Of a stretch of 64,000 nucleotides of DNA, positions 1 through 64,000 are shown one piece after another; the stretch's first letter is position 1; each line of letters begins with the position of its first letter. The stretch is from Patescibacteria group bacterium. GTDB taxonomy: Bacteria > Patescibacteriota > Minisyncoccia > Moranbacterales > UBA2206. The stretch lies in contig JAKLFF010000001.1 of assembly GCA_022711335.1 (NCBI GenBank), positions 405,754 to 469,753 of the forward strand, given 5' to 3'. Made by a program: the position numbers and the translations under genes. The notes beneath the pieces are model-generated. The model was not told the DNA's origin. It searched no databases and saw only the letters and a list, made by a program, of their open reading frames with translations.

Positions 1-367
1 AAATGTGATGGATGTATTGATTAACCTTATCACTAAAATAATCGCTCTTTATTCCTTCTCTCCTGTCTGAGGAGAGATGTCCCGAAGGGACAGAGAGGTG
101 GGAGCCAATATTCGGTTTAACTAATAAATGACCAGTCATTTTGAGATGTATGTATAGCGTTTTTCCGCCAGAAAGATCAACAAAAATATTTTTTCCGATT
201 CTCCTAGCTCCCAGAATCTTCAGGTTTTTGATTTCTTTTTTTAACTCTTTAATAGATTTTCCCTTAATCGCTTTTCCCCAATCACTCCAAAAATCAGTGA
301 TCGCGTCACCTTTGATTTTTTTGTTCAGATCATCGATTATGGTTTGGACTTCAGGTAGTTCCGGCAT
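1..367 (-). CDS. Formamidopyrimidine/endonuclease VIII-family DNA glycosylase (Fpg/Nei), N-terminal part only; gene runs off the window start
   Basis: Reverse-strand translation from the ATG at 367 gives MPELPEVQTIIDDL...GKNIFVDLSGGKTLYIHLKMTGHLL. The N-terminal PELPEV catalytic-proline motif and the H2TH-family fold pattern are classic Fpg/Nei. There is no stop before position 1. It contains an in-frame palindromic insert (~55-108). Confidence 0.6.
   Translation of the reverse strand, partial: MPELPEVQTIIDDLNKKIKGDAITDFWSDWGKAIKGKSIKELKKEIKNLKILGARRIGKNIFVDLSGGKTLYIHLKMTGHLLVKPNIGSHLSVPSGHLSSDRREGIKSDYFSDKVNQYIHHI
55..108. repeat. Intragenic palindromic element copy inside fpg
   Basis: TCTCCTGTCTGAGGAGAGATGTCCCGAAGGGACAGAGAGGTGGG has the same core as 27661-27712. 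It is translated in frame within fpg as ...GSHLSVPSGHLSSDRRE.... Confidence 0.55.
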
Positions 368-370
368 TTT

Positions 371-703
371 TTAAATTTCCAATAGTTTAATTCCTCTTTT
401 TATTGCAACAAAAGCATATCCCCAAAGCAATGGCAGCCATATAGGCATTATTCCAAAAAGTGTGTTTCTGTTAAAAACCTCCACTCCTGTACTGAGAAAT
501 ATAGCTTCACAAATAATCATTATAAATAATCCAAAAAGTATTATTATATATTCTCTTTTTTCATATTTTATCCAAAAGGAAATGGTTATTATAAGACAAT
601 ATATAAGTGCTAACCAATAATCATTCCCAACAACAGGAATTAATCCAATCATAATCAAAATCGGAATTGAATTTAGAAAAATTTTGAAAATATTATTTTT
701 CAT
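371..703 (-). CDS. Hypothetical small polytopic membrane protein (about 4 TM)
   Basis: 110-aa ORF, strongly hydrophobic and helix-like throughout, with its stop abutting the fpg start. No recognisable motif. Confidence 0.4.
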   Translation of the reverse strand: MKNNIFKIFLNSIPILIMIGLIPVVGNDYWLALIYCLIITISFWIKYEKREYIIILFGLFIMIICEAIFLSTGVEVFNRNTLFGIMPIWLPLLWGYAFVAIKRGIKLLEI

Positions 704-710
704 CTTGTTA

Positions 711-1721
711 TTATAAAAGATTAGTAATCAGCGCGATCATTAGATCTTTGTCTTTTGGATTACTTTGGGCAACGAGAAGTGCCAAAGCCACAAGAGCATT
801 GTCATTGATTTTCTTCTCGCCTTTTTTATTGAGAAGATAATTATTTTGAGAAAGATAAGCGATAAACAAAAATGACCCAATGCGCTTGTTGCCATCGACA
901 AATGGATGATCTTTGATGAAGAAATATAAAAGATGAGCCGCCTTTTCGGAAACAGTCGGATAAAGAAACTTGCCACCGAATGATTGATTGAGGTTTCCTA
1001 AAATTCCTTCAAGGCTTTGGCCACGTTCCTGGCCAAAAATTTCCGTGGCTTCTTTTTGCTTTGTCAGTTTGTTTTTGAGCTCAAAAATTTCTCTCTGGAC
1101 CTTTTCATAATCCAAGATACTTTTCTCTTTCGTTTCTTTCTTGATAGCCAGTTTTTCCTGATCAAATTTATTGAGCAGCACCCAGGAATTGGCATATTCC
1201 GTAATCACATGCAAAAGCCCGTTCGCTTCGCCTTGACTGAGCAGCTTACTTTGTCTGGTATATTGAAATAGCCGGATAACTTTTTCCAATTCCTGCAATT
1301 TTATATCTCTTTGCCTTAATCTTTTTTCATTAACTGTATAACCCTTGATTAAGTGATTTTTTAAAGTCTTTGTGGCCCAAATGCGGAATTGAGCAGCTCT
1401 CCCAGAATTTACTCGATAACCTACTGACAAAATAGCATCTAGATTATAGAAGCTTGTTTTATAAGTTTTTCCATCACTGGCAGTATGTTCCAAAATGGAA
1501 CATACTGAATTTTCCTTCAATTCACCCTCTTTGAATATATTTTTGAGGTGTTTAGTTATAGCTGGCCTTTGAGTTCCAAATAATTCTGCTATTTGCGCCT
1601 GTGTCAGCCAAACAGTCTCATCCTGAAGATTAACTTCAAGCTTTGTTTGGCCATCTTTGGCTTTATAGATTACAATTTCACCTCTATTTTTTGGTTCTTT
1701 TTTATCTTTTTCTTTTTTCAT
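711..1721 (-). CDS. Fic/DOC-family protein with N-terminal RhuM-like domain
   Basis: C-terminal HPFVDGNKRIG matches the Fic motif HPFx[DE]GNGR. The N-terminal region (KDGQTKLEVNL...TVWLTQAQIAELFG...RVNSGRAAQFRIWATKTL) resembles the RhuM virulence-protein family. The likely start is the second Met (MKKEKDKK) at 1721; the ORF track start is 1757. Confidence 0.65.
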   Translation of the reverse strand: MKKEKDKKEPKNRGEIVIYKAKDGQTKLEVNLQDETVWLTQAQIAELFGTQRPAITKHLKNIFKEGELKENSVCSILEHTASDGKTYKTSFYNLDAILSVGYRVNSGRAAQFRIWATKTLKNHLIKGYTVNEKRLRQRDIKLQELEKVIRLFQYTRQSKLLSQGEANGLLHVITEYANSWVLLNKFDQEKLAIKKETKEKSILDYEKVQREIFELKNKLTKQKEATEIFGQERGQSLEGILGNLNQSFGGKFLYPTVSEKAAHLLYFFIKDHPFVDGNKRIGSFLFIAYLSQNNYLLNKKGEKKINDNALVALALLVAQSNPKDKDLMIALITNLL

Positions 1722-1796
1722 AGGTATTGTTAGCTGATTATAGTGATATAATATCACTATAAATCATCCTTGTCAATCTCCCTGCTTATCAAATTC

Positions 1797-2564
1797 CTAT
1801 TTCTTAGCCAATTTCCAGAGAGTTTCGAAAAATTGCTTATACGAACCAGCTAAAACTGGATTATATATGATGAAACTGGTCACAGGCTCTCCGAACATAT
1901 TAAAACCAATAGCGTTTGCCCAGACATTGGTGTTTACCATTCCAGTAAAAAGTCCGGGAAGTATTTTATATTCAAATAATTGCCTGTTTTTTACATTATT
2001 TGCCAGATATTCAAGTTGATCTTGACTTCCTATGTAACGGACTTTGATTTTTTTTCTTATTCTTAGCTTCTCATATTGTTTGATTTCTTCTCCCATGTTC
2101 TTAAAAAATTCATCGCCAGATCCACCAATAATCAGCAGCTCGCTTTCTTCTTCAGCTTTCTCTAGAAGTTCGAATTCATGAGTAATATATGATTCTTTCC
2201 CCTGAAAAACTTCGTATTCCTGCTCCTGCGGCAAAACCATTAACCGATTTAGTTTTTCCGCTACACCTTGAGCAATCCTTTTTTGATGTTCGGCCAATCT
2301 TTCCAAGACACGCGGATTTTTTGCACTGAATTTTTTTCTTCCGTGCTTTATTACATGTCCAACAAGATTTTTTTGTTCAAGACTATCAAGCGCATTATAC
2401 ACAAACTGCCCGTGAAGACCGGTTTTTTTGACTATTTTCGAACTTCCGACCTCTCCCAGCCGGAGAAGTGCCATATATACTCCTACTTCCTTCTCACCAA
2501 GTCCCAACAATTTTAGATCATCTATAATTCCATCATTTTCATTTTTATCAACTATTTTTGACAT
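1797..2564 (-). CDS. TrmB-family transcriptional regulator
   Basis: N-terminal winged-HTH pattern (GLGEKEVGVYMALLRLGEVGSSKIVKKTGLHGQFVYNALDSLEQKNLV) followed by a C-terminal TrmB-like effector domain. It is a paralog of the ORF at 33610. Confidence 0.55.
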   Translation of the reverse strand: MSKIVDKNENDGIIDDLKLLGLGEKEVGVYMALLRLGEVGSSKIVKKTGLHGQFVYNALDSLEQKNLVGHVIKHGRKKFSAKNPRVLERLAEHQKRIAQGVAEKLNRLMVLPQEQEYEVFQGKESYITHEFELLEKAEEESELLIIGGSGDEFFKNMGEEIKQYEKLRIRKKIKVRYIGSQDQLEYLANNVKNRQLFEYKILPGLFTGMVNTNVWANAIGFNMFGEPVTSFIIYNPVLAGSYKQFFETLWKLAKK

Positions 2565-2625
2565 TAATTATATATTTGTCCTTTTTATAGATATATTTTA
2601 TCATACATTTTATCATCAATCAATA

Positions 2626-2654
2626 TTGACATTTAATAAATTTTGATGTATAAT
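2626..2654 (+). promoter_or_regulatory. Sigma-70-like promoter (TTGACA - 17 nt - TATAAT) upstream of ORF 2723
   Basis: TTGACA at 2626-2631, a 17-nt spacer, and TATAAT at 2649-2654. A GGAG RBS precedes the ATG at 2723. Confidence 0.45.
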
Positions 2655-2722
2655 AGAACGTTACAATGAGAAATGGCAGAGGAATGGCAAATAACAAGTA
2701 GTTCTTTGAAAAGGAGCAAAGT

Positions 2723-3208
2723 ATGAGAGTTTCAATTGAAGTGGAGAAAGAAGTAAGAACAAACGGAGTTGTCATAGTGTGGTGTAATAATGGTTTATAT
2801 TTTGACGAGGGATATGAAGATTGGGAGGAAGGTCTGTTTGCCAACGTTAGTCATGCAGAGAAATTTATAAAAGATGTACTGGCAACTAAAGCTGGGACGG
2901 ATTATACTTTTACAATTCGTCCATATATCAGGAAAGGAACAATGGATGAATTGTATGAGGTTCTGTATAACAAGAGAACGAAAACAGTTCAGCTCTTCGA
3001 TATCGGTCGCCAACCTATCTGGATTGGTGGTGATAACAAGCTCAATATGAGTCTCGAAGTCTTGCATGTTTTGCTTTGCTTTCTCAAAACATTTGGTCAT
3101 AACTTCCAGCCACTCTGGGATGTAGATTCAAGGGAGTGCTGGGTTCATACGCGGGTATACGAGGATGGAAGGGAGAAGTATATAAACAATCGATATTATG
3201 ATTTATAA
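2723..3208 (+). CDS. Hypothetical protein
   Basis: 161-aa ORF with a good RBS (AAAAGGAGCAAAGTATG) and its own promoter, followed by a terminator hairpin. No recognisable domain. Confidence 0.5.
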   Translation: MRVSIEVEKEVRTNGVVIVWCNNGLYFDEGYEDWEEGLFANVSHAEKFIKDVLATKAGTDYTFTIRPYIRKGTMDELYEVLYNKRTKTVQLFDIGRQPIWIGGDNKLNMSLEVLHVLLCFLKTFGHNFQPLWDVDSRECWVHTRVYEDGREKYINNRYYDL

Positions 3209-3241
3209 CAAATGATCCGTGTAGTTTGCTAAAAGAGTTTT

Positions 3242-3272
3242 TCCCCGACGACAGCGTTCGTCGGGGTTTTTA
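3242..3272 (+). terminator. Rho-independent terminator
   Basis: CCCCGACGACAGCG/TTCGTCGGGG hairpin followed by TTTTTATTT. Confidence 0.5.
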
Positions 3273-3278
3273 TTTCCA

Positions 3279-3316
3279 CAAAAAAGACGCGAGTATTTCG
3301 CGTCTCTACATTTTTT
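3279..3316 (-). terminator. Rho-independent terminator downstream of polA (possibly bidirectional)
   Basis: AGACGCGAGTATTTCGCGTCT hairpin, flanked by an A-run on the + strand (a U-run for the minus transcript) and TTTTTT on the other side. Confidence 0.45.
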
Positions 3317-3346
3317 GTTCCATGTTTTATGTTATATGCTATATGA

Positions 3347-6052
3347 CTAAATTTCTCCCCAATTATCCCCAATCTTCACGTCGACGAGTAGCGGAACTTT
3401 GAGCTTATAAACTGATTCCATAATTTCCTTAACTTTCTTTGCTACTTCTTCGGCAATTTCTTCCTTTACTTCAAGTATTATTTCGTCGTGAACCTGTAAT
3501 ATCATTCGTATATTCGTATTGGATTCGTAGTTCGTAGAGACTTCTATCATCGCCAGTTTCACAATGTCGGCTGCCAGACCCTGGATCGGCATATTAATTG
3601 CCATTCGCTCGGCGGCGTTTTGAACTTGGAAGTTAGGAGAATTTATTTCGTGGATATAGCGCCGGCGGCCGACTTCCGTTTCCACATATTCATGCTCCCT
3701 GGCAAATGCTTTCGTGTTTTTGATATAACTGGCCACTCCCTGAAACTTTTCCATATATTCATCGATGAATTTTTTGGCTTCTTCGCGATCGATTCCAGCG
3801 GACTGGGAAAATCCGAAGACACTCATGCCATAAATTATCCCGAAATTAAGAGCTTTCGCTTTTCTCCTCATAGCTTCCGTGACTTGGGACAAGGTAACCT
3901 TGTTTATTTCTGCCGCTGTTGCCCGATGGATATCTTCCCCTTTCCAAAAAAGATCAATGAGTTTTTTGTCTTCACTGACGTGAGCAACCACTCGAAGATC
4001 AATTTGAGAATAGTCAGCACTGACGAGTTTCCAGCCTTTTTCCGCTTCAAATGCTACACGAAGAAGTTGGCCCAAGTCTGTCCGAATAGGAATATTTTGG
4101 AGATTGGGTTCAGAAGAGCTTAGTCTCCCCGTGGCTGTAACAGCTTGATTATAGGTCGTGTGAATTCTTTGATCTTTATCAACAAGAAGCGGCAGCGCAT
4201 CAAGGTAGGTGGTTTTTAGTTTGAAAACTTCCCGGTATTCTTCTATTTTTTCAATAATTTTATGTTCCTGCTTGATTTTCTGCAGTTCCGTGGAAGCCGT
4301 GGAATAGTCGGTTTTCCCTTTTTTGATATCCACCGTGGGAATTTTCAGCTTTTCAAATAATATCGGTGCCAATTGCTTTGGAGAATTGATATTAAATTTT
4401 TCTCCTGCTAATTTGTAGATGCTTTTTTCCAAGTTTTCAATCCTTTTTCCAATTTTAGCTGAAATGCCTTTGAAAATAATCGTATTTAATTTTACTCCGA
4501 ATATTTCCATTTCAGAGAGAATCCTGATGAGCGGTGTTTCAATATTTTCAAAAACGTATTTCAAATTATTCTTTTTGTCCTGCGTTTCGCATATTTTTTC
4601 CATTTTTTCTTCCAATATATTTTTCAACTTGAAGATATAGCCGGCACTCTGGCAATATTTTTCCGCCATAACTTTCGGGGATTCTATTTCCAGCCCCAGC
4701 TGCCCTTTTTTTTCCAGAGTTTCTATTTCTTCACCTAGATTCTCTAAAACCAGCTTTTCCATTTCTATTTTGGCACCGGGATTAAGAACATAAGCCGCCA
4801 GCATTATATCAAATAATTTCCCCTCGATATTTATTCCATAGCGTTCCATTATTTCTATGTCCTTTTTCAAATCAAAACCGATTTTCATGATTTTTTTGTT
4901 CTGAAATATTCTTTTGATGGCTGCTTTATTTTTTTCACTATACTCAATATAATTCGCCCGGCCAGTCTTCCAACTGAAAGCCACGCCCCAAAGCTCCCGT
5001 TCTAAAATTTTCTCCCCGCTGGTTTTAAGTTGAATGGATATTTCTTCCTGTTTTTCAAGATTTTTAAAAAATTCATCTATATTTTTATCATCTACATATT
5101 CATACTTAAAGTCTCTTACCCCTTTTGTATTTTTATTCGTAGATTCGAATTTTATTCGTAGATTCGAATCGGTCATGGGTATTCTTTTTACCAGGCTATA
5201 GAAATTTAGGTCATTAAATAATCTCACTAATTTTTCCCGGTCAAATTCATGCGTCCTGGCTTTTTCAAGATCAATTTCCACCGGAACATTAGTTCGAATA
5301 GTGGCCAGTTTTTTGCTTTGAATGGCAATGCTTCGATCACGTTCCAGTTTGTCTTTCACCGCCCCTTTTACTTCATCCAGATTGGCATATACATTTTCCA
5401 AAGTTTCATATTTTTTAAGAAGTTCGATGGCGGTTTTTTCCCCAATACCTTTTACACCGGGGATATTGTCCGACGCATCTCCGCGAAGACCTTTAAAATC
5501 AATAAGTTGTTCCGGGGTAAGTGCATAGCGTTCTTTTATTTTTTCACTGTCATATAAAACAGCATCAGAAAGACCCCGACGCATAGTATAAACTTTAGTT
5601 TTCCCATTAACGAGCTGCAACGTATCTAAATCTCCGGTTACAATTATATTTTCGATTCCGCCAGCCGGCGGATTTTCTTCGACATATTTCACAACTGTTC
5701 CAATCACATCGTCCGCTTCAAACCCTTGCTTTTCCAAAATGGGAATATTCATTGCCCGCACCACCTCTTTGACGCGTCCAATCTGCGCATATAGTTCATC
5801 CGGAGCTTTCACTCTCGTTGCTTTGTATTCTTTGTATTCCTCATGCCGAAAAGTCGGTCCGGCCAGGTCGAAGGTAGCAATGATATAGTCCGGCTGGAAT
5901 TTGGCAATCACCGAAAGAATGGTCGAAGCAAACCCATAAACCGCATTGACCAGCTCACCGCTTTTTGTTGAAAGCGGCGGCAGGGCATGATAAGAACGAT
6001 GAATAATAGCATTGCCATCAATAAGAATCAATTTTGGAGATGATTTATTCAT
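3347..6052 (-). CDS. polA: DNA polymerase I
   Basis: 901 aa. The N-terminal 5'-3' exonuclease pattern (LILIDGNAIIHRSYHALPPL, ...GIGEKTA) is followed by the family-A polymerase motifs (RRKAKALNFGIIYG, QVHDEIILEV). Confidence 0.9.
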   Translation of the reverse strand: MNKSSPKLILIDGNAIIHRSYHALPPLSTKSGELVNAVYGFASTILSVIAKFQPDYIIATFDLAGPTFRHEEYKEYKATRVKAPDELYAQIGRVKEVVRAMNIPILEKQGFEADDVIGTVVKYVEENPPAGGIENIIVTGDLDTLQLVNGKTKVYTMRRGLSDAVLYDSEKIKERYALTPEQLIDFKGLRGDASDNIPGVKGIGEKTAIELLKKYETLENVYANLDEVKGAVKDKLERDRSIAIQSKKLATIRTNVPVEIDLEKARTHEFDREKLVRLFNDLNFYSLVKRIPMTDSNLRIKFESTNKNTKGVRDFKYEYVDDKNIDEFFKNLEKQEEISIQLKTSGEKILERELWGVAFSWKTGRANYIEYSEKNKAAIKRIFQNKKIMKIGFDLKKDIEIMERYGINIEGKLFDIMLAAYVLNPGAKIEMEKLVLENLGEEIETLEKKGQLGLEIESPKVMAEKYCQSAGYIFKLKNILEEKMEKICETQDKKNNLKYVFENIETPLIRILSEMEIFGVKLNTIIFKGISAKIGKRIENLEKSIYKLAGEKFNINSPKQLAPILFEKLKIPTVDIKKGKTDYSTASTELQKIKQEHKIIEKIEEYREVFKLKTTYLDALPLLVDKDQRIHTTYNQAVTATGRLSSSEPNLQNIPIRTDLGQLLRVAFEAEKGWKLVSADYSQIDLRVVAHVSEDKKLIDLFWKGEDIHRATAAEINKVTLSQVTEAMRRKAKALNFGIIYGMSVFGFSQSAGIDREEAKKFIDEYMEKFQGVASYIKNTKAFAREHEYVETEVGRRRYIHEINSPNFQVQNAAERMAINMPIQGLAADIVKLAMIEVSTNYESNTNIRMILQVHDEIILEVKEEIAEEVAKKVKEIMESVYKLKVPLLVDVKIGDNWGEI

Positions 6053-6087
6053 ATCCTAAGTATAATTTGAGATTTAACTTAAGGCAA

Positions 6088-6122
6088 CAAAAAAAGAGTT
6101 GTCTTAAAACAGCTCTTTTTTG
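6088..6122 (-). terminator. Possible intrinsic terminator after the cyclophilin gene
   Basis: Imperfect hairpin AGAGTTGTCTTAAAACAGCTCT flanked by A/T runs. Weak. Confidence 0.3.
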
Positions 6123-6143
6123 AAAAATTAGACCTAAAAAATA

Positions 6144-6896
6144 TTATTTTTCTAAAAGCTCCACACTGCTTATTATTACATTTTCAACCGGCCGGTCATT
6201 AGCCCCAGTCTGAACATTTTCAATCTTGAGCGCCGTGTCCATGCCGGAAACTACATGGCCAAAAACGGTGTAGCTGGGAGGAAGCGGATAGCTGGGGCTA
6301 GCCGTCACAATAAAAAACTGGCTGCCATTGGTGTTGGGCCCGGAATTGGCCATAGCGAGCGTTCCTTGGGCGTATTTTTCCGTTCCTTTGAGCTCATCGG
6401 CAAACTTATATCCCGGTCCGCCAGTTCCCCACATATTTATTTTACTTTCATCTTTTGAAAGAGGATCGCCGCCCTGAATCATAAAACTTTTAATTACCCG
6501 GTGAAATTTGGTTCCGTCATAAAACTTTTCATTTGCAAGTTTTAGAAAATTATTGACTGTGTTTGGCGCGTTTTTCGCGTCAAATTTTATCTTAATGTCG
6601 CCAAGGTTGGTTTTGAGCGTTGCTTCCATATATTTTTTAGATAAATTATTATTTTCATCATTTTCCCCTTTCACATTTCCCTCATTAAGAGCGTTTTGCA
6701 ATCTTTCGTTTTCCTTATTTACCGCGTTATTTGTATCTTCATGCGCTTTTTTGTTGATATCGACCATCTCAGGCACATAATTGGCTGCATCTTCGATCGG
6801 CTGTTCTGCGGCTTTTTTTACATCAGATCCCACGCAACCGGACAAAAGAGCGGCCAAAAAAATTATGCTGATGGATAATAATATTTTTTTATTCAT
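6144..6896 (-). CDS. Cyclophilin-type peptidyl-prolyl cis-trans isomerase, lipoprotein
   Basis: Lipobox LLSGC at the N-terminus, then a low-complexity linker. The cyclophilin core is FHRVIKSFMIQGGDP...GTLAMANSGPNTNGSQFFIV. Confidence 0.8.
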   Translation of the reverse strand: MNKKILLSISIIFLAALLSGCVGSDVKKAAEQPIEDAANYVPEMVDINKKAHEDTNNAVNKENERLQNALNEGNVKGENDENNNLSKKYMEATLKTNLGDIKIKFDAKNAPNTVNNFLKLANEKFYDGTKFHRVIKSFMIQGGDPLSKDESKINMWGTGGPGYKFADELKGTEKYAQGTLAMANSGPNTNGSQFFIVTASPSYPLPPSYTVFGHVVSGMDTALKIENVQTGANDRPVENVIISSVELLEK

Positions 6897-7224
6897 TTCT
6901 TTTGTTTTTATTAATTAGATAAACAATTAAAAAAATAATCAGATAAATTAAAATAAAAATAAAGATCCAGCCATTGCGTTCCAGGCGGCAGCCGATTATG
7001 CTTTTTTTGTCCCGGCACCAGCTAAAAAACCGGTTTTGCAGAAACGGGAAAACCACCCAAGCCGGAACAATAAAATATTTGTCGAAAATATAAAGAGCAA
7101 CGTTGATAATGCTGCCGATTTGCAATGTTACCTTCAAATTATTATTTAATTTTATTTTCATAATTATTTTGCCATCCTGAATATGCTTACCTCGCCGGCA
7201 GGCATGGAAAGTTTGGAATGGCAA
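6889..7224 (-). CDS. Hypothetical small membrane protein (probable start at 7161)
   Basis: ORF with a C-terminal hydrophobic helix. An internal Met at 7161 (MKIKLNNN) is a more plausible start. No motif. Confidence 0.3.
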   Translation of the reverse strand: MPFQTFHACRRGKHIQDGKIIMKIKLNNNLKVTLQIGSIINVALYIFDKYFIVPAWVVFPFLQNRFFSWCRDKKSIIGCRLERNGWIFIFILIYLIIFLIVYLINKNKRNE

Positions 7225-7698
7225 TTATTTAATGCTTATTTTTCTTTCCTTTTCGCCGATCCATTCGAATTTAATCCAAAGCGCGTCAGCCGGAATAATT
7301 TTTTTAATCCTATCCGCCCACTCAATAATTATAACATTTTTTTTATTCCCCGTAATTTCCTGCCAGCCAAGACTTAAAATGTCTTTAGAATTAACTCTGT
7401 ATGCATCGATGTGATAAATATTCTGGAACATGGAGCATGGGACATGGAGCATGCCTTTGTTTTTTGTTTTTTGTTTTTTGTTATGTGCTTTATGATATTG
7501 CTTCATCACTACAAATGTTGGGCTGGTATACGGCCCTTTAATCCTTAGCCCCTTTAAAAACCCTTGCGTAAAGGTAGTTTTCCCGCATCCTAAATCGCCT
7601 TCCAGGGCTATAATTTTCCCGTCTTTCAATTCCTTAGCTAGAATTTCGCCTAGTTTTTGGGTTTCTTTAGAATTTTTAGTGATAAATGTTTCTTGCAT
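7225..7698 (-). CDS. tsaE: tRNA threonylcarbamoyladenosine biosynthesis protein TsaE (YjeE ATPase family) carrying an in-frame repeat insertion
   Basis: P-loop LEGDLGCGKTTFTQG is typical of TsaE, and the C-terminal ...YHIDAYRV pattern is present. About 24 extra residues (KAHNKKQKTKNKGMLHVPCSMFQN) are encoded by a dispersed CATG-rich repeat at 7425-7500. Confidence 0.7.
   Translation of the reverse strand: MQETFITKNSKETQKLGEILAKELKDGKIIALEGDLGCGKTTFTQGFLKGLRIKGPYTSPTFVVMKQYHKAHNKKQKTKNKGMLHVPCSMFQNIYHIDAYRVNSKDILSLGWQEITGNKKNVIIIEWADRIKKIIPADALWIKFEWIGEKERKISIK
7425..7500. repeat. CATG-rich dispersed palindromic repeat copy (inside tsaE, in frame)
   Basis: CTGGAACATGGAGCATGGGACATGGAGCATGCC followed by (TTGTTTT)n and TTGTTATGTGCTTTATG. 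Related copies occur at 18336-18420, 19136-19226 and partly at 3318-3346. Confidence 0.6.
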
Positions 7699-7780
7699 AT
7701 TTTAATGTTAACTTGGATTTTTAATTAAGTCGAGACTCACCCTGTTGAGTAATTTTTGAGTGATTTACATTAAGTGTGCA

Positions 7781-7840
7781 TGGAGGGTTTACCCTGTGGA
7801 ATTCCGCCGTAGGCGGACGGCTACGCCGTATTCCACAGGG
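7781..7840. repeat. Near-perfect palindrome (potential stem-loop), intergenic
   Basis: TACCCTGTGGAATTCCGCCGTAGGCGGACGGCTACGCCGTATTCCACAGGGTA has 13-bp arms (CCCTGTGGAAT/ATTCCACAGGG) and a GC-rich loop that contains a second small hairpin. Confidence 0.5.
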
Positions 7841-7923
7841 TAAATTTGACACAAAAATCAATCCTTGCTATTTTACACAACTAACTTGCCGGTCCGAAGC
7901 TAAAAAATAACTCGGTCATTCTT

Positions 7924-9051
7924 ATGTCTCTCACTCCCCAAGAACAATTCAAGAAATTTCTGGAAAGTTCCAAAGATATCCTTATTCTTATTCCGGAAAA
8001 TCCTTCTGCTGACGCAGTTGGATCCGCTTGGGCACTCTATTTCTTCCTCCAAAACAAAAAATTAGTTCCGACAATTGCTTTTTCCAACAATTTATCCCAA
8101 AAATACAGTTTTTTGCCAAAACCTGAACGAATTCTTTCTGAAATTTCCGGCGCACGCGATTTTGTTTTGTCTTTCGATATCAGCCGAAATAAAATCACAG
8201 GTCTCCGAAGCGAAGAAAAGGACGGAAAATTCGTCATCTATCTAACTCCGGAAAAAGGCACTATTGATCCGAGGGATTTTTCGTTTATCTTGGCCAAATT
8301 CAAATATGATCTCATAATCGCGCTCGACAGTCCGGATTTGGAAAAGCTTGGAAAAATATACACGGAAAATACTGATTTGTTTTTTGAAGTTCCTATTGTG
8401 AATATAGATCATCGAAGCGATAACGATAATTTCGGGCAAATTAATCTCGTTGATGTGACTGCCTCATCCTGCTCGGAAATTCTCTCAGGAGCGTTTGAAA
8501 GCATTGATCCGCTTTCAATAGACAAGCTTGTGGCCACATGCCTTCTTTCCGGCATTATCGGCGCTACCGACAGCTTTCAGAAAAAAAATACTACTCCCAG
8601 ATCTTTTTCCACTGCCGCTATCCTTATGGATAAAGGCGCCGACCAGCAGGAAATTGTCCGCTGGCTTTATAAAACTCATCCTTTGCATATCTTGAAGCTC
8701 TGGGGCCGTGCCATGGCCAAGCTTAATTGGGATCCGGATTCCAAATTGGTCTGGTCGGAAATCAGCCTTGAAGATTTCATTCAAAGCCGGGCTAATCCCG
8801 CCGACCTGACTTTGATTTTGGAAAAACTGCAAGAAAGCTATTCGGATGGAAAAATTTTTATGGCCATACATAATGACACGCCGGCATCTTCCACGGCCTG
8901 TATAAAGACGGCTGATATTGAAATTGCCAAGAAAATTTATTTAGCTTTTGGCGGAGAAATAAGACGAGGAATTTTGGAAATAAAATTTGAAAAATCCAAC
9001 CTGACTGGAGTTGGAAAAGCCGTAGCAGAAAAAATAAAAAATATTGTTTGA
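7924..9051 (+). CDS. DHH/DHHA1-family phosphoesterase (NrnA-like)
   Basis: 375 aa. The N-terminal DHH-like region (ILILIPENPSADAVGSAWAL; IDHRSDND) and a C-terminal DHHA1-like region resemble the NrnA/RecJ-like family; the motif is DHR rather than canonical DHH. Confidence 0.5.
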   Translation: MSLTPQEQFKKFLESSKDILILIPENPSADAVGSAWALYFFLQNKKLVPTIAFSNNLSQKYSFLPKPERILSEISGARDFVLSFDISRNKITGLRSEEKDGKFVIYLTPEKGTIDPRDFSFILAKFKYDLIIALDSPDLEKLGKIYTENTDLFFEVPIVNIDHRSDNDNFGQINLVDVTASSCSEILSGAFESIDPLSIDKLVATCLLSGIIGATDSFQKKNTTPRSFSTAAILMDKGADQQEIVRWLYKTHPLHILKLWGRAMAKLNWDPDSKLVWSEISLEDFIQSRANPADLTLILEKLQESYSDGKIFMAIHNDTPASSTACIKTADIEIAKKIYLAFGGEIRRGILEIKFEKSNLTGVGKAVAEKIKNIV

Positions 9052-9142
9052 ATATTGAATTTAGTATTTGTGGAATTTAGAATAAAAATGCTACTAATAT
9101 ATTCCACATTCAAGATTCCCATTCAAAATTTGAAATTCTCAA

Positions 9143-9170
9143 GACCCTTCGGTCTTTTTTATTTTTTTAT
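9143..9170 (+). terminator. Rho-independent terminator after the DHH gene
   Basis: AGACCCTTCGGTCT hairpin followed by TTTTTTATTTTTTT. Confidence 0.5.
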
Positions 9171-9190
9171 CTTTATGCTAAACTTATCAT

Positions 9191-12100
9191 ATGATAAAGA
9201 TAGTGAAAAAAATATCGTCCGAAGAAAAATCCGAAAAAGAAATACAGACTCAAAAAATTCTTTCCAAAATGCGCCGGGAATCTGAAGAAGAGCAAGCCTC
9301 TGTTTTTGCCGCGTCTCTTAATCTTCCTTACATAGACACCAATCTTGTTCCAATTGCAACTGACGCCATAAAAACTCTGACGGAAGAAGAATCTAAAAAA
9401 TATAATCTGGCCATTATCCAAAAAATGGCCCGGATTGTGACAGCTGTTTCTACCGATCCATTTGAAAATAAAACCCAGGATTTTATCAAAAAACTTACCC
9501 GAGAAAATGGCTGGCAGATAAAAGTTTTTGTAGTTTCCCGCACCAATCTTGAACGCATTTGGGAAAAATACAAAAAAATCGTCTTTGTCGATTATCTTGA
9601 TCAGATGGCAGTAAACTTGTCGGGGGAAGAACTGGAAAATTTTGAAGAAGAACTTAAGGAGCTCATTACCCTGAAACAGAGGATATCAGAGCTTTCCACA
9701 ACCCAAATAATTGATATTATCATGGCCGGAGGCCATAAGCTTGGCGCCTCCGATATCCACCTTGAGCCTCAAGAAAAAGAAGTTAGGCTTCGATACAGAA
9801 TCGACGGAGTTCTCCAAGATATCGCCTTTTTCCCGCTTAATGTTTTCAAATCCATAACTTCAAGAATAAAAATGATGGGCGGCATGAAGATTAATGTCCG
9901 AGACATCGCCCAAGATGGAACTTTTAAAATTAAAATTAAGTCCAAAAAAGACGAAAAGAAAATTGATACCCGGGTTTCGATTATTCCTGGAAATTTCGGA
10001 GAGTCTATTGTAATCCGGCTTCTTAATCCTGAATCCGTAAATGTTAAATTGGAAACTCTGGGGCTTCGGGGTCTGGCTTATGAACAAATCCAAAAACAAA
10101 TAATAGCTCCCAATGGAATGATCTTAAATACCGGTCCGACCGGCAGCGGAAAAACGACTACGCTTTATGCCATCATCAACAAACTTAATGAGCCGGACAA
10201 AAAAATAGTCACTATTGAAGATCCGATTGAATACGAACTTCCCGGAATTTCCCAATCCCAAGTTGAAAAATCAAGAGGCTATACGTTTGCTTCCGGACTT
10301 CGCGCCATTGTCCGGCAAGATCCAGACATAATTCTAGTCGGAGAAATCCGCGACGACGAAACAGCTGATATTGCCATAAATTCAGCGCTTACCGGACATC
10401 TGGTGCTTTCATCGCTTCACACCAACAATGCTATCGGATCTATCCCAAGGCTTATTGAGCTTGGGACCAAACCTTCCCTCATCTCGCCGTCAATCAACGC
10501 AATCATCGGACAAAGGCTGGTGCGGAAGCTTTGCGATTGCAAAGAGGCTTATGAACCAGCCAAGGAATCCATTGAATCTCTAAAAAAAATCCTTTCAATT
10601 ATCTCTCCCAAATCTAAAATTGATGTTCCCAAAAATATTTTCAAACTTTATCGGGCCAAGGGATGCCCGAAATGCAATAGCCTGGGATATAAGGGACGCA
10701 TTGGAATATTCGAAGTTCTCACTATTAATCCGGAAATAGAAAAATTAGTCATGGATTTGGCATCAGAAACAGAGCTTACCTTAGCCGCGCTAGAATCAGG
10801 CATGATCACCATGCTCCAGGATGGAATCCTAAAAGCCTTGGAAGGGATAACTTCGATTGACGAAGTGAAAAGAGTAACCGGCGAAGGAGAATTTTTAGAA
10901 GATATTTATGAAAAACTGATGGCTGCAACATTGGGGAGATCAATTCTTATCGATTCCAAAAGTTATAAGTCCGCCAAAGATAATATTGGAAATTTTAAAA
11001 AATTTCAGAAAATTATTTCTAAAGCCAAAACCACTGAAATTGCAAAAATACTTTTTGCCGCCGCTTCTATTTTGGGTGTGGGAGATATTCACATTGAGCC
11101 CCAGGCAAAATCCGTGAAAATAAGATTTCGGATTGACGGGATCCTTCAAGATGTAGCATCTATTTCACTTACTGAATACCCAGCTTTTTTAGGAGAAATA
11201 AAATTGCTTTCCGGAGTGAAAACAGAAGTGCGCCAGGGAGTAGTTGACAGCCGCTTTACTATAAAATTTGACGAAGATATTAAAGATGCTCGTGAACCAG
11301 CCACTGATGTACGTGTTTCCATAATATTAGGCGGTTATGGAGAAACTGTAGTACTTCGTCTATTGTTTAAAACCAATCTCGAATACGATTTAAAAAAATT
11401 AGGCATCCGGCAGCAAAATCTGGACAAAATAATGGAAGAAATATCAAAGCCTAATGGCGTAATCCTCAATACCGGGCCAACTGGAAGCGGAAAAACTACG
11501 ACACTTTATAGTATTTTGAAGCATCTCAATAAGCCGGAGGCAAAAATAATCACCGTGGAAGACCCGATTGAATATCAAATGGAAGGAATTTTGCAAACGC
11601 CCGTCAATGACAAAGAAGGTTATACTTTTGCAACAGCTCTTCGCCAGCTTCTTCGCCAGAATCCAGATGTAATGATGATCGGAGAAATTCGAGATGATGA
11701 GACCGCTAAAATTGCCATGCAAGCCGCACTCACCGGACACTTAGTTTTTTCCACGCTTCATACGAACAGTGCTGCCGGAGCCGTAGCAAGACTGGCTAAT
11801 ATGGGAATATCGCCCCAGGATATCGCTATGGCCTGCGATGCTTTTATCGCCCAGCGCCTTATTCGAAGACTTTGCGATTGCAAAAAGAAAGTTAAACCGA
11901 CTGTCGAAGAAAAAGCTACAATTGAAAAAGTTTTGAAAACCATTTCCCAAAAATCCGGAGTGACTGTTCCAAAAATCGGAGATATTTACAAACCGGGAGG
12001 ATGCAAAAAATGCAATCACATCGGATACAAAGGCCGCATGACTGTAAGTGAAGTGTTTAAAATAACAAAAAACATTCAAGAGCTCGTCACTCGCGGAGCT

Positions 12101-12226
12101 ATCACTTCTGAACTTCAAGATAAAGCCGTAACTGATGGAATGCTGACTATGACACAAGACGGGATTTTACGGGTTTTGGAAGGAGAAACAACGCTGGAAG
12201 AAGTGGAGAGGGTGACGGATTTATAG
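9191..12226 (+). CDS. Tandem-fused double GspE/PilB-type secretion ATPase (type II secretion / type IV pilus assembly ATPase family)
   Basis: 1011 aa with two complete ATPase units. Each unit has a Walker A (GPTGSGKTTTLYAII and GPTGSGKTTTLYSIL), an Asp/His box (DPDIILVGEIRDDETA...LSSLHTN and NPDVMMIGEIRDDETA...FSTLHTN), and a tetracysteine motif (CDCK...GCPKCN and CDCK...GCKKCN). Confidence 0.8.
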   Translation: MIKIVKKISSEEKSEKEIQTQKILSKMRRESEEEQASVFAASLNLPYIDTNLVPIATDAIKTLTEEESKKYNLAIIQKMARIVTAVSTDPFENKTQDFIKKLTRENGWQIKVFVVSRTNLERIWEKYKKIVFVDYLDQMAVNLSGEELENFEEELKELITLKQRISELSTTQIIDIIMAGGHKLGASDIHLEPQEKEVRLRYRIDGVLQDIAFFPLNVFKSITSRIKMMGGMKINVRDIAQDGTFKIKIKSKKDEKKIDTRVSIIPGNFGESIVIRLLNPESVNVKLETLGLRGLAYEQIQKQIIAPNGMILNTGPTGSGKTTTLYAIINKLNEPDKKIVTIEDPIEYELPGISQSQVEKSRGYTFASGLRAIVRQDPDIILVGEIRDDETADIAINSALTGHLVLSSLHTNNAIGSIPRLIELGTKPSLISPSINAIIGQRLVRKLCDCKEAYEPAKESIESLKKILSIISPKSKIDVPKNIFKLYRAKGCPKCNSLGYKGRIGIFEVLTINPEIEKLVMDLASETELTLAALESGMITMLQDGILKALEGITSIDEVKRVTGEGEFLEDIYEKLMAATLGRSILIDSKSYKSAKDNIGNFKKFQKIISKAKTTEIAKILFAAASILGVGDIHIEPQAKSVKIRFRIDGILQDVASISLTEYPAFLGEIKLLSGVKTEVRQGVVDSRFTIKFDEDIKDAREPATDVRVSIILGGYGETVVLRLLFKTNLEYDLKKLGIRQQNLDKIMEEISKPNGVILNTGPTGSGKTTTLYSILKHLNKPEAKIITVEDPIEYQMEGILQTPVNDKEGYTFATALRQLLRQNPDVMMIGEIRDDETAKIAMQAALTGHLVFSTLHTNSAAGAVARLANMGISPQDIAMACDAFIAQRLIRRLCDCKKKVKPTVEEKATIEKVLKTISQKSGVTVPKIGDIYKPGGCKKCNHIGYKGRMTVSEVFKITKNIQELVTRGAITSELQDKAVTDGMLTMTQDGILRVLEGETTLEEVERVTDL

Positions 12227-12350
12227 TTGAATTTAGAATTGTGAATTTAGTATTTTGAATGGGAATATAGAATTTTGAATACTAGTGAATTCTAAATTCT
12301 TTATCCTTAACTCCCATTCTAAATTCTAAATACTAAATTCAAAATTCCAT
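12227..12350. repeat. AATTCTAAAT-family intergenic inverted-repeat element
   Basis: GAATTTAGAATT / GAATTTAGTATTT / GAATGGGAAT units are followed by their inverse complements (ATTCTAAATTC, CCCATTCTAAATTCTAAATACTAAATTC). The same motif family recurs at 9058-9090, 27270-27440, 35310-35345, 39695-39720 and 40210-40340, always just downstream of genes. Confidence 0.55.
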
Positions 12351-12782
12351 TAATAAAAGGCAGGTTCCTTTCTGTTTCTGTTTTGTTAACTATTAAAGGT
12401 AATCAGTGGTTCTGACAATAATCTGCAGGCAAGATCCCAAAGCAAGGCCCCGGGGGAAGAAACAGTGTCGAGGAACGGCACAGCCGAAACCAAACCGCCC
12501 ATGTCTGGACAAAAAAGTTTCCTAATTGAAGACAAAAGATAGAAGCCTCCAATTGCCTACAGTTTACTGCTAATCATCTAAAAAACGCGCAAATGCGATG
12601 TTTTTGATGACTTTAGAGCGTAGCATAACTTCCTTTTTTTGTCAAACGGGTATATAATAACACTAGGATTAATTTACAATGATCAATTATCAATTTACAT
12701 TGAATTAACAATTGATTAATTTTCAAAATTGAGTCATTGAAAATTGATTGAAAATTGTAAATTGAAAATTGAAAATTTACTG

Positions 12783-13802
12783 ATGATTGTTAATGCAAGC
12801 GAACAAAGCGAAGATATAAGTTTAGACATTACACTAAGACCTCAATCTTTCAATGAGTATGTCGGCCAGGAAAAGGTCAAAAAAAATCTGGACATTCTGA
12901 TCCGCGCCGCCAAAAAAAGAGAGGAACCGATTGAGCATGTTTTGCTTTACGGCCCGGCGGGACTTGGCAAAACGACTCTGGCCAATATCATTGCCAAAGA
13001 AATGGGGGTGAATATCAAGACTACTTCCGGTCCGGCAATTGAAAGAGTGGGAGATTTTGGATCGATTCTCACCAATCTGTCCGACGGCGATATACTTTTC
13101 ATTGATGAAATCCATCGGCTCAACAAATCCATTGAAGAAATTCTTTATCCGGCCATGGAAGACTATAAGCTGGATATTATCATCGGAAAAGGCCCTTCGG
13201 CCCGAACCATTCAGCTCGATCTTCCCAAATTCACTTTAATCGGCGCTACTACAAAGTTGGGATCGATTTCCAATCCCCTGCGAAACCGCTTTGGTGCCAT
13301 TCATCGGCTGGATTTTTATGAAAACAGCGAGATTGAAAAAATAATTGAGCGTTCATCTAAAATTTTGGAAGTGCCAATGGAAAAATCGGGTTTGTGCAAA
13401 ATTGCCAGCTGCGCGCGGCGCACTCCAAGAGTGGCTAACAGGCTACTTAAGCGCGTCCGCGATTTTTCCCAAATCAATAATCATAAGTCTATTGACAGCG
13501 CCATTGCCGAGGAAGCCCTTGAACTCATCGACGTTGATCATATCGGACTTGAACCGGCTGATCGGCAAATTTTGAAAACTATCATTGAAAAATTCGGAGG
13601 CGGACCGGTAGGGCTTGGAACAATCGCCGCCGCTACGCAAGAAGAAATAAAAACCATTGAGGATGTTTATGAGCCATATCTTATCCAGATCGGATTTTTG
13701 GCCAGAACTCCGCGCGGAAGGATGGCTACCCAAAGTGCCTACGATCATTTGGGGATTTTGCCTTCTCAAAATCAAAATACCACAGCATCTTTAGATATAT
13801 AA
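12783..13802 (+). CDS. ruvB: Holliday junction branch migration ATPase RuvB
   Basis: [13 protein letters not shown], Walker [15 protein letters not shown], Walker [10 protein letters not shown], and the sensor/arginine finger region ...[21 protein letters not shown]. The track ORF starts at 12744; the ATG at 12783 is more plausible. Confidence 0.85.
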
Positions 13803-13881
13803 GCCAAGCCCGAACCTGAATTTGCAATTTTGGCGAGGGAGTAAATATTTTCACCCTGTTGAATAATCCCGCTAAGCGGAA

Positions 13882-14139
13882 TTGCGCCAAAGGCGTATTC
13901 AACAAAACAAGCCTATTATGATTATTTTAATTTGGTCTCTTTATTTAATAATTATATTCATATTTCTGGCTATTTCCGCGTTTATTATCTACCATCTCAA
14001 AAAATATTCTCAAAATTCCCCCCTCAACAAAATGTTTCTTCCTTTTTTCGCGATAATTTCAGCGCTTCTCCTGTTTTCTAATCTTCTCCTGTTTTCTTCA
14101 ATAAATTGGAGCGGCATACTCGCTAAAATTTCAATCTAA
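13882..14139 (+). CDS. Hypothetical small membrane protein
   Basis: 85-aa ORF with two hydrophobic helices. Co-directional with and immediately upstream of the PH-domain membrane protein. Confidence 0.3.
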   Translation: MRQRRIQQNKPIMIILIWSLYLIIIFIFLAISAFIIYHLKKYSQNSPLNKMFLPFFAIISALLLFSNLLLFSSINWSGILAKISI

Positions 14140-14148
14140 ACTTTCATT

Positions 14149-14739
14149 ATGAGAAATTATAAAAACTTCCACTTTGAGGGGCAAAAATCAGACGAACAAA
14201 TTCTTATCGTTCTTCATCGCTTTTGGTTTGATATCTTAAGCCAATTCTTTGTCATTTTCGCGATGCTCTTCATTCTCATCGGAAGCTTTATCTGGCTGCC
14301 TTTGTTTTTTCCGGAACTCCAAAATGAATCGGCTCGAAAATTTTTTCTTTTTTTGGAAAATACATTTTTCATGCTGCTTTGGATTATTTCTTTCCTAGTT
14401 TGGATTGATTATTATTTCGACGTCTGGATTGTTACTGATCGGCGCATAGTAAATATTGAACAAAAAGGGCTCTTTTCTAGAACTATAAGCGAACTGGAAC
14501 TTGAAAAAGTCCAGGATATCACGACTAATGTGCATGGAGTAATTCCCACCTTTCTAAATTATGGCGATCTCCAGGTGCAAACAGCCGCCGAACAGGAAAA
14601 ATTCCTTTTTCACAACATCCCGGATCCCTATTCAGTCAAGGATCTTATTATGAATCTTCAAAAAAAGCAGGAAAGAAAAGAGAAGCATATCTTTTCTGAA
14701 ATGATTGCCAAAAAAGTCCATCACGAAGATTCAATTTAG
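14149..14739 (+). CDS. Membrane protein with bacterial PH (bPH_2/YdbS-like) domain
   Basis: Two N-terminal TM helices, then VWIVTDRRIVNIEQKGLFSRTISELELEKVQDITTNVHGVIPTFLNYGDLQVQTA, the typical bPH_2 fold pattern. Confidence 0.45.
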   Translation: MRNYKNFHFEGQKSDEQILIVLHRFWFDILSQFFVIFAMLFILIGSFIWLPLFFPELQNESARKFFLFLENTFFMLLWIISFLVWIDYYFDVWIVTDRRIVNIEQKGLFSRTISELELEKVQDITTNVHGVIPTFLNYGDLQVQTAAEQEKFLFHNIPDPYSVKDLIMNLQKKQERKEKHIFSEMIAKKVHHEDSI

Positions 14740-14864
14740 TTGTCGTTTTGAACTTGTCTGCCTGTCCGATAGGCGGGTTTCGAAATCTCTTAGCCAGTTA
14801 AATTAGATACTGAAACCTTCCATAAGCGGGCGAGTAAGTTCAGGATGACAAATTAAGTAAGGAG

Positions 14865-16760
14865 GTGAAAAATAAAATAAAAATAATTATACGTTTTTTT
14901 ATATTCGCACCGCTTTTGTGTATAGCGATTTTTATTTTCCCTAAAAAATGCCTATCTGAATCTTCGTTAAAACTTGGCCAGATACAATATAGCGGAGGAG
15001 CTGGAAAAACAGACGAGGATTTTATTAAAATACTCAATCCTACTGATGATAAAATTAATCTTAAGGGACATCGCCTGGTTAAAAGATCCACAGCATCAGC
15101 ACATGATACAACTATAAAAGCCTGGACAGAGGATGACTTTATTCCTCCAGAAGGATTTTATCTGTGGGCAAACAGCAAAAATGGATTCGCCGCAAGCATT
15201 AACGCAGGCGCCAGTACCACAGAAACAATTGCGGAAGGAAACGGCATCGCCTTAAGATTTGGAAAAGAAGATGAAGGAATCATTATTGACAGTATCAATT
15301 GGCAAGAAGAAAAAGAGCCGTCAGAAGAAAACCCTTCTCAAACAGAAGCAAAGAATTACCTGGAAAAAGTCAGATTCAATGAGATATTGCCTTCACCGAT
15401 CAGCGGCGAGAAAGAATTCGTGGAAATTATCAATTTGACTGAAGAAAGCATTGATTTTTCCAAATGGTATGTCAAAGATGAAAAAAATAACAAAAAATCA
15501 CTTTCTGGCGGAATTATAAAAAATAATTTTTATTACAAGCTTGATGCTTTTTCCTTGAACTCGGAAGGAGACTCTGTTTTTCTGTACGATGAAAATGATA
15601 ATCTAGTGGACAGCTTAAGCTATATCCGTTCAAAATCAAGCTATTCATATTCCTTCGATAAATCATCCTGGCGCTGGACAAAATATCCGACACCTGGAGA
15701 AGAAAATCGTTTTGAAAAAATTCTTGATGGAAAAATAAAAATGGACAGCGAAATATACGCCAATGTTTATGCTGATTTTGAAGCAAAAACCGGAAAAGAA
15801 ACCCAGAAATTCAAATGGAATTTTGGCGACAGCCGCGGAAGCACTCTCAAAAAAACCCGCCACAAATATGAAAAAGCCGGAACATATAATGCCTCCCTTA
15901 AAATATCCGGCGATGGAGAAGAAAGTATCCTATATTTTACAGTCAAAGTTGAAAATTACTCGGCTCCAAAAGTCAGGATTATAAAAATCGCCCCCAATCC
16001 GAAAGGCAAGGATTCAAAAGAATATATTGTTATTGAAAATAAATCCAAAAATAAAATCGATCTTGAAGGCTGGAGCATTGCCACCGGCTGGAAAGGTCTG
16101 GTTAACCATCCGATCAGAGACGATTTTATAATCAAGCCCGGAAAATCTAAAAAGCTTACCAAAAAAATATGCGCTTTCACGCTCAATAATTCCCAAAACA
16201 AGATTGAGTTGCGCTATCCAGATGGAAATGTGGCCCAAAAAATAAAATATAATCGAAAAAAAGACAAGATTGAAGATGATGAAATTTTTGAAATAACAGA
16301 AAAAAACTGGACGTGGAATAAACCGCAAAATAGCACGGGAGAAACATTGGCTGACGCAAAAAATGCTTCAACAAGTTCTTCCACCCTTGTCCCGCCAGAA
16401 GGCAAAGCACCAGAAGAAGACCCGGGGAACGCCGACCCAGAAAAAGAAAACGCTGCAAATCAGGAAGAAAATGTGCTAAATACTGATATTCAAATAGACA
16501 ACTTGGAATTCGAATCCAATCTCGGAAAATTTTCCGAAAACCCGAGCTTTACTGCCAAAAAGAAAAACCGCATCCAATTGGTAAGCTACGCCACGCAGAT
16601 TAATATGCCCGATTTTGTTCCAAAACCAACCGGCCAAATTGCCGGCGCTTACACGGAAAAAATTGTTTTTTTCGAAAAAAAACACTGGCTCCTCAAGACA
16701 ATCAGTCAAACATGGACTGGGCTTAATTCTGGAATAAACCAGCTTCTAAACAAACTTTAG
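14865..16760 (+). CDS. Secreted lamin-tail-domain (LTD) repeat protein with a PKD-like domain
   Basis: Signal peptide, then three LTD-like units (LKLGQIQYSGG...DDKINLKGHRLV; VRFNEILPSP...EFVEIINLTEESIDFSKWYV; VRIIKIAPNPKGKDSKEYIVIENKSKNKIDLEGWSI). A PKD-like segment (KFKWNFGDSRGS...YEKAGTYNASLKISGD) is also present. The track starts at a GTG at 14865, with AAGGAGG immediately upstream. Confidence 0.6.
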   Translation: MKNKIKIIIRFFIFAPLLCIAIFIFPKKCLSESSLKLGQIQYSGGAGKTDEDFIKILNPTDDKINLKGHRLVKRSTASAHDTTIKAWTEDDFIPPEGFYLWANSKNGFAASINAGASTTETIAEGNGIALRFGKEDEGIIIDSINWQEEKEPSEENPSQTEAKNYLEKVRFNEILPSPISGEKEFVEIINLTEESIDFSKWYVKDEKNNKKSLSGGIIKNNFYYKLDAFSLNSEGDSVFLYDENDNLVDSLSYIRSKSSYSYSFDKSSWRWTKYPTPGEENRFEKILDGKIKMDSEIYANVYADFEAKTGKETQKFKWNFGDSRGSTLKKTRHKYEKAGTYNASLKISGDGEESILYFTVKVENYSAPKVRIIKIAPNPKGKDSKEYIVIENKSKNKIDLEGWSIATGWKGLVNHPIRDDFIIKPGKSKKLTKKICAFTLNNSQNKIELRYPDGNVAQKIKYNRKKDKIEDDEIFEITEKNWTWNKPQNSTGETLADAKNASTSSSTLVPPEGKAPEEDPGNADPEKENAANQEENVLNTDIQIDNLEFESNLGKFSENPSFTAKKKNRIQLVSYATQINMPDFVPKPTGQIAGAYTEKIVFFEKKHWLLKTISQTWTGLNSGINQLLNKL

Positions 16761-16764
16761 GCAA

Positions 16765-16806
16765 AACATTCCGGAGAACCCGGAATGTTTCAGCTGTCTT
16801 TTTTAT
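16765..16806. terminator. Bidirectional intrinsic terminator between convergent genes
   Basis: AACATTCCGGAGAACCCGGAATGTT hairpin followed by a T-run on + and an A-run upstream. Confidence 0.55.
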
Positions 16807-16816
16807 TTTTCTTTTT

Positions 16817-18160
16817 TTAATACAGATATCCCCACATCTGAAGCTTATCTGACTCATGAAGCCACTTTTCCCCGATATCTGTCCGGTAATACATATTTTG
16901 CAAGATAATATTGTTCACTCTGAAATAGGCCTGCTTTCGGGCGCCTTCAACAGTTATGCCTGACCCCGTCACAACGAGAACATATCCCGAGTCTCCAGCC
17001 ACTGAAAATGAGCCGTTGGTTTTTTTGACATCCCCCAGATGAATCCCGTCCAGGCTCGGCTTTTTGAAAAGAATGGAAAGATCTTTATGCAGCGCAGTCT
17101 CCGAAGGATCTTCAAAAGGAAATGGAGGAACAACGACGACAACTCCCACTTGAAATCCTTTTTTCACCTTAAGATCAACTTTTTTCTTATTGGCTATATC
17201 GAAAAGAAATTCCCCCCAGCTGCTTAAAACTCCTTCCGACTGGATGCTGATGGTCGGGTAGCCAAAACGGGAAGTAAATTCCAAAGGATAAACTCCCCTG
17301 GCATTGGCAATGCAATTTATATCAATATACCCGACATAGCCCGACTCAGCCAGCGCATCTTTCATCTTGAAAAGGGTGTCATTAAATATTTTATTGGGCG
17401 GAGACCAGTACATCAAAGTCCCCATTTCCCCGGTATAGGGGCCGATGTCTCCCGGAAACAGCTTTTTGTGCTCAAAATTGATATTAACAGGATAGACAAA
17501 GTCTTCTCCGTTGAAAAAAGCTCCAGCTGCCACTTCTACGCCTACGGCCATTTTTTGAAGCTGAAATTTTTTTATCTTTTTCGCCCAGGCTTTTTTATTT
17601 TGTTCCAAAATTTCAATCAGATCTTTTCCGTCGTCTTCATGAGCCATAAAAAGTACTTTCTGATCGGACATAAGAAATCCGGAAGGCTTGAAAACATACC
17701 GGCCGGGATTATTTCTAACAAATTCTATCGCTTCATCAAAACTTTCAAAATCCCAATGCGGAAGAACAGAAAGGCCGAATTTTTTCATTTCATTTTGCCC
17801 AAACTCCCGATCTTCTTCTAATTTGTCAGTGTATTTGCTTCCGCCGACAACCGGTTTCCCCTTGGCTCTAAGCTCATCAGCTTCTTTGCCATAGCCGATA
17901 TCATCAAATACGATAATATCCGCCCAATCAACAAATTCTTTCCAATTTTTTACCTTTTCCAAAAGTCCGTCGTAAACATCCTGATCTTGCTCCCTCTCAA
18001 AAGATACTTTTACCTCATGGCCTTCTTTTTTAATCTGCCAGGCTAGATCGCCATTCAAACTTTCCGGGGAAACAAACAGGAATTTCTTCGGACTTTCGGT
18101 CGGCTTCATTTTATTTCCGTTTGACATAATTTTTTTTGAAACTGAATAAATTTTAAACAA
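16817..18160 (-). CDS. ATP-grasp enzyme, phosphoribosylamine-glycine ligase (PurD)-like
   Basis: ATP-grasp pattern with ...GPYTGEMGT... and CIANARGVYPLEFTSRFGYP, resembling the PurD ET..RFGDPE region. The start may be an internal Met (MSNGNK at 18127). Confidence 0.5.
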   Translation of the reverse strand: MFKIYSVSKKIMSNGNKMKPTESPKKFLFVSPESLNGDLAWQIKKEGHEVKVSFEREQDQDVYDGLLEKVKNWKEFVDWADIIVFDDIGYGKEADELRAKGKPVVGGSKYTDKLEEDREFGQNEMKKFGLSVLPHWDFESFDEAIEFVRNNPGRYVFKPSGFLMSDQKVLFMAHEDDGKDLIEILEQNKKAWAKKIKKFQLQKMAVGVEVAAGAFFNGEDFVYPVNINFEHKKLFPGDIGPYTGEMGTLMYWSPPNKIFNDTLFKMKDALAESGYVGYIDINCIANARGVYPLEFTSRFGYPTISIQSEGVLSSWGEFLFDIANKKKVDLKVKKGFQVGVVVVVPPFPFEDPSETALHKDLSILFKKPSLDGIHLGDVKKTNGSFSVAGDSGYVLVVTGSGITVEGARKQAYFRVNNIILQNMYYRTDIGEKWLHESDKLQMWGYLY

Positions 18161-18335
18161 AACAAAAATATCAATTTCTTCTTAAAAGATATCCAAGAAT
18201 GTTTTTTAAAATTAAAAAGTTTTTTATTTCTTTTTCATAATAATGCAAAAAAAAATATTGTCAATGTTTTTTTAATATTTTTAATCGAAAAGTTTTTTCT
18301 TGAAAATAAATTATTAAAATGCTACTGTTGTCATA

Positions 18336-18420
18336 TAACGTATGACATGAAACATATAGCAAAATGCCGGAAAATAATTTTTTTTGTTATGTGCTATATG
18401 TTTCATGTTCCATAATTTTA
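18336..18420. repeat. CATG-rich dispersed palindromic repeat copy (5' of yebC)
   Basis: 16-bp inverted arms CATGAAACATATAGCA / TGCTATATGTTTCATG around a spacer that contains TTTTTTTTGTTATGTGCTATATG. Confidence 0.55.
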
Positions 18421-19133
18421 TGTCAGGCCACTCGCACTTCGCCGGAATAAAACACAAAAAAGGGATAAATGATGCCAAGCGCGCTAAGATTTTTACAAAA
18501 TTCGCAAAACCTATCGCCATCGCAGCGCAAGAAGGCGGAGGAAATCCCGATACCAATTTCAAATTGAGAATGGCGATTGATAAAGCGCGCCAGTTTAATA
18601 TGCCCAAAGAAAATATCGAAAGAGCCATCAAGCGCGGCACAGGAGAACTGAAAGGAGAAACGCTTCAAGAAATTGTTTATGAGGCCAAGGGGCCGGGAAA
18701 TGTTTTAATGCTTATTAGCGCGACAACTGATAATCGCAACCGCACTGTTTCAGAAATTAAAAGCATTCTTGCCAAGCTGGGAGGAAAAATGGGCGAAGCC
18801 GGATCAAGTATGTGGAATTTCGAACAAGCAGGAATCATTTTAGCCGATCCCGAAACACAAGCTCTGGATGAATTGGAACTTATGGCTATCGACTCCGGCG
18901 CCAAAGATATAAAAACAGAAGAAAATATTGTATCTGTTTTTACCGAAATGAGAGATCTTCAAAAAGTGAAAAATAAACTGGAAGAAAAGAAAGTCAAAGT
19001 TTTGGAGGCCAGCCTTGTTTTTATCCCTAAAAGCACCATCAAGCTGGATGAGAATGCCAAAGCTAGCTATGAAAAACTTCTGGAAGCGCTTGATGATCAA
19101 GATGATGTAAATGAAATTTATGACAACCTTTAA
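18420..19133 (+). CDS. yebC: YebC/PmpR-family probable transcriptional regulatory protein
   Basis: MSGHSHFAGIKHKKGINDAKRAKIFTKFAKPIAIAAQEGGGNPDTNFKLRMAIDKARQFNMPKENIERAIKRG is a textbook YebC N-terminus. The start was moved to the ATG at 18420. Confidence 0.8.
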   Translation: MSGHSHFAGIKHKKGINDAKRAKIFTKFAKPIAIAAQEGGGNPDTNFKLRMAIDKARQFNMPKENIERAIKRGTGELKGETLQEIVYEAKGPGNVLMLISATTDNRNRTVSEIKSILAKLGGKMGEAGSSMWNFEQAGIILADPETQALDELELMAIDSGAKDIKTEENIVSVFTEMRDLQKVKNKLEEKKVKVLEASLVFIPKSTIKLDENAKASYEKLLEALDDQDDVNEIYDNL

Positions 19134-19135
19134 CC

Positions 19136-19226
19136 ATAGAACATGAAACATGAAGCATGTAACAAAAATGAATACGGATTTATCCAAAAATGGTTTGTCC
19201 CATGCTCCATGTTCTATGTTACGTGT
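19136..19226. repeat. CATG-rich dispersed palindromic repeat copy (yebC-ruvC spacer, overlapping the ruvC start)
   Basis: CATAGAACATGAAACATGAAGCATG ... CCCATGCTCCATGTTCTATG with inverted arms CATAGAACATG/CATGTTCTATG. Confidence 0.55.
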
Positions 19227-19716
19227 TTTAGGAATTGACCCCGGGACGGCTACCACCGGCTGGGCTATAATAGAAACAAGCAAAAGCCGGGGCATCAAAC
19301 CTCTTAGTTATGGCGTCATCAGCACGAAAAAAACCGGCTCTGAAGAAGAAAGGCTTTTTGAAATATCCAGAGATCTTCAAAAAATCATAGAAAAATACAA
19401 GCCTGATGAAGCTGCAATTGAAAAGATATTCTTTTTCAAAAATCAAAAAACCATTATTCAAGTTTCCCAGTCGAGAGGCGCCGTTCTCTTGACGCTTAGA
19501 CAAAAAAGTATTAGAATATCGAGTTATACTCCGCTTCAAATCAAGCAGGCGCTCACAGGATATGGAAAGGCAGAAAAAAAACAAATGCAAGAAATGACCA
19601 AAAGCATTTTGAGCTTAAAATCCATTCCCAAACCAGACGATGCTGCTGATGCCATTGCCGCAGCGATTTGCCATATAAACAGCCGCATTTATAATAATTT
19701 AAATTCACCCCGTTGA
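19216..19716 (+). CDS. ruvC: Crossover junction endodeoxyribonuclease RuvC
   Basis: MLRVLGIDPGTATTGWAIIE... and ...DAADAIAAAICH give the characteristic RuvC N- and C-terminal catalytic-Asp regions. Confidence 0.8.
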   Translation: MLRVLGIDPGTATTGWAIIETSKSRGIKPLSYGVISTKKTGSEEERLFEISRDLQKIIEKYKPDEAAIEKIFFFKNQKTIIQVSQSRGAVLLTLRQKSIRISSYTPLQIKQALTGYGKAEKKQMQEMTKSILSLKSIPKPDDAADAIAAAICHINSRIYNNLNSPR

Positions 19717-19771
19717 ATTCTGCCTAAAAATAATTGCGCCTGGCAGAAACTTTGACGGAATAAAAAATATT

Positions 19772-20431
19772 ATGGAAATACATTTAAGTCCGATAGTTGG
19801 CTTTTTTGCCGGACAGGGAGTGCCTTTGGAAACCATTCTTCTTCTCCTTATGCTTCCAATTATCGCCACATTTATCGCTTTCCTCCGCCAAGTCGTCGGG
19901 ATCAAGGCCTTTGGAATCTATACTCCTCTCATAGTCACTTTTTCCTTCCTAGCTACCAACGGAGTGAAGTATGGAGCAACAATTTTTCTTTCCGTTGTTA
20001 TTATCGGAATGCTCATGAGATTTGCACTCAAGCCTTTCAGGCTTCTTTATCTTCCGCGCGTCGCCATAATGCTCACCGTCGTCACTATTGTGATTTTGGG
20101 CATTTTGGTTTTAGGAGGAAATGCAAGAAGAACCGGTTTAGCTCACGTTTCAATTTTTCCAATTTTAATAATGATCACCATTGTTGAAAAATTCGTCGCT
20201 GTCCAAATTGAAAAAGGAGACAAGATGGCCATCCGGCTGGCGTTAGAAACTTTGGTTATTTCCATTTTAGGATATTACTTGGCCAGTTCAAAAATTCTTT
20301 TGGAATTTATTGCCAGCTATCCATGGACAATTCTTTTTACTATTCCAATAAATATTCTTCTCGGCAAGTGGACCGGTCTTCGCCTCACAGAATATTTCCG
20401 GTTTAAAGAAGTAATTAAGAAAATGCCTTAA
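19772..20431 (+). CDS. Polytopic (about 7-TM) membrane protein, partner of the RimK-like ligase/aspartic-protease system
   Basis: 219 aa, about 6-7 predicted helices, with its stop 3 nt before the RimK-like gene. It resembles the 7-TM module that is fused to an inactive transglutaminase domain in the three-gene system described for these ligases; the synteny argument is inference. Confidence 0.4.
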   Translation: MEIHLSPIVGFFAGQGVPLETILLLLMLPIIATFIAFLRQVVGIKAFGIYTPLIVTFSFLATNGVKYGATIFLSVVIIGMLMRFALKPFRLLYLPRVAIMLTVVTIVILGILVLGGNARRTGLAHVSIFPILIMITIVEKFVAVQIEKGDKMAIRLALETLVISILGYYLASSKILLEFIASYPWTILFTIPINILLGKWTGLRLTEYFRFKEVIKKMP

Positions 20432-20433
20432 TT

Positions 20434-21876
20434 ATGTTTGGATTTATAAAAAAAAGCCGGAAAATTTTAGGGATGGATGCAAGAAATCTTATCTACATCC
20501 GCCCTTTTAACTTGAAATCAGCCAAAAAAATTGCTGATGATAAGCTTCTTTGTAAAAAAATCCTCAAAAAAAACGGCATTTCTGTCCCTAAGCTTATCGC
20601 GAAAATAAAAACCTATGAAGAGCTGGAGAATTTTGACTGGTCCACTCTTCCAGACAGCTTTGCGTTGAAACCGAATCGCGGCCTTGGCGGAGAAGGGATT
20701 ATTGTCGTTTATGGAAAAAAGAAGCCTGCCCGCAATGCTTTGCTCGGCAATGCAGACGAAAATACGCCTGCCTGCTGGATAAAAGCCGACGGAAGCCTTA
20801 TCTCAATAGAAGACTTAAAAGCTCACATCCGAAATATTCTGGATGGTTCCTTTTCTCTTTCCAATACTCCCGACACGGCTTTTTTTGAGGAAAGAATCCG
20901 GCTTTTGAAATTATTTAAACCCTATTCATATAAAGGAATCCCGGATATTCGTATCATTGTTTTTAATAAAGTCCCGGTTATGGCCATGCTACGCCTGCCA
21001 ACCGAGGCATCTAAAGGAAAGGCTAATCTCCAACAAGGCGCTATTGGCGTGGGAATAGACCTTGCCACCGGAACCACAACGACAGCCGTCCTAGGAAAAA
21101 ATAAACTTATTGAATATGTTCCAGGCACGAGAATGTTGCTTTCGGGAATAAAAATCCCCTATTGGAATGATATTTTAAATTTGGCCGTAAAGACACAAGA
21201 AATTTCGGGACTGGGATATTTAGGCGTTGATGTAGCCATCGACAAGGAGGATGGCCCGATTATTTTGGAACTCAATGCCCGTCCGGGCCTTTCCATTCAA
21301 ATTGCCAACCTTGCCGGACTCAAAGAACGGCTGGAAAGAGTTTCGGAGCTCAAAATAAAAACCGCCAAAAAAGGCATCCGGGTCGGAATGGATCTCTTTG
21401 GAGGAGAAATTGAGGAAGAATTGGAAGAAATTTCCGGAAAAAAAGTAATAGGCACCGTGGAAAAGGTAAAATTAATTGGAAAAGACGAAAGAGAAATAGA
21501 GTCAGAAGCCCGAATTGATACAGGCGCGTATTCCAGCTCAATTGATGCAGAATTAGCCAAGGAGCTTGGCTTTCAAAAAACACTTGAAGAATTTTCAAAA
21601 ATTGATTTGGCCGCATATGAAATATCACACGAAAAAGAAAATGAAATAAAAAAGGTTTTTATGGAAAAATACAAAAAAATTATACCTGAGATCGAAGATG
21701 TCGCCGTGGTGATCTCCTCAAGCGGCTCCTCAATTAGGCCAACAATAAAAATTAATTTTATTTTAGACAAAATAACTATCGCGTCTAAGGTTAACGTCAT
21801 TGACAGAGGAAATCTAAAATACCCCATATTGATTGGCCGAAGCGATCTTAAGAAATTTCTAATTGAAATAAAATAA
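20434..21876 (+). CDS. RimK-type ATP-grasp ligase (alpha-L-glutamate-ligase-like) fused to a C-terminal retropepsin-like ('ATP-dependent zinc protease' family) domain
   Basis: ATP-grasp core (KPNRGLGGEGIIVV..., DIRIIVFNKV..., NLQQGAIGV..., ILELNARPGL). The C-terminal ~130 aa contain ARIDTGAYSS (a D-T/S-G-A aspartic-protease signature) and ...YPILIGRSDL. Confidence 0.6.
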   Translation: MFGFIKKSRKILGMDARNLIYIRPFNLKSAKKIADDKLLCKKILKKNGISVPKLIAKIKTYEELENFDWSTLPDSFALKPNRGLGGEGIIVVYGKKKPARNALLGNADENTPACWIKADGSLISIEDLKAHIRNILDGSFSLSNTPDTAFFEERIRLLKLFKPYSYKGIPDIRIIVFNKVPVMAMLRLPTEASKGKANLQQGAIGVGIDLATGTTTTAVLGKNKLIEYVPGTRMLLSGIKIPYWNDILNLAVKTQEISGLGYLGVDVAIDKEDGPIILELNARPGLSIQIANLAGLKERLERVSELKIKTAKKGIRVGMDLFGGEIEEELEEISGKKVIGTVEKVKLIGKDEREIESEARIDTGAYSSSIDAELAKELGFQKTLEEFSKIDLAAYEISHEKENEIKKVFMEKYKKIIPEIEDVAVVISSSGSSIRPTIKINFILDKITIASKVNVIDRGNLKYPILIGRSDLKKFLIEIK

Positions 21877-22799
21877 TGAAAGAACTGCTAGTGTTAATCC
21901 TTTATGACAAAAGCAATAAAAATGCAGAGGATTTTCCTTCCGCCTATAAAGATCTGTATGCATATTTAAAAAATAAGAATGTTATTCTCTGTAGAGCCAA
22001 AATAGCTTCTTTCGATAAAAAAACTGGTTTTTTTAAGAAGGCGCAATTTTATAACAAAAACTGGTTTTTTAGAAAAAATGTGCGTCCGGATTTGGTTTAT
22101 GACAAATCCCCTTTTATTACTGACAAAAATTTGATGGTTCTCAGAAAATTAATAGCTAGGTGCTATCCTTTTTGTAACTCCCTGAATCTGAGCAAGCTGC
22201 TAAGCGATAAATGGCTAACCTACAAAGCTTTCTCTGATTTTTCTCCAAAAGCAGTTCTTGTTACTAGTAAGAGTGACTTGGGAAAAATAAAGCAATTATC
22301 TTCCCAAAAAATAATCCTTAAGCCGCTTGGAGGTTCTGGCGGCAAAGGAATAAAAATATTTGAAAAGAGCGCTATGAAGCCGGTTCTTTATCCATTCCTG
22401 GCGCAAGAACTGATTGAAGTGAAAAAAGGGATTAAGGGCTTTGCATCGGGAGCACATGACTTGCGCATAATGATCAGGAATGAAAAGATTTTTTATTCTT
22501 TTCTCAGAATACCGCAAAAAAACAAGTTGCTTTCCAATCTTTCCCAGGGAGGGACAGTACGAGTTGTTCCCATAGACAAACTTCCTAAACTAGTTTTTCC
22601 ATTCATTAAAAAAATTCAAAGCAAACTGAAAAAATACAAGATAAAACTATATTCCATTGATATAATAATCGACGACAACAAAAAGCCATGGATTATTGAA
22701 ATGAATTCACGCCCGGGAATTACTCTCGAAAAAGAAGAATTGCCATATCGCGAATATTTTTATAATAATTTGATAATTTTTTTCAAAAAAGCCCTATGA
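21876..22799 (+). CDS. RimK-type ATP-grasp ligase paralog
   Basis: ILKPLGGSGGKGIKIF, DLRIMIRNEKIFYSFLRIPQKNKLLSNLSQGGTV, IIEMNSRPGI. Start/stop coupled with its neighbours. Confidence 0.55.
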   Translation: MKELLVLILYDKSNKNAEDFPSAYKDLYAYLKNKNVILCRAKIASFDKKTGFFKKAQFYNKNWFFRKNVRPDLVYDKSPFITDKNLMVLRKLIARCYPFCNSLNLSKLLSDKWLTYKAFSDFSPKAVLVTSKSDLGKIKQLSSQKIILKPLGGSGGKGIKIFEKSAMKPVLYPFLAQELIEVKKGIKGFASGAHDLRIMIRNEKIFYSFLRIPQKNKLLSNLSQGGTVRVVPIDKLPKLVFPFIKKIQSKLKKYKIKLYSIDIIIDDNKKPWIIEMNSRPGITLEKEELPYREYFYNNLIIFFKKAL

Positions 22800-23764
22800 A
22801 AAAAGTCATGATTCTTTTTGGAAAAGACAGCTGGAAAAAAAGCAAGCCTTTTTCTAATAAAAAATATATGTATTCTTATGAGTATTTCTACGCTTTGTGC
22901 AAAAAAGAAGGAATACAAATACTCAGAGCTTCTTATGAATGGTATGATTACAAAAATAAATTTTTCAAATATGCCTGGGTATTTGAAAAAAGCAGCAGCA
23001 TATGGAAAAGAGCTTATGACATCAGGCCAGATTTAATTTATGATAAAACAAAATCAACACCGGAAGCCTATTTAAAAAGCTCCTTGATACGCGCCAACTA
23101 TGCTTTTTTCAATGACATTGAATTTTCTAAAATAATAGACAATAAGCTGGCGGTCGGGCTCTTCTTTTCGGATTGGTCTAAAAAAAGCCTGCTAATTGAA
23201 GATTTGAAGCATTTATCTGTTGCTCTTAATAAAATTTCCAATAAACAAAAAATGGTTTTGAAGCCGGCGAATCTCAGCGGCGGAGAAAATGTATTCATAG
23301 GGCAAAAAGCTGAGTTGATAGAGAGAGTCGGCGCGGCCAAAATAAACCTTACTGATTGGATACTCCAGGATTTCATCGACTCATCTGATGGAATACCTGG
23401 GATAATGAGGGGCATTCATGATCTAAGATTAGTGATCATTGATACTGCTATAGTTTATTCCTATTATCGAACGCCAGCAAAAGGAAGCCTGCTGGCCAAT
23501 TTAGCCCAGGGAGGATCCATGGAAATTGTGCCTCTAAAAAAGCTCCCCAAAAGCATTCTTCCTATCGTAAAAAAGGCCAATCAACTTTTTTCCGGATTTG
23601 AGCATAAGATATATACTATTGACCTGATGTTTGACAAAGACAAGCAGCCTTGGATAGTGGAGCTTAATTCAATGCCTGGAATGTATTTTGCTCCAGGACA
23701 GGAAAAAACCAGAGACTTTTTTTATAAAAAGTTGGCATCTGTTTTTAAAAATATTTTGAACTGA
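22796..23764 (+). CDS. RimK-type ATP-grasp ligase paralog
   Basis: VLKPANLSGGENVFIG, DLRLVIIDTAIVYSYYRTPAKGSLLANLAQGGSM, IVELNSMPGM. Overlaps the previous gene by 4 nt. Confidence 0.55.
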   Translation: MKKVMILFGKDSWKKSKPFSNKKYMYSYEYFYALCKKEGIQILRASYEWYDYKNKFFKYAWVFEKSSSIWKRAYDIRPDLIYDKTKSTPEAYLKSSLIRANYAFFNDIEFSKIIDNKLAVGLFFSDWSKKSLLIEDLKHLSVALNKISNKQKMVLKPANLSGGENVFIGQKAELIERVGAAKINLTDWILQDFIDSSDGIPGIMRGIHDLRLVIIDTAIVYSYYRTPAKGSLLANLAQGGSMEIVPLKKLPKSILPIVKKANQLFSGFEHKIYTIDLMFDKDKQPWIVELNSMPGMYFAPGQEKTRDFFYKKLASVFKNILN

Positions 23765-23770
23765 TTTTTT

Positions 23771-24631
23771 ATGCGAATCTGCGTAATTACAGACTACGAA
23801 AAATCCTATTCCTCAGTTAAATTACTTCGCGAAGCGGCTGGTTTTGGCGTTAAAATATTCTTTTTCAGATGGAAAGATATTGTTTTTGACGGGACAAATT
23901 TGGGTTTTGCATCAAATAAAAAAGTGGCCTTGGATAGTTTTGACGCTGTAATATTGCGCAGCTCCATCACTTCTTTGACGCCAAGCAGCCTGGTTGTAAA
24001 TTATTGCAAACACAAAAATATACGCCTTTTGAATGAAAACTTCTATCTTCGCCACCAATCGATAAATAAATTGACCCAACAATTTATTTTCCAGGCAAAG
24101 AAAGTCCCGTGCTTAAAAACCATTTATGGAGAGAATCTGTCCTTTTCCCAGCTTAAAACTAAGCTTGGATCGCCCTTCGTGGCAAAACTTGCCAAGGGAA
24201 GCCTGGGAAAACAGGTATTTAAAATTGACTCGCAAGGCGCTTTTTCCCATTTTCTTCGCCAGCGAAAAAAAGACAAGCAGCTTTATTTATTTCAAAAATT
24301 CTATAAGATATCCGGCGATTATCGCGCCTTCATTATTGGAAAAAATGTCTATGGCTCTTTAAAAAGAACGGCCCCCAAAGGAGAATGGCGGACAAATGTT
24401 CGCAGTTCAAAACATGAGAAAGTAGAAAATAAGCAGGTTCTTGAACTAGGAAAGCTTCTGATTAAGCGTATTGGGATTGAATTCGCCGGCCTTGACATTC
24501 TCATTGATTCTTCAGGGAAACCACGTATCATCGAGCTAAACACTATGGCTTGCTTCAGGGTCTTTGACCGGATTAATCCGGAAATAAATATTGCAAAAAA
24601 AATAATCCGGTTGCTAAAAAATACCAAATAA
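23771..24631 (+). CDS. RimK-type ATP-grasp ligase paralog
   Basis: VAKLAKGSLGKQVFKI, DYRAFIIGKNVYGSLKRTAPKGEWRTNVRSS, IIELNTMACF. Confidence 0.55.
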   Translation: MRICVITDYEKSYSSVKLLREAAGFGVKIFFFRWKDIVFDGTNLGFASNKKVALDSFDAVILRSSITSLTPSSLVVNYCKHKNIRLLNENFYLRHQSINKLTQQFIFQAKKVPCLKTIYGENLSFSQLKTKLGSPFVAKLAKGSLGKQVFKIDSQGAFSHFLRQRKKDKQLYLFQKFYKISGDYRAFIIGKNVYGSLKRTAPKGEWRTNVRSSKHEKVENKQVLELGKLLIKRIGIEFAGLDILIDSSGKPRIIELNTMACFRVFDRINPEINIAKKIIRLLKNTK

Positions 24632-24728
24632 AAGCATCCTTTCAAAAACAAAACGTCATTTGACTGCGTTGATGATTAATAAAATCTATATTAAAATAGC
24701 TATATCCTAAACTTTAGTTGTATTATTT

Positions 24729-27269
24729 ATGCGCATTTTTTCACCCAAAAACAATTTAGGTTGTCACAAAAAATTAAATTTTAATTTTAACTGGAAAAAA
24801 ATCTGGAAAATTATTGGTGTTTTGTCCGGAGCTGGATTTTTATTTGTCATTGGAATTTTTGCCTGGTTTGCCAAAGATCTTCCCAGCTCCGACAATATCA
24901 GCAGCCGCGTCGTTGTTGAATCGACCAAAATCTATGACCGCACGGGAGAACATATCCTTTATGAAGTCCACGGCGAAGAGAAAAGAACCCAGATTCCCTA
25001 TTCTGAAATGCCCGAAGCTATTCGTTATGCCACCATTGCTCTTGAAGATCAGGATTTTTATAACCATCACGGCATAAAGTTAAGCGCTATTTTACGCGCT
25101 GTTTTGAAAGATTTCATTGACATGGAAAAAACCCAGGGGGGGTCAACTATTACCCAGCAGCTGATTAAAAAAACCATGCTCACGGACGAAAAGACGCTAT
25201 CGCGAAAAATTAAAGAAGTTATTTTATCACTGGAGCTGGAACAAAAATTTTCCAAAGACGAAATCATGCACATGTATCTTAATACTATCCCTTATGGCTC
25301 CAACGCTTACGGCATTGAAGCAGCCGCCCAGACTTTTTTCGGAAAACACGCCAAAGAACTGGCGCTCGACGAATCAGCACTTATCGCTTCTCTTCCCCAG
25401 GCTCCAACCTATTTTTCCCCTTATGGATCCCACGTCGAAGATTTAAAATACCGCCAGGAAAACGCTCTTCGAAAAATGAAGGATCTTGGATATATCAGCG
25501 AGAAACAATATGAAGAAGCCAAATCATCCGATATTTTCGCTAAATTGAATCCCTATCGGGAAAAAATGGACGCCCCCCATTTCGTTATGTATGTAAAGGA
25601 ATATCTGGAAAAAAATTACGGCCAACAAGCAGTGGAACAGGGCGGCCTAAAAGTTTATACCACGCTTGATTGGAACAAGCAGCAATTGGGAGAAAGAGTG
25701 GTAAGAGAAGGAGCAGAAAAAAACAAAAAATATAAAGCGGAAAACGCATCGCTTGTCGCAATGGATCCAAAAACCGGACAAATTTTAACAATGGTCGGAT
25801 CGCGCGATTATTTTGACACGACTATTGACGGACAAGTTAACGTAGCCATTCGGGACCGCCAGCCAGGATCATCTTTCAAACCTTATGTATATCTTACCGC
25901 CTTTAAAAAAGGCTATACGCCAGAAACTCAGATTTGGGACGTGGATATTAATTTTTCAACCGACAGCGGAAAAGACTATAATCCCAAAAATTACGACGGC
26001 AAGAACCGGGGGCCGCTTCAAATGAAAGACGCATTGGCAATGTCGCTTAATGTCCCGGCCGTAGAAACGCTTTATCTCGCCGGAGTAAAAGATTCCGTTG
26101 CCCAAGCCAGAGAAATGGGCATAACCACCCTCACCCAGCCTGACCGCTATGGCTTGTCCCTGGTTCTCGGCGGAGGGGAAGTGAAGCTGCTTGAGCACAC
26201 CAATGCTTTTTCCACTTTTGCTACCGGAGGAATTCGCCATAAAAAAACCGCTATAATGAAAATTCTGGATTCATCCGGGCAAGTTCTCGAAGAATATAAG
26301 CCTGATGCAGGAGAAAGAGCGGTGGATGAAAAATATGTGGCCATGATTGATTATGTTATGTCCACTAATAGCTTGCGCGCCCCAGTTTTTGGAGAAAACA
26401 ATCCATTGAAATTCGATAACCGGCCAGTTGCCGCCAAAACCGGAACAACCAACGAATGGCGCGACGGTTGGACAATGGGCTACACTCCGTCGCTTGCCGT
26501 CGGCGTTTGGGCGGGAAATAATGATAATTCCACCATGGCCCAAGGCGCAGACGGAGTTTATGTAGCCGCGCCGATTTTCCGCGCTTTCATGGACGAAGCT
26601 CTTAAAAATTATCCTGTTGAGCAATTTCCCAAATACGAAAAAGAGGAGACAGGAAAAGATGTTCTGGACGGAAAAATTACAACCAAAGAAAAACTCGACG
26701 TCTGTGAAATTCCCGACGAAGATGATAAATATTGCCTAGCTAACGATGCTTGCCCGAAAGACGATTGGGAAGAAAAGAAGTTTTCTCAAGCCCATTCTAT
26801 CCTCTATTATGTCGACAAAGATAATCCTCGCGGCGACAAACCAAGCAGTCCTGAAAAGGATCCGCAATTTGCCAATTGGGAAAAAGCGGTAAAAAGCTGG
26901 ATCAAAGGCAATAAAGACTATTCAGACAGAGAAACCCCGACAGAAGAATGCAATCCGGAGGATTTCGGCAGAGACAAAAGCGACCTGGATATCAAGACAA
27001 CGGTTTCCACTCCTGGTGACGGAGATACTATTACCTCCTCGCCCTTCACTATTAGCGCTAAGGCTGTTTCCGGATATGACATCACAAAAATGAAAATAAC
27101 AGTTGATGGAAATGAAGTCTCTTCCCAAGACGATGAGAGCAGTATCAGTTTCTCTTATTCTGTTCCAGATGATAAAAAAACATCTACCCTCAACATCAAA
27201 GTTACAGCGACCGATGAAAAAGACCGTTCTGACTCAGACAAGCTAAGCGTGAAAATAAATATACCATAA
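24729..27269 (+). CDS. Class A penicillin-binding protein (bifunctional glycosyltransferase/transpeptidase, PBP1A-like)
   Basis: N-terminal TM, then GT51 motifs (EDQDFYNHHGI, GGSTITQQL) and transpeptidase motifs (SSFKP, SLN, KTGTT). The C-terminal ~200 aa are an acidic/Ig-like extension. Confidence 0.85.
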   Translation: MRIFSPKNNLGCHKKLNFNFNWKKIWKIIGVLSGAGFLFVIGIFAWFAKDLPSSDNISSRVVVESTKIYDRTGEHILYEVHGEEKRTQIPYSEMPEAIRYATIALEDQDFYNHHGIKLSAILRAVLKDFIDMEKTQGGSTITQQLIKKTMLTDEKTLSRKIKEVILSLELEQKFSKDEIMHMYLNTIPYGSNAYGIEAAAQTFFGKHAKELALDESALIASLPQAPTYFSPYGSHVEDLKYRQENALRKMKDLGYISEKQYEEAKSSDIFAKLNPYREKMDAPHFVMYVKEYLEKNYGQQAVEQGGLKVYTTLDWNKQQLGERVVREGAEKNKKYKAENASLVAMDPKTGQILTMVGSRDYFDTTIDGQVNVAIRDRQPGSSFKPYVYLTAFKKGYTPETQIWDVDINFSTDSGKDYNPKNYDGKNRGPLQMKDALAMSLNVPAVETLYLAGVKDSVAQAREMGITTLTQPDRYGLSLVLGGGEVKLLEHTNAFSTFATGGIRHKKTAIMKILDSSGQVLEEYKPDAGERAVDEKYVAMIDYVMSTNSLRAPVFGENNPLKFDNRPVAAKTGTTNEWRDGWTMGYTPSLAVGVWAGNNDNSTMAQGADGVYVAAPIFRAFMDEALKNYPVEQFPKYEKEETGKDVLDGKITTKEKLDVCEIPDEDDKYCLANDACPKDDWEEKKFSQAHSILYYVDKDNPRGDKPSSPEKDPQFANWEKAVKSWIKGNKDYSDRETPTEECNPEDFGRDKSDLDIKTTVSTPGDGDTITSSPFTISAKAVSGYDITKMKITVDGNEVSSQDDESSISFSYSVPDDKKTSTLNIKVTATDEKDRSDSDKLSVKINIP

Positions 27270-27448
27270 GGCTTTAAATCCAAAATTCTAATATCCCTGC
27301 CTACCGGCAGGCAGGTAAATTCTAAATAATTTCAAAATCATAATATTAAAATTCTAAATAATTCCATTTATTGTTTGGTAAATTTGAATTTTGGCAGTTG
27401 TGATTTATCTAGAATTTGATGCTTGAGATTTAGAATTTTTAACTATTT

Positions 27449-28276
27449 ATGACACTCTTCCAAGCCATCATCCTCGGCCTTGTCCAGGGTCTCGGAGAAT
27501 TTCTGCCCATCTCTTCCTCCGGACATCTGGTTATTCTCCCATGGCTTTTTGATTTTTCTGATCCCGGACTTTCTTTCGATATCGCGCTTCATCTTGGAAC
27601 ACTTATTGCCATCGTTCTATATTTTTGGAAAGATTTTGTAAATATTATTTCTGCTTCATTATCCTCCTCTCCCTTAGGGAGAGGATGTCCCAAAGGGACA
27701 GGAGAGGGAAAAAACTACAGCTATTCAAAGAATCTGCTTTGGCTCCTCATCCTCGCCACCATCCCTGGCGCGATTTTTGGACTGCTTTTCGAAAAACAAG
27801 CGGAAACAATTTTTAGAAACCCTCTGCTTATTGCTGGGACATTGTCTATTGCTGGCTTGGTTTTATATCTAGCCGACAAATATGCCCTGCACAAAAAAGA
27901 TATCAATGGTATAACAAAAAAAGACGCCGTTATTATTGGCATCTCGCAAGCTTTCTCTATTATTCCGGGAATTTCAAGAGCTGGGGCAACAATAACTTCC
28001 GGCTTATTTTTGGGTCTAAGCAGAACTGCCGCTGCCCGATTTTCTTTCTTGCTTTCCGCTCCGATTATCTTCGGCGCCACGATCATTAAGCTTCCTGATT
28101 TTTTAAAAAGCAGCGTTGGACTTTATGAAATCATTGCCATCATCACCGCCGCCGTCTCTGGCTATGTCGCTATCGCATGGCTTTTGAATTTTGTAGAAAA
28201 AGTCAGTTATAAAGTTTTTTTCTGGTATAGATTATTATTAGCCGTTATAATTGTTATAATTTGGTTTATAAAATAA
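27449..28276 (+). CDS. uppP: Undecaprenyl-diphosphatase UppP (BacA) with an in-frame palindromic insert
   Basis: MTLFQAIILGLVQGLGEFLPISSSGHL and ...SRAGATITSGLFLGL are both strong UppP signatures. The loop between helices carries extra residues SPLGRGCPKGTGEGK, encoded by the palindromic element at 27661-27712. Confidence 0.8.
   Translation: MTLFQAIILGLVQGLGEFLPISSSGHLVILPWLFDFSDPGLSFDIALHLGTLIAIVLYFWKDFVNIISASLSSSPLGRGCPKGTGEGKNYSYSKNLLWLLILATIPGAIFGLLFEKQAETIFRNPLLIAGTLSIAGLVLYLADKYALHKKDINGITKKDAVIIGISQAFSIIPGISRAGATITSGLFLGLSRTAAARFSFLLSAPIIFGATIIKLPDFLKSSVGLYEIIAIITAAVSGYVAIAWLLNFVEKVSYKVFFWYRLLLAVIIVIIWFIK
27661..27712. repeat. Intragenic palindromic element (family also present in fpg at ~55-108)
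   Basis: CCTCTCCCTTAGGGAGAGG + ATGTCCCAAAGGGACAG + GAGAGGG forms two consecutive hairpins. The core GAGAG[GA]ATGTCCC[GA]AAGGGACAG[AG]AGAGG is shared with 61-105. Confidence 0.6.
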
Positions 28277-28277
28277 T

Positions 28278-28721
28278 ATGGAAGTTTATAATGAAGAAAA
28301 GGCGATTGAAGAACATGCAAAAATCCAATCCCCTTCGGAAGAAACTCCGGAAAGAAGCGAAAAGAAAAGGGCTTTGGAATTTGGCAGAGAAAAGTTAGGC
28401 AAAATTTGTTATTCAATCAGTTCTTATAAAGAAATCGAAGAAAATCTCATTGGGCGATATGGCTTGGATCAAATTCAGGCAAAATGCCGTCATTTAGACG
28501 AAATTATTAAAAAATATCCGGATGAATTTATTGAAAACGGCCTTGAATTGCAAGATGCTATTGGAAATTTCGAAGGAGGGCTGGGCATGCTCGCCCGCAT
28601 ATCCAGCAATATCAAGAATGAAGCGATATTATCAAAGCCTTTGGAAAATATTGTCACAAAATTTGATAATTATCTTGATTCGCAAATCAAAAAAAGCCTA
28701 GGAAAACAGACCCTTCACTAA
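28278..28721 (+). CDS. Hypothetical protein
   Basis: 147-aa hydrophilic ORF, start-coupled to the uppP stop. No motif. Confidence 0.4.
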   Translation: MEVYNEEKAIEEHAKIQSPSEETPERSEKKRALEFGREKLGKICYSISSYKEIEENLIGRYGLDQIQAKCRHLDEIIKKYPDEFIENGLELQDAIGNFEGGLGMLARISSNIKNEAILSKPLENIVTKFDNYLDSQIKKSLGKQTLH

Positions 28722-28737
28722 TTTTTCAAATGTTCAA

Positions 28738-28764
28738 AAAACAGCCTTGCGGTTGTTTTTTTAT
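28738..28764. terminator. Intrinsic terminator between convergent genes
   Basis: AAACAGCCTTGCGGTTGTTT hairpin (one G·U pair) followed by TTTTTTT. Confidence 0.45.
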
Positions 28765-29042
28765 TTTAATTTTATCTCCTTGACCGCCCCTTCGCCCAAT
28801 TCCTCATTCATTTTCCGAATTATTTTCTGCCGGTTTATCCACAGTTCCGACGCAAATGTTGGGCTTTCGCTTTTCACGAAAACAGTCCTGTTCTTGAAAA
28901 AATCCGCTCTCAATTTTTCCGCGCCGTAATTGCCGTATTCTTCCTTAATCACGCGCGAAAAAACATAAAAAACATCCTTGTCGGAAAAAGAATGCACAAC
29001 GGCCTTTTTATGTTTTTCTAAAAGGTTTTTTAGGGATTTCAT
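28761..29042 (-). CDS. DUF721/DciA-like small protein
   Basis: 93 aa. ...KNRTVFVKSESPTFASELWINRQKIIRKMNEELGEGAVKEIKLK matches the DUF721 pattern (V.V.S..WA.EL...L...IN..LG...V..I). Confidence 0.45.
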   Translation of the reverse strand: MKSLKNLLEKHKKAVVHSFSDKDVFYVFSRVIKEEYGNYGAEKLRADFFKNRTVFVKSESPTFASELWINRQKIIRKMNEELGEGAVKEIKLK

Positions 29043-30676
29043 ATTTTTTCCAAAACATAATATAAATTTTCATCCCCCTCGCCGGTTTTCAGTGGCAATT
29101 TTTCAATCTTTTTAATCTTAAACCCGGTCAGTTTCGCCAATTCTTCAATGTCTTCATGAGAATAGGCATATCTTGTCGCAAAATGCTGCCCGTCGGGAGA
29201 ATCATAAATGCTTCCGTACCGAAAATTCCGAATGCCCCGCTTTTTCATTTCACTAGCATATTCTTCCACCATTTTTTTGTACCCACCTTTTTCTCGATTG
29301 GGAATGTCAAAAATAAACTGTCCGCCCGATGCCAAAATCCGGTTGGCTTCACGGAATAATTGAACCTGATCAATGATGGAATAATCATGCAAAATATTTC
29401 TTCCCAGAGAATAAACTGTATTCATACTTTCATTTTGAATCGCATTATTGTGCCAGTCGCCCTGAAAAACTTTTGCAACATGACCAGTTTTTTCAATGGC
29501 TTCTTTAGTTTTCTCCACGTGCCTCTGGGTGAAATCATATCCAGATATATCGTATCCGTCTTTAGCTAGTTCAGTTATCAGTCTTCCCGCTCCGCAGCCC
29601 ATTTCCAACGCTTTTTCATCCTTTCTGATCAAAGATTCCAAAAGCTCTACTTCTTTTTCATTCATTCTTTCATTGACTTTATATTCTTCGAATTTTATAT
29701 TTTCCTCGTAAAATTTTTGCAGATTTGAAATGGCGATTTTGTCATGGTTGGGAGTAATTAATGATCTGGCGTAAGCATATTCCTCATTCATATCGGAACT
29801 ACCCTCAATACGCTCGTTAATTTTTTTGCGAACAATCTCTGCGCCATATGCTTCCGTCAAAACAAACATGATCACTTTCGCTTTTTCTATTGGTCCGAAT
29901 CTCAGATAATCGAATAAAGCTACGTCAAAATCAGGAGAAATTTCTTTTCGGCCTTTAAGGCATTCGGCTATTTCTCTAGCATGGTATCTGGAATAAAAAT
30001 CACGATCAATATAATTAAGAAGATAAAAGTCAGTCTTCCAATCGCCAATTTTCTCTTTGTGTTTTTTGAAATTCTTGAGTATCTCTGACGTTGTTCTGCC
30101 AAATATTTCGTGATAATCCATCATTTCTAGAATGGCATCGCGTTCCAAATTTTCCGGTTCTTTTTCTCCTCTTTCTTCCAAATCATCTTGATCTGGCTGA
30201 TGGATGCTCCGACAATATTCCAATCTTTGTCTTTCTTCTTCAGTATAATCATCGGGTTCGTAGTCGGAAAGATTGGCCCACATGGCTCTGTCCAGCCATT
30301 CTTTTCTTCTTTCCTTGTATAATTTTATAAGGTATTCTCCGAAAAATTCTGCCGCTCTTTTTGGATTATTTTCAAACATTTGGGAAATAAGCACCGCCTT
30401 GAAGTCTCCAAATTCATCAACGTCATTATCATAAAGATAATCAGTGTTGTATTTTTCCGGGAAATTATTTGAAATGAAAATTTCCCCGACCATTCGCCAA
30501 CCTGCTTGGCTTTTCAATATTTCATCCGCGTTTTTACCGCGCAATTCTTCAGGCAATCCGTCCTTTAATGTATCAAAAAATTCCTGTACGTCTTTCTCAT
30601 TAAAAATAACTTTCTCCTCTGGCAGAACGATTTCTTCTTTTTCAGAATTACCCTGAACCGGTATTTTTTCAAACAT
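29039..30676 (-). CDS. Class I SAM-dependent methyltransferase domain protein with a large N-terminal region of unknown function
   Basis: C-terminal motif I LEMGCGAGRLITELAKDGYDISGYDFTQ and a post-I region ...ILASGGQFIFDIPN. The N-terminal ~330 aa show no match. Confidence 0.55.
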   Translation of the reverse strand: MFEKIPVQGNSEKEEIVLPEEKVIFNEKDVQEFFDTLKDGLPEELRGKNADEILKSQAGWRMVGEIFISNNFPEKYNTDYLYDNDVDEFGDFKAVLISQMFENNPKRAAEFFGEYLIKLYKERRKEWLDRAMWANLSDYEPDDYTEEERQRLEYCRSIHQPDQDDLEERGEKEPENLERDAILEMMDYHEIFGRTTSEILKNFKKHKEKIGDWKTDFYLLNYIDRDFYSRYHAREIAECLKGRKEISPDFDVALFDYLRFGPIEKAKVIMFVLTEAYGAEIVRKKINERIEGSSDMNEEYAYARSLITPNHDKIAISNLQKFYEENIKFEEYKVNERMNEKEVELLESLIRKDEKALEMGCGAGRLITELAKDGYDISGYDFTQRHVEKTKEAIEKTGHVAKVFQGDWHNNAIQNESMNTVYSLGRNILHDYSIIDQVQLFREANRILASGGQFIFDIPNREKGGYKKMVEEYASEMKKRGIRNFRYGSIYDSPDGQHFATRYAYSHEDIEELAKLTGFKIKKIEKLPLKTGEGDENLYYVLEKI

Positions 30677-30724
30677 ATTTTTTGTGCTTAAGCAATTCTA
30701 TTCTATCAAATCCAGGGAAAAGAA

Positions 30725-30815
30725 AAAAGGCGAGCGGGTCGTGGCGTGGTAGCCTATCCCGGATGCTCGCCCTTAGCGGTTTCGGTTTTTTTAGGGAGAC
30801 CGAAAACTCCCGCCG
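30725..30815. repeat. Structured ~85-bp element, copy 1 (direct repeat of 31737-31827)
   Basis: GGCGAGCGGGTCGTGGCGTGGTAGCCTATCCCGGATGCTCGCC (stem GGCGAGC/GCTCGCC) + TTAGCGGTTTCGGTTTTTTTAGGGAGACCGAAAACTCCC (second stem GGGAG/CTCCC). Nearly identical to the copy 1 kb away. Confidence 0.6.
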
Positions 30816-30841
30816 GCTATTCAGGGGATGCCGGTCACTCC

Positions 30842-31093
30842 TCAAAAAATTTGTTTTTTTCGGCCGGTCCACCAGCCGACTTCCTCCTCCCGCACCTTCA
30901 AGATGCAGGAGATCTCGAAGTAGTCCTTGGGCTCTCCAAAGCCCTCAGACTCTTCGACTGTGTCTAAAAACAACTGTTCCTCGCCGGTGGCGAGGAACTT
31001 CTTCTCTAATTCCCTGACCACGTCGCCGTGGCCAGAGTCGAACAACAGGCCGTGTCGCAGCCCGTTGTCCTTGATTTCAAATTTCTTTCCCAT
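30842..31093 (-). CDS. Hypothetical small protein (GC-rich islet)
   Basis: 83 aa from the ATG at 31093, with a strong RBS (AGAAAGGAGAAAAATATG). The codon usage is visibly GC-richer than in flanking genes. Confidence 0.4.
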   Translation of the reverse strand: MGKKFEIKDNGLRHGLLFDSGHGDVVRELEKKFLATGEEQLFLDTVEESEGFGEPKDYFEISCILKVREEEVGWWTGRKKQIF

Positions 31094-31251
31094 ATTTTTC
31101 TCCTTTCTATGGGAAATTAACTTCACTTCTGAACCCGCAAAGCCAATCTTTACGGGTTCGGAATGAAGGGCAAAACTTTTGTCGTGGTAGACTCAAGTCT
31201 TGCCATTCAAGTGGTTCCCTTTTTATATACCGCTGGGACAGCGGTCGGAAA

Positions 31252-31590
31252 TCAGAGTTTTTCAAAAATCACTCTGATTTCCTTAATCCGGAACCATCCT
31301 GCGTGGCGAAAGCCAAGCAGTTTGGTTCCGTCGACCGGGTCCATGACCCGGTCATTCTTGCAAAAGAGCACGGGCTTGTCAGGCCCGGCTATCTGCAAAA
31401 ACTGCTGCTGCAGCGGAAGTGGGGCCACGATGGCCACCACGTCCGCCGCAGCGATCTCCTCGGCCAATTCATGCGCCGAAGAGATCGTCCGATTGACCTG
31501 GTGAACTTCCACCAGGCCAAAAATTCTTTTCAAGTCGGCCGATTGCTCGGCCGACATCTCATGCCTGGAAAACCACAAGACTTTCGTCAT
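31252..31590 (-). CDS. Hypothetical small protein (GC-rich islet)
   Basis: 112 aa from the ATG at 31590 (RBS AGGAAAGGAGAATCTCATG): MTKVLWFSRHEMSAEQSADLKRIFG.... No motif recognised. Confidence 0.4.
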   Translation of the reverse strand: MTKVLWFSRHEMSAEQSADLKRIFGLVEVHQVNRTISSAHELAEEIAAADVVAIVAPLPLQQQFLQIAGPDKPVLFCKNDRVMDPVDGTKLLGFRHAGWFRIKEIRVIFEKL

Positions 31591-31736
31591 GAGATTCTCC
31601 TTTCCTGCTGAACATTTCCCTTGCGCCGTTTCGCTCCCAACCACATCCTGATCAGCATTCAGGACTGGGCCAAGCGCAAAGAAAATTTTTTCACTTCCGA
31701 TTCTGCGAAGACAATCCTCACAGACTCGGAATGAAA

Positions 31737-31827
31737 GGCGAGCGGGTTGTGGCGTGGTAGCCTATCCCGGGTGCTCGCCTATTTTAGGTTTCGGTTTTTT
31801 TAGGGAGACCGAAAACTCCCTTGAGAG
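31737..31827. repeat. Structured ~85-bp element, copy 2
   Basis: GGCGAGCGGGTTGTGGCGTGGTAGCCTATCCCGGGTGCTCGCC + TATTTTAGGTTTCGGTTTTTTTAGGGAGACCGAAAACTCCC. A truncated third partial copy (CGGAATGAAGGGC) is at ~31140-31165. Confidence 0.6.
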
Positions 31828-32067
31828 CTACCACATCCGGTTGTCACACCGGGGGCAGCCCTCGTTCTTGACGTAGACATACTCGTCTACGCCAAATTCC
31901 TGCCCGCACCGCGGGCAGGAGAAAAAATTTTCATAGACTGCCAGATGGCAGTCTATGCATTCCCTCGCCTTCCCGGCGAGGGAAAAAATCTGGTGTGGAC
32001 AATCGTCCACACCAGATAAAATTCCTTCACTGCTGCAAATTTCGCAGCAGACGAATTTCTTTGCCAT
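31828..32067 (-). CDS. Zinc-ribbon (multi-CxxC) small protein
   Basis: 79 aa from the ATG at 32067 (perfect RBS GAAAGGAGGAACGCC-ATG): MAKKFVCCEICSSEG...CPHQ...CIDCH...CPRCGQEF...CPRCDNRMW, with four CxxC pairs. GC-rich. Confidence 0.5.
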   Translation of the reverse strand: MAKKFVCCEICSSEGILSGVDDCPHQIFSLAGKARECIDCHLAVYENFFSCPRCGQEFGVDEYVYVKNEGCPRCDNRMW

Positions 32068-32326
32068 GGCGTTCCTCCTTTCATGGCAAATGTTAACCTT
32101 TCCCCAGCCAGTGTAACTCCCGACCAGTCCGACACAACGTCGGACCCGGGCCATAGCTGGTTTGTCCAGCACCAACTACTCCTCACTAACAAAAGTTTGT
32201 TTAATAAAGAAAAGTTGGTGCTGGATTTATTCGCATGTGCCCATTCGTTAGGGCTATTCGCATACTTCAACCGAGAGAAAATAAAAGCTAATTGAAATAT
32301 GTAATAATTTATGCTAAGCTATTGCT

Positions 32327-32632
32327 ATGAGTACGGAGCAAATAGAACAAAAACTTATAGAAGCCATTGAAAAAGATCCTCATAAAAAGGACATGAAAAA
32401 AGTGTCTCTTTTCGGTTCTTATATCTATGGCCAACCCCGTGAAGATTCTGACGTGGATGTTTTAGTGGAATTTGAACCTAATTCTAGTATTAGTCTTTTT
32501 GACTTGGTTCATATCCGCCGAAATTTTTCTGAATTTATCGGGAAAAAAGTTGATCTTCTGACACCCTCCGCTCTTAGCAAGTATTTCCGCGATGAAGTAC
32601 TAGCCAAAGCTAAAACCATTTATGAAAAATGA
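32327..32632 (+). CDS. Nucleotidyltransferase (MNT/MntA-type) antitoxin
   Basis: ...VSLFGSYIYGQPREDSDVDVLVEF has the GS...D.D pol-beta NTase signature. Its stop overlaps the start of the HEPN gene. Confidence 0.7.
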   Translation: MSTEQIEQKLIEAIEKDPHKKDMKKVSLFGSYIYGQPREDSDVDVLVEFEPNSSISLFDLVHIRRNFSEFIGKKVDLLTPSALSKYFRDEVLAKAKTIYEK

Positions 32633-32954
32633 TCTCGTTTTTATAGGACATATTCAGGACTCTATCAATAACATCAATGAGTTTATTGGAAACTCTGATT
32701 TTGAAAGTTTTTCTAAAAATAAACTAGTGCTTAGCGGCGTAGTTCACGAATTTGAAATTATTGGCGAAGCCTCCAATAAAATCAGCCGTGAATTTTGCGA
32801 TTCTCACCCGGAAATACCCTGGAGAGACATGATTGATATGCGAAATGTGCTTATTCATGAATATTTTGGTATTATTCCTGAATCCGTCTGGGAAGCTTAT
32901 AAAAAAGACCTCCCCAAGCTTAAAACGGCCATAGACCAAATACTCATTTCTTAA
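32622..32954 (+). CDS. HEPN-domain (DUF86/HepT-type) toxin
   Basis: ...DMIDMRNVLIHEYFGI carries the R-x(4-6)-H HEPN motif. Translationally coupled to the MNT gene. Confidence 0.7.
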   Translation: MKNDLVFIGHIQDSINNINEFIGNSDFESFSKNKLVLSGVVHEFEIIGEASNKISREFCDSHPEIPWRDMIDMRNVLIHEYFGIIPESVWEAYKKDLPKLKTAIDQILIS

Positions 32955-33609
32955 CTTCCATTTTTTCTCGGTTGAATAATATTCAATTTTCAAAGATCCG
33001 TTTTGCGGATTTTTTGATTCCACAAAAATGCCAGTGAGTGTTCATCCATTAAAGAGAAGAGAGATTTTCTTTAGCTAATGAATAAATAATACTCACTGAC
33101 ATTTTTTGACTCTCTTCTCTAGACTTTTAGAAAGCCTGCTCCTGATTCCTACCTCACCCTGCCCTCTCCTTATAAAGGAGAGTGGGATTTGATAAGAACC
33201 AAGGACCACTTTCTATCCCGACGATGGCTCGTTGGGAGAGAAATAAGCTTATTGCCATTCATCCAGCTATCTTTTTTTGGAACGCATGTATGCGTTCCCT
33301 ACAATCTCTCTTCCCTTTGGATGAATTTAGTATGCTGCTTATTTCCAGTGCCATTTTATGATCCTTACCGCCCTTTCAGGCGATTTGGATACATATTATG
33401 TATATTTAATGTTCTTGGTTACGTGTCTCTCTCCTCTTTGGGCGATATTTCATCGTAACGGGCCATTATATCAGATATTACACTAAATGTCAATTTAAAT
33501 AGACTTATACTATTTTTATCCTATCGTAAATAAGCCATTTATACCTTTAATTTGACAAATTATGGCTTATTTGCTATACTATAAATGTTGACTTATTTTT
33601 TCGACATAT

Positions 33610-34374
33610 ATGAATCTATCTGACCAACTTACTCAATTTGGCCTTAATGATAAGCAAGCCATTGTATATCTGGCTCTTTTGGAGCTAGGCGCTAGTTCTG
33701 CTATTAATCTAGCTAAAAAGACCGGTATTTTGCGCACTACTGTCTATGACGTGCTTATCGAACTGGAAAAAAAAGGGCTTTTAAGCCAGACCAAAAAAGG
33801 CAAAAAAAGGCTTTTTCTGGCTGAAGAACCGGAAAATCTGGAAAATATTTTGGAAGAAAAGAGGGAAAAGCTGGCCAGTCTTATGCCGGCACTCAAAGGG
33901 CTTCTCAATACTTCCGGAACCAAGCCGGTAATCCGCTATTACGAAGGCTTGGAAGGCATCAAAGAAGTTTACCGAGATACCTTGAAATATAAAGGCGAAC
34001 TGGTGGCATTTGTAACGGAAAATATCATAAATAAACTGGGTCAGGATTTTGCTGACGAATATAAAGCAAAAAGAGTTAAATCACAAATTACGGTGCGCGT
34101 CATCGGGCCGGATACCGAAGAAATTATTGAGTATAAAAAAACAGACCAAAAAGATCTGAAAGAAACGCGGCTGGTTTCCAAAGAAAAGTTTCCCTTTTCC
34201 ATTGAAATGAATATTTACGGCAACAAAATCGCTTTTATGAGTTTTTCTGAATCTTTAGGGCTTATTGTAGAAAGCAATGAAATCGCTAAAAATATGAAAT
34301 TTATGTTTGAATTGGCCTGGAAGGGTGCCGGAAAAGAAATTGAAATTAAAAAAGAAGATGAATATTGGAGCTAG
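33610..34374 (+). CDS. TrmB-family transcriptional regulator
   Basis: FGLNDKQAIVYLALLELGASSAINLAKKTGILRTTVYDVLIELEKKGLL wHTH + C-terminal TrmB effector-like domain. Confidence 0.55.
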   Translation: MNLSDQLTQFGLNDKQAIVYLALLELGASSAINLAKKTGILRTTVYDVLIELEKKGLLSQTKKGKKRLFLAEEPENLENILEEKREKLASLMPALKGLLNTSGTKPVIRYYEGLEGIKEVYRDTLKYKGELVAFVTENIINKLGQDFADEYKAKRVKSQITVRVIGPDTEEIIEYKKTDQKDLKETRLVSKEKFPFSIEMNIYGNKIAFMSFSESLGLIVESNEIAKNMKFMFELAWKGAGKEIEIKKEDEYWS

Positions 34375-35309
34375 GATTTTGCTTTGAGATAATTAAAAAC
34401 GCTCCTCACAGCAATGGCACCTTCGGCGGCCGCGGTAATGACTTGGCGGAATTTGTTTGATCCGTCGGTTATGTCTCCGGCCGCAAAGATGCCAGGAACC
34501 GAAGTGGAGCCGTCTGATTTTATTTTTATATACCCGTCTTTGTCGCTTTTAATATCCAAGTCATCCGCATAATTTATATATGGATCCGATCCGGCTTCAA
34601 TAAAGAGTCCGCTTATTTCAAGCAAACTGCTATTTTTATGTGGATTATCCAGTTCAACCCTTTCCAGTTTTTCCTGGCCGGATATTTTCACTACGTTGGT
34701 GTTATAAATAACTTCTATTTTCTCATTCTTCTTGATTGAATCAGCCCAAAAAGGCTCGCAGCGAAGCTCGCTTTTACGATAAATTATATAAACTTTCTTA
34801 CAGATATCAGCCAGATATAATGCCGCGCCTGCCGCGCTGTTGGATCCGCCAATCACTCCAACAGTCTTGTTTTTATAGAAAAAACCGTCGCAAGTGGCGC
34901 AATAGGAAACGCCTTTTCCCGCAAATTCTTTTTCTCCTAAAATGTCCAGCTTTCTCCTCTTCATGCCAGTGGCTAGTAACACAGTTTTAGTTTTTAAGGC
35001 TTCGTTATTTTCTAGTTCTGCAATAAATCTCCCTTCCTCTTCTTTTTTTATATTTTTAACCAAGCCTGGGATTATTTCTGCGCCGTACTTTTTAGCATGT
35101 TCTCCTAGTTTTTTTCCAAGCTCGGCTCCAGTCAGGTTTTCAATGCCTGGATAATTGTCGATTAGATGAGCTTCGGAGATCTGTCCGCCCAAAATCTGCC
35201 CGATAATAGCATGTTTTATCCCGTAGCGGGAAGCATAAATAGAAGCAGAAAGCCCCGCCGGACCAGAACCTATTATAATTAAATCATAAGATTTATCCAT
35301 AGCTTTCAT
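34371..35309 (-). CDS. trxB: Thioredoxin-disulfide reductase
   Basis: FAD site DLIIIGSGPAGLSASIYASR, redox-active CATCDG, NAD(P) site VGVIGGSNSAAGAALYL, and C-terminal IFAAGDITDG. Confidence 0.85.
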   Translation of the reverse strand: MKAMDKSYDLIIIGSGPAGLSASIYASRYGIKHAIIGQILGGQISEAHLIDNYPGIENLTGAELGKKLGEHAKKYGAEIIPGLVKNIKKEEEGRFIAELENNEALKTKTVLLATGMKRRKLDILGEKEFAGKGVSYCATCDGFFYKNKTVGVIGGSNSAAGAALYLADICKKVYIIYRKSELRCEPFWADSIKKNEKIEVIYNTNVVKISGQEKLERVELDNPHKNSSLLEISGLFIEAGSDPYINYADDLDIKSDKDGYIKIKSDGSTSVPGIFAAGDITDGSNKFRQVITAAAEGAIAVRSVFNYLKAKS

Positions 35310-35338
35310 TCAAAATTCCCAATTCTAAATTCAAAATT

Positions 35339-36496
35339 CTAATTTTTAATTGGCATCACGATATAGGTAAAATCATGTAAAACTTCGCCGGTTTGTTCAT
35401 TTATTTCCTTTAAAGCGATTGGCGTTGATTCACTGTTCATAAGAAAAGCCACTTTGGAAGTTGAGATGCTATTAATTCCATCTAAAAGATATTTTGAATT
35501 TAAAATTACTTCTTGAGATGGTCCAGAAACGTCAAATTTGAGCTCTGTTGAGTTTTCTCCAGTTTCCGCACTGCTAGCGCCTATAAAAATTTTCTTTACT
35601 CCAGAGTCAATTTTAATCGAAATCTCTCCTGATTTTCCCGAAGCAAAAATATTAGCCATTTTTACCGCGTTTTGAAACACGCTTTTTTCCAAAACTACCC
35701 TGGTTTTATAATCTTTTGGCATTATATGCTTATATTCAGGATATTTTCCATTAATCAACCTTGAAACAATTTTAGTCTCTTCTATTTCAAAAAAAATTTG
35801 CCCGGATTCAATCGTTATTTTCACATCACATTCTTCATTATTAGAAATAATTCTCATTACTTCATTTAATGTTCCAAATGGAATAATAATACTGTCTTTT
35901 TTGTTTATATAAGCCTCAAACACCTCTTTATTTATATTTTCCTTGTTTATACTAATTCTACTTTCAGAAAGACGAAAACTATCAGTTGAAGCAAAAAATA
36001 TCTCTTTTTGGCTTAAAATAAGGTTTATTCCAGTAAGCTCTTGTCTGGCTTCATTTTGAGCCACAGACACCATTTCCTTAGATAAGATATTTTTTAGATC
36101 AATACTATTAATATTTAATAGATATTCACTGCTTTTTTTAGGAATTAATGGAAAATCATCAGCTGATACCCCTTTTATAATTGCCTTAAAAGAGCCACTT
36201 TTTATTTTTATTCCCTGTTCAACACTTTCTATTAAAACATTATCTCCTTGAGGAAGATTATTAGAAAAACTACTAATTATTTTCGCTGGAATAGTTATTT
36301 TACCTTCTTTTTCCACTTTAACTCCCACTTTTACCTGAGCTCCCATTTCTAAATTTGTCGCGGAAAACACTAAAAACCCTTTTTTTGCTTCAAATAAAAT
36401 ATTATTTAGTATAGGCAAGGTGTTTTGCTTAGAAACAATCCTTTCTGTGTTGTATATCGCTTTTTTAAAGTTATCTTGAGTACAAATTAATTTCAT
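35339..36496 (-). CDS. dnaN: DNA polymerase III beta subunit (sliding clamp)
   Basis: 385 aa; MKLICTQDNFKKAIYNTERIVSKQNTLPILNNILFEA, three-domain length, positioned immediately downstream of dnaA. Confidence 0.85.
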   Translation of the reverse strand: MKLICTQDNFKKAIYNTERIVSKQNTLPILNNILFEAKKGFLVFSATNLEMGAQVKVGVKVEKEGKITIPAKIISSFSNNLPQGDNVLIESVEQGIKIKSGSFKAIIKGVSADDFPLIPKKSSEYLLNINSIDLKNILSKEMVSVAQNEARQELTGINLILSQKEIFFASTDSFRLSESRISINKENINKEVFEAYINKKDSIIIPFGTLNEVMRIISNNEECDVKITIESGQIFFEIEETKIVSRLINGKYPEYKHIMPKDYKTRVVLEKSVFQNAVKMANIFASGKSGEISIKIDSGVKKIFIGASSAETGENSTELKFDVSGPSQEVILNSKYLLDGINSISTSKVAFLMNSESTPIALKEINEQTGEVLHDFTYIVMPIKN

Positions 36497-36785
36497 AATA
36501 ATTTATATATAAAATTATTTAAAGTTATTACTATTTATTATATAAGCTTATTTTTGTGGATAAGTTTAGTTTTTAGCTTAAATAAAGCAAATAAAATGTT
36601 AATATATATTGGATAAGTTTTATTTTTATATACCCAGAGAGTGATGATAAGATATTAATTTAATTAAATAAAAAAGTAAACCACAAGCCGGAAACAGACG
36701 GAAAAATTATTTTGGACAAATTTTACACAGAGTTATTCTAGTGGTTTTACACAAATTATCCACCAAAGCAACCTGGAATCAGTAA
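36497..36785. promoter_or_regulatory. Putative oriC segment with DnaA boxes (dnaN-dnaA spacer)
   Basis: Perfect DnaA box TGTGGATAA at 36555-36563, TTATCCACC at 36755-36763 (1 mismatch), and ATTGGATAA at 36608-36616 (2 mismatches). The surrounding region is extremely AT-rich (a possible DUE). A further CGTGGATAA lies upstream of dnaA at ~38230. Confidence 0.5.
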
Positions 36786-38153
36786 TTAATTTATAGAATA
36801 GAGCTGTTCTCTGAGATAGTTTATTTCCTCGGCTATTTTTTCTTCCCTTTCTATTAATTCAGCTATTTTTTCGTAAGCGTGAAGGGCGGTAGTATGGTCG
36901 CGGCCTCCCATTCGATCCCCGATATTGGGAAAAGAATATTGAAGCTCGCTTCTCATGAGATACATTGCGATTTGTCTTGGTTTTACGACTTCCTGCTTCC
37001 TGTTTTTAGCTATTAAATCAGTTTCAGTTATATCATAAAAAGCAGACACTGTTTTTATGACGTGTTTATGGGTTACTCCCTTTTTTTTGCCACTGGAAAT
37101 AATTTCCGACAACATTTTTTTTACATAATTGAGATCAATTTTATTTTTAGAAAGCTGGGCGGAAACAAAAACCCTATTAAAAGCCCCTTCTAGTTCGCGG
37201 ATGTTGTTTTTTATGTTTTCGGCAATAAATTCTAGGGCATCGTCGTTAATTTCCATTTCCTGGTCAAGAGCTTTTTTTCTTAATATGGCCACTCTTGTTT
37301 CAAAATCTGGGCGGATAATATCAGCTATCATGCCGCCTTCAAAGCGCGATTTAAGCCTTTCTTCCAATATTTGTATGGCCTTGGGTGCTCTGTCGCTAGA
37401 AAGAACTATTTGCTTGTTTAATTGGTATAAATGGTTGAAAATATGAAAAAATTCTTCCTGCGTTTTTTCCTTTCCTGATATAAATTGGATATCGTCAATG
37501 ATCAATAAGTCGATTTTTTGGTAATAATCCTTAAAATCCCTTATCTTTCCTGTTTTTATGGAATCAATAAGCTCACTTGTGAATCTTTCTGAAGTTATAT
37601 ACTTTATCTTATGTTCAGGATTGTTTTTTAGTATTTCGTTGCCAATCGATTGGATTAAATGGGTTTTTCCCAGGCCTACGCCTCCATAGATAAAAAGAGG
37701 GTTATAAACGCTCCCCAGGTTTTGAGAAACAGCAAAACAAGCCGCTTTTGCAAGTTCATTGCTGCCTCCTACTACAAAATTATCAAAAGTATATTTGTGG
37801 TTCAAATTGCTTTCCTGATTTATAGGAGCCCTTTTTTCCCGAAAAAAAGCGTTATTTGAAGGAACTACGGCATCAACCATAGAGATCTTTTTTTCTGTCG
37901 ATTCTTGGTTAGCGGCGATGATGCAGGAAACCGTTTTTATGTCTTCCTGGATATTTCTCAATGCTCGCAGGATATAGAGGTTGTATTTGTTTTCAAGCCA
38001 TTCCTTGGCAAATCCATTGGGAACACTTATGATTACTTGACCATTTTTATTGGAAAAAATTGACGTATTTTTGAACCAGGTTATAAAGTTGGCCTTGGAA
38101 ATAGAAAGCTCAATTTCCGAAAGGACAGCTTGCCAAAGCTCTGTATTAGTCAT
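36786..38153 (-). CDS. dnaA: Chromosomal replication initiator protein DnaA
   Basis: Walker A GGVGLGKTHLIQSIGNEI, LLIIDDIQFISGKEKTQEEFFHIFN, sensor region VLSSDRAPK, and the C-terminal DNA-binding helix region (...KPRQIAMYLMR...). The start was set at the Met (MTNTELW) at 38153 rather than the track's upstream Met at 38330. Confidence 0.9.
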   Translation of the reverse strand: MTNTELWQAVLSEIELSISKANFITWFKNTSIFSNKNGQVIISVPNGFAKEWLENKYNLYILRALRNIQEDIKTVSCIIAANQESTEKKISMVDAVVPSNNAFFREKRAPINQESNLNHKYTFDNFVVGGSNELAKAACFAVSQNLGSVYNPLFIYGGVGLGKTHLIQSIGNEILKNNPEHKIKYITSERFTSELIDSIKTGKIRDFKDYYQKIDLLIIDDIQFISGKEKTQEEFFHIFNHLYQLNKQIVLSSDRAPKAIQILEERLKSRFEGGMIADIIRPDFETRVAILRKKALDQEMEINDDALEFIAENIKNNIRELEGAFNRVFVSAQLSKNKIDLNYVKKMLSEIISSGKKKGVTHKHVIKTVSAFYDITETDLIAKNRKQEVVKPRQIAMYLMRSELQYSFPNIGDRMGGRDHTTALHAYEKIAELIEREEKIAEEINYLREQLYSIN

Positions 38154-38425
38154 AAATATTTCATAAACTAGAAAACTCGCTAGCCTAAGTATACCATACC
38201 CGAAATATAAAAGAATAGAGAAACGTGGATAAACTTGTTGATAATCTGTGATAACTGACGCAAAGCAGGCAACTCCCCCGATTAATAAATAGCATATTGG
38301 TAATTTTTGCATTAGTAAAGCCTGACGCATTTATGATTGGCAAGTTTTTCATTGACTTTGGCCCTAAAAACTGATAAACTTTTAATTGAATTGACGGATG
38401 TATTAATAATTTATCTAACAATATT

Positions 38426-38560
38426 ATGAGCCAAACGTATAAGCCTAAAAGCTTGAAAAGAAAGAAAAAACACGGATTTAGAAAAAGAAAAATGACCAAA
38501 TGCGGAAAAAAAGTTGTCAAAAGAAGGCGGCAAAAGGGCCGAAAAAGGTTAACTGTTTAG
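38426..38560 (+). CDS. rpmH: 50S ribosomal protein L34
   Basis: 44 aa: [44 protein letters not shown]. Not in the ORF track because it is under 60 aa. Confidence 0.85.
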
Positions 38561-38562
38561 CT

Positions 38563-38910
38563 ATGCTACCGCAAAAAAATCGCCTGACTGAAAGAAAAGA
38601 CTTTGAAAAAGTGTACAAATACGGCAATTTTTTTTGTTTTGAAAATATTTCCCTAAAATATGCAAAAAACGGCCTGGATGAATCCAGAATTGGATTTTCA
38701 GTAGGAGCAAAATATTTTTCGAAAGCGACAGAAAGAAACAGGATAAAAAGACAGCTCAGAGGATTTTTTAAGGATAATCTGAAAAAAATAAAGAAAGGGA
38801 TGGATATTGTAGTTATTGTTAAAAAAGACAAAAATAGCGCGGAAAAGCCAGAAAAAAAGCGGGAAAAAATGGAAAAAATTTTGCAAAAAGCTAACTTGAT
38901 AATCGATTAA
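38563..38910 (+). CDS. rnpA: Ribonuclease P protein component
   Basis: Follows rpmH. MLPQKNRLTERKDFEKVYKYGNFF...GFSVGAKYFSKATERNRIKRQLR carries the RNR-motif region. The start was set at 38563. Confidence 0.7.
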   Translation: MLPQKNRLTERKDFEKVYKYGNFFCFENISLKYAKNGLDESRIGFSVGAKYFSKATERNRIKRQLRGFFKDNLKKIKKGMDIVVIVKKDKNSAEKPEKKREKMEKILQKANLIID

Positions 38911-38927
38911 AATTAAAAAAATAAATT

Positions 38928-39692
38928 ATGGTTTTTTTATTTAACGAATTTGTTTATAGGCCTATATATAATTTGCTTGTTTTTGTATATGATATAATCC
39001 CTCTTCACGATTTTGGAATTGCTATTGTTATAATTACCCTGATTATAAAATTTATTCTTATTCCTTTGAGCCGGAAGCAAATAGAATCTCAGAAAAAAAT
39101 GCAAGATCTCCAGCCAAAAATAAAGGAAATACAGGAAAAATATAAAAAAGACAAAGAAAAACAAAGTCGAGCGCTCATGGAGTTTTATAAAACCAACAAA
39201 GTCAACCCTTTTTCCGGTTGTTTGCCTGTCGTTTTCCAGCTAGTTTTTTTAATAGCTATTTACAGAGTTTTGTTCAATATATCCCAAGGGGGTCTAGTAG
39301 TTGAACAAAACATTCTTTATTCTTTTGTAAAAAATCCAGGCCAAATAAACCAATATTTTTTGGGTATTGTGGATTTGTCAAAAGCGCTCGATTTCCGTAG
39401 CCTTACGCTTGAGAGCTTGCCGCATATTCTTCTGGTTGTCCTAGCCGCGTTTGCTCAATATTATCAGACAAAAATGCTGATGAAGAGCCAGCCCGCGGTG
39501 GTCAAAAAAGCGGATAATCAGGATTTTTCCCAAATTATGACCCAGCAGATGCTTTATCTCGGACCTCTCCTTACATTGTTTATTGGTATAAAGTTTCCGG
39601 CAGGGCTGGCGCTTTATTGGCTTGTTTCAACGGTTTTTGCCATAATCCAGCAGAAAGAGCTTCTGCTTAAAAAAGAAAAAGCGGAAAAATAA
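38928..39692 (+). CDS. yidC: Membrane protein insertase YidC (short Oxa1-type)
   Basis: 254 aa; TM helices with ...NPFSGCLPVVFQLVFLIAIY... and the conserved order rnpA-yidC-jag. Confidence 0.8.
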   Translation: MVFLFNEFVYRPIYNLLVFVYDIIPLHDFGIAIVIITLIIKFILIPLSRKQIESQKKMQDLQPKIKEIQEKYKKDKEKQSRALMEFYKTNKVNPFSGCLPVVFQLVFLIAIYRVLFNISQGGLVVEQNILYSFVKNPGQINQYFLGIVDLSKALDFRSLTLESLPHILLVVLAAFAQYYQTKMLMKSQPAVVKKADNQDFSQIMTQQMLYLGPLLTLFIGIKFPAGLALYWLVSTVFAIIQQKELLLKKEKAEK

Positions 39693-39721
39693 TTCAAAGA
39701 TAATATTTAAATTCTAAATAC

Positions 39722-40210
39722 ATGGAAAAGAATAATGAAGATCTTGAAATGGAAAAAAAAATAAAAAGAATTATTGAAGAGATGATTTCAAAAATGGGGT
39801 TCAAAGGAAGCGTGGAAATAATAAAGAAGGAAGAAGGTGAAAAAAAATCATATGTTTGCAATGTAAAAACACAAGAATCCAATTTCTTAATCGGACAATA
39901 TGGAATCAATTTGCAGTCGCTGCAGCACATCGCTCGGATGCTGGTCAGAAAAGAAATTTCGGAGAGAATTAATTTTATTATTGACATTAATTCTTATCGG
40001 ATGGATAAAAATGATTCAATTGTAAAATTGGCTAAAAATTTGGCTGAGGAAGCTCTTCAGGAAAAGAAAGCCGTAGTATTGCGTCCTATGGGCCCCTATG
40101 AACGCAGAATTGTCCATCTTGAACTGGCCAAAGACGATAGGATTAAAACAGAAAGCATAGGAGAGGGTGAAGACAGAAGAGTTGTAATCAAGCCAATAGA
40201 CCTTATTTAA
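39722..40210 (+). CDS. Jag/KhpB-like RNA-binding protein (KH + R3H domains)
   Basis: C-terminal R3H: VLRPMGPYERRIVHLELAKDDRIKTESIGEGEDRRVVIKP. The KH-like middle region is present. Confidence 0.7.
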   Translation: MEKNNEDLEMEKKIKRIIEEMISKMGFKGSVEIIKKEEGEKKSYVCNVKTQESNFLIGQYGINLQSLQHIARMLVRKEISERINFIIDINSYRMDKNDSIVKLAKNLAEEALQEKKAVVLRPMGPYERRIVHLELAKDDRIKTESIGEGEDRRVVIKPIDLI

Positions 40211-40340
40211 AAGAATTTAGAATTGGGAATTTCGAATTTAGAATGGGAATATGGAGCTTAGATCTTGAAGGAAATTAAAACCCAGTTTATTTTTAGTAGT
40301 TTTATTCTAAATTCTAAATACTAAATTCAAAATTCTATTT
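40210..40340. repeat. AATTCTAAAT-family intergenic inverted-repeat element
   Basis: AAGAATTTAGAATTGGGAATTTCGAATTTAGAATGGGAATATGGAG ... TTTTATTCTAAATTCTAAATACTAAATTCAAAATTC. Confidence 0.5.
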
Positions 40341-40342
40341 TT

Positions 40343-41785
40343 ATGGTTATAGCTCGTAAAATTGCTTACAATGTTCTTGTTAGTTCTATATCAAAAATAT
40401 TAGCCACAGTTTTAGCGTTGGTCTCTATTGGGCTGATAACAAGATATCTTGGCAAAGATGGATTTGGCAATTATTCTACGGTAATTGCCTTTTTTGCTTT
40501 TTTTACGGCGCTTTCTGATTTGGGGCTGTCATCAATTTCTACCCGGGAGATTTCAAGAAATGGGGCGGATGAAGAAAAAATAATGGGAAATGTTTTCACG
40601 CTGCGCGTTGCAACAGCCCTTCTGGTTGTAATTGTTTCTCCGGCAATAATTTTTTTCTTTCCTTATGACCCAGAGGTAAAAAGGGGTATTTTGGTCGCAG
40701 CTCTGGCTTTTTTCTTCTCCTCTTCTTATCAAATCTTAAACGGAGTATTTCAAAAGAATCTAGCGATAGATAAAATAGCCTTTTCAGAGCTTATCGGGAA
40801 ACTGATCCAGGTTTCTGGAGTATTTTTAGCGATAAAATTCGGGCTGGGGTTTGACTGGATTATTGCATCACTGCTGGCTTATATGATCGCCAGCTTCTTG
40901 ATGATATTTTTTTGGTCGAAAAAATACATTAAAATCAGGCTGAGGTTTAATATAGGCTATTGGAAGGAATTTCTTAAAGAATCCTATCCGATAGGCGCAG
41001 TCACGATAATCACATTCATTTATTTCAAAATAGACACGATAATGCTTTCTTTGATGCGAACGAGCGCTGATGTGGGCATATATAATGCCGCTTATAAAAT
41101 TATCGAGAATATTACTTTTTTTCCAGGCATGATAATGGGGCTTATTTTTCCAATAATGTCCCATAGCATTTTTTCAGATAGGGAGAAATTTCAGGATATT
41201 TCCAATAAAACATTCAAGGTTTTTTTAATCTTTGTCTTGCCTTTGGTTGTAGGAACCGTTTTTCTTTCTGATGGGATAATAAACCTTATCGGTGGGGCGG
41301 GTTTTTTCGAATCAGCTAATGTTCTTAGGATTTTGGTTTTTTCTCTGGCTTTTATTTTCTTTGGCAATTTCTTTAATGCTATTTTGATATCCGGAAATCA
41401 GCAGAAAAAACTTATGTATATACTAGCATTGGCGGCGGTTATCAATGTTTCTCTGAATTATATATTGATTTCAAAATTTTCTTATTTTGGAGCTGCTTGG
41501 GTGGCAGTCGCCACGGAATTTTTCGTAGCTTCCGGGACATTTCTTTTGGTTTTTAAAAAAATAAAATATATGCCAAAAGCGGAAAAATTTTTAGGCATAG
41601 CTGGCGCTGCCTTTTTCATGGGGCTCGTGCTCTATCTTTCTGAAAGCGCGGGCTTTTTTGCGAGAGGTTTCATGTCAGTGGCAACTTATATGCTGTTTCT
41701 TTGGGTTTTTAAGGCTGTAAAAACAGAAGAAATTACGAGCATTATCAGCAAACGGGGAATAAAAGAATATGAAGAAATATCCTAA
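40343..41785 (+). CDS. Polysaccharide biosynthesis/export flippase (Wzx-like, MOP superfamily)
   Basis: 480 aa with about 12-14 TM helices. The N-terminal pattern ...NVLVSSISKILATVLALVSIGLITRYLG... is typical of PST-family transporters. Confidence 0.6.
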   Translation: MVIARKIAYNVLVSSISKILATVLALVSIGLITRYLGKDGFGNYSTVIAFFAFFTALSDLGLSSISTREISRNGADEEKIMGNVFTLRVATALLVVIVSPAIIFFFPYDPEVKRGILVAALAFFFSSSYQILNGVFQKNLAIDKIAFSELIGKLIQVSGVFLAIKFGLGFDWIIASLLAYMIASFLMIFFWSKKYIKIRLRFNIGYWKEFLKESYPIGAVTIITFIYFKIDTIMLSLMRTSADVGIYNAAYKIIENITFFPGMIMGLIFPIMSHSIFSDREKFQDISNKTFKVFLIFVLPLVVGTVFLSDGIINLIGGAGFFESANVLRILVFSLAFIFFGNFFNAILISGNQQKKLMYILALAAVINVSLNYILISKFSYFGAAWVAVATEFFVASGTFLLVFKKIKYMPKAEKFLGIAGAAFFMGLVLYLSESAGFFARGFMSVATYMLFLWVFKAVKTEEITSIISKRGIKEYEEIS

Positions 41786-42632
41786 AGTTTTTATCGTCAT
41801 TCTTAACTATAATAGGAAGGATTTTTTAAAAAAATGCCTGGATAGCGTTTATAAAACCACCTATCCTAATTTTGAGGTTGTTTTGGTGGATAATAATTCT
41901 AAAGACGGTTCTTTAGAAATGGCTATGACCGGATATTCCCGGTTTATTTTTATTAAAAACGAAGAGAATCTAGGATATGCCGCCGGAAATAACAAAGGCA
42001 TAAGATACGCGCTGGAAAGGATGGCAGACTATGTGCTTTTGCTCAATAACGATGTCAATGTCAAAGAAAATTTCTTGGATTGCCTTATCGAAGAAGCTGA
42101 AAAAAATTCTCTGACAGGAATTTTAAGCCCGTTGATTTTTGACGGATATTCGGGAAAAGTCTGGTTTTCCGGAGGAAAAATAGACTGGCTTAGGATGAAA
42201 ACTGTCCATGAAACTGAAATCAAAACAGCGGATAATTTCGAAACAGATTTTATTTCCGGCTGCGCGATGCTTGTAAAAAAAGAGGTTTTTAGAAAAATCG
42301 GACTTTTAGATGAAGACTTTTTTCTTTATTGGGAAGATGCTGATTTTAGTTTTCGAGCTAAAAAAGCTGGATTTAAGCTGGGAGTGGCCATGTCGAGCTG
42401 GATAGACCATTATGAAAGAAAAAAAAACGGATCCAACATGAAGACATACTGGCTGGTGCTTTCCGGACTCATTTTTTTCAAAAAAAACGCACGATCTTTT
42501 ATGAAATATTGGATTTTAATATATACTTGTCTCCGCAGATTAAAAAATTTGGCTGATATTGCGTTTGGGACGAATAAACAAGCCAAATTTGTCCAAAAAG
42601 CTTATGGAGATTTCAGCCGCTCAAAAATATAA
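41769..42632 (+). CDS. Family 2 glycosyltransferase
   Basis: VFIVILNYNRKDFLKKCLDSV...VVLVDNNSKDGS...LLLNNDV (DxD-type region) is the GT-A fold pattern. Confidence 0.7.
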   Translation: MKKYPKVFIVILNYNRKDFLKKCLDSVYKTTYPNFEVVLVDNNSKDGSLEMAMTGYSRFIFIKNEENLGYAAGNNKGIRYALERMADYVLLLNNDVNVKENFLDCLIEEAEKNSLTGILSPLIFDGYSGKVWFSGGKIDWLRMKTVHETEIKTADNFETDFISGCAMLVKKEVFRKIGLLDEDFFLYWEDADFSFRAKKAGFKLGVAMSSWIDHYERKKNGSNMKTYWLVLSGLIFFKKNARSFMKYWILIYTCLRRLKNLADIAFGTNKQAKFVQKAYGDFSRSKI

Positions 42633-43410
42633 AGTTTCAATTGTAATTGTCAATTTTCAAAGCAAGAAATATCTGGCATCAAATTTGCTGTCGATTAGAA
42701 ACAAGATTAGCTCTGAATTAATAAGTGAAATAATAATTGTCAATAACGACAGAAAAGAAAATCTGGAAGAAATAGAAGCTGAATTTCCAAAAATAAAATT
42801 AATTGAATGCGAAAAAAATATCGGTTTTGGAGCGGCTAATAATTTGGCCGCAAAAAAGGCGCTGGGGCGCTATTTATTTTTTTTAAACCCGGATTGTGAA
42901 ATAATAAATTGCGATATTAAAAAAATTATTTTTGAGATGGAAAAAGATGCGAAAATAGGCATTATAGGGGGACAACTTCTTAAAAAAAACGGAGAAACTC
43001 AGCAATGGAGCGCGGGAATCGAAACAAGCCTTTTAAATTTGATTAAAAATAACTTAGGTTTTTCCAGAAGCCGGAAAATTTGGAAAAGTGAAAAAAAAAT
43101 TACAACCGATTGGGTATCTGGAACGGCTATGATTATCGAGAAAAATTTATTTCAAAAAATCGGCGGTTTTGATGAAAAATTCTTTATGTATTTTGAAGAT
43201 ATGGATTTATGCGGAAGAATAAGAAAAATCGGCCGAAAGATTGTTTATTTTCCCCAGCTTAAAGCGAGACATTTAGAAGGCGGAAGCTATGAAAGGCGAG
43301 AGGTTAAAAAAAAGGATTATTACGATTCACAAGAATATTTTTTTAAAAAAAACCGACCAAAAATTGAGTTTTGGATTATAAAATCAATCAGGAATTTTTT
43401 GTATGTTTAA
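42604..43410 (+). CDS. Family 2 glycosyltransferase
   Basis: VSIVIVNFQSKKYL...IIVNNDRKEN...FLNPDCEI.... The start is probably the ATG at 42604 (track ORF 42559). Confidence 0.65.
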   Translation: MEISAAQKYKVSIVIVNFQSKKYLASNLLSIRNKISSELISEIIIVNNDRKENLEEIEAEFPKIKLIECEKNIGFGAANNLAAKKALGRYLFFLNPDCEIINCDIKKIIFEMEKDAKIGIIGGQLLKKNGETQQWSAGIETSLLNLIKNNLGFSRSRKIWKSEKKITTDWVSGTAMIIEKNLFQKIGGFDEKFFMYFEDMDLCGRIRKIGRKIVYFPQLKARHLEGGSYERREVKKKDYYDSQEYFFKKNRPKIEFWIIKSIRNFLYV

Positions 43411-44647
43411 TTTTATCCTGCTTTTCTTAATCTACCTGCCTTTTCAGCTGGCGCTTAATCCAACCGAGGGTATCGATCTGGCTTCAATCAGGGTTATTAT
43501 CCTCCTCCTTTTTCTGCTATGGCTGGCTAAGGGACTCAAAAATAAAAAGGTGCTCATAAAGAACAATTCGAGCACAGTTTTAATTATTTTTTTTCTAGCT
43601 TTTAATTTAATTTCAATCGCTGTTTCGGGAAATTTAGACTGGTCAGTAAGGAAGCTCCTGTTTCTTTTTTCAATTTTTCCCGTTTATTTTGTGTTTTCTG
43701 ATATCATTTCCGATAAAAATAAGATGGAAAAAGCGGCAAAGGTTTTAGTCTGGAGCGGGAGCGCCGCCGCTTTTTTGGGAATCATCCAGTTTTTGTTACA
43801 ATTTTTGATAGGTCTTGAAAAAACTTATAAAATTTGGGCGAATTTCATCATCTGGCCTTTTTTGGGAAACAATTTCAGCGAAGCGGTTCTTAAAAATTCC
43901 AGCTGGCTTGTGAATATTTCAGGAAAAACGATTCTTAGGGCAACTTCTACTTTCCCAGATCCCCATATGCTTGCTTTTTTTCTAGGAATCTTGATTCCCT
44001 TGTCGCTGGGATTATTTCTAAAATCAAAAAAACCGCTATACCTGTTTTTTTTCACAGTTTTATTTGTTGGCGATGTCCTAACTTTTTCTAGAGGCGGATA
44101 TATTGGGCTTTTAGCGGGAGCTCTGGCAATGTTTTTTTCACTTTGGAAAAAATTCGGCCTAAAATATAAAATAACTTTATTTTTAGCAGCAGGGATGATA
44201 GCTGGCGTTCTGCTTATCCCCGGTCCGATTTCAACCAGATTTATTTCTAGTTTGCATCTGAATGAAGGTTCAAATGCCGGAAGAATTGAGATGTGGCAAA
44301 GAGCCGGAGAAATTATTTTAGACAAGCCGCTTTTTGGAACGGGGATTGGCAATTATCCCCTTGAAATCAAACCTGACGCCAGTTATCGCGATCCTATTTA
44401 TGCGCATAATACCTATTTGGATGTTGCTGTGGAAACAGGAATAGCCAATGCCATTATTTGGATAACGCTTCTGGCGGGCTCCGCTTTTATTTTTATAAAA
44501 AAAGCGAAAAAAGAGCCTTTCTTTTTTTGGCTGGCGATAAGTCTGGTTATTTTTTTTGCTCATTCTTTGGTTGAAACGGCTATTTATTCACCGGTTGTAC
44601 TGATATTGCTTTTGGTAATAATAAGTTTTACAAATGTTGAAGAGTAA
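43403..44647 (+). CDS. O-antigen ligase/polymerase-family membrane protein (Wzy_C-like)
   Basis: 414 aa polytopic with a large loop and ...FSRGGYIGLLAGALAMFF..., typical of the O-antigen ligase family. Confidence 0.5.
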   Translation: MFNFILLFLIYLPFQLALNPTEGIDLASIRVIILLLFLLWLAKGLKNKKVLIKNNSSTVLIIFFLAFNLISIAVSGNLDWSVRKLLFLFSIFPVYFVFSDIISDKNKMEKAAKVLVWSGSAAAFLGIIQFLLQFLIGLEKTYKIWANFIIWPFLGNNFSEAVLKNSSWLVNISGKTILRATSTFPDPHMLAFFLGILIPLSLGLFLKSKKPLYLFFFTVLFVGDVLTFSRGGYIGLLAGALAMFFSLWKKFGLKYKITLFLAAGMIAGVLLIPGPISTRFISSLHLNEGSNAGRIEMWQRAGEIILDKPLFGTGIGNYPLEIKPDASYRDPIYAHNTYLDVAVETGIANAIIWITLLAGSAFIFIKKAKKEPFFFWLAISLVIFFAHSLVETAIYSPVVLILLLVIISFTNVEE

Positions 44648-44696
44648 AATGTCCGCCAAAGGCGGATCCGCCTTTGGCGGAAAGAAAATATTTAAC

Positions 44697-45863
44697 ATGG
44701 AAAATCTAATTTATTTGGCAGTTATCTTTTTGCCGGCATATCTCGTCCGGTTTAAAATATTTGGTATCCCGACTAATATTCTAGAAATGCTGATTTTGAT
44801 AATTTTTATTAGATGGATTATTGGTTGTGGTAGAGACGCATTGCAATGCGTCTCTACGATAGGCTATAAAAAATATATTATACCGATATTTTTTATTTTT
44901 CTAGGGCTTGCCATTTCAACATTAGCTAACGGGGGGTATGCGGCAGGCCTTGGCATAATCAAAAGCTGGTTCTTTTTTCCAATGCTATTTGTTTTTTTGG
45001 CAAGTCAGATTTTAGATAAAGAAAAAATAATAAATGTTTATAAATCCCTTTATTTATCCGCTTTTTTAGTTTCATTGATATCTTTGGGATATTTGTTTTC
45101 GGGGCATATTACATATGATGGAAGATTGCAGGGGTTTTTCAATTCGCCGAATTATTTGGCGATGTACCTTGCGCCGGCGCTGATAATGTTGGTGCAAGTT
45201 CAAAGTTTTCCATCGAAGGCGGATCAGCTTATGGCTGAAAAGCTAAAAGTTTTGATTTTATTATCCGGATCAATTATATTAATTACTTTTTATTTTACTT
45301 ACTCTTACGCTGCTTGGATTTCTGTGATTTTGAGCCTAATTATGGTTTCTATTATTAAAAACAAAGCGCTGGTTAAAAATAAAACAATAATCATTTTAGT
45401 TTTGTTAGCTGCGTCGTTATTTATAATCCAGCTAAATAGTGAAAAATTAATTAATCTTAAAAATTATAATCGATCTTCCTTGGAATCAAGGATAATAATC
45501 TGGAAATCAGCTGAAAAAATGTTGGAGAATAACTGGGTTTTTGGAATCGGACCGGGGAATTTTCAGGAAAAATATCTTGAGTATCAAAAATATTACCCGC
45601 CTTATCTCGAATGGGCGGTTCCCCACCCGCACAACTTATACCTGGCTTTTTGGCTCTACGGAGGAGTTTTAGGGATTTTGGGATTTATCTTTCTGCTTGG
45701 TTTTTGGCTTGAGGATATTATTAAAAAAAGCGACAGCATAGTTAAATTTATCGCTTTTAGCATAATGTTCTATATTTTGATCCACGGAGCGATTGATACG
45801 AATTATTTCAAAAATGATCTGGCGATAATTTTTTGGCTGAATTTTCTGATTTTTAAAATATAA
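44697..45863 (+). CDS. O-antigen ligase-family membrane protein (WaaL/Wzy-like)
   Basis: Polytopic. ...HPHNLYLAFWLYGGVLGILGFIFLLG... is the O-antigen ligase signature region. The start was set at 44697 because the upstream part of the track ORF contains a 28-bp perfect palindrome (44651-44678). Confidence 0.55.
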   Translation: MENLIYLAVIFLPAYLVRFKIFGIPTNILEMLILIIFIRWIIGCGRDALQCVSTIGYKKYIIPIFFIFLGLAISTLANGGYAAGLGIIKSWFFFPMLFVFLASQILDKEKIINVYKSLYLSAFLVSLISLGYLFSGHITYDGRLQGFFNSPNYLAMYLAPALIMLVQVQSFPSKADQLMAEKLKVLILLSGSIILITFYFTYSYAAWISVILSLIMVSIIKNKALVKNKTIIILVLLAASLFIIQLNSEKLINLKNYNRSSLESRIIIWKSAEKMLENNWVFGIGPGNFQEKYLEYQKYYPPYLEWAVPHPHNLYLAFWLYGGVLGILGFIFLLGFWLEDIIKKSDSIVKFIAFSIMFYILIHGAIDTNYFKNDLAIIFWLNFLIFKI

Positions 45864-45908
45864 AAAACGCTTTCCCAAGGTGCTTAATGAAGTTTTATTT
45901 ATAATATT

Positions 45909-47069
45909 CTACAAGCTTATTTGATATAGTTTCCCGTCAAGCTTGTTTATAAAAAATAGCAATCCTTCATCTGGGGACAGAAATAAATCAGATGCGTCGA
46001 ATTGCGCGTTTATTTTTTGGAGCTCGGAAAGTTCGATTATTCTTTCTGATTGCCGGGATGCCATATCCATTTTCCAGAAAGTATCGCTGGTTTTTATTTT
46101 TCCATTGTTGTAATCGTTGGGAAACATGGCGGATTCAGGAAGGTTTCCCGGTAGGGCATAATATAAAATTTTATTGTTTTTGGACCAGGTGCATTTCGAG
46201 ACAAATGTAGGAATGCCCAGGTTTGAATATTCTCCCCCATTGTAGTTCACAATGGCTAGCTGTATTTTCGATCCGCCTTTGGCGTCGCTGTGGCTTATAA
46301 GAATGTTATTTCCAGAATTGTCCCAGAGATAGTCAGCTCCAAATTTTTCCTTAAACAGGGATTTTTTTTGGCCGCCGACAGTCGGAATTGATTCTAGGCT
46401 GGTTTGGGACATATTATCAGGCTTGTTCCAAAAAGAAACGCTTCCACTTTGAGGAATTGGTGCGACAGAAGCGTTTAAATAGGCCAAGTCAGCCAGTTTT
46501 TTCCAATTGCTTCCGTCGGGATCTGAAATATTAAGCGTAGCCTTTTTTCTTTTGGGATCAATATAAACGTAGAAGATCTTGTCGCTTGACTGGTTCCAAA
46601 CAGCTTCGCGGATATTTTTGTCAAGGGAATATCCTTTTCCAGCCGAATAATTGTAAGAAGAAAATCGAGTGCTGCTATCAGATTGGAAAAATTTTGAAAT
46701 AACTTTAGTTTTATCTGGCGACCAAAGAATATTTTTTAAATCAATTAAATCATTGGCAGAAAGAGTTTTTTTGTTTGTTCCATCAAGATCAATTTCATAG
46801 GCATGGCCATCTTTTTGCGAATAATATTTAATAGACAGTCCGTTGGGGGAAAGAACTGGGGATAAAACAGCTTCATCGGAAATGGCAGAAATTTTAGCGG
46901 TATCTTTTTCCGGTTGAGTGGCAGAAACGGGCTGTGCGGGATTTTCTTTTTTAACGGTCGGGGCGACTTCTTTGGGTTTATAAAAAGACAAGCGATAAAT
47001 GCCCAAAAAAAGGATAGAAACGATGAAAATAATAAGAGACGCAAAAAAAAGTTTTTTAAGAAGAGACAC
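45909..47069 (-). CDS. Membrane-anchored WD40-like beta-propeller (PD40/TolB-like repeat) protein; last gene of the T4SS-like operon
   Basis: N-terminal TM anchor, a Pro/Ala-rich linker, then repeated ...DG..I.Y......IW..D..G.N...L... blocks (e.g. KDGHAYEIDLDGTNKKTL; DKIFYVYIDPKRKKATLNISDPDGSNWKKL). Confidence 0.45.
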   Translation of the reverse strand: MSLLKKLFFASLIIFIVSILFLGIYRLSFYKPKEVAPTVKKENPAQPVSATQPEKDTAKISAISDEAVLSPVLSPNGLSIKYYSQKDGHAYEIDLDGTNKKTLSANDLIDLKNILWSPDKTKVISKFFQSDSSTRFSSYNYSAGKGYSLDKNIREAVWNQSSDKIFYVYIDPKRKKATLNISDPDGSNWKKLADLAYLNASVAPIPQSGSVSFWNKPDNMSQTSLESIPTVGGQKKSLFKEKFGADYLWDNSGNNILISHSDAKGGSKIQLAIVNYNGGEYSNLGIPTFVSKCTWSKNNKILYYALPGNLPESAMFPNDYNNGKIKTSDTFWKMDMASRQSERIIELSELQKINAQFDASDLFLSPDEGLLFFINKLDGKLYQISL

Positions 47070-47072
47070 TTT

Positions 47073-48407
47073 TTAGTTATTAAATCTTATATGAAGAATG
47101 CCGTTGGGCTCATTATAACCGTCGCAATTTTTTCTGAGTCGAGAGTTTGCGCTATCTGTACAAAGTTGAGCTACATTTAGCTGGCTGCTGTTATTATAGA
47201 CGCATTGTGCTTGGGTTGAGCTTGCTTCTACATCAAAAGTCAGTCCGTTATGAGATGAATGTCCAGTTTCATTTGCTCCTGTGATGGTGTTTATACCGCA
47301 AGTGTTTTTAACTGCAATAATCTCATTAATAGCATTATTTTCCATTCCATCAAGACTGGTGCATCTGGAATTATTGCGATCTGAACAATTTCCGGAACTT
47401 TTAATAGAAAAACCGGCATCAGTGAGAATTTTTCTTAGTGCTGCATCAGTTCCCGTACCCGTTGAAGTTGTTATAGCTCCTCCGCTGGTGGTTCCGCTTC
47501 CGGTCAGTGCTGAACTGGCTGTGTCGCAAGTGAACGTGTGCCAGCTGGATTTTCCAATTCCAAGCTGCGGATCGGCATTGGCCACCCAGGTTATCGTAAC
47601 ATCCACAATCAGCCAGGCGGCGAGAGTAATGGCAAATCCGACCAGGCTGGCCGTGAGAAAATCCTTAGCTTGAGTAATCATTTTCTCGCTTCCAGTGGAA
47701 ACCGTGTACATTATTCCGGAAATGAAGATAGCTACAATAGCTACGGTTACCAGGATATTTTTCCCCCATTCAATAAGATTCCAGATACCGATGATAAGAT
47801 GGCAAAGGGTGCAGGGGTCAGATTCTCCCCCGCAAGGGACAATGCCGGAAGAACTTGAAGAAGACGAAGTTTGGCTATATGTAATTTTCAATACGCTGCA
47901 GCATATTTTTCCGCTATCGCAATTCGAATCATATTCAGATACATGCATAGAATAACTGCCGCTGCAGCTGCTGCCACTCTGACACTCTCCCTGATCATAC
48001 AGAGTATCGTTATCTGGCACGCAAGTTGTTGAAGAGCTGCTGCTGGTTTTTGTTTCGGTGCAGCAAACTCCATCACTGCCTATTTTTGATACGCAATCAA
48101 GAGAATAATCAAGTTGTTTGCTGCAATTGCTTTTCTTTGCACAAATTGCTTCTCCAATATTTTTTTTTATTTCATTACTGTTGCATTGAAGAACACAACA
48201 ATATTCATCAGAACTACAGCCATATTTTCCTCCGGCAGTATCCAGGGGAATTTCTGCAGAAACAGCGCAGTTTTTATTTACAGAACAAGTCCCACCATAA
48301 ATATCTTCGCATTCAGAAGCAAAAGCAATTTGAAAAGAAAGAAAACTTCCAACAAATAACATTAAAAAGAAAATAAATATATTTATTTTTGATGTTTTTT
48401 TATGCAT
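47073..48407 (-). CDS. VirB2/TrbC-type (CPR 'T4SS pilin'-like) protein with N-terminal Cys-rich domain and C-terminal putative LAS/M15-like peptidase domain
   Basis: Signal peptide, then a Cys-rich region (ECEDIYGGTCS...CCVLQCNS...). The pilin core is PCGGESDPCTLCHLIIGIWNLIEWGKNILVTVAIVAIFISGIMYTVSTGSEKMITQAKDFLTASLVGFAITLAAWLIVD, two TM helices with a conserved Cys pair. The C-terminus has ...TGHSSHNGLTFDV, resembling the S-x-H-x-x-G-x-A-x-D zinc site of the VanY/M15 LAS peptidases. Confidence 0.55.
   Translation of the reverse strand: MHKKTSKINIFIFFLMLFVGSFLSFQIAFASECEDIYGGTCSVNKNCAVSAEIPLDTAGGKYGCSSDEYCCVLQCNSNEIKKNIGEAICAKKSNCSKQLDYSLDCVSKIGSDGVCCTETKTSSSSSTTCVPDNDTLYDQGECQSGSSCSGSYSMHVSEYDSNCDSGKICCSVLKITYSQTSSSSSSSGIVPCGGESDPCTLCHLIIGIWNLIEWGKNILVTVAIVAIFISGIMYTVSTGSEKMITQAKDFLTASLVGFAITLAAWLIVDVTITWVANADPQLGIGKSSWHTFTCDTASSALTGSGTTSGGAITTSTGTGTDAALRKILTDAGFSIKSSGNCSDRNNSRCTSLDGMENNAINEIIAVKNTCGINTITGANETGHSSHNGLTFDVEASSTQAQCVYNNSSQLNVAQLCTDSANSRLRKNCDGYNEPNGILHIRFNN
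47509..47856. repeat. ~350-bp near-identical duplicated segment (pilin core), copy A
   Basis: ~90% identical by eye to 50485-50830, e.g. GCTGAACTGGCTGTGTCGCAAGTGAACGTGTGCCAGCTGGATTTTCC... in both. Confidence 0.6.
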
Positions 48408-48464
48408 TTCTGGATTTATACTAGCATATTTTTTGACAAAAAAACAGGATTTTGAATGATGTCG

Positions 48465-49178
48465 CTATTTATGTCTTTTTTTCCAAAAAAAATAAATTGC
48501 TAAAATACCCAAAGTGAACGCAGCTGCTAATAAATATAAAAGGTGGTTTGCTTGGTTTTTGGTTTCAGATCTCGGGTTGCTTTCAACAATATTAAATTTA
48601 GAAAGAGTATTTTTTAGACTGCAATCGGATGGACAATTTTCCTGATTTTCCCCCTGGTCGCACTCGTTATTTTCATTGCAAGTTGCGACGGAAGATAGAT
48701 CAATGGAAAAAACTTTATTGCCCTTTTCATCATAAATATCCGCGAATTTTCCATTGGGGAAATAAGGAATATTTATGAGAAGGTTGCCTTTTGAAACTTC
48801 TTCACAGCCTCCTTTTATTTCCCCGGTCTTTTCATTGAATTCATCGCTACAAATAATTGTCTTGAGACTGCCCACAGGGAAATATCCCAAATTCTTTCCC
48901 TGAAAAGAAACAACTCTTCCATCAGGTTCTTCCTGATATATGCTGTTGCTGTAGACATACTCTCCGTTGGCTATTCGCAGCCCAATAGTTTTGAACTTGG
49001 AGTCGGTTTTCTGAATTGAAGCTGCGACAAACTTCGAAGTTGACAGTTGATCGGCAGCGGAATTTTTTCCCAAAATGGCAAAGAAGCAGGAAAAAATAAC
49101 AAAAAGAACCAAATTTATTTTTTTTATGTTTTTCATTTTTTCCTCCAACCTCTTTTCAAATTGATATTTTTTAAACAA
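48465..49178 (-). CDS. Hypothetical secreted protein with C-terminal TM anchor
   Basis: Signal peptide, a Cys-containing ectodomain (CNENNECDQGENQENCPSDCS), and a C-terminal hydrophobic helix + KKRHK. Confidence 0.4.
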   Translation of the reverse strand: MFKKYQFEKRLEEKMKNIKKINLVLFVIFSCFFAILGKNSAADQLSTSKFVAASIQKTDSKFKTIGLRIANGEYVYSNSIYQEEPDGRVVSFQGKNLGYFPVGSLKTIICSDEFNEKTGEIKGGCEEVSKGNLLINIPYFPNGKFADIYDEKGNKVFSIDLSSVATCNENNECDQGENQENCPSDCSLKNTLSKFNIVESNPRSETKNQANHLLYLLAAAFTLGILAIYFFWKKRHK

Positions 49179-49238
49179 ATCAACTTGCGAGGATAATACG
49201 AATTAATGAAAAAAGTCAAGTGAATTATGCAAAACTTT

Positions 49239-50963
49239 CTATTCATCAAGACTTTTAAGTTGGACATGCTGATTGGGATAACTCGAAATTGTTTTTTTGA
49301 TTATATATTCCTGCAGCGCGGAAAATGCCGAAGCTGTCAAATGGTTATTCATTAAACTGTTTTCTGACGATCTATAGCTGTCCTGTGTCAAACAGCCGGA
49401 ATGGCAGCCAGTTTCTATTGTTTTCCACTTGGTACATTCTTTGTTTGTTGTGCAGTTATAATTATGTTCTAGTTTGGCATCGTTAAATTTTTTATATGGG
49501 CTGTATTCATCTGATAGAAACGCAAAATTATGGCCAATCTGTTCATGGGCTAAAACATTAGGACTTATATTTCCGATGCAATAATAAGCATTATTTCCCA
49601 TATCGCCGTAAGCAGTTTTGCCACTGCCATTTTGGATCCATCCGTAACTAACATATTCCTTTTTTGATTCCACATCCGGGCAAATATTTGTTTGTGTTGT
49701 TGTAAACACTTTGTCTGATCGGTATACGCCGAAATTATCCGATAAATTATTAGCATTGGCTCCGCTGGATGCAAAAGAGACTTTCGTTTTGAAAGTGTCC
49801 GTTTGATCCGTATTATTTTCGTCCCACATTTCAACAGAATCTGAACAAGGCTGGCTTGATAAACCTATAAAATGTGTATTTATTCTAGCCAGAATTAGAA
49901 TAAACTTGGCGTCCTTGTTTCCATAAATAAACTGGCATCCGTCTGCATCGTCGCTGATAGATAGCGACTTTGATACGACAGCTGTTTCGGAGCTGCTTAT
50001 GACTATCCCAAAATCATAATCTCCCGCCAAAAGAGCGGTGCTGGTGTTATATTTTTCCGATTCATAGGGAAAAGTTATGGTGTAAGTTTTTGTGCTGGCT
50101 TTGGCGTCTTCGGAAATTATTTTGAAGTTCTGGCTGGTTGCATAGAATTTTTTGGAAACATTTCCTTCGGCTATGCCTATTCCTATGGCAAACTTTGTCG
50201 GATTTTTTACATTAGTGCAAACGCTTACTGAAAGGCTGCCTTTTTCCTTAATATCTTTTAGCGAGGCTGAAGATGGATTTAGTCCGCTTATAAAATAGCT
50301 GTTTTCTCCATCAGTTATTTCGGCGGCTTGTGCCTTATTTATACTGATAACTTCAGGCGCCAAACTTCGGTTATTCATAGTAAATTCAGGAGGGGTGGAT
50401 ATGACCTGAGTTTCTCCTGAAGGTACGGCGCAGGTTGGCGGCGCGGTGCTTTCAATTCCGGTACTGCTGCTCCCGCCTGATGCCGAACTGGCTGTATCGC
50501 AAGTGAACGTGTGCCAGCTGGATTTTCCGATTCCAAGCTGCGGATCGGCATTGGCCACCCATGTTATCGTAACATCCACAATCAGCCAGGCGGCGAGAGT
50601 AATCGCAAAACCAACGAGGCTAGCCGTAAGAAAAGCTTTAGCTTGAGTAATAAGCTTCTCATTTCCTGTAGAAATCGTATACATTATCCCGGAAATGAAG
50701 ATGGCGACAATGGCTACGGTTACCAGGATATTTTTCCCCCATTCAATAAGATTCCAGATGCCGACGATAAGATGGCAAAGGGTGCAGGGATCAGATTCTC
50801 CTCCGCAGGGAACAATGCCTGTGTGTGTAGATTCTGTGGTAGGATTTGTGACAGTAATCATTGGTCTGTTTCCGCTCATGTCAATCGGGTCGGAAGCAAA
50901 AACAGCATTACCGGAAAACAATGCGAATGCAAAAAAAAATACAAAAAAGAAGAATTTTTTCAT
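49239..50963 (-). CDS. VirB2/TrbC-type pilin-like protein fused to a C-terminal HExxH zinc-metalloprotease-like domain
   Basis: Signal peptide, then the pilin core PCGGESDPCTLCHLIVGIWNLIEWGKNILVTVAIVAIFISGIMYTISTGNEKLITQAKAFLTASLVGFAITLAAWLIVD. A ~400-aa extracellular domain ends in ...VLAHEQIGHNFAFLSDEY (HExxH). Confidence 0.55.
   Translation of the reverse strand: MKKFFFFVFFFAFALFSGNAVFASDPIDMSGNRPMITVTNPTTESTHTGIVPCGGESDPCTLCHLIVGIWNLIEWGKNILVTVAIVAIFISGIMYTISTGNEKLITQAKAFLTASLVGFAITLAAWLIVDVTITWVANADPQLGIGKSSWHTFTCDTASSASGGSSSTGIESTAPPTCAVPSGETQVISTPPEFTMNNRSLAPEVISINKAQAAEITDGENSYFISGLNPSSASLKDIKEKGSLSVSVCTNVKNPTKFAIGIGIAEGNVSKKFYATSQNFKIISEDAKASTKTYTITFPYESEKYNTSTALLAGDYDFGIVISSSETAVVSKSLSISDDADGCQFIYGNKDAKFILILARINTHFIGLSSQPCSDSVEMWDENNTDQTDTFKTKVSFASSGANANNLSDNFGVYRSDKVFTTTQTNICPDVESKKEYVSYGWIQNGSGKTAYGDMGNNAYYCIGNISPNVLAHEQIGHNFAFLSDEYSPYKKFNDAKLEHNYNCTTNKECTKWKTIETGCHSGCLTQDSYRSSENSLMNNHLTASAFSALQEYIIKKTISSYPNQHVQLKSLDE
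50485..50830. repeat. ~350-bp near-identical duplicated segment (pilin core), copy B
   Basis: Matches 47509-47856. Confidence 0.6.
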
Positions 50964-51013
50964 GGATATATAAATAATTTTATAAGTAAATCTAAAAATT
51001 CTACAAATTTAAA

Positions 51014-52126
51014 CTAAGTGGGACAGTTTTTATATACATTATAGTTAGCTATTATTCCATCGCAATAGTTTCCTCCGCAAGCGTTTCTATCTGTACAAGA
51101 TCCACAGTAGAGCTTAGCAGCCTTTCTAATTCCAGCTTCGCTATAATCGCCGCCGCTATCAAGACGGATTTTATTTGCTGCACATTTAAGTGCGTCTTGC
51201 CGATTAAATTTGCTTCCTGAGCACCCATATCTCTTGTCATACCATGTTCCGTCTGTGAATTGCATTGCTCCTCCAGCCCCATAAAGATTATTTTTATTAC
51301 AAGCGCTTGGATTAGACATAGCAGGAGAACATTCTCTTAGCATAAAAGAAGCTAAGAGGGCAGTAGGAACTCCGCCACCGGCATTATTGAGCTCGTTTTT
51401 CAGAGAATCATTCAGATCACTGCATGTTCCAGTTGCACGTACGGCTGTCCCGCTTCCGCATCCTGCAATACATTCTGATGTCCAGCTTTGATTTCCTCCG
51501 GCATCCCGACACCATTTTTCACACTCGGCCTGATTTTGAGAAGAACTTGCACCTGACATGCTAATTGTTTTTATCTTCACCAGTTCCGGATTAATGACAT
51601 AAAGAATAAGATAAGCAGAGAGGGCCATAAGCACTCCGATTATGGCGTCGGTAATAATTCCCTTGGCTTTTTCCATTGAAGCGTTGTTTCCGGCGCTGGT
51701 GATGTACATAAAACCGCCGATCATAATCATAAGTAGCGCAGAAAGGCCGATAGTCCAAATGCCGAAATTATAAACTGCCAGAACATAGGTCGAAAAATCT
51801 CCGGTAGCGTCAAATCCCGGTATTTTTTCCATGGGAGTATAATCAAAAGATGCTGAATCTGAACTGCCGGTGCCAGTCTTAGGTTGGCTAGCGCTGGGAT
51901 TGGTTTTTGAGGCATCCGTTGATCCTGAAGGGTCATTTTTTGTAGTATAGTTTGAAACACCGCTGCTTGAGGAATCATTTTCTGGAGTATAATTTGAATC
52001 GCCTCCAAAATCTTCCGCAAAGGCCTGATTTGAATAGCTGAATAAAAAACAAAGAGACAAAACGAACAGGGCGAAAACAAAGATTGAAAATAACAAAACC
52101 GGATATTTTTTTATTTTAGTATTCAT
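51014..52126 (-). CDS. VirB2/TrbC-type pilin-like protein fused to a C-terminal lytic-transglycosylase-like (VirB1-like) Cys-rich domain
   Basis: Signal peptide and a Ser/Thr-rich linker, then the pilin core YVLAVYNFGIWTIGLSALLMIMIGGFMYITSAGNNASMEKAKGIITDAIIGVLMALSAYLILYVINP. The C-terminal domain has LRECSPAMSN...LYGAGGAMQFTDGTWYDKRYG, an E-x-S...G-x-MQ-x...Y pattern of family-1 SLT lytic transglycosylases, and many Cys. Confidence 0.55.
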   Translation of the reverse strand: MNTKIKKYPVLLFSIFVFALFVLSLCFLFSYSNQAFAEDFGGDSNYTPENDSSSSGVSNYTTKNDPSGSTDASKTNPSASQPKTGTGSSDSASFDYTPMEKIPGFDATGDFSTYVLAVYNFGIWTIGLSALLMIMIGGFMYITSAGNNASMEKAKGIITDAIIGVLMALSAYLILYVINPELVKIKTISMSGASSSQNQAECEKWCRDAGGNQSWTSECIAGCGSGTAVRATGTCSDLNDSLKNELNNAGGGVPTALLASFMLRECSPAMSNPSACNKNNLYGAGGAMQFTDGTWYDKRYGCSGSKFNRQDALKCAANKIRLDSGGDYSEAGIRKAAKLYCGSCTDRNACGGNYCDGIIANYNVYKNCPT

Positions 52127-54794
52127 TTTTATTTAAATTAGGAAAAAACGACAGAAGCACTTTGGAAAAAACGAGCATAAAAAAAGCTGTCAGAACCATT
52201 CGGATGAGGAGAATAATATATTCCGGAGCAGCCGAATACATAGAAGCCATAATTTTTTTTGGCGTATTTTTACCGGCGCTCTGAATATCAGATATTGACC
52301 CGACAAAACTGATTTGGACATTTGTTCCGATTTTCTTTTCATAAAATTCATTTATAGGCACGCCCCAATATTTAGAAAGAGCTCTTTTGGTGTTTTTGTC
52401 TTGAGTGTAAACTAGGCCTACGCCAACGCTATATGACTCACTGATTGCTTTTTCAGAAAGCGTTATTGTTCCGTCGCTGGATATTGAATATCCATAGCTG
52501 GAAGCGTTGTTTGTGTTGATTTCATATCCGTCAACATACCAGGAATAATCGCTGGCTGCCGGAGAAATTCCATAAAATTCAGCTTTTAACTTTATAGGTG
52601 TCTCAGAAAGAGCCGAAAAATTTGTCTGGCTATAATCCGGCCAATACTTTCCGTCAAGATCGATATAATATCCTAAAAGATTGGCATTGCAGACGGAAGT
52701 GTCGCCTGAAATTATTTTAACTTCCGGATCAGCCACTTCGAATGTCCTTACGAGATTTATTTTTTCTCCTTTGCTGTTTGTTGCAGAAACTTCTACGGTA
52801 TAACGGTGCCCGTTTTCTTCCAGGATCGGCAGATAAGCAGTTGATCCAACTTCCGAACTTCCAATGGGAACCAGAGCCTTTCCGTCGGCCGTCCAAATAA
52901 AATCAGTGAAATCCGACTTATTTATAGAAAGAGCTACTAGTTCATTCTTGGAGACATAACAAATGGCGTCTATTTCTCCATTGGTAACGCATAACTCTTT
53001 ACTTTTCGGGCTTAGCGATAGGTCAGAAGAAACGCTTGTTCCATAGGCCTTTATTCGTTGAGTTATATTTGAAACAGGAATAATAATTTCAGCGTAGCCT
53101 TTTCTTAGCGTGGAAGACGCTGAAATTCCTTCAGAAAGAGTAAGTTTTACGCGCAGATATTTTTTAAGATTGGGAATGTTGAGCCTTAATTTGAGAGAAT
53201 TAAGATTAAGTCCGGACAGTTGGATATTTTCAGGGAGGCGCGACTTTACGATTCTATCCCACGAATCAGGGTTGGGAGCATCGCTTTCAAATAATTCCCA
53301 GGTGTATTTGAGATAATCTTCACTTTGGGCGTTGGTTATGGACGATTGGACAGAAAGTTCGTCACCATCTTTATTATCAGGATCGTTCATGGGAAATTCA
53401 GGAGTATAGGAGAGTGATATATCCATTTTTTCCTTAGCGCCTCCTCCTTCAGAGGGATCAAAAAAATTTCCATAAAGGCAGCTATTTATGTCAGAAGCCT
53501 TTTTTATTTCAGAAAGAGAAACTCCCTGCTCATCCAAATTGACAATATCATCGAATCCGGTACAAGTTATCCCGTTGTATTGGCCAAGATAATTGGGCCC
53601 ATTAGGACAAGTGGTTGTTTGAGCATAGGCGGCGCCGGCAGTTTCTTCATAGTTTCCGTCACAATTGCTGTCTTCAATATCTGTTTTATGGGTTGTCGTT
53701 CTTATGGTTGCGATGTTTGCTACTTGAGATATCATTGTTTTTTCTGTGGTAGTGGTTGTTTGCACCGTGGCCGAACTTCCATCCGGACAGGTGCTTCCTG
53801 TCCCGACACTTACAGATTTAGATGTGCTGGTATCGGGATAGTCTTCAATATCCGTATCTCCCAAACTGCACTTGTTGTTTACTAGAGCCCACATTATTTT
53901 AAATGAAGAATCTGATTCTTGGGTCGGCTCAATGGAAATTCCTTCAATAACAACTCCAATTTCATCTCCTTCCTGATAATTCCAGGAAAAAGTATTCATT
54001 CCTAAGCCGACAACATTAGCCTCGTCGCCATTGCCTGTGTCTGCCGTATCAGGATCTTTAGGATCAGTGCGAAAAAATTCTTCTTCTCCCGAGCCGTATG
54101 AATCATCTCCAGCCTCAAAATCATGGCCTGGAGCCTCGGCAAAAAGATGTTTATTGCAGGAAATTTCATATTCATCCCCAGTGTCAACGTCGTGAATAAA
54201 ACAATGATCGCCAGTTTTTGTTCCTTTTTCTTTTTGATCATCGCCTCCCCAGATAGCCTTATATTCTTTTCCTCCGCCAGAATTATAATTTGCTTCAGCC
54301 CATTCAAAGCCATCTCCGGCAAGAATTCTTGCTGCTTTCACTTTATAGTCATTTATGTCGATTTCTCCATTTCCATCAAAGTCGCATTTTTCTTTTTGTG
54401 TTCCGGATGGAGAAGTATTTTTCTCATCTGGGCATTCGTCTGGTTTCAAATACCAGGTGAAATAAAGATTTTCAGCGGTATTTAGAAAATAGGTCGGAGT
54501 GGCGACTGCGCTGACTTTTTTTCCGGAAACGGGATTTTCAGGATTTAGGGAGATTTCAACCTGGGGCTGCTGTTTTTTTCTTCGGGAGACATTAGCGGTT
54601 TGAATTGTGTATCTAAGTTCGCTTTGATCGACTCCCATTTTGTCAAAAGCCTGATCCATAGCGGTTCCGACAACGTCTCCGGCTATGCCGCTTAAATCAA
54701 ACCAGTCTGCCTGTGCTCGGGGAGCCAAAAAAAAGGCAAAACAATCAGCGATGGCAAATGCAATCAATAATAATTTTTTAATTCTATTGTTCAT
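52116..54794 (-). CDS. Large secreted surface protein with C-terminal membrane anchor (T4SS-operon component, function unknown)
   Basis: 892 aa: signal peptide, a long hydrophilic Thr/Ser/Asp-rich ectodomain, and a DFDGNGEIDINDY calcium-binding-like loop. The C-terminal hydrophobic helix is YIILLIRMVLTAFFMLVFSKVLLSFF. Confidence 0.5.
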   Translation of the reverse strand: MNNRIKKLLLIAFAIADCFAFFLAPRAQADWFDLSGIAGDVVGTAMDQAFDKMGVDQSELRYTIQTANVSRRKKQQPQVEISLNPENPVSGKKVSAVATPTYFLNTAENLYFTWYLKPDECPDEKNTSPSGTQKEKCDFDGNGEIDINDYKVKAARILAGDGFEWAEANYNSGGGKEYKAIWGGDDQKEKGTKTGDHCFIHDVDTGDEYEISCNKHLFAEAPGHDFEAGDDSYGSGEEEFFRTDPKDPDTADTGNGDEANVVGLGMNTFSWNYQEGDEIGVVIEGISIEPTQESDSSFKIMWALVNNKCSLGDTDIEDYPDTSTSKSVSVGTGSTCPDGSSATVQTTTTTEKTMISQVANIATIRTTTHKTDIEDSNCDGNYEETAGAAYAQTTTCPNGPNYLGQYNGITCTGFDDIVNLDEQGVSLSEIKKASDINSCLYGNFFDPSEGGGAKEKMDISLSYTPEFPMNDPDNKDGDELSVQSSITNAQSEDYLKYTWELFESDAPNPDSWDRIVKSRLPENIQLSGLNLNSLKLRLNIPNLKKYLRVKLTLSEGISASSTLRKGYAEIIIPVSNITQRIKAYGTSVSSDLSLSPKSKELCVTNGEIDAICYVSKNELVALSINKSDFTDFIWTADGKALVPIGSSEVGSTAYLPILEENGHRYTVEVSATNSKGEKINLVRTFEVADPEVKIISGDTSVCNANLLGYYIDLDGKYWPDYSQTNFSALSETPIKLKAEFYGISPAASDYSWYVDGYEINTNNASSYGYSISSDGTITLSEKAISESYSVGVGLVYTQDKNTKRALSKYWGVPINEFYEKKIGTNVQISFVGSISDIQSAGKNTPKKIMASMYSAAPEYIILLIRMVLTAFFMLVFSKVLLSFFPNLNKNEY

Positions 54795-55465
54795 CTGTTT
54801 ATGCCGTATATTATATAACTGTTTACAATTATTATAAACAGCAGGCCCGAAAGATAAGGAAAAATAAACGATTTACTTTTGTAGGCCAAAAAGCCATTGG
54901 TAACCGAGAGAGCAATCGGCGCGGAAAATTGCCAGAAAAAACCGTTGCTTAAGGAGGAAAACAGGATAAATACTGCTGCCTGAATCAGAATTGACCAATG
55001 TCCGAATTTTTTGGAGAGCGCGGACAACATGAATCCTCGATAGAAAAATTCCTGGGAAAACAGCAATATATTCATAAGAAGCAGCTCATAAAGGACAAAA
55101 AATGAAAACTGGCCTATCGTATTGCTTGGCAAAGCGTATCTTTTTTGCAGCGAGGTGTAGCTGAACAGAAAATAATAAAAAATAATCAGGCTTATGAATA
55201 AAATAGCTCCGAACAGCATGCCCGTCTTCTTGTCTTTTATGTTCAATCCAAAATCCGAAAGATTTTTTTTGAGAACTATTTTTATATAGAGTGTTGGAAG
55301 TACAACTAGAAAAAAAATATTTCTAATGATGAGCTGAATAAGGCTGCCATTGTCAACCGGGAAAATGACAGACAAAATAAGGCAGGAAAAAAGCAAAAAC
55401 AAATCTATTAGCAATTCTCTATTTTCGCAGCATTTCTTGTTAAGGGGTATTGTAAAAAACGCCAT
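54791..55465 (-). CDS. CPBP (CAAX-protease/Abi)-like polytopic membrane protein, possibly degenerate
   Basis: Polytopic. SQEFFYRGF resembles CPBP motif 1 (EExxxR) with Q for E, followed by KFGHW.... The other motifs are not clearly conserved. Confidence 0.35.
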   Translation of the reverse strand: MAFFTIPLNKKCCENRELLIDLFLLFSCLILSVIFPVDNGSLIQLIIRNIFFLVVLPTLYIKIVLKKNLSDFGLNIKDKKTGMLFGAILFISLIIFYYFLFSYTSLQKRYALPSNTIGQFSFFVLYELLLMNILLFSQEFFYRGFMLSALSKKFGHWSILIQAAVFILFSSLSNGFFWQFSAPIALSVTNGFLAYKSKSFIFPYLSGLLFIIIVNSYIIYGINR

Positions 55466-55517
55466 TGTTTAATTTATTTAGAATGTTACCAGACAAATGA
55501 AGGAATGCCGCCTTGAT

Positions 55518-56000
55518 TCATGCCGGGAGAAATTCCCCTCCGCCCATCTTCTCCAATATTTTTGCATCATTTTCAATCTTTCTTTTGGATCGCATGTATG
55601 CATACACAACGCACGCAGTGCTAAGCGGGAGTATGCTGATGAAAGGAAAAAAATCTATCAATAAGCAAATATAATAAACAGCCCTTATTCTCCAGCTTCC
55701 TTTTCCCCATAGAAAAAGAAACAAAAGTGGCCTGAAAAACAGAGAAACGATCCATCCGGCAATCGGTATCATATCCATGCAATCGCAGGAGATCGCAACC
55801 GCAAGAACAATGAGCCAGGGCGCTTTTTTGTGATTTTCAGCATCTTTTCTTAGTTCTCCGGCAAGCCTTATGGCTTCAATTGGAGCCATAAAAGCCGGTC
55901 TTTTTAGCGTTCGAGACAGTGATCGGTAAGATTTTTCATAGGAATTATTCCTGGCCTTTTCCAGATTATTTTTATATTGATGTTTTTGGTATATATCCAT
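55518..56000 (-). CDS. Hypothetical membrane protein immediately downstream of virB4
   Basis: 160 aa: a charged N-terminal region followed by 2-3 TM helices. Confidence 0.35.
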   Translation of the reverse strand: MDIYQKHQYKNNLEKARNNSYEKSYRSLSRTLKRPAFMAPIEAIRLAGELRKDAENHKKAPWLIVLAVAISCDCMDMIPIAGWIVSLFFRPLLFLFLWGKGSWRIRAVYYICLLIDFFPFISILPLSTACVVYAYMRSKRKIENDAKILEKMGGGEFLPA

Positions 56001-56005
56001 TGATT

Positions 56006-57823
56006 TTATTCATTTTCCAATTCTTTTTTGGCTTCCTCAATTTCCAAAAGCTGCGCCGGATCGGTGGTGATTATCTGGTCTTCTGAATAGGAAGCAATGA
56101 TTTTTATCGCGACATGCCTGGTTCCGGCAAAAAATATGCCCTCTCCCACATTGGATTCCAAAAGCAAGAATTTTTCCTGATCAGTAAGATAAAAAGTTTC
56201 GCTGATAACATCAATTCCAGCAGGAGATTGTTTGAGAAGCAGTTGAATGGATGAGTTGGTAACAATGGCTTTCCCGTACCTTGAAGCTAAAAAGTCATTG
56301 ACATCCTGGGTAATAGTTGTAAACCCTGTATAATATTTCCGGCATCTTTTGGCGATTCCGAACATAAAAGAAGCCGCATCTTCATATTTCATCATAACCC
56401 AGGCTTCATCAACAAGAACCAGCCTTTTTTTGAGATTGCTTCTCATTTCATTCCAGATAAACTGAAGCACGGTGTACATGGCCACTGGGCGGAGGTCTTC
56501 TTCCATGTCCCGGATGTTAAAAACAAACATCTGATTGTCAACTTTTACATTGGTTGTATGGTTTAAAAATCCGGAAAAAATTCCTTCCGTATATTTTTCC
56601 AGCCTTATCGCCAGCAATTCCCCGCCTTCCATATTGCGAAGAACCTGGTAAAGATCTGACATGGTTGGAAAAGATTCTTTTGAAAGCGCGTTAAAATTGG
56701 TTTGAGCCGTAATATCCCGAACTTCATAGGTTTCGCGCACAGCTCGGTCCAGAATAGAATCTTCTTCAGGTGTGATATTTCCAAGCATAATATGAAGAAG
56801 TCCGAGGATGTTGGCAATATTATTTCTCAAAATATCCTCCGGATCTTCGTCCTCTTTTATGTGTGGAAGATCAAACGGATTGATATGGTTTTCAGAACTT
56901 AAGGATATTTTTACAAACGTTCCTCCGACAGTTTCGCAAAGATGCTTGTATTCATTTTCTGGATCAATGACAATTATTTCTGTTTCCAACATCATTGAGC
57001 GGAGAATTTCCAGTTTTACCGCATAGCTTTTTCCAGCGCCAGATTTGGCAAAGACCACCATATTGGCATTTTCCATCTGAAAGCGGTCAAAGATGACCAG
57101 GCTGTTGTTGTGGCGGTTGATTCCGTAAAGAATTCCGTTGTTATCCGAAAGATTTGAGGAAACAAAAGGAAAGGTTGTGGAAAGCGGAGCGCTGTTCATG
57201 CTGGTTCCTGTATCCAGTTCATCATTAGCCAGGGGAAGCGACGAGTTGAATCCTTGTTCAGATTTGAAAACGGCCGGCTTGACGTAGACTAATTGCGCTT
57301 CAAGGATAGATTCAATGTTTTTGGCTGCCTCGCTGACTTCTTTTTCTGTTTCTCCATAAACAGTTATATATAGGCCGAAGCGGAAGAATTTTTCGGTTCC
57401 CTGCTGAAGCTTGTCACGCAATTCCTCAATGTCCTGAATAGCAGTTTCGAGGGCTGGATCGCGAATGAGGCCCTTTTCTTGCTCCATATGCGCTCTTGAT
57501 TGAACTTGAGTGGCGCTTTTTTTGAGGGTTTTCAAAACATCATAAGTTTCGATGGGATGGACAAACATGGAAATATCAATCGGCATGTCGATGTTTATAA
57601 TCGGAGAAAACCAATTGCTTTGGAGATAGCGGGGATAAGCAATGACAAAAATAGTCTGAGCCAGAGTTTCTCCGACGCGAATGCTTCTGGGATTTATCTT
57701 TATGGCGGCTGGGGCAATCAAATCATTGAGGCGCGCCACTCCCTCCTGGTAATATTTCTCCGATTCCAAAATTTCGTCTTTTCTTGTTTCGATGCCGCTT
57801 GTTTTTTTGAATGGGTTAAGCAT
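56006..57823 (-). CDS. Type IV secretion VirB4/TraC-family ATPase
   Basis: Walker A VVFAKSGAGKS, Walker B RLVLVDEAWVMM, and a C-terminal ...ITQDVNDF...LLLKQ region. The N-terminal region (IKINPRSIRVGETLAQTIFVIAYPRYLQSNWFSPIINIDMPIDISMFVHPI) is characteristic of VirB4. Confidence 0.85.
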   Translation of the reverse strand: MLNPFKKTSGIETRKDEILESEKYYQEGVARLNDLIAPAAIKINPRSIRVGETLAQTIFVIAYPRYLQSNWFSPIINIDMPIDISMFVHPIETYDVLKTLKKSATQVQSRAHMEQEKGLIRDPALETAIQDIEELRDKLQQGTEKFFRFGLYITVYGETEKEVSEAAKNIESILEAQLVYVKPAVFKSEQGFNSSLPLANDELDTGTSMNSAPLSTTFPFVSSNLSDNNGILYGINRHNNSLVIFDRFQMENANMVVFAKSGAGKSYAVKLEILRSMMLETEIIVIDPENEYKHLCETVGGTFVKISLSSENHINPFDLPHIKEDEDPEDILRNNIANILGLLHIMLGNITPEEDSILDRAVRETYEVRDITAQTNFNALSKESFPTMSDLYQVLRNMEGGELLAIRLEKYTEGIFSGFLNHTTNVKVDNQMFVFNIRDMEEDLRPVAMYTVLQFIWNEMRSNLKKRLVLVDEAWVMMKYEDAASFMFGIAKRCRKYYTGFTTITQDVNDFLASRYGKAIVTNSSIQLLLKQSPAGIDVISETFYLTDQEKFLLLESNVGEGIFFAGTRHVAIKIIASYSEDQIITTDPAQLLEIEEAKKELENE

Positions 57824-57919
57824 TGATATGCTGTTATCCTTTGTTCAGATCCAAGTCTGAACTAAGGATCTATAATGTATTATTTGTAGTTTTGTTTGTA
57901 TAATATAATTCCAGCTAAT

Positions 57920-57992
57920 TTTTTGCAGATCCCTGCCTGCCGACAGGCAGGCTTCGCGTTGATTTCGCGATCAACGTTCAGGATGGCGCCGT
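57920..57992. repeat. Two adjacent hairpins in the spacer between the two VirB4-related ORFs
   Basis: CCCTGCCTGCCGACAGGCAGG (the same hairpin family as 27291-27312 downstream of PBP1A) followed by CGCGTTGATTTCGCGATCAACG. Confidence 0.5.
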
Positions 57993-58002
57993 TTTAAGAG
58001 TG

Positions 58003-58689
58003 TTAATTTAGTTCCAATTTGCCGCTGTCAGCAAGGCCGACTGAATTATAAACGCTGGGATTGTATGAATTGAACAATAACTCAATTATTTCCTGGGTTT
58101 TGAGCGGAACGATCCGAACCCCGATTCCAGAAAGAGCGGCAGTTACATGGTCTACTCTTTGAAAAAGCTGGCTTTTGTAAGTTTCAAAATTTTCTCTTTT
58201 TTCCAGGATATTTTTTCTGGGATTAATCAGGCTTCCGATGTTCGAAAAAAATCCTTTTTCTTGATTTTCAATCGGAGAAAAGGGAATGATAATATAGAAA
58301 TTTTTGTCCATTATATTGGATGAGGATGTCAACTGGCTGATGAAATTTTTATATTCGGAAATTTGAAACCTCAAAAGCTCATTGGGCTGCTGCTTTTCAT
58401 GCTGGGAAAGAAAATCCAGATAGTTTTCCATATTCAATTTTCGCGAACTTATGAGAATTTGAAGGGGAAAATCTATGGAATTGAGAAAATTTTGGTATTG
58501 GCTGACAATTGCTTCCTGCTCGTCGGTAGATTTTAGCTCAAAATTGATTGCAGAGACAGCCAAAACTGCCCGAAGCGCTCCGTTTTTTAGAACAATAACG
58601 TCTTCCCTGATCTCTGCGACATCCAGATATTTTTGGGTAGCGGCAGTGGAAGTTTCAGCCGTTATTTTTTTTGAGTGTAATATTTCCAT
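58003..58689 (-). CDS. VirB4 N-terminal-domain-like protein (probable detached first part of VirB4)
   Basis: Hydrophilic 228 aa. VAEIREDVIVLKNGALRAVLAVSAINFELKSTDEQEAIVSQYQNFLNSIDFPLQILISSRK matches the conserved start of the CagE/TrbE/VirB4 N-terminal domain (...l.dGs...v..v.g..f.l.s.eeq......f..fLn.l....qi...s.r). 228 + 605 aa is about the length of a full-size VirB4. Assigned from memory of family patterns. Confidence 0.4.
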   Translation of the reverse strand: MEILHSKKITAETSTAATQKYLDVAEIREDVIVLKNGALRAVLAVSAINFELKSTDEQEAIVSQYQNFLNSIDFPLQILISSRKLNMENYLDFLSQHEKQQPNELLRFQISEYKNFISQLTSSSNIMDKNFYIIIPFSPIENQEKGFFSNIGSLINPRKNILEKRENFETYKSQLFQRVDHVTAALSGIGVRIVPLKTQEIIELLFNSYNPSVYNSVGLADSGKLELN

Positions 58690-58693
58690 AAAT

Positions 58694-59086
58694 CTATTTT
58701 AAATCCAGTATTTTTGAAATTTCTTCTATTTTTTGGCTGTTTAATTCTTTTTTCTTTAGCGGTCTAGGCTTATTTTTGGCTGTTTTTCTGACTGGCACGT
58801 CATTTTCTGCAGCCCTTTTCCATATATACATACGAGGGCGGAAAATAAAAGAAATTGACGATCCGATAAAAGTAATCAGAGAGACGTTGTAAGGACGATA
58901 AAAAGCTAAGGCTCCGAAAATAATTCCTACGATTACGCAAGAAATGACAAAGGCGGACGTATCGAGCAGATTAAAAAGAACAAGAAGGACTACTCCTCCG
59001 AGCGCCAGCCAGCCCAGCTGCTTGGCAGTGAGCGGACCTACGATCTTGTCTTCGATGTCTATAAATTGTGGAACATTGAACAGCAT
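58694..59086 (-). CDS. PrgI-family (VirB3-like) small membrane protein
   Basis: 130 aa: FIDIEDKIVGPLTAKQLGWLALGGVVLLVLFNLL + a second TM, matching the PrgI/VirB3-like pattern (a charged motif, then 2 TM). It sits directly upstream of the VirB4-related ORFs. Confidence 0.55.
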   Translation of the reverse strand: MLFNVPQFIDIEDKIVGPLTAKQLGWLALGGVVLLVLFNLLDTSAFVISCVIVGIIFGALAFYRPYNVSLITFIGSSISFIFRPRMYIWKRAAENDVPVRKTAKNKPRPLKKKELNSQKIEEISKILDLK

Positions 59087-59188
59087 TTGTCATATAGCAT
59101 ATATCATACAACATATAACAAAAATTATAGTTGTTCTGATATGCGCTTTTTTAATTTTACCATACTTTAAATCCAAAGTCCCCTTTTT

Positions 59189-60790
59189 TTATTCCATTGT
59201 GGATGGAAAAATTCTGTACGGCTGAGCTTTGGGTTTTGGGGGAACTTCCGGCTGAATCGGTTCAATCGATTTTTGCTCTAATTTTTCTTTTTCCTGTTCA
59301 AACGGGAGCTTATGCGGAGAGGAAAACTGCATGCCTGATCCGGAAGCGCCTTCAGTTGGCGAATAATAGCCTCCAGCCAGCTTTTTTTGAGCCAGATGGT
59401 TGTTGGTCTGGAATAATTTTTTTTCTGTTTCATCCAGCGATTCCCGGAAGCTTCCAGTATTTGATCCTTTTATATTTTGGGAATAGCTGTGAGGTATGAA
59501 ATTATTTTCCGGCGAAAGCGACAGTTTTTCTTTTCGGATTGAATTAATATCTGTTTTAATCTGCTGTTTCTCCGCCAGTTCTTTCTGCGAATCAAAGGGA
59601 AATGCCTGGAATGATTTCTTCGTTTCGCTTGGCCTGTTTTCCATGGCCGGTTTATCGTATGGAGCAGAAGCAGGATTATTCGCTTCCCTTTCTTTCCGGC
59701 TTTGCTCGACTAGTTCCTTGATATTTAGAAGATTCTTTGGCTGTGGCACAGATGGAGCAATTGCCGGCTTCTCTCTTTTTTCTTCCTTCAAATTTACTAT
59801 GCGGGGAGCGTTAAATGTCGGCGGCGCTTCTTCTTCCCTTTTTTCTCCAAATCCGATGACTTTTTCAAAATCATCTCCCGGTTCCTTAGTTTTTGGCTGG
59901 TAGGCAGGTTTATTTTCCATAGGAAAGCCTTTTATTTCTCCAGAGCCTATTTGGGGATTGGGAATCGGAAATTTATCGGAAATTGCTTGAGCTTCTTGCT
60001 TTTTTTCCGGAGCATAAGCTGAAAACACAACTTGTTTCGTGTTAAGATCGACAGCCAGTGGCGTTTTTTCATCAAATGATTTTAAAATTTGCGACAATCT
60101 CTGCCGGTCTTCATATCCCAAATTTCTCGTATTTTCATTTTGAAAAAGATAGTTGCCTCTTTCAATGGAATCGTGGCTCTCATATCCGAGCCGGGCGGTA
60201 TAATCTGAAAGCCAATTTTTAATGGAGGGGCGGATGAGGTCATTGAAATTTTTTATCCTGATTTGCTGCGAGGTTATGGTCTGCTCACCAAGGCCGGGAT
60301 ATTTTTTCATTGCGTCGATAAGGCTCAGTTTTTCAGAAGCAGTTTGATGCTCTTGTGTTTTTTCCAAAGAGATATTTTGGCTGGATTTTTCTTCTTCCAA
60401 AATCCACGGCTCGATTTCCAAAACTTTTTTCCAGGCTTCATCTTCGGAAATAACCGGAGCGGATTTCATTTGCGACCACTTCTGAAGAAGCGCTTCGGAA
60501 TCTTTGAAATATTCAGGAAAGCGATTAAAAATCCGTTTGTTAATTTCATAAGCCAAGCCATAAATTTGAGGTTTTTCAAGATGCAAATTTTCCCAGATAA
60601 TATGCGGAAGATTCTCCAGTTTTATATCACCTACAAAAATCAAGCCAATGGGGCTGGAAATATTTTTAATAGATTCTTCGGGTATGCGAAAAGCAAAGCA
60701 AGATTTTTCAAGAGCTAATCTTGGTTCATTGGAAATGAAATATTCTTTTATATTTTCTGGAAGTTTTTCAACTTTCTCAATAAAATCCAT
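59189..60790 (-). CDS. Hypothetical hydrophilic protein of the T4SS-like operon
   Basis: 533 aa, no TM. The C-terminal half is low-complexity and P/E/K-rich. Function unknown. Confidence 0.4.
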   Translation of the reverse strand: MDFIEKVEKLPENIKEYFISNEPRLALEKSCFAFRIPEESIKNISSPIGLIFVGDIKLENLPHIIWENLHLEKPQIYGLAYEINKRIFNRFPEYFKDSEALLQKWSQMKSAPVISEDEAWKKVLEIEPWILEEEKSSQNISLEKTQEHQTASEKLSLIDAMKKYPGLGEQTITSQQIRIKNFNDLIRPSIKNWLSDYTARLGYESHDSIERGNYLFQNENTRNLGYEDRQRLSQILKSFDEKTPLAVDLNTKQVVFSAYAPEKKQEAQAISDKFPIPNPQIGSGEIKGFPMENKPAYQPKTKEPGDDFEKVIGFGEKREEEAPPTFNAPRIVNLKEEKREKPAIAPSVPQPKNLLNIKELVEQSRKEREANNPASAPYDKPAMENRPSETKKSFQAFPFDSQKELAEKQQIKTDINSIRKEKLSLSPENNFIPHSYSQNIKGSNTGSFRESLDETEKKLFQTNNHLAQKKLAGGYYSPTEGASGSGMQFSSPHKLPFEQEKEKLEQKSIEPIQPEVPPKPKAQPYRIFPSTME

Positions 60791-60791
60791 A

Positions 60792-63056
60792 TTAGGCTAA
60801 ATTATTCAAATACAAATCTTTTTTAATTACTTTCAATGTGCTTTGTCCATTAATTCCAAGAGGAGTGGTTGAAGCTTTAAAATAACTGATGATATCTCTT
60901 TTTGTTTGATTGCTACTAATATTTTGGACAATTTCTTTGATTTTTCCTGAATTTATATTTTCAGTGAAGGAATTTCTTTGTGATGTGGTTAGTGAACCAA
61001 AATCAAGTTCTTTTAGGGTATCTTTGTTTCCGGTTTTGAAAATATTTTCCGTAAAGCTATCATCGGCTATTTTGCCCCAAACAGCAGTGTATGCTTTTTG
61101 TATATTTTTATGGACCTCATCAGTGTTCAAATTGAATTTTCCACTGGTAGCAAGTTTGTCGAGAGAGTTTTCGATATTCTTTTTGTAAGCTTCTCCTTTT
61201 CCTTTGGCTTCCAAAAGAGTGTCCATGTTTATAGCTCGTTCACTAAAGGCTAATTCCAAAATATTTTCATTTGCAAACACATTGCTAGACCATTTTTTAG
61301 GATCGGACTGGTTGCTGTTTAGGTATGCTTTTATGGCTGATTCCCAATTCGCTGGATCTGATTTTAGGTGCGAGAAAGCTGTTTCTGGATCATAGGCCTT
61401 GAGTTTGTTGTTGATCTGATTGAATACTTGGCTATCTGTTCCAAATTCTTTGCGCATTTGTTCGTAAGCTATTTTGTCAACGCCTGAAGCGTAAAGCGCA
61501 TTTTTATTAGCCAATTCCTTAAGAGCGGCTGCTCTTACAAATTTGTCCTTGGAAGAAGCAAGTTGCCTTAGTTCGTCAGGAGTTTTGTTTTCCATATCAT
61601 TTCTTTTGGATTCATTTTCCACTTTTTGGGACAAATCTCTTTGATATCTAAGCCGGGCATCTTTTGAAGCTACTCCAAAAAGCCGATCTTGCTGGCTTCC
61701 GGCGAAAGTTCCTAAGCGATTCCTCCACCAGTCCTTTTGAGCTTCTTTTCGTCTGGTTCTATAAGATTCCCAGGCACCCATCGCGAATCCGGCCGGAGTG
61801 AGGGTTTTTCCGGCCCAGCCCATAAACTTCTGTCCCCTTCCCACCACCGCGCTGGCGCCGGCAATGCTCATAGTTTGGGCGGTGCCGATGCCGATCCAAA
61901 GAATCACTATAGGGATGGCGAAAAATGAAGCGGCAGCAATAAACCCAGGATCACTGGCACTTTGTCCTGTGATTGCATTCATCGAGCCTTTTGTATAGCT
62001 AATAGCCCCCATCATTCTGGTAGCAACAACGAGCATAAAAAGCATAATTGGACCAAAAAAAGCATATTTAAAGAGCATATCCCACCACTTGCTGGCATAT
62101 GAGGAAAGAAAAGGAACAATTGATCCGACAAAAGCAATGGAGGAAAAAATAACCAAAATAGTGAGTGCGACAAGTCGTATTATAAAGAGAATGGCAATGA
62201 TTAGAAGGGTAACTGCCAGAATAAAACTAAAAATTACGGCAGCAATAAGAAATGACAGATCGGCACCGATTTTTTGGGGCGGGTGAAGTATTAAATCCAA
62301 ATTAGAATTTTTAGCGATTTCCGCAAACCATGAACCAGCACTTTTATCAAAACCTAATGCTTTTGCAAAATAGTACATTATAATATTAGAAAAATCGATA
62401 ATGACTCTGGCAATTGGGAAACTGAAATTAACAAGAAGCGCCATGATAATCAGCGTTAGGAGAATTTTTTTGTAGTTGAATTTTTCAACCTGGAAAACTG
62501 TGCAAAAAGCAGAAAAAAGAAGAACTAAAATAAAAGAGATATTGAGAGTGTCTCGCACCATACCCCATATTTGATAAATTATAGGGTTGCTCATAACATC
62601 AGTAAAATTTTTTGCATCTAGAATCCAAATAAAAAGAGTTGAAGACACTTCCAACATTTTCTCTAAAAACAGAAGTACATAAAGCAATAGGCACTTTACA
62701 AAATTAATTAGAACGCTAAGACTTATAATATCTCCCATTCCCATTCCACAAACAGTGTCTCCCATCTGTTGTTGAACTATCTCGCCAGTTGTTTTTTTGA
62801 TTTCATCTGATCCATTATCGAATTTAAAATTAGCTGTTTGATTATTGGAATTACAGTATTGAGCACAAGCTTCTTTCGTGGGCTGATCAACTGGGGTTAA
62901 ATAGATAAAATTGCCTCGTTCCCAATCTTCTTTTGAAGCGCATTCACATGATTTAGCATGAACATGAGTAGAAAATCCAAAACCAGCCGCGAAGACAAAA
63001 ATGAAAATCGCAGCCAGAATAAGTTTTTGTTTTTTCTTTATATTTTGATTAAACAT
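60792..63056 (-). CDS. VirB6/TrbL-like polytopic inner-membrane protein with N-terminal Cys-containing ectodomain and long cytoplasmic C-terminal tail
   Basis: 754 aa: signal peptide + CxC...C...C domain, at least 6 TM helices in the middle (…ILAVTLLIIAILFIIRLVALTILVIFSSIAFVGSIVPFL…), and a ~300-aa hydrophilic tail. This architecture is typical of VirB6/TrbL channel subunits. Confidence 0.5.
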   Translation of the reverse strand: MFNQNIKKKQKLILAAIFIFVFAAGFGFSTHVHAKSCECASKEDWERGNFIYLTPVDQPTKEACAQYCNSNNQTANFKFDNGSDEIKKTTGEIVQQQMGDTVCGMGMGDIISLSVLINFVKCLLLYVLLFLEKMLEVSSTLFIWILDAKNFTDVMSNPIIYQIWGMVRDTLNISFILVLLFSAFCTVFQVEKFNYKKILLTLIIMALLVNFSFPIARVIIDFSNIIMYYFAKALGFDKSAGSWFAEIAKNSNLDLILHPPQKIGADLSFLIAAVIFSFILAVTLLIIAILFIIRLVALTILVIFSSIAFVGSIVPFLSSYASKWWDMLFKYAFFGPIMLFMLVVATRMMGAISYTKGSMNAITGQSASDPGFIAAASFFAIPIVILWIGIGTAQTMSIAGASAVVGRGQKFMGWAGKTLTPAGFAMGAWESYRTRRKEAQKDWWRNRLGTFAGSQQDRLFGVASKDARLRYQRDLSQKVENESKRNDMENKTPDELRQLASSKDKFVRAAALKELANKNALYASGVDKIAYEQMRKEFGTDSQVFNQINNKLKAYDPETAFSHLKSDPANWESAIKAYLNSNQSDPKKWSSNVFANENILELAFSERAINMDTLLEAKGKGEAYKKNIENSLDKLATSGKFNLNTDEVHKNIQKAYTAVWGKIADDSFTENIFKTGNKDTLKELDFGSLTTSQRNSFTENINSGKIKEIVQNISSNQTKRDIISYFKASTTPLGINGQSTLKVIKKDLYLNNLA

Positions 63057-64000
63057 TTAATATCTATATCTTCCCGACGAACTGCTGTTATATAGTGAAC
63101 TCGGACCATATTTGCTAAGATTGCCATTGACTTCATTTACAACTTTATCGGTCACTTGATTGACTTGCCGGTCAACTACGCTGGAAACGGCGCCGATCCC
63201 GGAAAGCATCGCTTTTGTGACAATATTGGAAACGACCGATGAAATTATTTCAGCCGGATGAGTGGCGGCGGCAATAATCTTGTTGCCCATGTCCTGGACA
63301 TTGGCCATGGTCTGGGCGGTGAGCGATCCGGGGGTGACAATAACTCCGTTTCTCATTGTTCCCTTGTATCCTTCATAAGCAACTGCTTGAGTGGAAGCTA
63401 TTTGTCTCTGATTTTGCAAATATTCCTGATATTTATTTTGGGCATGAATATCAAAAGCCCAAGGATTATTTATTCCGGACAAATAAAGATTCATTTTTTT
63501 GAAATTTCCGTCGCTAAACATATAAGCCGGGCTTTCTTCGTATGTTACTTTCGGATCAGTCCTTTCTGAAGTAGACTTTTTCCCGACATTTAGTAGTTCT
63601 TCATAATAATTTCCGGAAGAATAGGTTTCATCGTCAGATCCTAGCACCTTTCCGCCAAAAAAACCTTCATTATTTTTTGAATCAGACGCGCCGAGGACAT
63701 AGGAGCGGGGAACGGAAACATAGGAAGAATATGAACCTCGTCCCCGCGTCAGCTGGGACAGATAATCATTGACATATCTGTCGGCTTGGCGCTGGGGTTC
63801 GGTGATAAGGAAGCTTTCCCAATTGGTGATAAACATAGCGCCGGAACCAACAGTTCCGCCGATAAGCTTGCTGACTTGCTGGTCAAGCATCCTGGCGGCT
63901 TGCATCTTAAGAGTTCCCAAAATTATGCCATTGAGATTATAGTCTATTTTTTCCAAAGTTTGCTTGAATATCTGCCCTGGAATTTCGGTCCAGGCGAAAG
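63057..64000 (-). CDS. Hypothetical protein, 3' part only (gene continues beyond the window end)
   Basis: The open frame continues without a stop to position 64000. The track's Met at 63956 is a TTG. Hydrophilic, Ser/Tyr/Asn-rich. Stop-to-start overlap with the VirB6-like gene. Confidence 0.4.
   Translation of the reverse strand, partial: FAWTEIPGQIFKQTLEKIDYNLNGIILGTLKMQAARMLDQQVSKLIGGTVGSGAMFITNWESFLITEPQRQADRYVNDYLSQLTRGRGSYSSYVSVPRSYVLGASDSKNNEGFFGGKVLGSDDETYSSGNYYEELLNVGKKSTSERTDPKVTYEESPAYMFSDGNFKKMNLYLSGINNPWAFDIHAQNKYQEYLQNQRQIASTQAVAYEGYKGTMRNGVIVTPGSLTAQTMANVQDMGNKIIAAATHPAEIISSVVSNIVTKAMLSGIGAVSSVVDRQVNQVTDKVVNEVNGNLSKYGPSSLYNSSSSGRYRY

Follow-up and report, generated by a model that had tools for sequence, protein, structure and literature searches.

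A double-hairpin repeat in frame within fpg

The window (the whole 64-kb stretch of DNA that was analysed) opens inside the gene fpg/mutM, the portion of which that lies in the window matches the Pfam domain Fapy_DNA_glyco with an E value of 4.7e-20; the complete gene, with H2TH and zinc-finger domains, is found at L001:10337-11239. A repeat of ~45-48 nt, copy A, is embedded in this gene and consists, in this order, of hairpin 1, hairpin 2 and a tail, the two stems being adjoining, perfect and 8 and 6 bp long (Table 1). It is bordered by ...ctttattcc on one side and gggagccaat... on the other. Translation of the minus strand from the ATG at 367 gives ...HLLVKPNIGSHLSVPSGHLSSDRREGIKSDYF... free of stops, in which copy A is read as the predicted Fpg residues ~S89-G105 (SHLSVPSGHLSSDRREG), and the read-through peptide predicted from the fpg insert is SHLSVPSGHLSSDRRE.

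Table 1 Coordinates of the repeat copies and of their host genes in the window
Feature	Positions	Strand	Remarks
fpg/mutM, 5' part, codons 1-122 of 300	1-367	-	Start ATG at 367; gene runs off the window start
Element copy A, full double-hairpin repeat	55-103	+	Antisense to fpg
Copy A, hairpin 1	57-77	+	TCTCTCCT pyrimidine arm, GTCTG loop, AGGAGAGA purine arm
Copy A, hairpin 2 (variable middle module)	78-92	+	TGTCCC-GAA-GGGACA
Copy A, 3' tail	93-102	+	GAGAGGTGGG; near-repeat of the hairpin 1 purine arm; assigned from family alignments
Element copy B, in uppP (27449-28276)	27660-27710	+	Sense to uppP; read as SSSPLGRGCPKGTGEG
Possible minimal third member (weak)	33148-33190	-	CTCTCCTT-ATA-AAGGAGAG and GGTGAGG tail; no hairpin 2; non-coding

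An initial annotation had described this sequence, which we located at 57-102 of the window, as the second copy of a palindromic element also present in uppP, lying in frame inside the N-terminal domain of Fpg and on the opposite coding strand, and the description is accurate. The modules of copy B (27665-27709: TCCTCTCCC-TTA-GGGAGAGGA, TGTCCC-AAA-GGGACA and GGAGAGGG) have the same architecture as those of copy A. The covariance model R1 scores copy A at 64.6 bits, copy B at 65.2 bits and the next match at 21 bits, the first two values being partly a product of construction since A and B are among its 26 seed sequences, most of which come from other genomes. The two copies are read on opposite coding strands because both lie on the plus strand of the window, with fpg on the minus and uppP on the plus strand. 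Exact TGTCCCNNNGGGACA occurs at two sites only in the window, those of copies A and B, and both copies match independent copies from other phyla base for base. The model returned one further, doubtful member in the window, at 14.5 bits and an E value of ~0.003 on a rough calibration, and no ORF spans it.

Relative to the E. coli UppP structure 5oon, copy B adds ~9-10 residues. Its site is occupied in UppP orthologues of 64-100% identity, and down to ~64% identity the element is kept in the same loop and frame, while its middle hairpin changes and remains palindrome-like at the peptide level.

The insert in a predicted disordered loop of Fpg

An interruption of the Fpg reading frame at this point was looked for and the frame proved sound. 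The full 300-residue protein is intact on independently assembled contigs (JGI, ENA and Logan), at least six independent assemblies carry the intact frame, and the element is identical across the assemblies examined except for one loop base of hairpin 1 in one strain. Since the full gene is intact on contigs assembled independently, an assembly artefact can be dismissed as the source of the insert. Compared with orthologues the sequence is an insertion, the fpg loop measuring 72 nt here against 36 nt and 33 nt in two relatives (L095 and L096). At the protein level the loop has 38 residues compared with 13 in solved homologues, and the solved Fpg structures align on both sides of the insert only.

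The insert is placed between the strand GHLLVK and the helix DYFSDKVNQ. An AlphaFold2 (AF2) model, built on a protein (P0001) that is 98% identical to the full Fpg derived from the window, gives a pLDDT below 50 to residues 87-107, which separate strand 80-84 from helix 110-118; the remainder superposes on MutM structures with target-normalised TM scores of 0.86-0.88. The structural check that had been suggested for the insert thus places it in a surface loop that is predicted to be disordered and permissive. All residues invariant across the aligned Fpg homologues are kept here, among them the N-terminal PELPEV, K59, M77, R137/F139 and the four zinc-finger cysteines, which we take to be the catalytic, DNA-wedge and zinc-finger residues of the enzyme.

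The same loop is repeatedly occupied by different repeats. Among 45 close homologues its length ranges from 8 to 36 residues, with unrelated odd peptides, and the closest Fpg relatives (73-80% identity) have no element. In other relatives the loop holds other repeats, including diverged members of the double-hairpin family; two of these (L113 and L114) lie at the same Fpg site in the same orientation and score 21.9 bits each. In one relative a reverse transcriptase (RT) gene is located upstream of fpg. A diversity-generating retroelement target was set aside as an identity for the insert, the defining features not being visible despite that RT gene, and so was an RNA-level intron of the bulge-helix-bulge type, the defining features of which are likewise not visible.

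A family of hairpin repeats across many phyla

An exact-pattern scan of species-representative genomes returned 88 stretches, ~55 of which also carry hairpin 1 and the tail, although both of these lie outside the search pattern. The ~55 full-architecture copies come from Patescibacteria, Elusimicrobia, Alphaproteobacteria, Deinococcus, Myxococcota, Chloroflexota and others, so that the family anticipated in the initial annotation is real, its motif is abundant in other genomes, and it spans many phyla rather than being specific to the Candidate Phyla Radiation (CPR). The family is multi-copy in several genomes, with several copies per genome in some metagenome-assembled genomes (MAGs). A strict metagenome scan with the CPR-type pattern gave nine loci, two of which are the fpg locus itself. 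In plasmids, blastn found no match to the high-GC consensus, a result to which the low-complexity filter may have contributed.

The low complexity of the purine and pyrimidine arms, which allows register shifts, raises the question of whether the similarity arose by chance, by convergence of low-complexity sequence or through faulty assembly. Some 30 of the 88 genome matches do look like chance hits, lacking hairpin 1 and tail, in a number near the ~35 estimated for a database of uniform composition, and the only two matches given by the pattern in viral contigs, which are therefore rejected as viral copies, are of the same kind. For the family as a whole this reading is already refuted: shuffled sequence gives 0.00 expected matches to the 27-nt core, the flanks outside the search pattern are conserved in the ~55 copies, and the locus is the same across samples and pipelines, the one loop base aside.

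The family consensus comprises hairpin 1 (CTCTCC..GGAGAG), a variable hairpin 2 and the tail G[TA]GAGG, the counterpart of GAGAGGTGGG in high-GC genomes being GGTGAGGG. Hairpin 2 is swapped for other palindromes in relatives, and the tail is retained even in copies that have no hairpin 2. Across 98 distinct family members, pairing is found in 98.3% of pair cells, compared with 85.4% for shuffled sequences and no more than 76.8% when the partners are slid; 10 of the 14 base pairs show changes on both sides, and the arms of hairpin 1 covary. The hairpins are thus maintained with compensatory changes. In Rfam we found no match at gathering score in the window, and only chance-level matches around the copies in seven other loci.

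Within CPR genomes the element is found in frame in ComF, Dus, CysRS, RsmH, DnaG, UppP and Fpg, in both orientations and several frames, and the frame is kept at all eight intragenic sites that can be assigned to a known protein. Compared with solved homologues it adds 12 residues to RsmH and ~10 to Dus. About half of the CPR copies are intergenic. The proposal that such elements are selected for, or tolerated, only as in-frame inserts is thus borne out for the intragenic copies, but does not extend to the family, which is not confined to genes.

These data also bear on whether the insert might be selected as protein, the ~17 residues in Fpg and the different peptide in UppP each conferring a lineage-specific function and the palindromy being incidental. 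In favour of this, the insert keeps the frame and persists from strain to strain, and UppP orthologues do keep the frame of the SPSPxGRG...TGEG peptide. However, depending on the protein, frame and strand, the same DNA is read as peptides that are unrelated to one another: the core is translated as RDVPxGQ in ComF, CysRS and DnaG, as ERCPEGTER in Dus, as GRGCPKGTGEG in UppP and, from the other strand, as LSVPSGHLS in Fpg and RsmH. The segment in Fpg is predicted from the model to be disordered, the same loop in close relatives contains unrelated sequences or nothing, and it is base pairing that is conserved, not codons. Selection at the protein level is therefore highly improbable, and the element is a DNA-level repeat and not a protein motif. 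Its core is open in all six reading frames, and family copies have on average 5.0 open frames compared with 3.8 in shuffles.

Proposed origin and spread of the element

We propose, with a probability of about 0.68, that copy A is a repeat similar to REPs and to Rickettsia palindromic elements (RPE) that is tolerated in a permissive loop of Fpg. It would be one copy of a dispersed DNA repeat of this kind, acting at the level of nucleic acid and not as a peptide, which may have entered AT-rich DNA encoding a permissive surface loop. Its persistence in fpg is attributed to three circumstances: the frame is kept, the core is free of stops whichever of the six frames is read, and the ~17 added residues are predicted to be disordered, with no change to the conserved residues of Fpg. 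Protein loops would be among the few places where repeats survive in gene-dense CPR genomes, which would explain why the element occurs in frame, and in either orientation, in unrelated housekeeping proteins.

The longevity of the copies is open to a second explanation. The element is long-lived at orthologous sites, as seen in UppP and in the relatives of copy A at the Fpg site described above, with hairpins kept throughout, and a cis-acting function under selection would account for this equally well. In that case the hairpins would form a DNA or mRNA signal (a binding site for a protein, a site for stabilising or processing the mRNA, or a pause in translation) maintained by purifying selection. 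The compensatory changes that conserve the stems across phyla, the retention in UppP orthologues down to ~64% identity and the shared site and orientation in L113 and L114 are all consistent with such a signal, as is the comparison between strains, in which the element differs at 1 of 48 nt and the flanks at 13% (P ~0.01), so that the element is more conserved than flanking synonymous sites. Yet no function is common to the host genes, and since copies occur in both orientations to transcription no RNA structure or sequence is common to all the mRNAs. Furthermore, the closest Fpg relatives seem to manage without the element, Rfam has no matching family, and copies lie between genes as well, those of other phyla being grouped in arrays or placed beside a nuclease gene in the manner of mobile repeats. 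We consider a selected signal unlikely, though by no means negligible.

For a tolerated REP/RPE-like repeat, copies would be spread or renewed in trans by a structure-specific nuclease or transposase, the gene for which would lie at another place in the genome; insertion or gene conversion would then follow. Pfam scans of the 56 ORFs in the window found no transposase, Y1_Tnp, RAYT or DUF559, the sole exceptions for a transposase or nuclease being RuvC and HepT. Copy A shows no target-site duplication or terminal inverted repeats at its borders, the exact positions of which cannot be fixed because the nearest empty orthologue is only ~78-80% identical, and no pair of filled and empty alleles was found among near-identical strains.

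A candidate for the enzyme, suggested by associations in other phyla only, is the Vsr-like DUF559 endonuclease. DUF559 genes lie between family members, arranged as hp1-(hp2)-tail ... gene ... tail'-(hp2')-hp1', in Deinococcus, Hyphomicrobium, Rhodoplanes and relatives, and a DUF559 gene of Dehalococcoidia is flanked on either side by clusters of such repeats. All-against-all BLASTP of the ORFs places DUF559 at 4 of the 88 loci and found no other protein family common across phyla among them. With an ad hoc HMM, no DUF559 was detected in the window or the CPR loci, and our literature search found no paper linking DUF559 to repeats. It is tempting to speculate that a mobile or homing system, so far unrecognised and present in many phyla, has this element as its non-autonomous partner and the DUF559 (Vsr-like PD-(D/E)XK) endonuclease as its enzyme. 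The hairpins would be cleaved in a structure-specific manner and then repaired from other copies, and permissive protein loops would be the chief refuge of the elements in CPR genomes. Such cleavage and repair would explain the spread of solo elements, the long-term upkeep of the palindromes, the exchange of one middle hairpin for another and a mosaic recombination tract centred on the fpg copy. We regard this scheme as tentative and, on balance, doubtful. If the link is true, a role would be found for DUF559, a domain of unknown function that is very widely distributed, and RAYT would be joined by a second system of the REP type.

Palindromic repeats read in frame within proteins have been known from Rickettsia and from a few bacteria rich in REPs, to which the CPR can now be added. 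The repeat family is not described in the sources searched, and no paper was found that describes such elements in CPR; its 45-nt architecture is common, almost base for base, to CPR and distant phyla. The family offers an explanation for lineage-specific loop insertions and for odd low-complexity CPR peptides (SPLGRG..., HLSVPSGH... and RDVPKGQ...), which annotators should be cautioned are repeat-derived, and it identifies hot-spot loops for repeat insertion.

Comparison with known repeat systems

The RPE, reportedly described by Ogata et al. in 2000, are the first of several systems with which the element shares individual features. They are mentioned in PMC10969869 and PMC3733652. In both cases palindromic repeats lie in frame within unrelated housekeeping genes of a small, gene-dense genome, are read through, sit where the fold tolerates them and are retained across species; the present element is in frame and free of stops at 8 of 8 sites, with a predicted loop position and a preserved fold. 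RPE-1, however, measures ~100-150 bp and is found in Rickettsia only, whereas the element described here has ~45 nt, two adjacent hairpins and a tail, and occurs in many phyla. Judged by size and host, the latter being Candidatus Moranbacteria here, the two are distinct and probably unrelated in sequence.

A second likeness is to the intragenic GTAG- and CGTC-tagged REPs (Di Nocera et al. 2013, PMC3733652), which are short GC-rich palindromes, usually extragenic and sometimes inside ORFs. Those within genes are often found in genes for replication and repair and are regarded as neutral because they fall in loops or linkers, and in Xanthomonas recB different REPs occupy about the same site (PMC3733652). 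Copy A is likewise a short GC-rich palindromic unit, with all three modules in order and the stems paired; the element too is found in a loop, including that of a repair gene, and different repeats occur at one gene site. Unlike the usual extragenic REPs, copies A and B lie inside fpg and uppP, while other CPR copies are intergenic. The tags GTAG, CTAC, CGTC and GACG are absent from copy A, copy B and the family consensus. Moreover, a REP is a single tagged palindrome, whereas here hairpin 1 is followed by a variable hairpin and a tail, with no RAYT nearby.

The REP/REPIN-RAYT systems (REPtrons) also consist of short hairpin repeats, and the flanking of a DUF559 gene on both sides in other phyla recalls that of RAYT by REPs. 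The flanked gene, however, encodes a Vsr-like PD-(D/E)XK nuclease of putative role and not an HUH/Y1 transposase, and in the window the copy number is low and no such gene is present. Bacterial MITEs such as Correia, BOX, RUP and Nezha are similarly small, non-autonomous repeats in or beside genes that form RNA or DNA hairpins, but copy A differs from them in its borders, as noted above, and in a unit far shorter than that of typical MITEs. The GC clusters and double-hairpin elements of fungal mitochondria, which belong to another kingdom and genome type and have no sequence relation to the present family, serve as an analogy only: they are GC-rich hairpin units in an AT-rich genome, sometimes in coding sequence and with nested insertions.

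The element in fpg and uppP

The element is a double-hairpin-plus-tail repeat that occurs in many phyla and colonises permissive protein loops in CPR, and we put at roughly two in three the probability that its copy in fpg (copy A) is a DNA repeat of REP/RPE-like kind which a disordered Fpg loop tolerates and which is somehow maintained there. The initial annotation had read copy A as a second copy of the palindrome in uppP (copy B), in frame within the Fpg N-terminal domain and on the opposite coding strand. The sequence it quoted is found in place, and both copies consist of the same three modules, hairpin 1, hairpin 2 and a purine tail (Table). The minus-strand fpg frame from the ATG at 367 is open through copy A, giving ...HLKMTGHLLVKPNIGSHLSVPSGHLSSDRREGIKSDYFSDKVNQYIHHI, and its translation matches the Fpg N-terminal domain (E 4.7e-20). 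The gene extends past the window start; the complete 300-aa Fpg was found on other contigs, retrieved via look-up of the adjoining 110-aa protein. Independently assembled JGI, ENA and Logan contigs all carry an intact Fpg of this length with H2TH and zinc-finger domains, so that the frame is unbroken and the insert is not an assembly artefact. The observation on copy A is thus confirmed, and its interpretation as one of a family selected for or tolerated in frame is supported.

A chance origin is unlikely, and as the source of copies A and B it is ruled out by their shared 27-nt core, for which 0.00 matches are expected in shuffles. Exact TGTCCCNNNGGGACA is confined to these two copies within the window.

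Table. Element copies and other features (window positions unless a locus from another genome, L, is named)
Feature	Position	Orientation	Description
Copy A, Fpg	57-102	antisense	three modules; SHLSVPSGHLSSDRREG
Copy A hairpin 1	57-77		perfect 8-bp stem; TCTCTCCT-GTCTG-AGGAGAGA
Copy A hairpin 2	78-92		perfect 6-bp stem, directly abuts hairpin 1; TGTCCC-GAA-GGGACA
Copy A purine tail	93-102		GAGAGGTGGG
Copy B, UppP	27665-27709	sense	TCCTCTCCC-TTA-GGGAGAGGA, then TGTCCC-AAA-GGGACA, then GGAGAGGG; read as SSSPLGRGCPKGTGEG
Possible minimal relative	33148-33190		hairpin 1 and GGTGAGG tail, no middle hairpin; non-coding, directly downstream of HepT/nucleotidyltransferase pair (32327-32954)
ComF-like phosphoribosyltransferase	L011, L099, L100 (orthologous)	sense	..RRDVPxGQRGK
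tRNA-dihydrouridine synthase (Dus)	L020	sense	KERCPEGTERY
CysRS	L049	sense	ARDVPKGQK
RsmH	L056	antisense	ISVPSGHLSG
DnaG	L091	sense	MRDVPQGQRS
475-aa protein, CapA-like by eye	L101	antisense	
Elusimicrobia ORF, putative acyl-CoA synthetase-like	L032:316-369		apparently in frame as PLPLGEDVPEGQVRG
fpg, other strains	L001:10337-11239; L003:2985-3887		
L097 region with Fpg loop insert	L097:5001-5936		CGTGAAACG/CGTTACGCG palindrome; peptide RETHNVKRTAHSVKRETR...HVTSYALRE
CATATAACGTATGACATGAAACAT-type repeats	3306-3350; 18328-18413; 19131-19168; 59086-59130		intergenic, akin to L097 insert
GAATTT/AAATTC tracts	9100-9142; 12229-12353; 35292-35353; 40207-40339		AT-rich, intergenic
Deinococcus sp. VB343 DUF559	L024:1939-2521	direct	one copy per side
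Hyphomicrobium MAGs (two) DUF559	L077:3195-3802; L085:2163-2695		composite repeats both sides
Dehalococcoidia chromosome DUF559	L048:5744-6786		between two clusters, four model matches each
Rhodoplanes-like DUF559 regions	L107:1938-2382; L109:1924-2512	inverted	flanked on both sides
CCTGCC(T)..GGCAGG hairpins	27296-27315; 57932-57952		intergenic, within AAATTCTAAAT-type AT-rich repeats
Hairpin-dense region	30680-32300		~1.6 kb, GC-rich, no convincing ORFs; many perfect 9-13-bp stems; internal 59-67-nt repeats (30726/31734, 31113/31681)
dnaN, dnaA; rnpA, yidC, KH/R3H (Jag-like)	35339-38330	minus; plus	
Wzy_C (O-antigen-ligase-like) gene	44634-45863		
Palindrome TCCGCCAAAGGCGGATCCGCCTTTGGCGGA	44652-44681		30 nt, perfect; very start of Wzy_C ORF
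Palindrome GTAGAGACGCATTGCAATGCGTCTCTAC	44830-44857		GTAG-tagged, perfect; in frame in Wzy_C gene, encodes GRDALQCVST
300-nt direct repeat	47487-47786; 50460-50759		88% identity; inside neighbouring large ORFs 47073-48407, 49239-50963
TraG/VirB4-like	56006-57823		type IV secretion-like
PrgI-like	58694-59086		type IV secretion-like

The Fpg loop

In a phmmer search against PDB sequences, the alignment of this Fpg with that of L. lactis is split into residues 1-80 and 119-299, between which lie 38 residues as compared with 13 in the L. lactis protein. An AlphaFold2 model of P0001, a strain variant 98% identical to the window Fpg, has a mean pLDDT of 83 and superposes on MutM/Fpg structures with a target-normalised TM of 0.86-0.88. 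Residues 87-107 fall below pLDDT 50 without secondary structure, bounded by strand 80-84 and helix 110-118, so the model places the insert in a predicted disordered surface loop. Residues invariant in the aligned homologues are kept, namely the N-terminal PELPEV, K59, M77, R137/F139 and four zinc-finger cysteines, which we take to be the catalytic, DNA-wedge and zinc-finger residues of Fpg.

This loop is a hot spot. Across 45 homologues (64-98% identical) the segment from HLLVK to (D)YF spans 8-36 residues; when short it is rich in A, SKIKNQKSKLRN, with a length of 36 nt (L095) or 33 nt (L096) as against 72 nt here. The closest relatives (73-80% identity) are without the element, L097 carries a CGTGAAACG-type palindromic insert, P0004 and P0006 read PLLIKERE..PSPLQGEGARRADEV, other lineages hold AT-rich NFQ/KFQ tracts, and still other sequences fill the loop in further lineages. 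Judged from peptides only, the NFQ/KFQ tracts would resemble translated AAATTC-type repeats of the window's intergenic DNA. At 64-66% identity, L113 (= P0079) and L114 (= P0056) have diverged family members at the same site, likewise antisense (21.9 bits each); in one the middle hairpin differs and in the other it is missing. In P0004 and P0006 the order of the loop peptide, hp1-...-tail, suggests a relative in sense orientation, in which case the loop would have received insertions on at least two separate occasions. As a separate observation, the fpg of P0004 (JGI 3300075153) is directly preceded by a gene for a 329-aa reverse transcriptase (RVT_1), with an overlap at the fpg start, and the loop of this Fpg contains two other repeat-like peptides. 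The peptides NFQFPISNFQ and KFQTNSK (relatives' Fpg loop) and PPKFQRNLER (relatives' UppP) also look, at the peptide level, like in-frame AAATTC tracts.

In-frame copies in CPR proteins

CPR copies are often intragenic, and those within recognisable proteins at low-GC loci are listed in the Table. The reading frame is always kept. Three frames and both strands of the same element DNA are used, and the resulting peptides are unrelated, which excludes a peptide-level motif; a protein-level role for the insert is unlikely. Relative to solved homologues the element is an insertion, adding +12 residues in RsmH (against 1m6y), about +10 in Dus (1vhn) and about +9 in UppP (5oon). The 28-nt core is stop-free in all six frames, and family copies average 5.0 open frames as compared with 3.8 in shuffles. 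The proposal that the family persists only as in-frame inserts holds for recognisable host proteins, all of which are in frame, but not for the family at large, since CPR copies that are intergenic or sit within short ORFs of doubtful status (L051, L086, L069/L103, L061/L104, L098, L013, L058) are about equally numerous. The Elusimicrobia ORF with apparent read-through is of a type that recurs across several loci of that group, and in-frame residence may therefore extend beyond CPR.

Distribution and architecture of the family

GTDB representatives, one genome per species, were scanned for AGAG(N)ATGTCCCNNNGGGACAG. Of 88 matching stretches, ~30 look like chance matches, against ~35 estimated by chance (18 specified bases, 596 Gb, uniform composition). 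The motif is present elsewhere: ~55 are also directly preceded by a pyrimidine/purine hairpin and followed by a G(T/A)GAGGG tail, both outside the search pattern. These full-architecture copies come from three Elusimicrobia MAGs (several copies apiece among the matches), Hyphomicrobium, Rhizobiaceae, Ensifer, Thermomonas, Sinimarinibacterium, Deinococcus, Polyangiaceae, a Deltaproteobacteria MAG (UBA10199), Dehalococcoidia, Gastranaerophilales and several Patescibacteria (Parcubacteria, Saccharibacteria, others); Harrisonbacteria MAGs, with hairpin 2 within arrays of other small hairpins, are not counted. Copy A conforms exactly to the CPR form, TTCTCTCC-N6-8-GGAGAG-ATGTCCC-NNN-GGGACAG-AGAGGT.

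No Rfam family matches the element. A covariance model seeded with 26 copies recovers 99 members from 48 sources, in which 98.3% of pair cells are paired (85.4% in shuffles, <=76.8% with slid partners) and 10 of 14 pairs have both-side changes, figures to be read with an alignment fitted to the model and purine/pyrimidine arms that permit register shifts. Diverged members, when compared, show the general architecture to be hairpin 1, an optional, exchangeable middle hairpin and a tail: the middle hairpin is GCCCGCGC-GAA-GCGCGGGC in Rhodoplanes and TGGCC-GAA-GGCCG in L113, and is missing in some copies, L028 and L083 have an additional hairpin preceding the tail, and the Saccharibacteria copy L086 has another palindrome nested in its hairpin-1 loop. 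The CTGCCTGCCGGCAGG motif of the window's CCTGCC(T)..GGCAGG hairpins is nested there.

Persistence and strain variation

In UppP orthologues from 100% to about 64% identity, SPSPxGRG ... TGEG, corresponding to hairpin 1 and tail, is kept in the same loop and frame at the peptide level, with a middle part that varies (CPKGT, CPEGT, CREVT, WLREAEPD, WLESRKAGREAD or CPPKFQRNLERT). In fpg, all 22 sites that differ between strain loci L001 and L003 fall in gene nt 173-359, and the remaining ~700 nt are identical. The element (nt 266-313) lies at the centre of this ~190-nt patch, in which divergence amounts to 13% in the flanks and to a single base of 48 in the element (binomial P about 0.01). A third haplotype, L106, agrees with L001 ahead of the element and switches to the L003 type at the hairpin-1 loop; patch and switch together have the look of a tract of recombination or gene conversion surrounding the repeat. 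Both selection acting on the hairpins and recurrent copy-correction are compatible with the UppP and fpg patterns. Selection of copy A as a cis-acting hairpin is the main rival to its reading as a tolerated repeat, and we regard it as rather improbable.

Relation to known repeats and a possible mobiliser

Palindromic repeats in frame within proteins are established for Rickettsia (RPEs). They are also established for GTAG- and CGTC-tagged REPs, of which many intragenic ones lie in replication and repair genes, are probably neutral, as located in loops or linkers, and can differ at about the same position of one gene (PMC3733652). The element behaves like these intragenic REPs, and the phenomenon has precedents. 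However, it bears neither GTAG nor CGTC tag and is not RPE-sized, and no RAYT, TIRs or target duplication were found for it, which together set it apart from the RPE and REP families. The literature that was searched yielded nothing on its cross-phylum identity, in-situ module swapping or DUF559 association; DUF559 appears there in passing and never linked with repeats.

The small DUF559 (Vsr-like PD-(D/E)XK endonuclease) genes of other phyla listed in the Table have family members on both sides, which parallels RAYT genes flanked by REPs. In an unbiased sample of three Rhodoplanes genes picked by protein similarity alone (L107, L108, L109), members lie at both ends in 3/3; those in L107 and L109 have the tail adjoining the DUF559 gene. 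The model gives seven matches with E < 1e-3 across the three loci, each of 4.4 kb; six are <=150 nt from the DUF559 gene and the seventh about 265 nt upstream. Some annotated DUF559 proteins have N-terminal extensions that contain translated element, e.g. PLPRGEDVPKGQVRG in P0137. The link is one of association only, and the unbiased sample is all Alphaproteobacteria. No DUF559 gene was found at the CPR loci examined. The window itself offers no candidate mobiliser: transposase, RAYT and DUF559 domains are all absent from its 56 ORFs, which encode housekeeping functions (including RuvB, RuvC, DnaA, DnaN, RnpA, YidC and PolA), cell-envelope enzymes, a HepT/nucleotidyltransferase pair, type IV secretion-like proteins and unknowns.

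Other features of the window

The GTAGAGACGCATTGCAATGCGTCTCTAC palindrome in the Wzy_C gene, the window's third in frame and intragenic, is of a family other than copies A and B, and its peptide apparently lies between hydrophobic segments. Palindrome TCCGCCAAAGGCGGATCCGCCTTTGGCGGA is probably just 5' of the true Wzy_C start (MENLIY...). A large structured RNA is one possibility for the hairpin-dense region and a repeat array another; Rfam returned nothing there at gathering score and chance-level matches only at E<1. The two ORFs sharing the 300-nt repeat, neither with a Pfam match, are probably paralogous and belong to a block of unknown genes near the type IV secretion-like genes. From the gene order dnaN-dnaA/rnpA-yidC-KH/R3H, the window probably includes the replication origin region.

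Follow-up and report, generated by a model that had tools for sequence, protein, structure and literature searches.

What is the extra segment that stands in frame in the tsaE gene of this genome, and how did repeat-like DNA come to be there? The genomes of Patescibacteria are very small and are generally held to be poor in repetitive DNA. In order to answer this question, we analysed the window, that is, the whole 64-kb stretch of DNA around the gene, together with about 20 kb of each relative.

An in-frame extra segment in TsaE

The tsaE locus has the following features.

7225..7698, minus strand: tsaE (157 aa; Pfam TsaE, PF02367, E 4.2e-33)
7420..7491, minus strand: in-frame extra TsaE segment, residues 70-93, KAHNKKQKTKNKGMLHVPCSMFQN; 24 residues against 5 in B. 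subtilis 5NP9
7426..7455, unstranded: CATG heptad arm GAACATG GAGCATG GGACATG GAGCATG CC (plus-strand reading), a period-7 hit of which 7426-7443 matches copy D
7460..7480, unstranded: (TTTTTTG)x3, or (CAAAAAA)x3 on the tsaE coding strand, three perfect tandem heptads
7474..7494, unstranded: TTTTTTGTTATGTGCTTTATG, the arm end common to tsaE and the yebC element
7492..7512, minus strand: hairpin H1, codons VVMKQYH immediately 5' of the tsaE insert, 7/9 pairs in the window

When TsaE was compared with its B. subtilis counterpart (5NP9) by phmmer, residues 6-69 and 94-155 of the query aligned, and residues 70-93 therefore occupy the spot of 5 residues in 5NP9. The AlphaFold model of TsaE agrees with solved TsaE structures at TM 0.70-0.75. 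Its core is confidently modelled, and the insert appears as the low-confidence tip (pLDDT 51-54) of an extended beta-hairpin between strands 65-74 and 88-98, so that the loop position proposed for it in the original prediction is borne out in the model. The sequence is no assembly artefact: contigs that ENA and JGI data yielded in separate assemblies show 100% identity over 11-17 kb, and 22 contigs carry the exact TsaE protein. The insert is probably translated into protein, and from the reading frame a peptide such as GMLHVPCSMFQNIYHIDAYR would be expected from the segment.

A dispersed family with a seven-nucleotide period

Related elements were found at further places in the window.

3306..3346, unstranded: copy A, one arm adjoining the polA stop (3347-3349), beside a GC-rich terminator-like hairpin (3285-3305)
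18328..18413, unstranded: copy C, full hairpin ending 7 nt before the yebC ATG (18420); -33.2 kcal/mol, z -6.1
19134..19226, unstranded: copy D, hairpin that adjoins the yebC stop (19131-19133) and covers the ruvC ATG (19216); z -4.0 (plus strand) and -6.1 (minus strand)
59084..59147, unstranded: copy E, hairpin with the ATG (59086-59084, minus) of a PrgI-family gene in its first heptad
9052..9142, unstranded: GAAT-type heptad element after the stop of a DHH-family gene; same class, other family
12229..12350, unstranded: GAAT-type heptad hairpin starting 3 nt past the stop at 12226; z -6.2
12744..12782, unstranded: heptad tract of TTGAAAA-type units at the ruvB 5' end
35292..35353, unstranded: GAAT-type heptad tract over the dnaN stop (35339) and the start (35309) of the next gene
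40209..40340, unstranded: GAAT-type heptad element from the stop (40208-40210) of an R3H/KH-domain (Jag-like) gene to 3 nt before the ATG at 40343

The tsaE segment belongs to this dispersed family. Positions 7426-7443 (GAACATGGAGCATGGGAC) match 19197-19214 in reverse complement at 18/18, positions 7474-7494 are identical at 20/21 to 18380-18400 in the element 5' of yebC, and the arms of the segment and of the intergenic copies align in heptad register. Within the window, CATGNNNCATGNNNCATG occurs 3 times against 0.00 expected, TGTTATGTGCTWTATG occurs 4 times with at most 2 mismatches against 0.11 expected, and a triple CAT or ATG at period 7 is confined to the five family loci. The claim that the extra TsaE residues are coded by a member of a dispersed repeat family is thus upheld, and every string and coordinate quoted for it was recovered. 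The four copies originally listed are present, while a fifth, copy E, had been overlooked. Among the family copies, hairpin folding is limited to C, D and E (z -4 to -6). The tsaE copy lacks self-complementarity (z of -1.0 and -0.1 for its fold), and since its sequence has decayed, the earlier term "palindromic" is wrong for its present state.

Domain matches confirm the identity of yebC, and the Pfam match of RuvC begins at 19216. As had been predicted, this ruvC start codon sits inside a repeat copy, in the right arm of D, and the peptide HAPCSM recurs there, coded at 19201-19218 in frame with the ATG. The gene starting at 35309 is a pyridine nucleotide-disulphide oxidoreductase, thioredoxin-reductase-like. 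The idea that the intergenic copies serve as promoter cassettes did not hold up: a simple sigma-70 scan, run with a terminator scan over 18100-19350, placed no site inside the yebC or ruvC elements and gave counts no higher than shuffled sequence. The sole forward-strand promoter candidate, 18212-18241, lies upstream of copy C, and the element would consequently fall in the 5' UTR. At gathering score Rfam gave no match in the whole window, with sub-threshold noise at 30.6-32.35 kb and nothing at 12.34-12.76 kb; no tRNA genes were found in the window.

The common denominator of these elements is a period of seven. The window holds 10 period-7 tracts (398 nt), against 1, 4, 0 and 5 tracts of periods 5, 6, 8 and 9, and its unit types are CATRnnn and GAATnnn. 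The CATG-type was originally presented as a second, separate family. It is indeed a dispersed family, but the CATG-type and GAAT-type families are one class of heptad-periodic inverted arrays, whose period of 7 had gone unnoticed. Moranbacteria-like loci contain 171 period-7 tracts in 786 kb, whereas other taxa contain 26 in 1051 kb, a roughly 9-fold difference in density. Moranbacteria-type (Patescibacteria) genomes are rich in short arrays of 7-nt units. Opposed array pairs often make a long hairpin around an A-rich loop, and most arrays lie in transcribed spacers, which fill the interval between one gene's stop codon and the next gene's start codon. In the element at 12229..12350 the left arm and loop are hypervariable between strains, which differ at 19 positions within 12211-12311 but at 2 across the adjoining 9.6 kb. 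Viral contigs scanned for CATG heptads returned at least 120 matches, which were plain tandem arrays of many unit types at 30-71% G+C; we set these aside as generic heptamer repeats without a link to the window family.

Half of the heptad tracts found lie in frame within conserved genes, at recurrent sites. Tracts similar to that of tsaE recur at fixed sites in fpg and polA, which resemble the tsaE site in combining an in-frame repeat with a fold-compatible position, and many of the genic tracts are one-armed tandem arrays. The units seen in relatives include AATTTCC, AAAATCA and GATCCAC. Small GC-rich palindromes were also seen nested in heptad inserts (peptides LPRRQAG, PTGRQ, NPPAGG) and in polA.

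The TsaE site across relatives

Among the best 120 TsaE homologues (54-69% identity, the same-species cluster P0001 excepted), 118 carry 18-43 residues at the insert site. The same site measures 9-10 residues in insert-free orthologues and has a modal length of 12-13 residues in other phyla. The few homologues without an insert include the closest TsaE relative, P0062 (77% identity). The tsaE copy is neither a recent nor a genome-specific insertion. Conservation of the segment in unrelated lineages had been named as an outcome that would speak against the original prediction. The alignment of orthologues gave a divided answer: the segment is conserved across related lineages and is absent from most unrelated phyla, so that the objection applies by half.

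While the site is occupied across the clade, its content differs. The CATG-type peptide recurs in many homologues (e.g., MLHVPCSMFHD, MLHASCSMFHD), and the peptide classes are translations of differing heptad units, namely CATG, AATTTCC/AAATTCA, CGTGGAA/GATCCAC and ACAAC/GTTGT. In other genomes, the second allele often seen at the TsaE site is the GAAT-type unit. An AATTTCC allele from one of these genomes agrees with the GAAT-family spacers of the window at 28-29/32, and the tract at 35292..35353 matches the TsaE insert of relative L119 at 29/32. Three relatives whose PolA proteins are 85-87% identical (L133, L157, L115) carry three unrelated insert classes. At least three perfect tandem heptads occur in 19/65 distinct TsaE inserts, in runs of 3-5 units, whereas other periods give 0-1. 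No length variant of the tsaE tract was seen among six strain-level contigs.

In four relatives (L091, L092, L095, L159) the insert shares its sequence flavour with intergenic copies on the same contig. On average, inserts share 3.46 10-mers per 10 kb with their own flanks and 2.07 with the flanks of other genomes. This excess is modest and uneven, several genomes showing none within 20 kb, and we did not retain the notion that an insert always matches the repeats of its own genome. At the DNA level, identity between the window insert and the L087 insert is 82%, compared with 68-73% for the flanking tsaE DNA, a hint that points to constraint or recent exchange more than to neutral decay. Only same-class comparisons were used in this way; global-alignment identities between different classes are meaningless because of alignment gaps and were discarded.

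Folding is also better in the insert regions than in the coding DNA beside them: the regions have a mean z of -2.4, and z lies below -2 in 55% of them against 5-9% of controls. Arms pair best with their own partner, at -18.6 kcal/mol against -10.4 kcal/mol with the arms of other genomes. The strand antisense to tsaE folds better in 58/63 inserts, and a sense-strand mRNA hairpin was accordingly rejected as a general feature; the bias follows from base composition, the stop-free sense strand being A/C-rich (A 47%, G 12%). Of the 9 pairs of hairpin H1, the 65 orthologues that bear an insert form 6.4 on average; the mean is 4.5 for 10 orthologues with a short insert or none and 4.2 for other phyla, and shifted registers give 1.7-4.2.

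Origin of the segment

Taken together, we consider it an evenly poised proposition that the TsaE insert derives from a heptanucleotide-repeat inverted array, of which it would be an old and translated copy that has decayed in part. The data are best read as showing slippage-prone heptameric arrays in hairpin form, which surface loops can accommodate and which DNA-level processes turn over. Replication slippage favouring 7-nt units would create the arrays and keep them uniform, template switching or arm-to-arm conversion would keep both arms complementary, and recombination could swap sequence among arrays and among lineages; turnover of this kind would require no dedicated transposase. A genic array would survive only where the protein tolerates it and its orientation and frame are free of stops. 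This requirement would make the A/C-rich strand the sense strand and the peptide rich in K/N/Q/H/T/S. In TsaE, the permissive place would be the beta-hairpin tip that separates the SPTF and HxDxYR motifs; it would have been filled from an early stage of the clade onwards while its content turned over, and the insert itself is presumably selectively neutral. Slippage alone does not explain the near-identical AATTTCC allele and junctions in unrelated genomes, nor the replacement of whole arrays at 85-87% PolA identity. These two features call for alleles to be exchanged laterally or reinserted at specific sites, both of which are candidate processes.

A different origin would be by non-autonomous transposable elements, MITE-like or RPE-like, with the enzyme coded elsewhere and a preference for hairpin targets, so that the TsaE loop was hit repeatedly. 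The long inverted arms, the dispersed copies with exact 18-20-nt matches, the differing families at one site in close relatives and the small hairpin H1 at the insertion point would all suit such elements. So would the nested GC-rich palindromes, of which the one in L159 has a counterpart in an intergenic hairpin of its own contig, and the RPEs of Rickettsia act similarly (PMC10969869). We nevertheless judge this origin unlikely, while taking it seriously. When empty sites (YKK|NI in L147, L152 and L008) were compared with a filled one (YKK-EFPISNFQFPNKSKIQ-NI in L157), no target-site duplication was evident beyond 1-2 A residues. No transposase or IS was found among the ORFs of the 64-kb window, and none of them matched Y1_Tnp (RAYT, Y1 HUH transposase), although a mobilising enzyme may be encoded elsewhere in the genome. 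Neither the length nor the ends of the copies are fixed, the genic tracts are in many cases one-armed tandem arrays rather than elements bounded by terminal inverted repeats, and the perfect heptad runs suggest expansion in place. A function in nucleic acid, for which the TsaE copy would have been kept, seems more doubtful still. The hairpins would then be cis-elements such as an mRNA stabiliser or processing site, a device for stop-start coupled translation, an antisense RNA or binding arrays for a protein that reads 7 nt. Elements do span from stop to start with the downstream ATG in the stem base (D/ruvC, E/PrgI-family gene and 40209-40340; in L087, polA-fpg and an element upstream of ruvA). 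Arm complementarity is kept while the unit sequence changes, the tsaE antisense strand folds better, and the first and seventh codons of H1 appear to covary (CTT/AAG, GTG/CAC, TTG/CAA). However, several orthologues lack the insert, the window tsaE copy no longer folds, and the antisense bias is expected anyway from sense-strand composition. In addition, copy D folds better on the strand opposite its genes, the elements have neither an Rfam family nor a promoter-like site, and one spacer array shows 19 differences between strains that are nearly identical.

Could the protein rather than the DNA be under selection? A lysine-rich TsaE loop that aids binding of tRNA or of TsaD/TsaB, its repeat-like DNA being incidental, would fit the filling of the site in nearly all clade members, the uniformly K/N/Q/S/T/H-rich peptides and the fair conservation of the CATG-type peptide (MLH[AV][SP]CSMFH). 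We find this very improbable, since the peptide classes are mutually unrelated (HASCSMFH, FPISKSQFPNK, HDPRSTIH, LSVVSGKLSV), and what they have in common is the 7-nt period and inverted symmetry of their DNA. Moreover, the closest relative lacks the insert, the segment is modelled at low confidence, and tracts of the same type occur in fpg, polA, other genes and spacers. Contingency loci, in which adding or dropping a single 7-nt unit would move the frame and so toggle tsaE, fpg or polA, are the least credible of these explanations. The unit is not a multiple of three, perfect runs reach several units, and heptamer tracts do occur in DNA-repair genes; but the exact TsaE stands on contigs from many samples, the strain-level contigs agree in length and the window tract is mostly imperfect. 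All orthologues recovered are in frame, in a gene-based search that would miss frameshifted ones. We also mention, as a long shot, that Moranbacteria may possess a process that rewrites heptad hairpin cassettes at a few fixed, hairpin-marked codon positions of housekeeping genes, and that would be site-directed, homing-like or template-directed rather than passive slippage. Its sites may be the TsaE beta-hairpin, fpg after HLKMTGHL and the 5'-exonuclease domain of polA, its source may be the cell's own spacer arrays or other lineages, and its driver may be some nuclease, reverse transcriptase or repair pathway.

Whichever process is at work, a class of hairpin repeats with a 7-nt period fills operon spacers and stands in frame in essential or repair genes (tsaE, fpg, polA), in the same loops clade-wide. 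In the searchable literature we found no description of such a class in Moranbacteria genes or spacers. It is a second, independent case beside Rickettsia of repeat DNA turned protein sequence, it offers hundreds of natural alleles for comparison, and the reason why bacterial repeats favour heptamers can be studied on it concretely. In annotation, gene callers and alignments will be led astray both by start codons within arms (ruvC, the PrgI-family gene, ruvB) and by "insertions" in marker proteins that are specific to the clade.

Comparison with known repeats

Of the traits of a MITE, terminal inverted repeats are present in C, D, E and the GAAT-type elements and are lacking in the tsaE copy and copy A, and the TsaE site shows no target-site duplication. 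RPEs are palindromes, about 100-150 bp long and repeated within a reduced genome, which occur between genes and in frame in unrelated housekeeping genes, at fold-compatible positions and with orthologous sites common to related species (PMC10969869). The elements described here are alike in being palindromic repeats in frame in conserved genes at fold-compatible sites (tsaE, fpg, polA). In contrast to RPE families, which have a defined consensus and a conserved peptide, they consist of 7-nt units that vary between and within genomes, have no fixed ends or consensus, and differ in allele at one site in close relatives. The RPE host belongs to another phylum, and we set the two apart by description, not by sequence.

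With heptameric SSRs and STRRs the arrays share 7-nt tandem units that are over-represented relative to other unit lengths. Cyanobacterial STRRs, from the work of Mazel et al. in 1990, are reportedly tandem 7-nt repeats. Heptameric repeats are over-represented in bacteria, which has been ascribed to polymerase slippage; they are mostly intergenic, and inverted pairs can form stem-loops (PMC4692102). Related Xanthomonas carry heptameric repeats of very different sequence and length between the same genes, sometimes as inverted pairs (PMC4692102). Those heptamers (STRR, Nostoc GGGGA(T/C)T, Xanthomonas GGGAATC) are G-rich and reported as intergenic, whereas the units here, in a Patescibacteria host, are A/T-rich, the arrays are usually long hairpins adjoining stop or start codons, and half of the tracts are genic. 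None of the published units CCCCAGT, TTGGTCA, CAACAGT, GGGAATC and GGGGAYT occurs here.

REP, BIME and REPIN elements likewise are short dispersed palindromes in transcribed operon spacers, and REP/BIME elements are thought to affect mRNA stability. REPs are 20-40 nt long, G+C-rich and extragenic, with a GTAG or CGTC head and a co-occurring RAYT gene (PMC3733652, PMC3116915). Unlike REP/REPIN, the arms here are A/T-rich without a GTAG/CGTC head, and copies lie inside genes. A phase-variable contingency locus would be marked by frame-shifting polymorphism in repeat number, whereas the six strain-level contigs are uniform in the length of the tsaE tract. The Nostoc SDRs of Elhai et al. (2008) are reportedly tiny hairpin repeats that insert into heptamer arrays, other repeats and occasionally conserved genes; as such, they resemble the GC-rich palindromes nested in heptad inserts and polA, with a different host phylum and different sequences. 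In summary, the heptad class is a distinct variant among the known kinds of repeat, which include RPEs, STRRs and other heptameric repeats.

Results

Structure of tsaE and its insert

The window has a G+C content of 38% and comes from a genome of Moranbacteria type within the Patescibacteria; the nearest named TsaE homologues and loci belong to 'Candidatus Moranbacteria/Moraniibacteriota'. The origin region dnaA-dnaN / rnpA-yidC-jag lies inside it, near 38.4 kb (35339-40210; dnaN and dnaA on the minus strand, rnpA, yidC and jag on the plus strand). The gene under study is:

7225..7698, minus strand: tsaE, 157 aa (Pfam TsaE, E 4e-33)

An identical protein is found on 22 contigs of independent ENA, JGI and Logan assemblies. 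Three of these contigs match the window at 100% across 11-17 kb, which excludes an assembly artefact. B. subtilis TsaE (5NP9) aligns to residues 6-69 and 94-155, and residues 70-93 (KAHNKKQKTKNKGMLHVPCSMFQN, nt 7420-7491) stand where the solved 5NP9 has five residues. In the AlphaFold model (mean pLDDT 86.6; TM 0.70-0.75 to solved TsaE structures), strands 65-74 and 88-98 form an extended hairpin, and the insert lies at its tip, modelled with low confidence (pLDDT 51-54). The divergent spacer between tsaE and a DHH-family gene (7785-7847) carries a GC-rich branched inverted repeat, single-copy in the window, with a 15-18-bp outer stem and two inner hairpins (-42 kcal/mol, z -6.7).

A repeat family with a seven-nucleotide period

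The original prediction placed the insert in a CATG-rich palindromic family with intergenic copies. Every sequence string quoted in it was found in the window, and the kinship was confirmed: 7426-7443 matches the reverse complement of 19197-19214, in the yebC-ruvC element, at 18 of 18 positions, and 7474-7494 matches 18380-18400, in the element 5' of yebC, at 20 of 21. The four loci it named are all present, and copy E brings the count to five:

Copy A, 3306-3346: single arm abutting the polA stop codon
Copy B, inside tsaE: the insert
Copy C, 18328-18413: end 7 nt upstream of the yebC ATG
Copy D, 19134-19226: from the yebC stop codon across the ruvC ATG
Copy E, 59084-59147: ATG of a PrgI-family gene within its first heptad

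In the window, the CATG-heptad pattern occurs three times against 0.00 expected, and the TGTTATGTGCTWTATG pattern four times against 0.11. When aligned, the arms of all copies share one heptad register: four or five successive CAT(R)nnn units, with AACAAAAA at the end. Long hairpins are predicted for copies C, D and E (fold z -4 to -6), but the copy inside tsaE, although described as palindromic, has no hairpin fold (z -1.0 and -0.1). The ruvC frame is open through all of copy D, back to an ATG at 19150 (19150-19215), and gene callers may therefore add a 22-residue repeat-encoded N-terminal extension to RuvC; the ruvB start is likewise ambiguous, with 352 or 339 aa called in different assemblies. 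Copy E lies inside a region (56006-59086) whose TraG/VirB4-like ATPase gene and PrgI-family gene suggest a cluster for type IV secretion or a conjugation-like process.

What defines the family is its 7-nt period. Within the window, triple CAT or ATG spaced at 7 is confined to the five CATG-type loci, and a general autocorrelation scan returned ten period-7 tracts (398 nt), against 1, 4, 0 and 5 for periods 5, 6, 8 and 9. The remaining period-7 tracts are of a second, GAAT type:

9052-9142: GAAT-type tract
12229-12350: GAAT-type tract
12744-12782: GAAT-type tract
35292-35353: GAAT-type tract
40209-40340: GAAT-type tract

Their architecture is that of the CATG type, two inverted heptad arrays spanning the interval between a stop codon and the next start codon, in some cases the start codon too. 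In 75 non-redundant Moranbacteria-like loci there are 171 period-7 tracts over 786 kb, and 7-69 tracts for each of the other periods (5, 6, 8-11); 71 loci from other taxa hold 26 over 1051 kb, and no such tract occurs in the 189 kb of ten non-Patescibacteria control loci. Unit sequences vary among genomes and inside single genomes. The GAAT-type element at 12229-12350 varies in its left arm and loop (12211-12311): strain-level contigs differ there at 19 positions (2 gaps), with only two further differences in the adjoining 9.6 kb, a pattern suggestive of very rapid change or of a short tract of conversion or recombination.

Several further features were seen outside the arrays. The stretch between the GAAT-type hairpin at 12229-12350 and ruvB (12350-12740) is non-coding and G+C-richer, with no Rfam match even at E 0.1. 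About 1.6 kb at 30680-32300 holds no convincing ORF and no Rfam family at threshold, and contains two direct-repeat pairs, 30726/31734 (82%) and 31113/31681 (73%). A 300-nt direct repeat (88%; 47487-47786 and 50460-50759) lies in two large ORFs without a Pfam match, probably paralogous genes.

The TsaE site in other genomes

Among the best 120 TsaE homologues (54-69% identity, except the same-species cluster P0001), 118 have 18-43 residues from SPTF to (Y)HxDxYR; of the other two, one has 9 residues and one gave no measurable length. The 90 loci with DNA give the same picture of a long site. Beyond the clade, 12-13 residues is the most common length, and the tail of longer loops is mostly other Patescibacteria. 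Loops of 23-37 residues also occur in a few unrelated lineages (L066 and L043, Ktedonobacter and another Chloroflexi locus) and in other Patescibacteria-like loci (L020, L031, L022); lengthening in unrelated lineages indicates that the site is permissive in general.

The insert peptides can be sorted into classes, and each class translates its own kind of heptad array:

HITCNIKHKTKKxKMLHASCSMFHD: units CATG
KKEFPISKSQFPNKSKIQN: units AATTTCC / AAATTCA
RVTHNVERV...IHDPRSTIH: units CGTGGAA / GATCCAC
KLTTNNKxLTTKKKKKLSVVSGKLSV: units ACAAC / GTTGT

Small GC-rich palindromes (peptides LPRRQAG, PTGRQ, PPAGG) are nested in some of them. Over 32 positions, the AATTTCC allele of another genome agrees with GAAT-family spacers of the window at 28-29; the two intergenic families of the window are thus the two commonest TsaE-site alleles elsewhere. 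Of 65 distinct inserts, 19 hold at least three perfect tandem heptads; for other periods the number is 0-1. Folding is stronger in insert regions (mean z -2.4, with 55% below -2) than in the flanking coding DNA (5-9% below -2), and a left arm pairs with its own right arm at -18.6 kcal/mol, against -10.4 with arms of other genomes. Few inserts are more decayed than the window's own tsaE copy (z -0.7), in which (CAAAAAA)3 has taken the place of part of the left arm. In 58 of 63 inserts the better fold was that of the strand antisense to tsaE. With 47% A and 12% G, the sense strand has the composition expected from avoiding stop codons and hydrophobic residues, and this composition enriches the antisense strand for G-U pairs; the bias was therefore not taken as a sign of antisense RNA.

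The seven codons preceding the insert (x-[VI]-[IM]-K-x-Y-x; window 7492-7512, minus strand; orthologues L007-L168) tend to form a 9-bp hairpin, H1. It averages 6.4 pairs where an insert is present, 4.5 where the insert is short or missing and 4.2 in other phyla, against 1.7-4.2 in shifted registers. Its first and seventh codons apparently covary (CTT/AAG, GTG/CAC, TTG/CAA), and the variant I-K-N is almost confined to the AATTTCC allele. H1 may mark a hairpin-prone target, or conversion tracts may extend into the conserved strand.

In-frame tracts in other genes

In the Moranbacteria-like loci, a sample enriched for tsaE by design, 85 of the 171 period-7 tracts lie deep within long ORFs, and genic tracts are found repeatedly at the same positions:

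fpg, after HLKMTGHL: in 21 Moranbacteria-like loci, a variable stretch of 14-51 residues, encoded mostly by heptads
polA, 5'-exonuclease domain, after FEADDVIGT: recurrent site
polA, second site: recurrent site
FemAB-family gene and Wzy-like membrane proteins: recurrent sites

The window's fpg (2-367, minus strand, cut at the window edge) has an in-frame hairpin-rich segment, PNIGSHLSVPSGHLSSDRREGIKS, at 50-112, directly after HLKMTGHLLVK. Its polA (minus strand) has, after FEADDVIGT, an in-frame GC-rich palindrome, CCGCCAGCCGGCGG, encoding NPPAGG (5658-5671, within 5655-5674); other genomes carry heptad tracts or longer inserts there, and NPPAGG or PPAGG is also found within their TsaE inserts.

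Turnover of alleles

Relatedness was judged from a PolA tree (about 430 aligned residues). The nearest sampled relative of the window, L089 (78%), has a degraded CATG-type insert, which fits vertical descent at that depth. Beyond it the distribution is patchy. L133, L157 and L115 have three unrelated alleles despite PolA sequences 85-87% identical; L094 and L138 (82%) also differ, as do the tree neighbours L087 (CATG), L148 (AATTTCC) and L147 (none). P0062 (TsaE 77% identical), the TsaE closest to the window's outside its own species, has no insert, and in P0011 (TsaE 67% identical), where the genes stand in the same order, the site carries the AATTTCC allele. Between the window and L087, insert DNA is 82% identical and flanking tsaE DNA 68-73%. 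Some inserts resemble their own contigs: the CACGAAA/CATGTAA mixture of the L091 insert turns up three more times within 20 kb, L092 and L095 similarly share the flavour of their inserts with spacer copies, and in L159 insert and spacer copy have the GGTTCGACC hairpin in common. Over 27 genomes, inserts share on average 3.46 10-mers per 10 kb with their own flanks and 2.07 with those of other genomes, a modest excess. Judged from these comparisons, the pattern appears to be one of turnover rather than simple inheritance.

Discussion

Overall, the original observation was confirmed and extended, and its interpretation was supported in part, above all for family membership with the intergenic copies. 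The suggested promoter role was not supported: no promoter-like site was found inside the yebC or ruvC elements, and the candidate yebC promoter (18212-18241) lies upstream of copy C, which would therefore be in the 5' UTR. Canonical terminators of this genome are short GC-rich hairpins with a trailing T run (3285-3305; about 9143-9170); they stand apart, next to heptad elements and not within them. The window gave no match to Rfam families.

How might such arrays arise and spread? In the joint reading that we adopt, with an even chance of its being right, the arrays would be generated by slippage, arm symmetry would be maintained by template switching, as known quasi-palindrome mutagenesis suggests, recombination would exchange sequence among arrays and among lineages, and genic arrays would be tolerated only in permissive loops and in a stop-free orientation. 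This reading does not account for two observations, that nearly identical alleles with identical junctions recur in distant genomes and that whole arrays are replaced between close relatives; because of them a transposon-like or site-directed mechanism is kept as a less likely explanation. No transposase is encoded in the window.

We found no description of these heptad elements for Patescibacteria in the searchable literature. The heptameric repeats of Xanthomonas and Nostoc belong to an over-represented class of bacterial repeat; related species have them between the same genes, with widely differing sequence and length, inverted pairs form now and then, and the repeats have been ascribed to polymerase slippage favoured at a 7-nt unit (PMC4692102). 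The spacer arrays are a good fit to these published heptamers (PMC4692102), and the in-frame behaviour of heptad arrays parallels that of Rickettsia palindromic elements (PMC10969869); the reading adopted above follows from these likenesses.

Follow-up and report, generated by a model that had tools for sequence, protein, structure and literature searches.

The gene at positions 9191..12226 (+) of the window, the whole 64-kb stretch of DNA that was analysed, which comes from an uncultured member of the Moranbacteria (candidate phyla radiation, CPR), encodes a PilB/GspE-type ATPase in which two complete ATPase units are joined in one chain of 1011 aa. In our opinion, it is probable that this protein is a covalently duplicated, extension-type motor ATPase of the PilB/GspE class belonging to a type IV filament of Parcubacteria, that the gene was duplicated in place, that both units are active and that three chains build a single in-plane pseudo-hexamer. 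The fusion is real and old, and it is conserved rather than the product of a sequencing artefact. No description of a natural tandem PilB or GspE was found in the literature searched and this type of fusion is apparently new, while the PilB/GspE motor class itself is known.

Two PilB/GspE-type units in a single chain

The open reading frame starts with ATG, has no internal stop codons and encodes 1011 aa followed by a stop codon, with the layout N1 (putative)-[N2D-CTD]-45-aa linker-[N2D-CTD]. The original prediction of two full ATPase units in this single ORF agrees with the Pfam family T2SSE (PF00437) of the PilT/VirB11-like secretion ATPase superfamily, which matches two stretches for a summed score of 733 bits against a curated cutoff of 24.9, and with the 49% identity (198/402, E = 1e-137) between unit 1 (aa 165-563) and unit 2 (aa 609-1009). 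An N-terminal domain had been proposed before the first unit only and, in fact, the sole Pfam match to such a domain is found there, at aa 43-127 (9317..9571, +), as a weak match to MshEN (20.2 bits, under the cutoff of 23.1). AlphaFold confidently predicts an alpha/beta domain in this segment, which would represent the one copy of N1 (GSPII/MshEN fold). A c-di-GMP-binding MshEN domain was considered and rejected: the tandem 24-residue motif of MshE, RLGxx(L/V/I)(L/V/I)xxG(L/V/I)(L/V/I)xxxxLxxxLxxQ (PMC5013675), has no match in the whole protein, and neither has its first half in a relaxed form. The N2D of unit 1 (aa 165-290; 9683..10060, +) contains two arginine fingers, R261 and R276, together with an alpha2 helix and loop of the canonical type (R225, K227, N235, QDG), and is followed by the CTD (aa 291-563; 10061..10879, +) with Walker A K321, Asp box E343/E347, catalytic E385, His box H403/H410 and the Zn cysteines C448, C450, C492 and C495. 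The inter-unit linker (aa 564-608; 10880..11014, +) is partly helical and contains the motif G-E/D-x-x-F/Y-h-E-x-h-Y, common to the main tandem family. In unit 2, the N2D (aa 609-735; 11015..11395, +) retains the arginine fingers R708 and R723 and has a diverged alpha2 helix and loop, and the CTD (aa 736-1011; 11396..12223, +) presents Walker A K768, Asp box E790/E794, catalytic E832, His box H850/H857 and the Zn cysteines C895, C897, C938 and C941.

Judging from their sequences, both units are of the PilB/GspE type and not of the PilT type. The scores of unit 1 are 474 bits with the PilB model, 463 with GspE and 176 with PilT, and the corresponding values of unit 2 are 388, 414 and 164. Single units are under the NCBIfam equivalog cutoffs of both PilB (TIGR02538, 675.65 bits) and GspE (TIGR02533, 630.25 bits), and the whole protein reaches 850 bits against PilB, and 865 against GspE, only because the scores of the two units add. 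The PilT scores lie below the cutoff of PilT/PilU (TIGR01420, 319.1), as do those of 235 and 226 bits against ComGA (NF041000, cutoff 300), and the PilB and GspE models score far above those of VirB11, TrbB, DotB and ComGA. The best-matching solved structures are those of PilB and GspE; one unit of the AlphaFold model (pLDDT 82.4) superimposes on Geobacter PilB 5TSH with a TM of 0.93, an rmsd of 2.6 A and 42% identity. Furthermore, the tetracysteine Zn motif, conserved in PilB/GspE and absent in PilT (PMC5424180), is found in both units. The idea that one half could be PilT-like was rejected, because profile scores and best structures favour PilB/GspE for both.

The signature motifs occur twice along the chain, at aa 315 and 762 for Walker A (GPTGSGKT), 342 and 789 for the Asp box, 384 and 831 for GEIRD and 403 and 850 for the His box. 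The tetracysteine motif expected in each unit is present as four cysteines, but its first pair is CxC (CDC) rather than the CxxC of most relatives. In an alignment of 73 sequences, down to 39% identity, K321/K768, E347/E794, the catalytic Glu of the atypical Walker B E385/E832, H403 and H410/H850 and H857, and R261 and R276/R708 and R723 are invariant, and the residues of both units were mapped one by one onto R271, R286, E357, T411, H413 and H420 of Geobacter PilB, catalytic and sensor residues whose roles are described in PMC5424180. The mean pairwise identity is 0.72 for CTD1 vs 0.67 for CTD2 and 0.62 for N2D1 vs 0.59 for N2D2; by this measure the two halves are under similar constraint. 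That both halves are apparently catalytic, as originally proposed, is borne out at the sequence level by the invariance of all catalytic residues and arginine fingers, from which we infer that ATP is bound and hydrolysed by both units.

The same data make it very improbable that only one half does the work of the motor, the other being a regulatory module, a pseudo-enzyme or a PilT-like retraction module. The invariance of the catalytic residues and of both arginine fingers holds for both units of the Parcubacteria family to 39% identity, and unit 2, at 388-414 bits against PilB/GspE and 164 against PilT, retains the Zn motif that PilT lacks (PMC5424180). A division of labour would nevertheless have a precedent in the unrelated protein P0138, in which the Walker A Lys of unit 1 has been lost (replaced by Thr), and it would fit with the slightly faster evolution of unit 2, with the GPTSxGKT found in unit 2 of some distant members and with the lack of the unit-2 Zn cysteines in P0128.

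Authenticity and origin of the duplication

The explanation that a sequencing or assembly error joined two neighbouring genes at the junction can be virtually dismissed. Independent JGI, ENA and Logan assemblies contain 14 contigs that code for exactly this 1011-aa protein, and a comparison of six copies of the gene with that of the window shows 0-2 base differences, all synonymous. The fusion is present in every one of over 130 distinct clusters of homologues, the sequence of the linker is conserved among relatives, and the length is 1005-1055 aa in 119 of the 120 best homologue clusters; 13 distant clusters (50% level; 39-52% identical; 978-1018 aa) from Moranbacteria, the Parcubacteria group and Paceibacterota are also fused. 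At the junction (nt 10853-11035) frame 0 is open and both remaining forward frames are stop-rich, and the lone SD-like site nearby (10885) lies 34 nt before the next in-frame ATG, too distant to serve it. The check for a frameshift or stop at the junction, suggested together with the original prediction, thus speaks for a continuous gene, and the merging of adjacent genes by a sequencing error, which would have overturned that prediction, is excluded by the 14 contigs and the fused homologues.

The two units arose by internal duplication in place. The question of whether related genomes have two separate genes is answered in the negative, since two of the closest relatives have just one gene at this locus, with one unit, which also stands against an artefactual junction. 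In particular, the single-unit homologues P0135 and P0144 are found in the loci DHH-X-RuvB and X-RuvB-YebC-RuvC; in addition, many one-unit proteins of ~550-565 aa, related to P0144, occur in other Parcubacteria lineages and are common in Yanofskybacteria and Paceibacterota. The closest single-unit relatives occupy the same position, between a DHH gene and ruvB, and the fusion is therefore the result of an internal duplication, in place, of a PilB-like gene that was an orphan. This duplication took place in frame, and the duplicated segment extended from the last N1 helix through the C-terminus; the inter-unit linker shows homology to the segment formed by the last N1 helix and the N1-N2 linker. 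A fusion of two neighbouring genes was rejected because of the single gene at the locus in two of the closest single-unit relatives and of the homology of the linker with that between N1 and N2. The C-terminal extensions of single-unit relatives of 700-860 aa were also evaluated as decayed second units, but they are low-complexity/coiled-coil tails.

Duplication has occurred in this gene at least three times. At the same locus, the halves of P0133 share 74% identity and are paired in 200/200 bootstraps, and those of P0126 in 190/200. A triple-unit form, P0005, known from one contig, has a chimeric middle unit with 56-78% identity to unit 3 in the linker and N2D and 55-76% to unit 1 in the C-terminal CTD; since the chimeric parts have diverged, an old event of unequal crossover, rather than a misassembly, accounts for it. 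A clean separation into a unit-1 clade and a unit-2 clade was not obtained, as monophyly of unit 1, of unit 2 or of all tandem forms was recovered in 0/100 neighbour-joining bootstraps. A unit-2 clade of the main family, including two fragments, appeared in 28-41/200 neighbour-joining bootstraps, with the deep nodes unresolved; as this support is weak, a single origin of the main family is argued from the shared linker motif and from synteny.

Genomic context and assignment to a type IV filament

The gene directly upstream (7924..9051, +) encodes a DHH-family (distant NrnA-like) phosphoesterase and is kept in 10 of 13 tandem loci, and ruvB (12744..13802, +) is the conserved downstream neighbour. 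Between the DHH and the ATPase genes, a terminator-like hairpin followed by a T run (9141..9156, +) suggests that the ATPase gene is transcribed alone, with the proviso that such terminator-like sites, being consensus matches, are no commoner than in shuffled sequence; a conserved promoter-like site also divides the gene from its neighbours. A conserved candidate structured RNA of ~145 nt (12420..12565, +), located 194 nt past the ATPase stop codon, accompanies the ATPase gene among relatives and matches no Rfam family even at E <= 10.

The absence of adjoining pilC, pilM, pilN, pilO and pilin genes, noted in the original prediction, holds for the full 64-kb window: Pfam detected no T2SSF, PilM/N/O or pilin families in 50 of the 59 window ORFs, and a motif scan found no prepilin motif in the window or in the Moranbacteria loci. 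More generally, no pilC, pilM/N/O, prepilin peptidase or pilin genes were found in the window or in the gene-annotated flanks of related CPR loci (L014-L016 and L022 are non-CPR loci), so that the assignment to a type IV filament is made by homology. It is quite unlikely that the ATPase is instead not a pilus motor and powers DNA uptake or handling tied to ruv/polA/fpg, or acts as the VirB11-like ATPase of a nearby T4SS-like cluster. The gene is always found among polA, tsaE, the DHH gene, ruvB, yebC and ruvC and never beside pil genes, and VirB11 belongs to the same superfamily; moreover, genes for a VirB4/TraG-like ATPase and T4SS_pilin-like proteins lie at 47-64 kb of the window, in an origin-proximal region shared with the ATPase gene, and also adjoin its homologues in L017 and L018. 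However, the conserved block includes unrelated housekeeping genes (PPIase, TsaE, PBP1 and ATP-grasp genes) and thus looks like the inherited gene order of a reduced genome rather than an operon, from which the hairpin and the promoter-like site set the ATPase gene apart. Genes for type IV pili are common across CPR genomes (PMC6744442). Of the features typical of the PilB/GspE clade, the tetracysteine Zn motif and a putative N1 domain are kept, and the scores against VirB11, TrbB, DotB and ComGA, far below those against PilB/GspE, are likewise in favour of a pilus motor.

Proposed ring assembly and comparison with known systems

In PilB hexamers, ATP turnover passes round all six interfaces. 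The tandem ATPase would presumably assemble as a trimer of dimers, in which three chains, by analogy with the known PilB hexamers, would form a single in-plane pseudo-hexameric ring with the units alternating 1-2-1-2-1-2. The retention of arginine fingers at every interface of such a ring would account for the fact that neither unit was free to decay; there would be only three N1 anchoring domains, and PilC/GspF would be offered alternating canonical and diverged N2D surfaces. The packing units of PilB are formed by N2D(n) and CTD(n+1), and all the solved PilB motor structures in PMC6858323 are hexameric. The unit numbers of the double and triple forms, 2 and 3, are each a divisor of 6.

The functional asymmetry between the halves that had been envisaged is indeed present, but it resides in the platform-facing surface of N2D and not in the active sites. 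In the alpha2 helix and loop of unit 2, E669 takes the place of a conserved Arg and E679 that of Asn, that is, the equivalents of R225 and N235, otherwise conserved, have been lost, whereas unit 1 is canonical. In the PulE6:PulF3 model, each Cyto domain of PulF is bound to a single N2D by way of helix alpha2 and the alpha2-beta4 loop (PMC10790770), and the diverged unit-2 segment coincides exactly with these modelled PulF-binding elements. The young independent duplicates P0133 and P0126 still have canonical N2D2 surfaces, which indicates that the fusion was viable before the loss of this surface. A general complementary loss of QDGRF (Arg in unit 1, QDG in unit 2) was also considered, but it is true only in a Moranbacteria subclade and is not family-wide.

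Stacked tandem ATPase domains are common among other ring ATPases. We regard it as unlikely that six chains of the tandem ATPase form two coaxial hexamers, with unit 1 in one ring and unit 2 in the other, as in KaiC, p97 and ClpB; only the unit-1 ring would then meet the platform and the unit-2 ring would be an allosteric or power-adding tier. This arrangement is compatible with the presence of a putative N1 in unit 1 only and with the low pTM (0.47) of the single-chain AlphaFold model, a value that leaves the relative arrangement of the two units unfixed. Moreover, the residues lost from unit 2 lie on the modelled platform-binding surface (PMC10790770), and a diverged N2D2 would equally suit a second ring never touching the platform protein. 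The in-plane ring is preferred, as the N2D(n)-CTD(n+1) packing and the flexible intrachain linkers suit in-plane linkage (PMC6858323), the inter-unit linker is the native N1-N2 linker re-used, and P0133 and P0126 retain a canonical N2D2; no stacked PilT/VirB11-like ATPase was found in the literature searched. A rather doubtful extension of the in-plane ring is a register-locked motor, in which the three chains would pair 1:1 with three PilC-like protomers, N2D1 on one cytoplasmic repeat and N2D2 on the other.

It is still debated how ATP turnover in the PilB/GspE hexamer is coupled to the platform protein, whether PilC is a dimer or a trimer, whether the motor rotates by 60 degrees or works through fixed pairs, and whether the ring is C2 or C3 (PMC5424180, PMC6858323, PMC10790770). 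A covalent dimer would fix which units are neighbours, halve the N1 anchors and free two positions to evolve separately, and here one platform-facing surface has drifted while catalytic sites and arginine fingers have remained unchanged. It also represents a natural construct for mutating one position of the ring, which otherwise requires engineered linked subunits, and the occurrence, at a single orthologous locus, of one-unit, two-unit (arisen independently three or more times in this gene) and three-unit forms provides a comparative data set. In many Parcubacteria the PilB-like gene is an orphan beside ruvB, which is relevant to the annotation of CPR pili. If the register-locked motor were true, the platform would be unable to step by 60 degrees round the ATPase ring, contrary to rotary models, force would pass via fixed N2D-platform pairs, and the recurrent fusions, together with the unit counts of 3+3 and 2x3, would provide evidence from nature on the motor-to-platform stoichiometry.

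Covalently linked ring ATPases are known in several forms: KaiC, p97 and ClpB have stacked tandem domains, dynein has six AAA modules in one chain, and single-chain ClpX has been engineered. They resemble the tandem ATPase in their linked modules but belong to other ATPase clades. In Thermus thermophilus PilF the N-terminal GSPII domains are repeated and there is one ATPase unit. This protein (6F8L, 913 aa) is also a long PilB-type ATPase grown by internal repetition, whereas in the protein described here the ATPase unit itself is repeated. A two-unit chain is found as well in P0138-type proteins, probably non-CPR, with a T2SSF-like domain and two T2SSE units whose halves pair in 154/200 bootstraps; however, they have an independent origin and another N-terminus, and the gene follows those of an ECF sigma factor and an anti-sigma factor.

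The type IVa extension ATPase PilB of Geobacter metallireducens (5TSG/5TSH/6OLJ) shares with each unit the N2D-CTD fold, the residues R271, R286, E357, T411, H413 and H420 and the tetracysteine motif; unlike it, the tandem ATPase has two units with one N1, scores below the cutoff for each unit, no adjoining pilC or pilT and a diverged N2D2 surface. GspE/EpsE/PulE of type II secretion (4PHT, 4KSR, 1P9R) belong to the same clade and have a similar layout of N1 (putative in the tandem ATPase), N2D, CTD and Zn motif, and unit 2 scores slightly higher against GspE than against PilB (414 vs 388 bits), although the scores per unit are under the cutoff and no GspL, GspF or secretin genes were found in the window or in the flanks examined. 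CPR bacteria are described as being without the secretin PilQ and as probably having no Gram-negative envelope (PMC6744442). A parallel in arrangement may be offered by PilC/GspF, a separate family of membrane proteins, which is likewise internally duplicated, so that three copies place six domains round the axis in the PulF trimer model and, in PulE6:PulF3, two neighbouring N2Ds are bound per PulF (PMC10790770), a geometry to which, we infer, the three chains of the tandem ATPase could correspond.

One reading frame with two PilB/GspE-type units

The tandem ATPase gene at 9191-12226 (+) is a single ORF, running from an ATG through 1011 aa without internal stops, in which the Pfam family T2SSE is matched twice at full length (733 bits) and a weak MshEN/N1-type match occurs once only, in the N-terminal part (aa 43-127; 20.2 bits vs a cutoff of 23.1); the 24-residue c-di-GMP-binding motif of MshE (PMC5013675) is absent from this N-terminal domain. 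The first N2D-CTD repeat (unit 1, aa 165-563) and the second (unit 2, aa 609-1009) are 49% identical over 402 columns (E = 1e-137), and each has a Walker A GPTGSGKT, an Asp box, a GEIRD motif, a His box and four cysteines, the first Cys pair being CxC in this protein and CxxC in most relatives. The original prediction of one ORF with two full ATPase units, each with its Walker A, Asp box, His box and tetracysteine set, and of an N-terminal domain present only once, is therefore borne out.

The junction (nt 10853-11035) is open in frame 0, the remaining two forward frames are stop-rich, and it lacks any plausible pairing of ribosome-binding site and start codon for internal initiation. Independent JGI, ENA and Logan assemblies contain the identical protein (P0001, at NCBI a Candidatus Moranbacteria MAG protein) on 14 contigs, and six compared gene copies show 0-2 base differences from the window gene, synonymous without exception. 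Among the best 120 clusters of a search of 5.8 billion proteins, 119 are of 1005-1055 aa with 67-100% identity and one is of 1460 aa; among 1.84 billion 50%-level cluster representatives there are 13 full-length tandems (P0121-P0124, P0126-P0134; 978-1018 aa, 39-52% identity), below which the match list shifts to single-unit proteins of ~550 aa. The 14 independent contigs and the fused homologue clusters rule out two genes merged by a sequencing error. The tandem chain is fused and under purifying selection. By name, the family comes from Moranbacteria, the Parcubacteria group and Paceibacterota. In databases the tandem proteins go by generic names (‘GspE/PulE family protein’, for instance), full-text literature searches gave no account of a tandem PilB or GspE occurring in nature, and a paper on CPR pili (PMC6744442) does not mention one. 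One contig (L009, CAZCMV010000014.1) has the tandem gene of Moranbacteria type within the complete syntenic block, yet is titled ‘uncultured Bdellovibrionales bacterium’; the public entry was probably misbinned or mislabelled.

Scanned alone, unit 1 scores 474 bits with the PilB model, 463 with GspE and 176 with PilT, and unit 2 scores 388, 414 and 164, respectively. Among solved structures, both come nearest to Geobacter PilB, Vibrio GspE and Thermus PilF, and in an AlphaFold model (mean pLDDT 82.4) single units match the fold of PilB 5TSH (TM 0.93, rmsd 2.6 A). Each half is thus a PilB/GspE unit of the extension type, and a PilT-like half is ruled out by the scores. Since neither unit attains the NCBI equivalog cutoffs for PilB or GspE, the protein is placed in the PilB/GspE clade without a certified name.

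Residue roles were transferred from Geobacter PilB (PMC5424180) via a residue-level alignment. The arginine fingers supplied by the neighbouring packing unit (R271, R286 in PilB) correspond to R261 and R276 in unit 1 and R708 and R723 in unit 2; the Mg-coordinating Asp-box glutamate (E357) to E347 and E794; the His box (H413, H420) to H403, H410 and H850, H857; and the contact residue beside it (T411) to T401 and T848. In Walker A the lysine is K321 in unit 1 and K768 in unit 2, and the catalytic glutamate is E385 and E832, respectively. None of these residues varies in either unit across a 73-sequence alignment reaching down to 39% identity, nor in the 13 distant representatives; the minor exceptions are a GPTSxGKT in unit 2 of some distant members, still satisfying GxxxxGK[ST], and the loss of the unit-2 zinc cysteines in P0128. 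The halves are similarly constrained, with a mean pairwise identity of 0.72 for CTD1 vs 0.67 for CTD2 and of 0.62 for N2D1 vs 0.59 for N2D2. At the sequence level, the claim that both halves are apparently catalytic thus stands: both look active, the residues attesting competence, not activity.

Repeated duplication in a conserved locus

The ATPase gene always lies within a conserved block, with polA, a PPIase gene and tsaE on one strand and, in order on the other, the DHH gene, the ATPase, ruvB, a small ORF, bPH, LTD, yebC, ruvC, 7TM-transglutaminase and ATP-grasp genes; the DHH gene is directly upstream in 10 of 13 tandem loci. The single-unit relatives with the best scores have their gene in this position (P0135 at DHH-X-RuvB, P0144 at PBP-X-RuvB-YebC-RuvC), and Yanofskybacteria and Paceibacterota have many single-unit relatives of P0144 (~550-565 aa, 58-66% identical to it). 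Between the units, the linker shares its ancestry with the last N1 helix and the N1-N2 linker (IWEKYKK vs IYEKLMA in the window protein), and in the tandem P0133 the repeat starts within ~aa 100-129. Linker homology and single-unit relatives in the same slot rule out the merger of two neighbouring genes; instead, an orphan PilB-like gene was duplicated internally, in place.

In a tree of 182 units, by neighbour-joining only, the halves of P0133 (74% identical) pair together in 200/200 bootstraps and those of P0126 in 190/200. The two genes share their locus with the main family, the tandems with a common linker motif, and their linkers are without that motif. The duplication has thus occurred at least three times within this one ATPase gene. 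The main-family second units, two gene fragments admitted, form a clade in 28-41/200 bootstraps, deep nodes not being resolved, so a single origin of the main family is based instead on the common linker motif and synteny. A three-unit ATPase with the same DHH-linked synteny (P0005, 1460 aa; L003 10001-14383) is found on one contig only. In its middle unit the linker and N2D are 56-78% identical to unit 3 vs 18-35% to unit 1, and the C-terminal part of the CTD is 55-76% identical to unit 1 vs 35-53% to unit 3; all three units keep the catalytic motifs. The middle unit thus joins an N2D of unit-2 type to a CTD end of unit-1 type, the signature of a two-unit gene whose CTDs recombined by unequal crossover, and since its parts have diverged after the crossover a misassembly is ruled out.

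As originally predicted, no pil genes adjoin the ATPase in the 64-kb window; none lie in any annotated flank of the related loci either. This absence, together with the ruv/polA neighbourhood, would fit a role other than that of a pilus motor; however, the block also contains unrelated housekeeping genes, and between the ATPase gene and its neighbours stand a terminator-like hairpin (9141-9156) and a promoter-like site that is conserved, so that we hold such a role to be quite improbable.

Downstream candidate RNA and other features of the window

In the 517-nt spacer 3' of the ATPase gene, the block 12420-12565 (+) is conserved at the nucleotide level and is a candidate unannotated structured RNA of ~145 nt, upstream of a conserved promoter-like TTGTCA-N17-TATAAT site preceding ruvB. 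Copies lie directly 3' of the PilB-like gene in tandem, triple and single-unit loci (L001 13124-13269, L009 11944-12090, L008 13087-13227, L013 13686-13832, L003 14448-14589, L010 14088-14236, L018 11694-11839, L019 11071-11209 and L017 3210-3338), including L003, where ruvB is not downstream and the copy still follows the ATPase gene. A covariance model built on seven Moranbacteria loci matches three loci outside its training set, on the same strand directly after the gene: two with single-unit homologues (L018, E = 3.6e-7; L017, E = 0.013) and an independent tandem (L019, E = 2.7e-6). In a 10-sequence alignment, 88.8% of cells pair vs 79.0 +/- 1.2% in shuffles, 16/29 pairs show two-sided (compensatory) changes vs 6.7 expected, and slid-partner controls (1-3 columns) give 31-48% pairing. 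The putative fold has five helices and the invariant single-stranded stretches ACAAAAGAUAG and CAGCCGAAACC, and has no Rfam match even at E <= 10. Right after the ATPase stop codon, an AT-rich near-palindromic repeat (12240-12335), with weak miRNA-like hairpin matches in Rfam and not conserved in relatives, could be a terminator or the remnant of something mobile.

Elsewhere in the window, the segment 35339-38330 (-) groups dnaA and dnaN with yidC and with rnpA-like and jag-like (KH/R3H) genes, and the GC skew changes sign near 38 kb. The chromosomal origin of replication probably lies here, and the ATPase locus would thus be origin-proximal, as it also is in L018. After the gene of a 7TM-transglutaminase-type membrane protein come four ATP-grasp (RimK/ATPgrasp_ST-like) paralogues, one of which carries a fused Zn-protease-like domain; this cluster (19772-24631, +) keeps its synteny with the ATPase block. 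A T4SS/conjugation-like cluster (47073-63956, -) encodes a VirB4/TraG-type P-loop ATPase (56006-57823), several large membrane proteins (weak T4SS_pilin matches) and a CAAX-protease-like protein; its large ORFs 52116-54794 and 60792-63056 have no Pfam match, and in L017 and L018 the single-unit homologues have comparable genes nearby. GC peaks at 0.466 in 30001-32000 (~0.38 elsewhere), with short doubtful ORFs (30682-31017, 31252-31644, 31828-32175) and no Rfam or tRNA match; neither a tRNA nor an Rfam family is matched across the whole 64 kb. On contigs of other, GC-richer and probably non-CPR bacteria, an ECF sigma/anti-sigma factor pair is directly followed by a gene that joins a T2SSF (PilC-like) cytoplasmic domain to T2SSE units (L020 8001-11144, P0138; L015 and L016, 9629-11113); P0138 has two T2SSE units, the first without its Walker A lysine (GPTGSGTT).

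The diverged N2D surface and the proposed assembly of the motor

A conserved pattern in the N2D alpha2 helix and alpha2-beta4 loop is shared by 127 single-unit proteins, in which it reads R-x-K, then K-x-N, then QDGRF, and by every unit 1, where R225, K227 and N235 are invariant. In main-family unit 2 the Arg and Asn are lost and just K671 and the R-F pair remain (typically GEIK, STIK, QEGRF); in P0133 and P0126, which are young tandems of independent origin, unit 1 and unit 2 alike keep the canonical residues. Within the main family, N2D1 and N2D2 are 25-44% identical and CTD1 and CTD2 41-58%. In an AlphaFold-Multimer model of PulE6:PulF3 (PMC10790770), this same segment contacts the cytoplasmic domains of the platform protein, with two neighbouring N2Ds bound per PulF. 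The potential functional asymmetry envisaged between the halves therefore does exist, on the platform-facing N2D surface of main-family unit 2 rather than in the active sites.

Two PilB-type units with complete catalytic sets, one N1 domain and a diverged second N2D surface are what the chain contains. A stacked two-ring assembly, the main rival, would account for the drifted unit-2 surface too, and we give it a small chance. We consider it fairly probable that the protein is a fused PilB-type motor in which three chains build one hexamer-like ring with alternating units, the ring being drawn by analogy with PilB hexamers; the AlphaFold model (pTM 0.47) does not fix the relative arrangement of the two units. 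PilB-type hexamers consist of six packing units, N2D(n)+CTD(n+1), with flexible linkers between them (PMC5424180; PMC6858323), and two or three units per chain are both divisors of six. The solved PilB motors discussed in PMC6858323 are all C2 hexamers, in which ATP turnover passes round the ring (also PMC5424180). In the alternating ring, one of two opposite sites would come from unit 1 and the other from unit 2, so that every site would have to work, which agrees with the catalytic invariance. Such a natural linked-subunit construct bears on motor-platform coupling. With three N1 anchors and alternating N2D surfaces, the ring would mirror the internally duplicated platform protomer.
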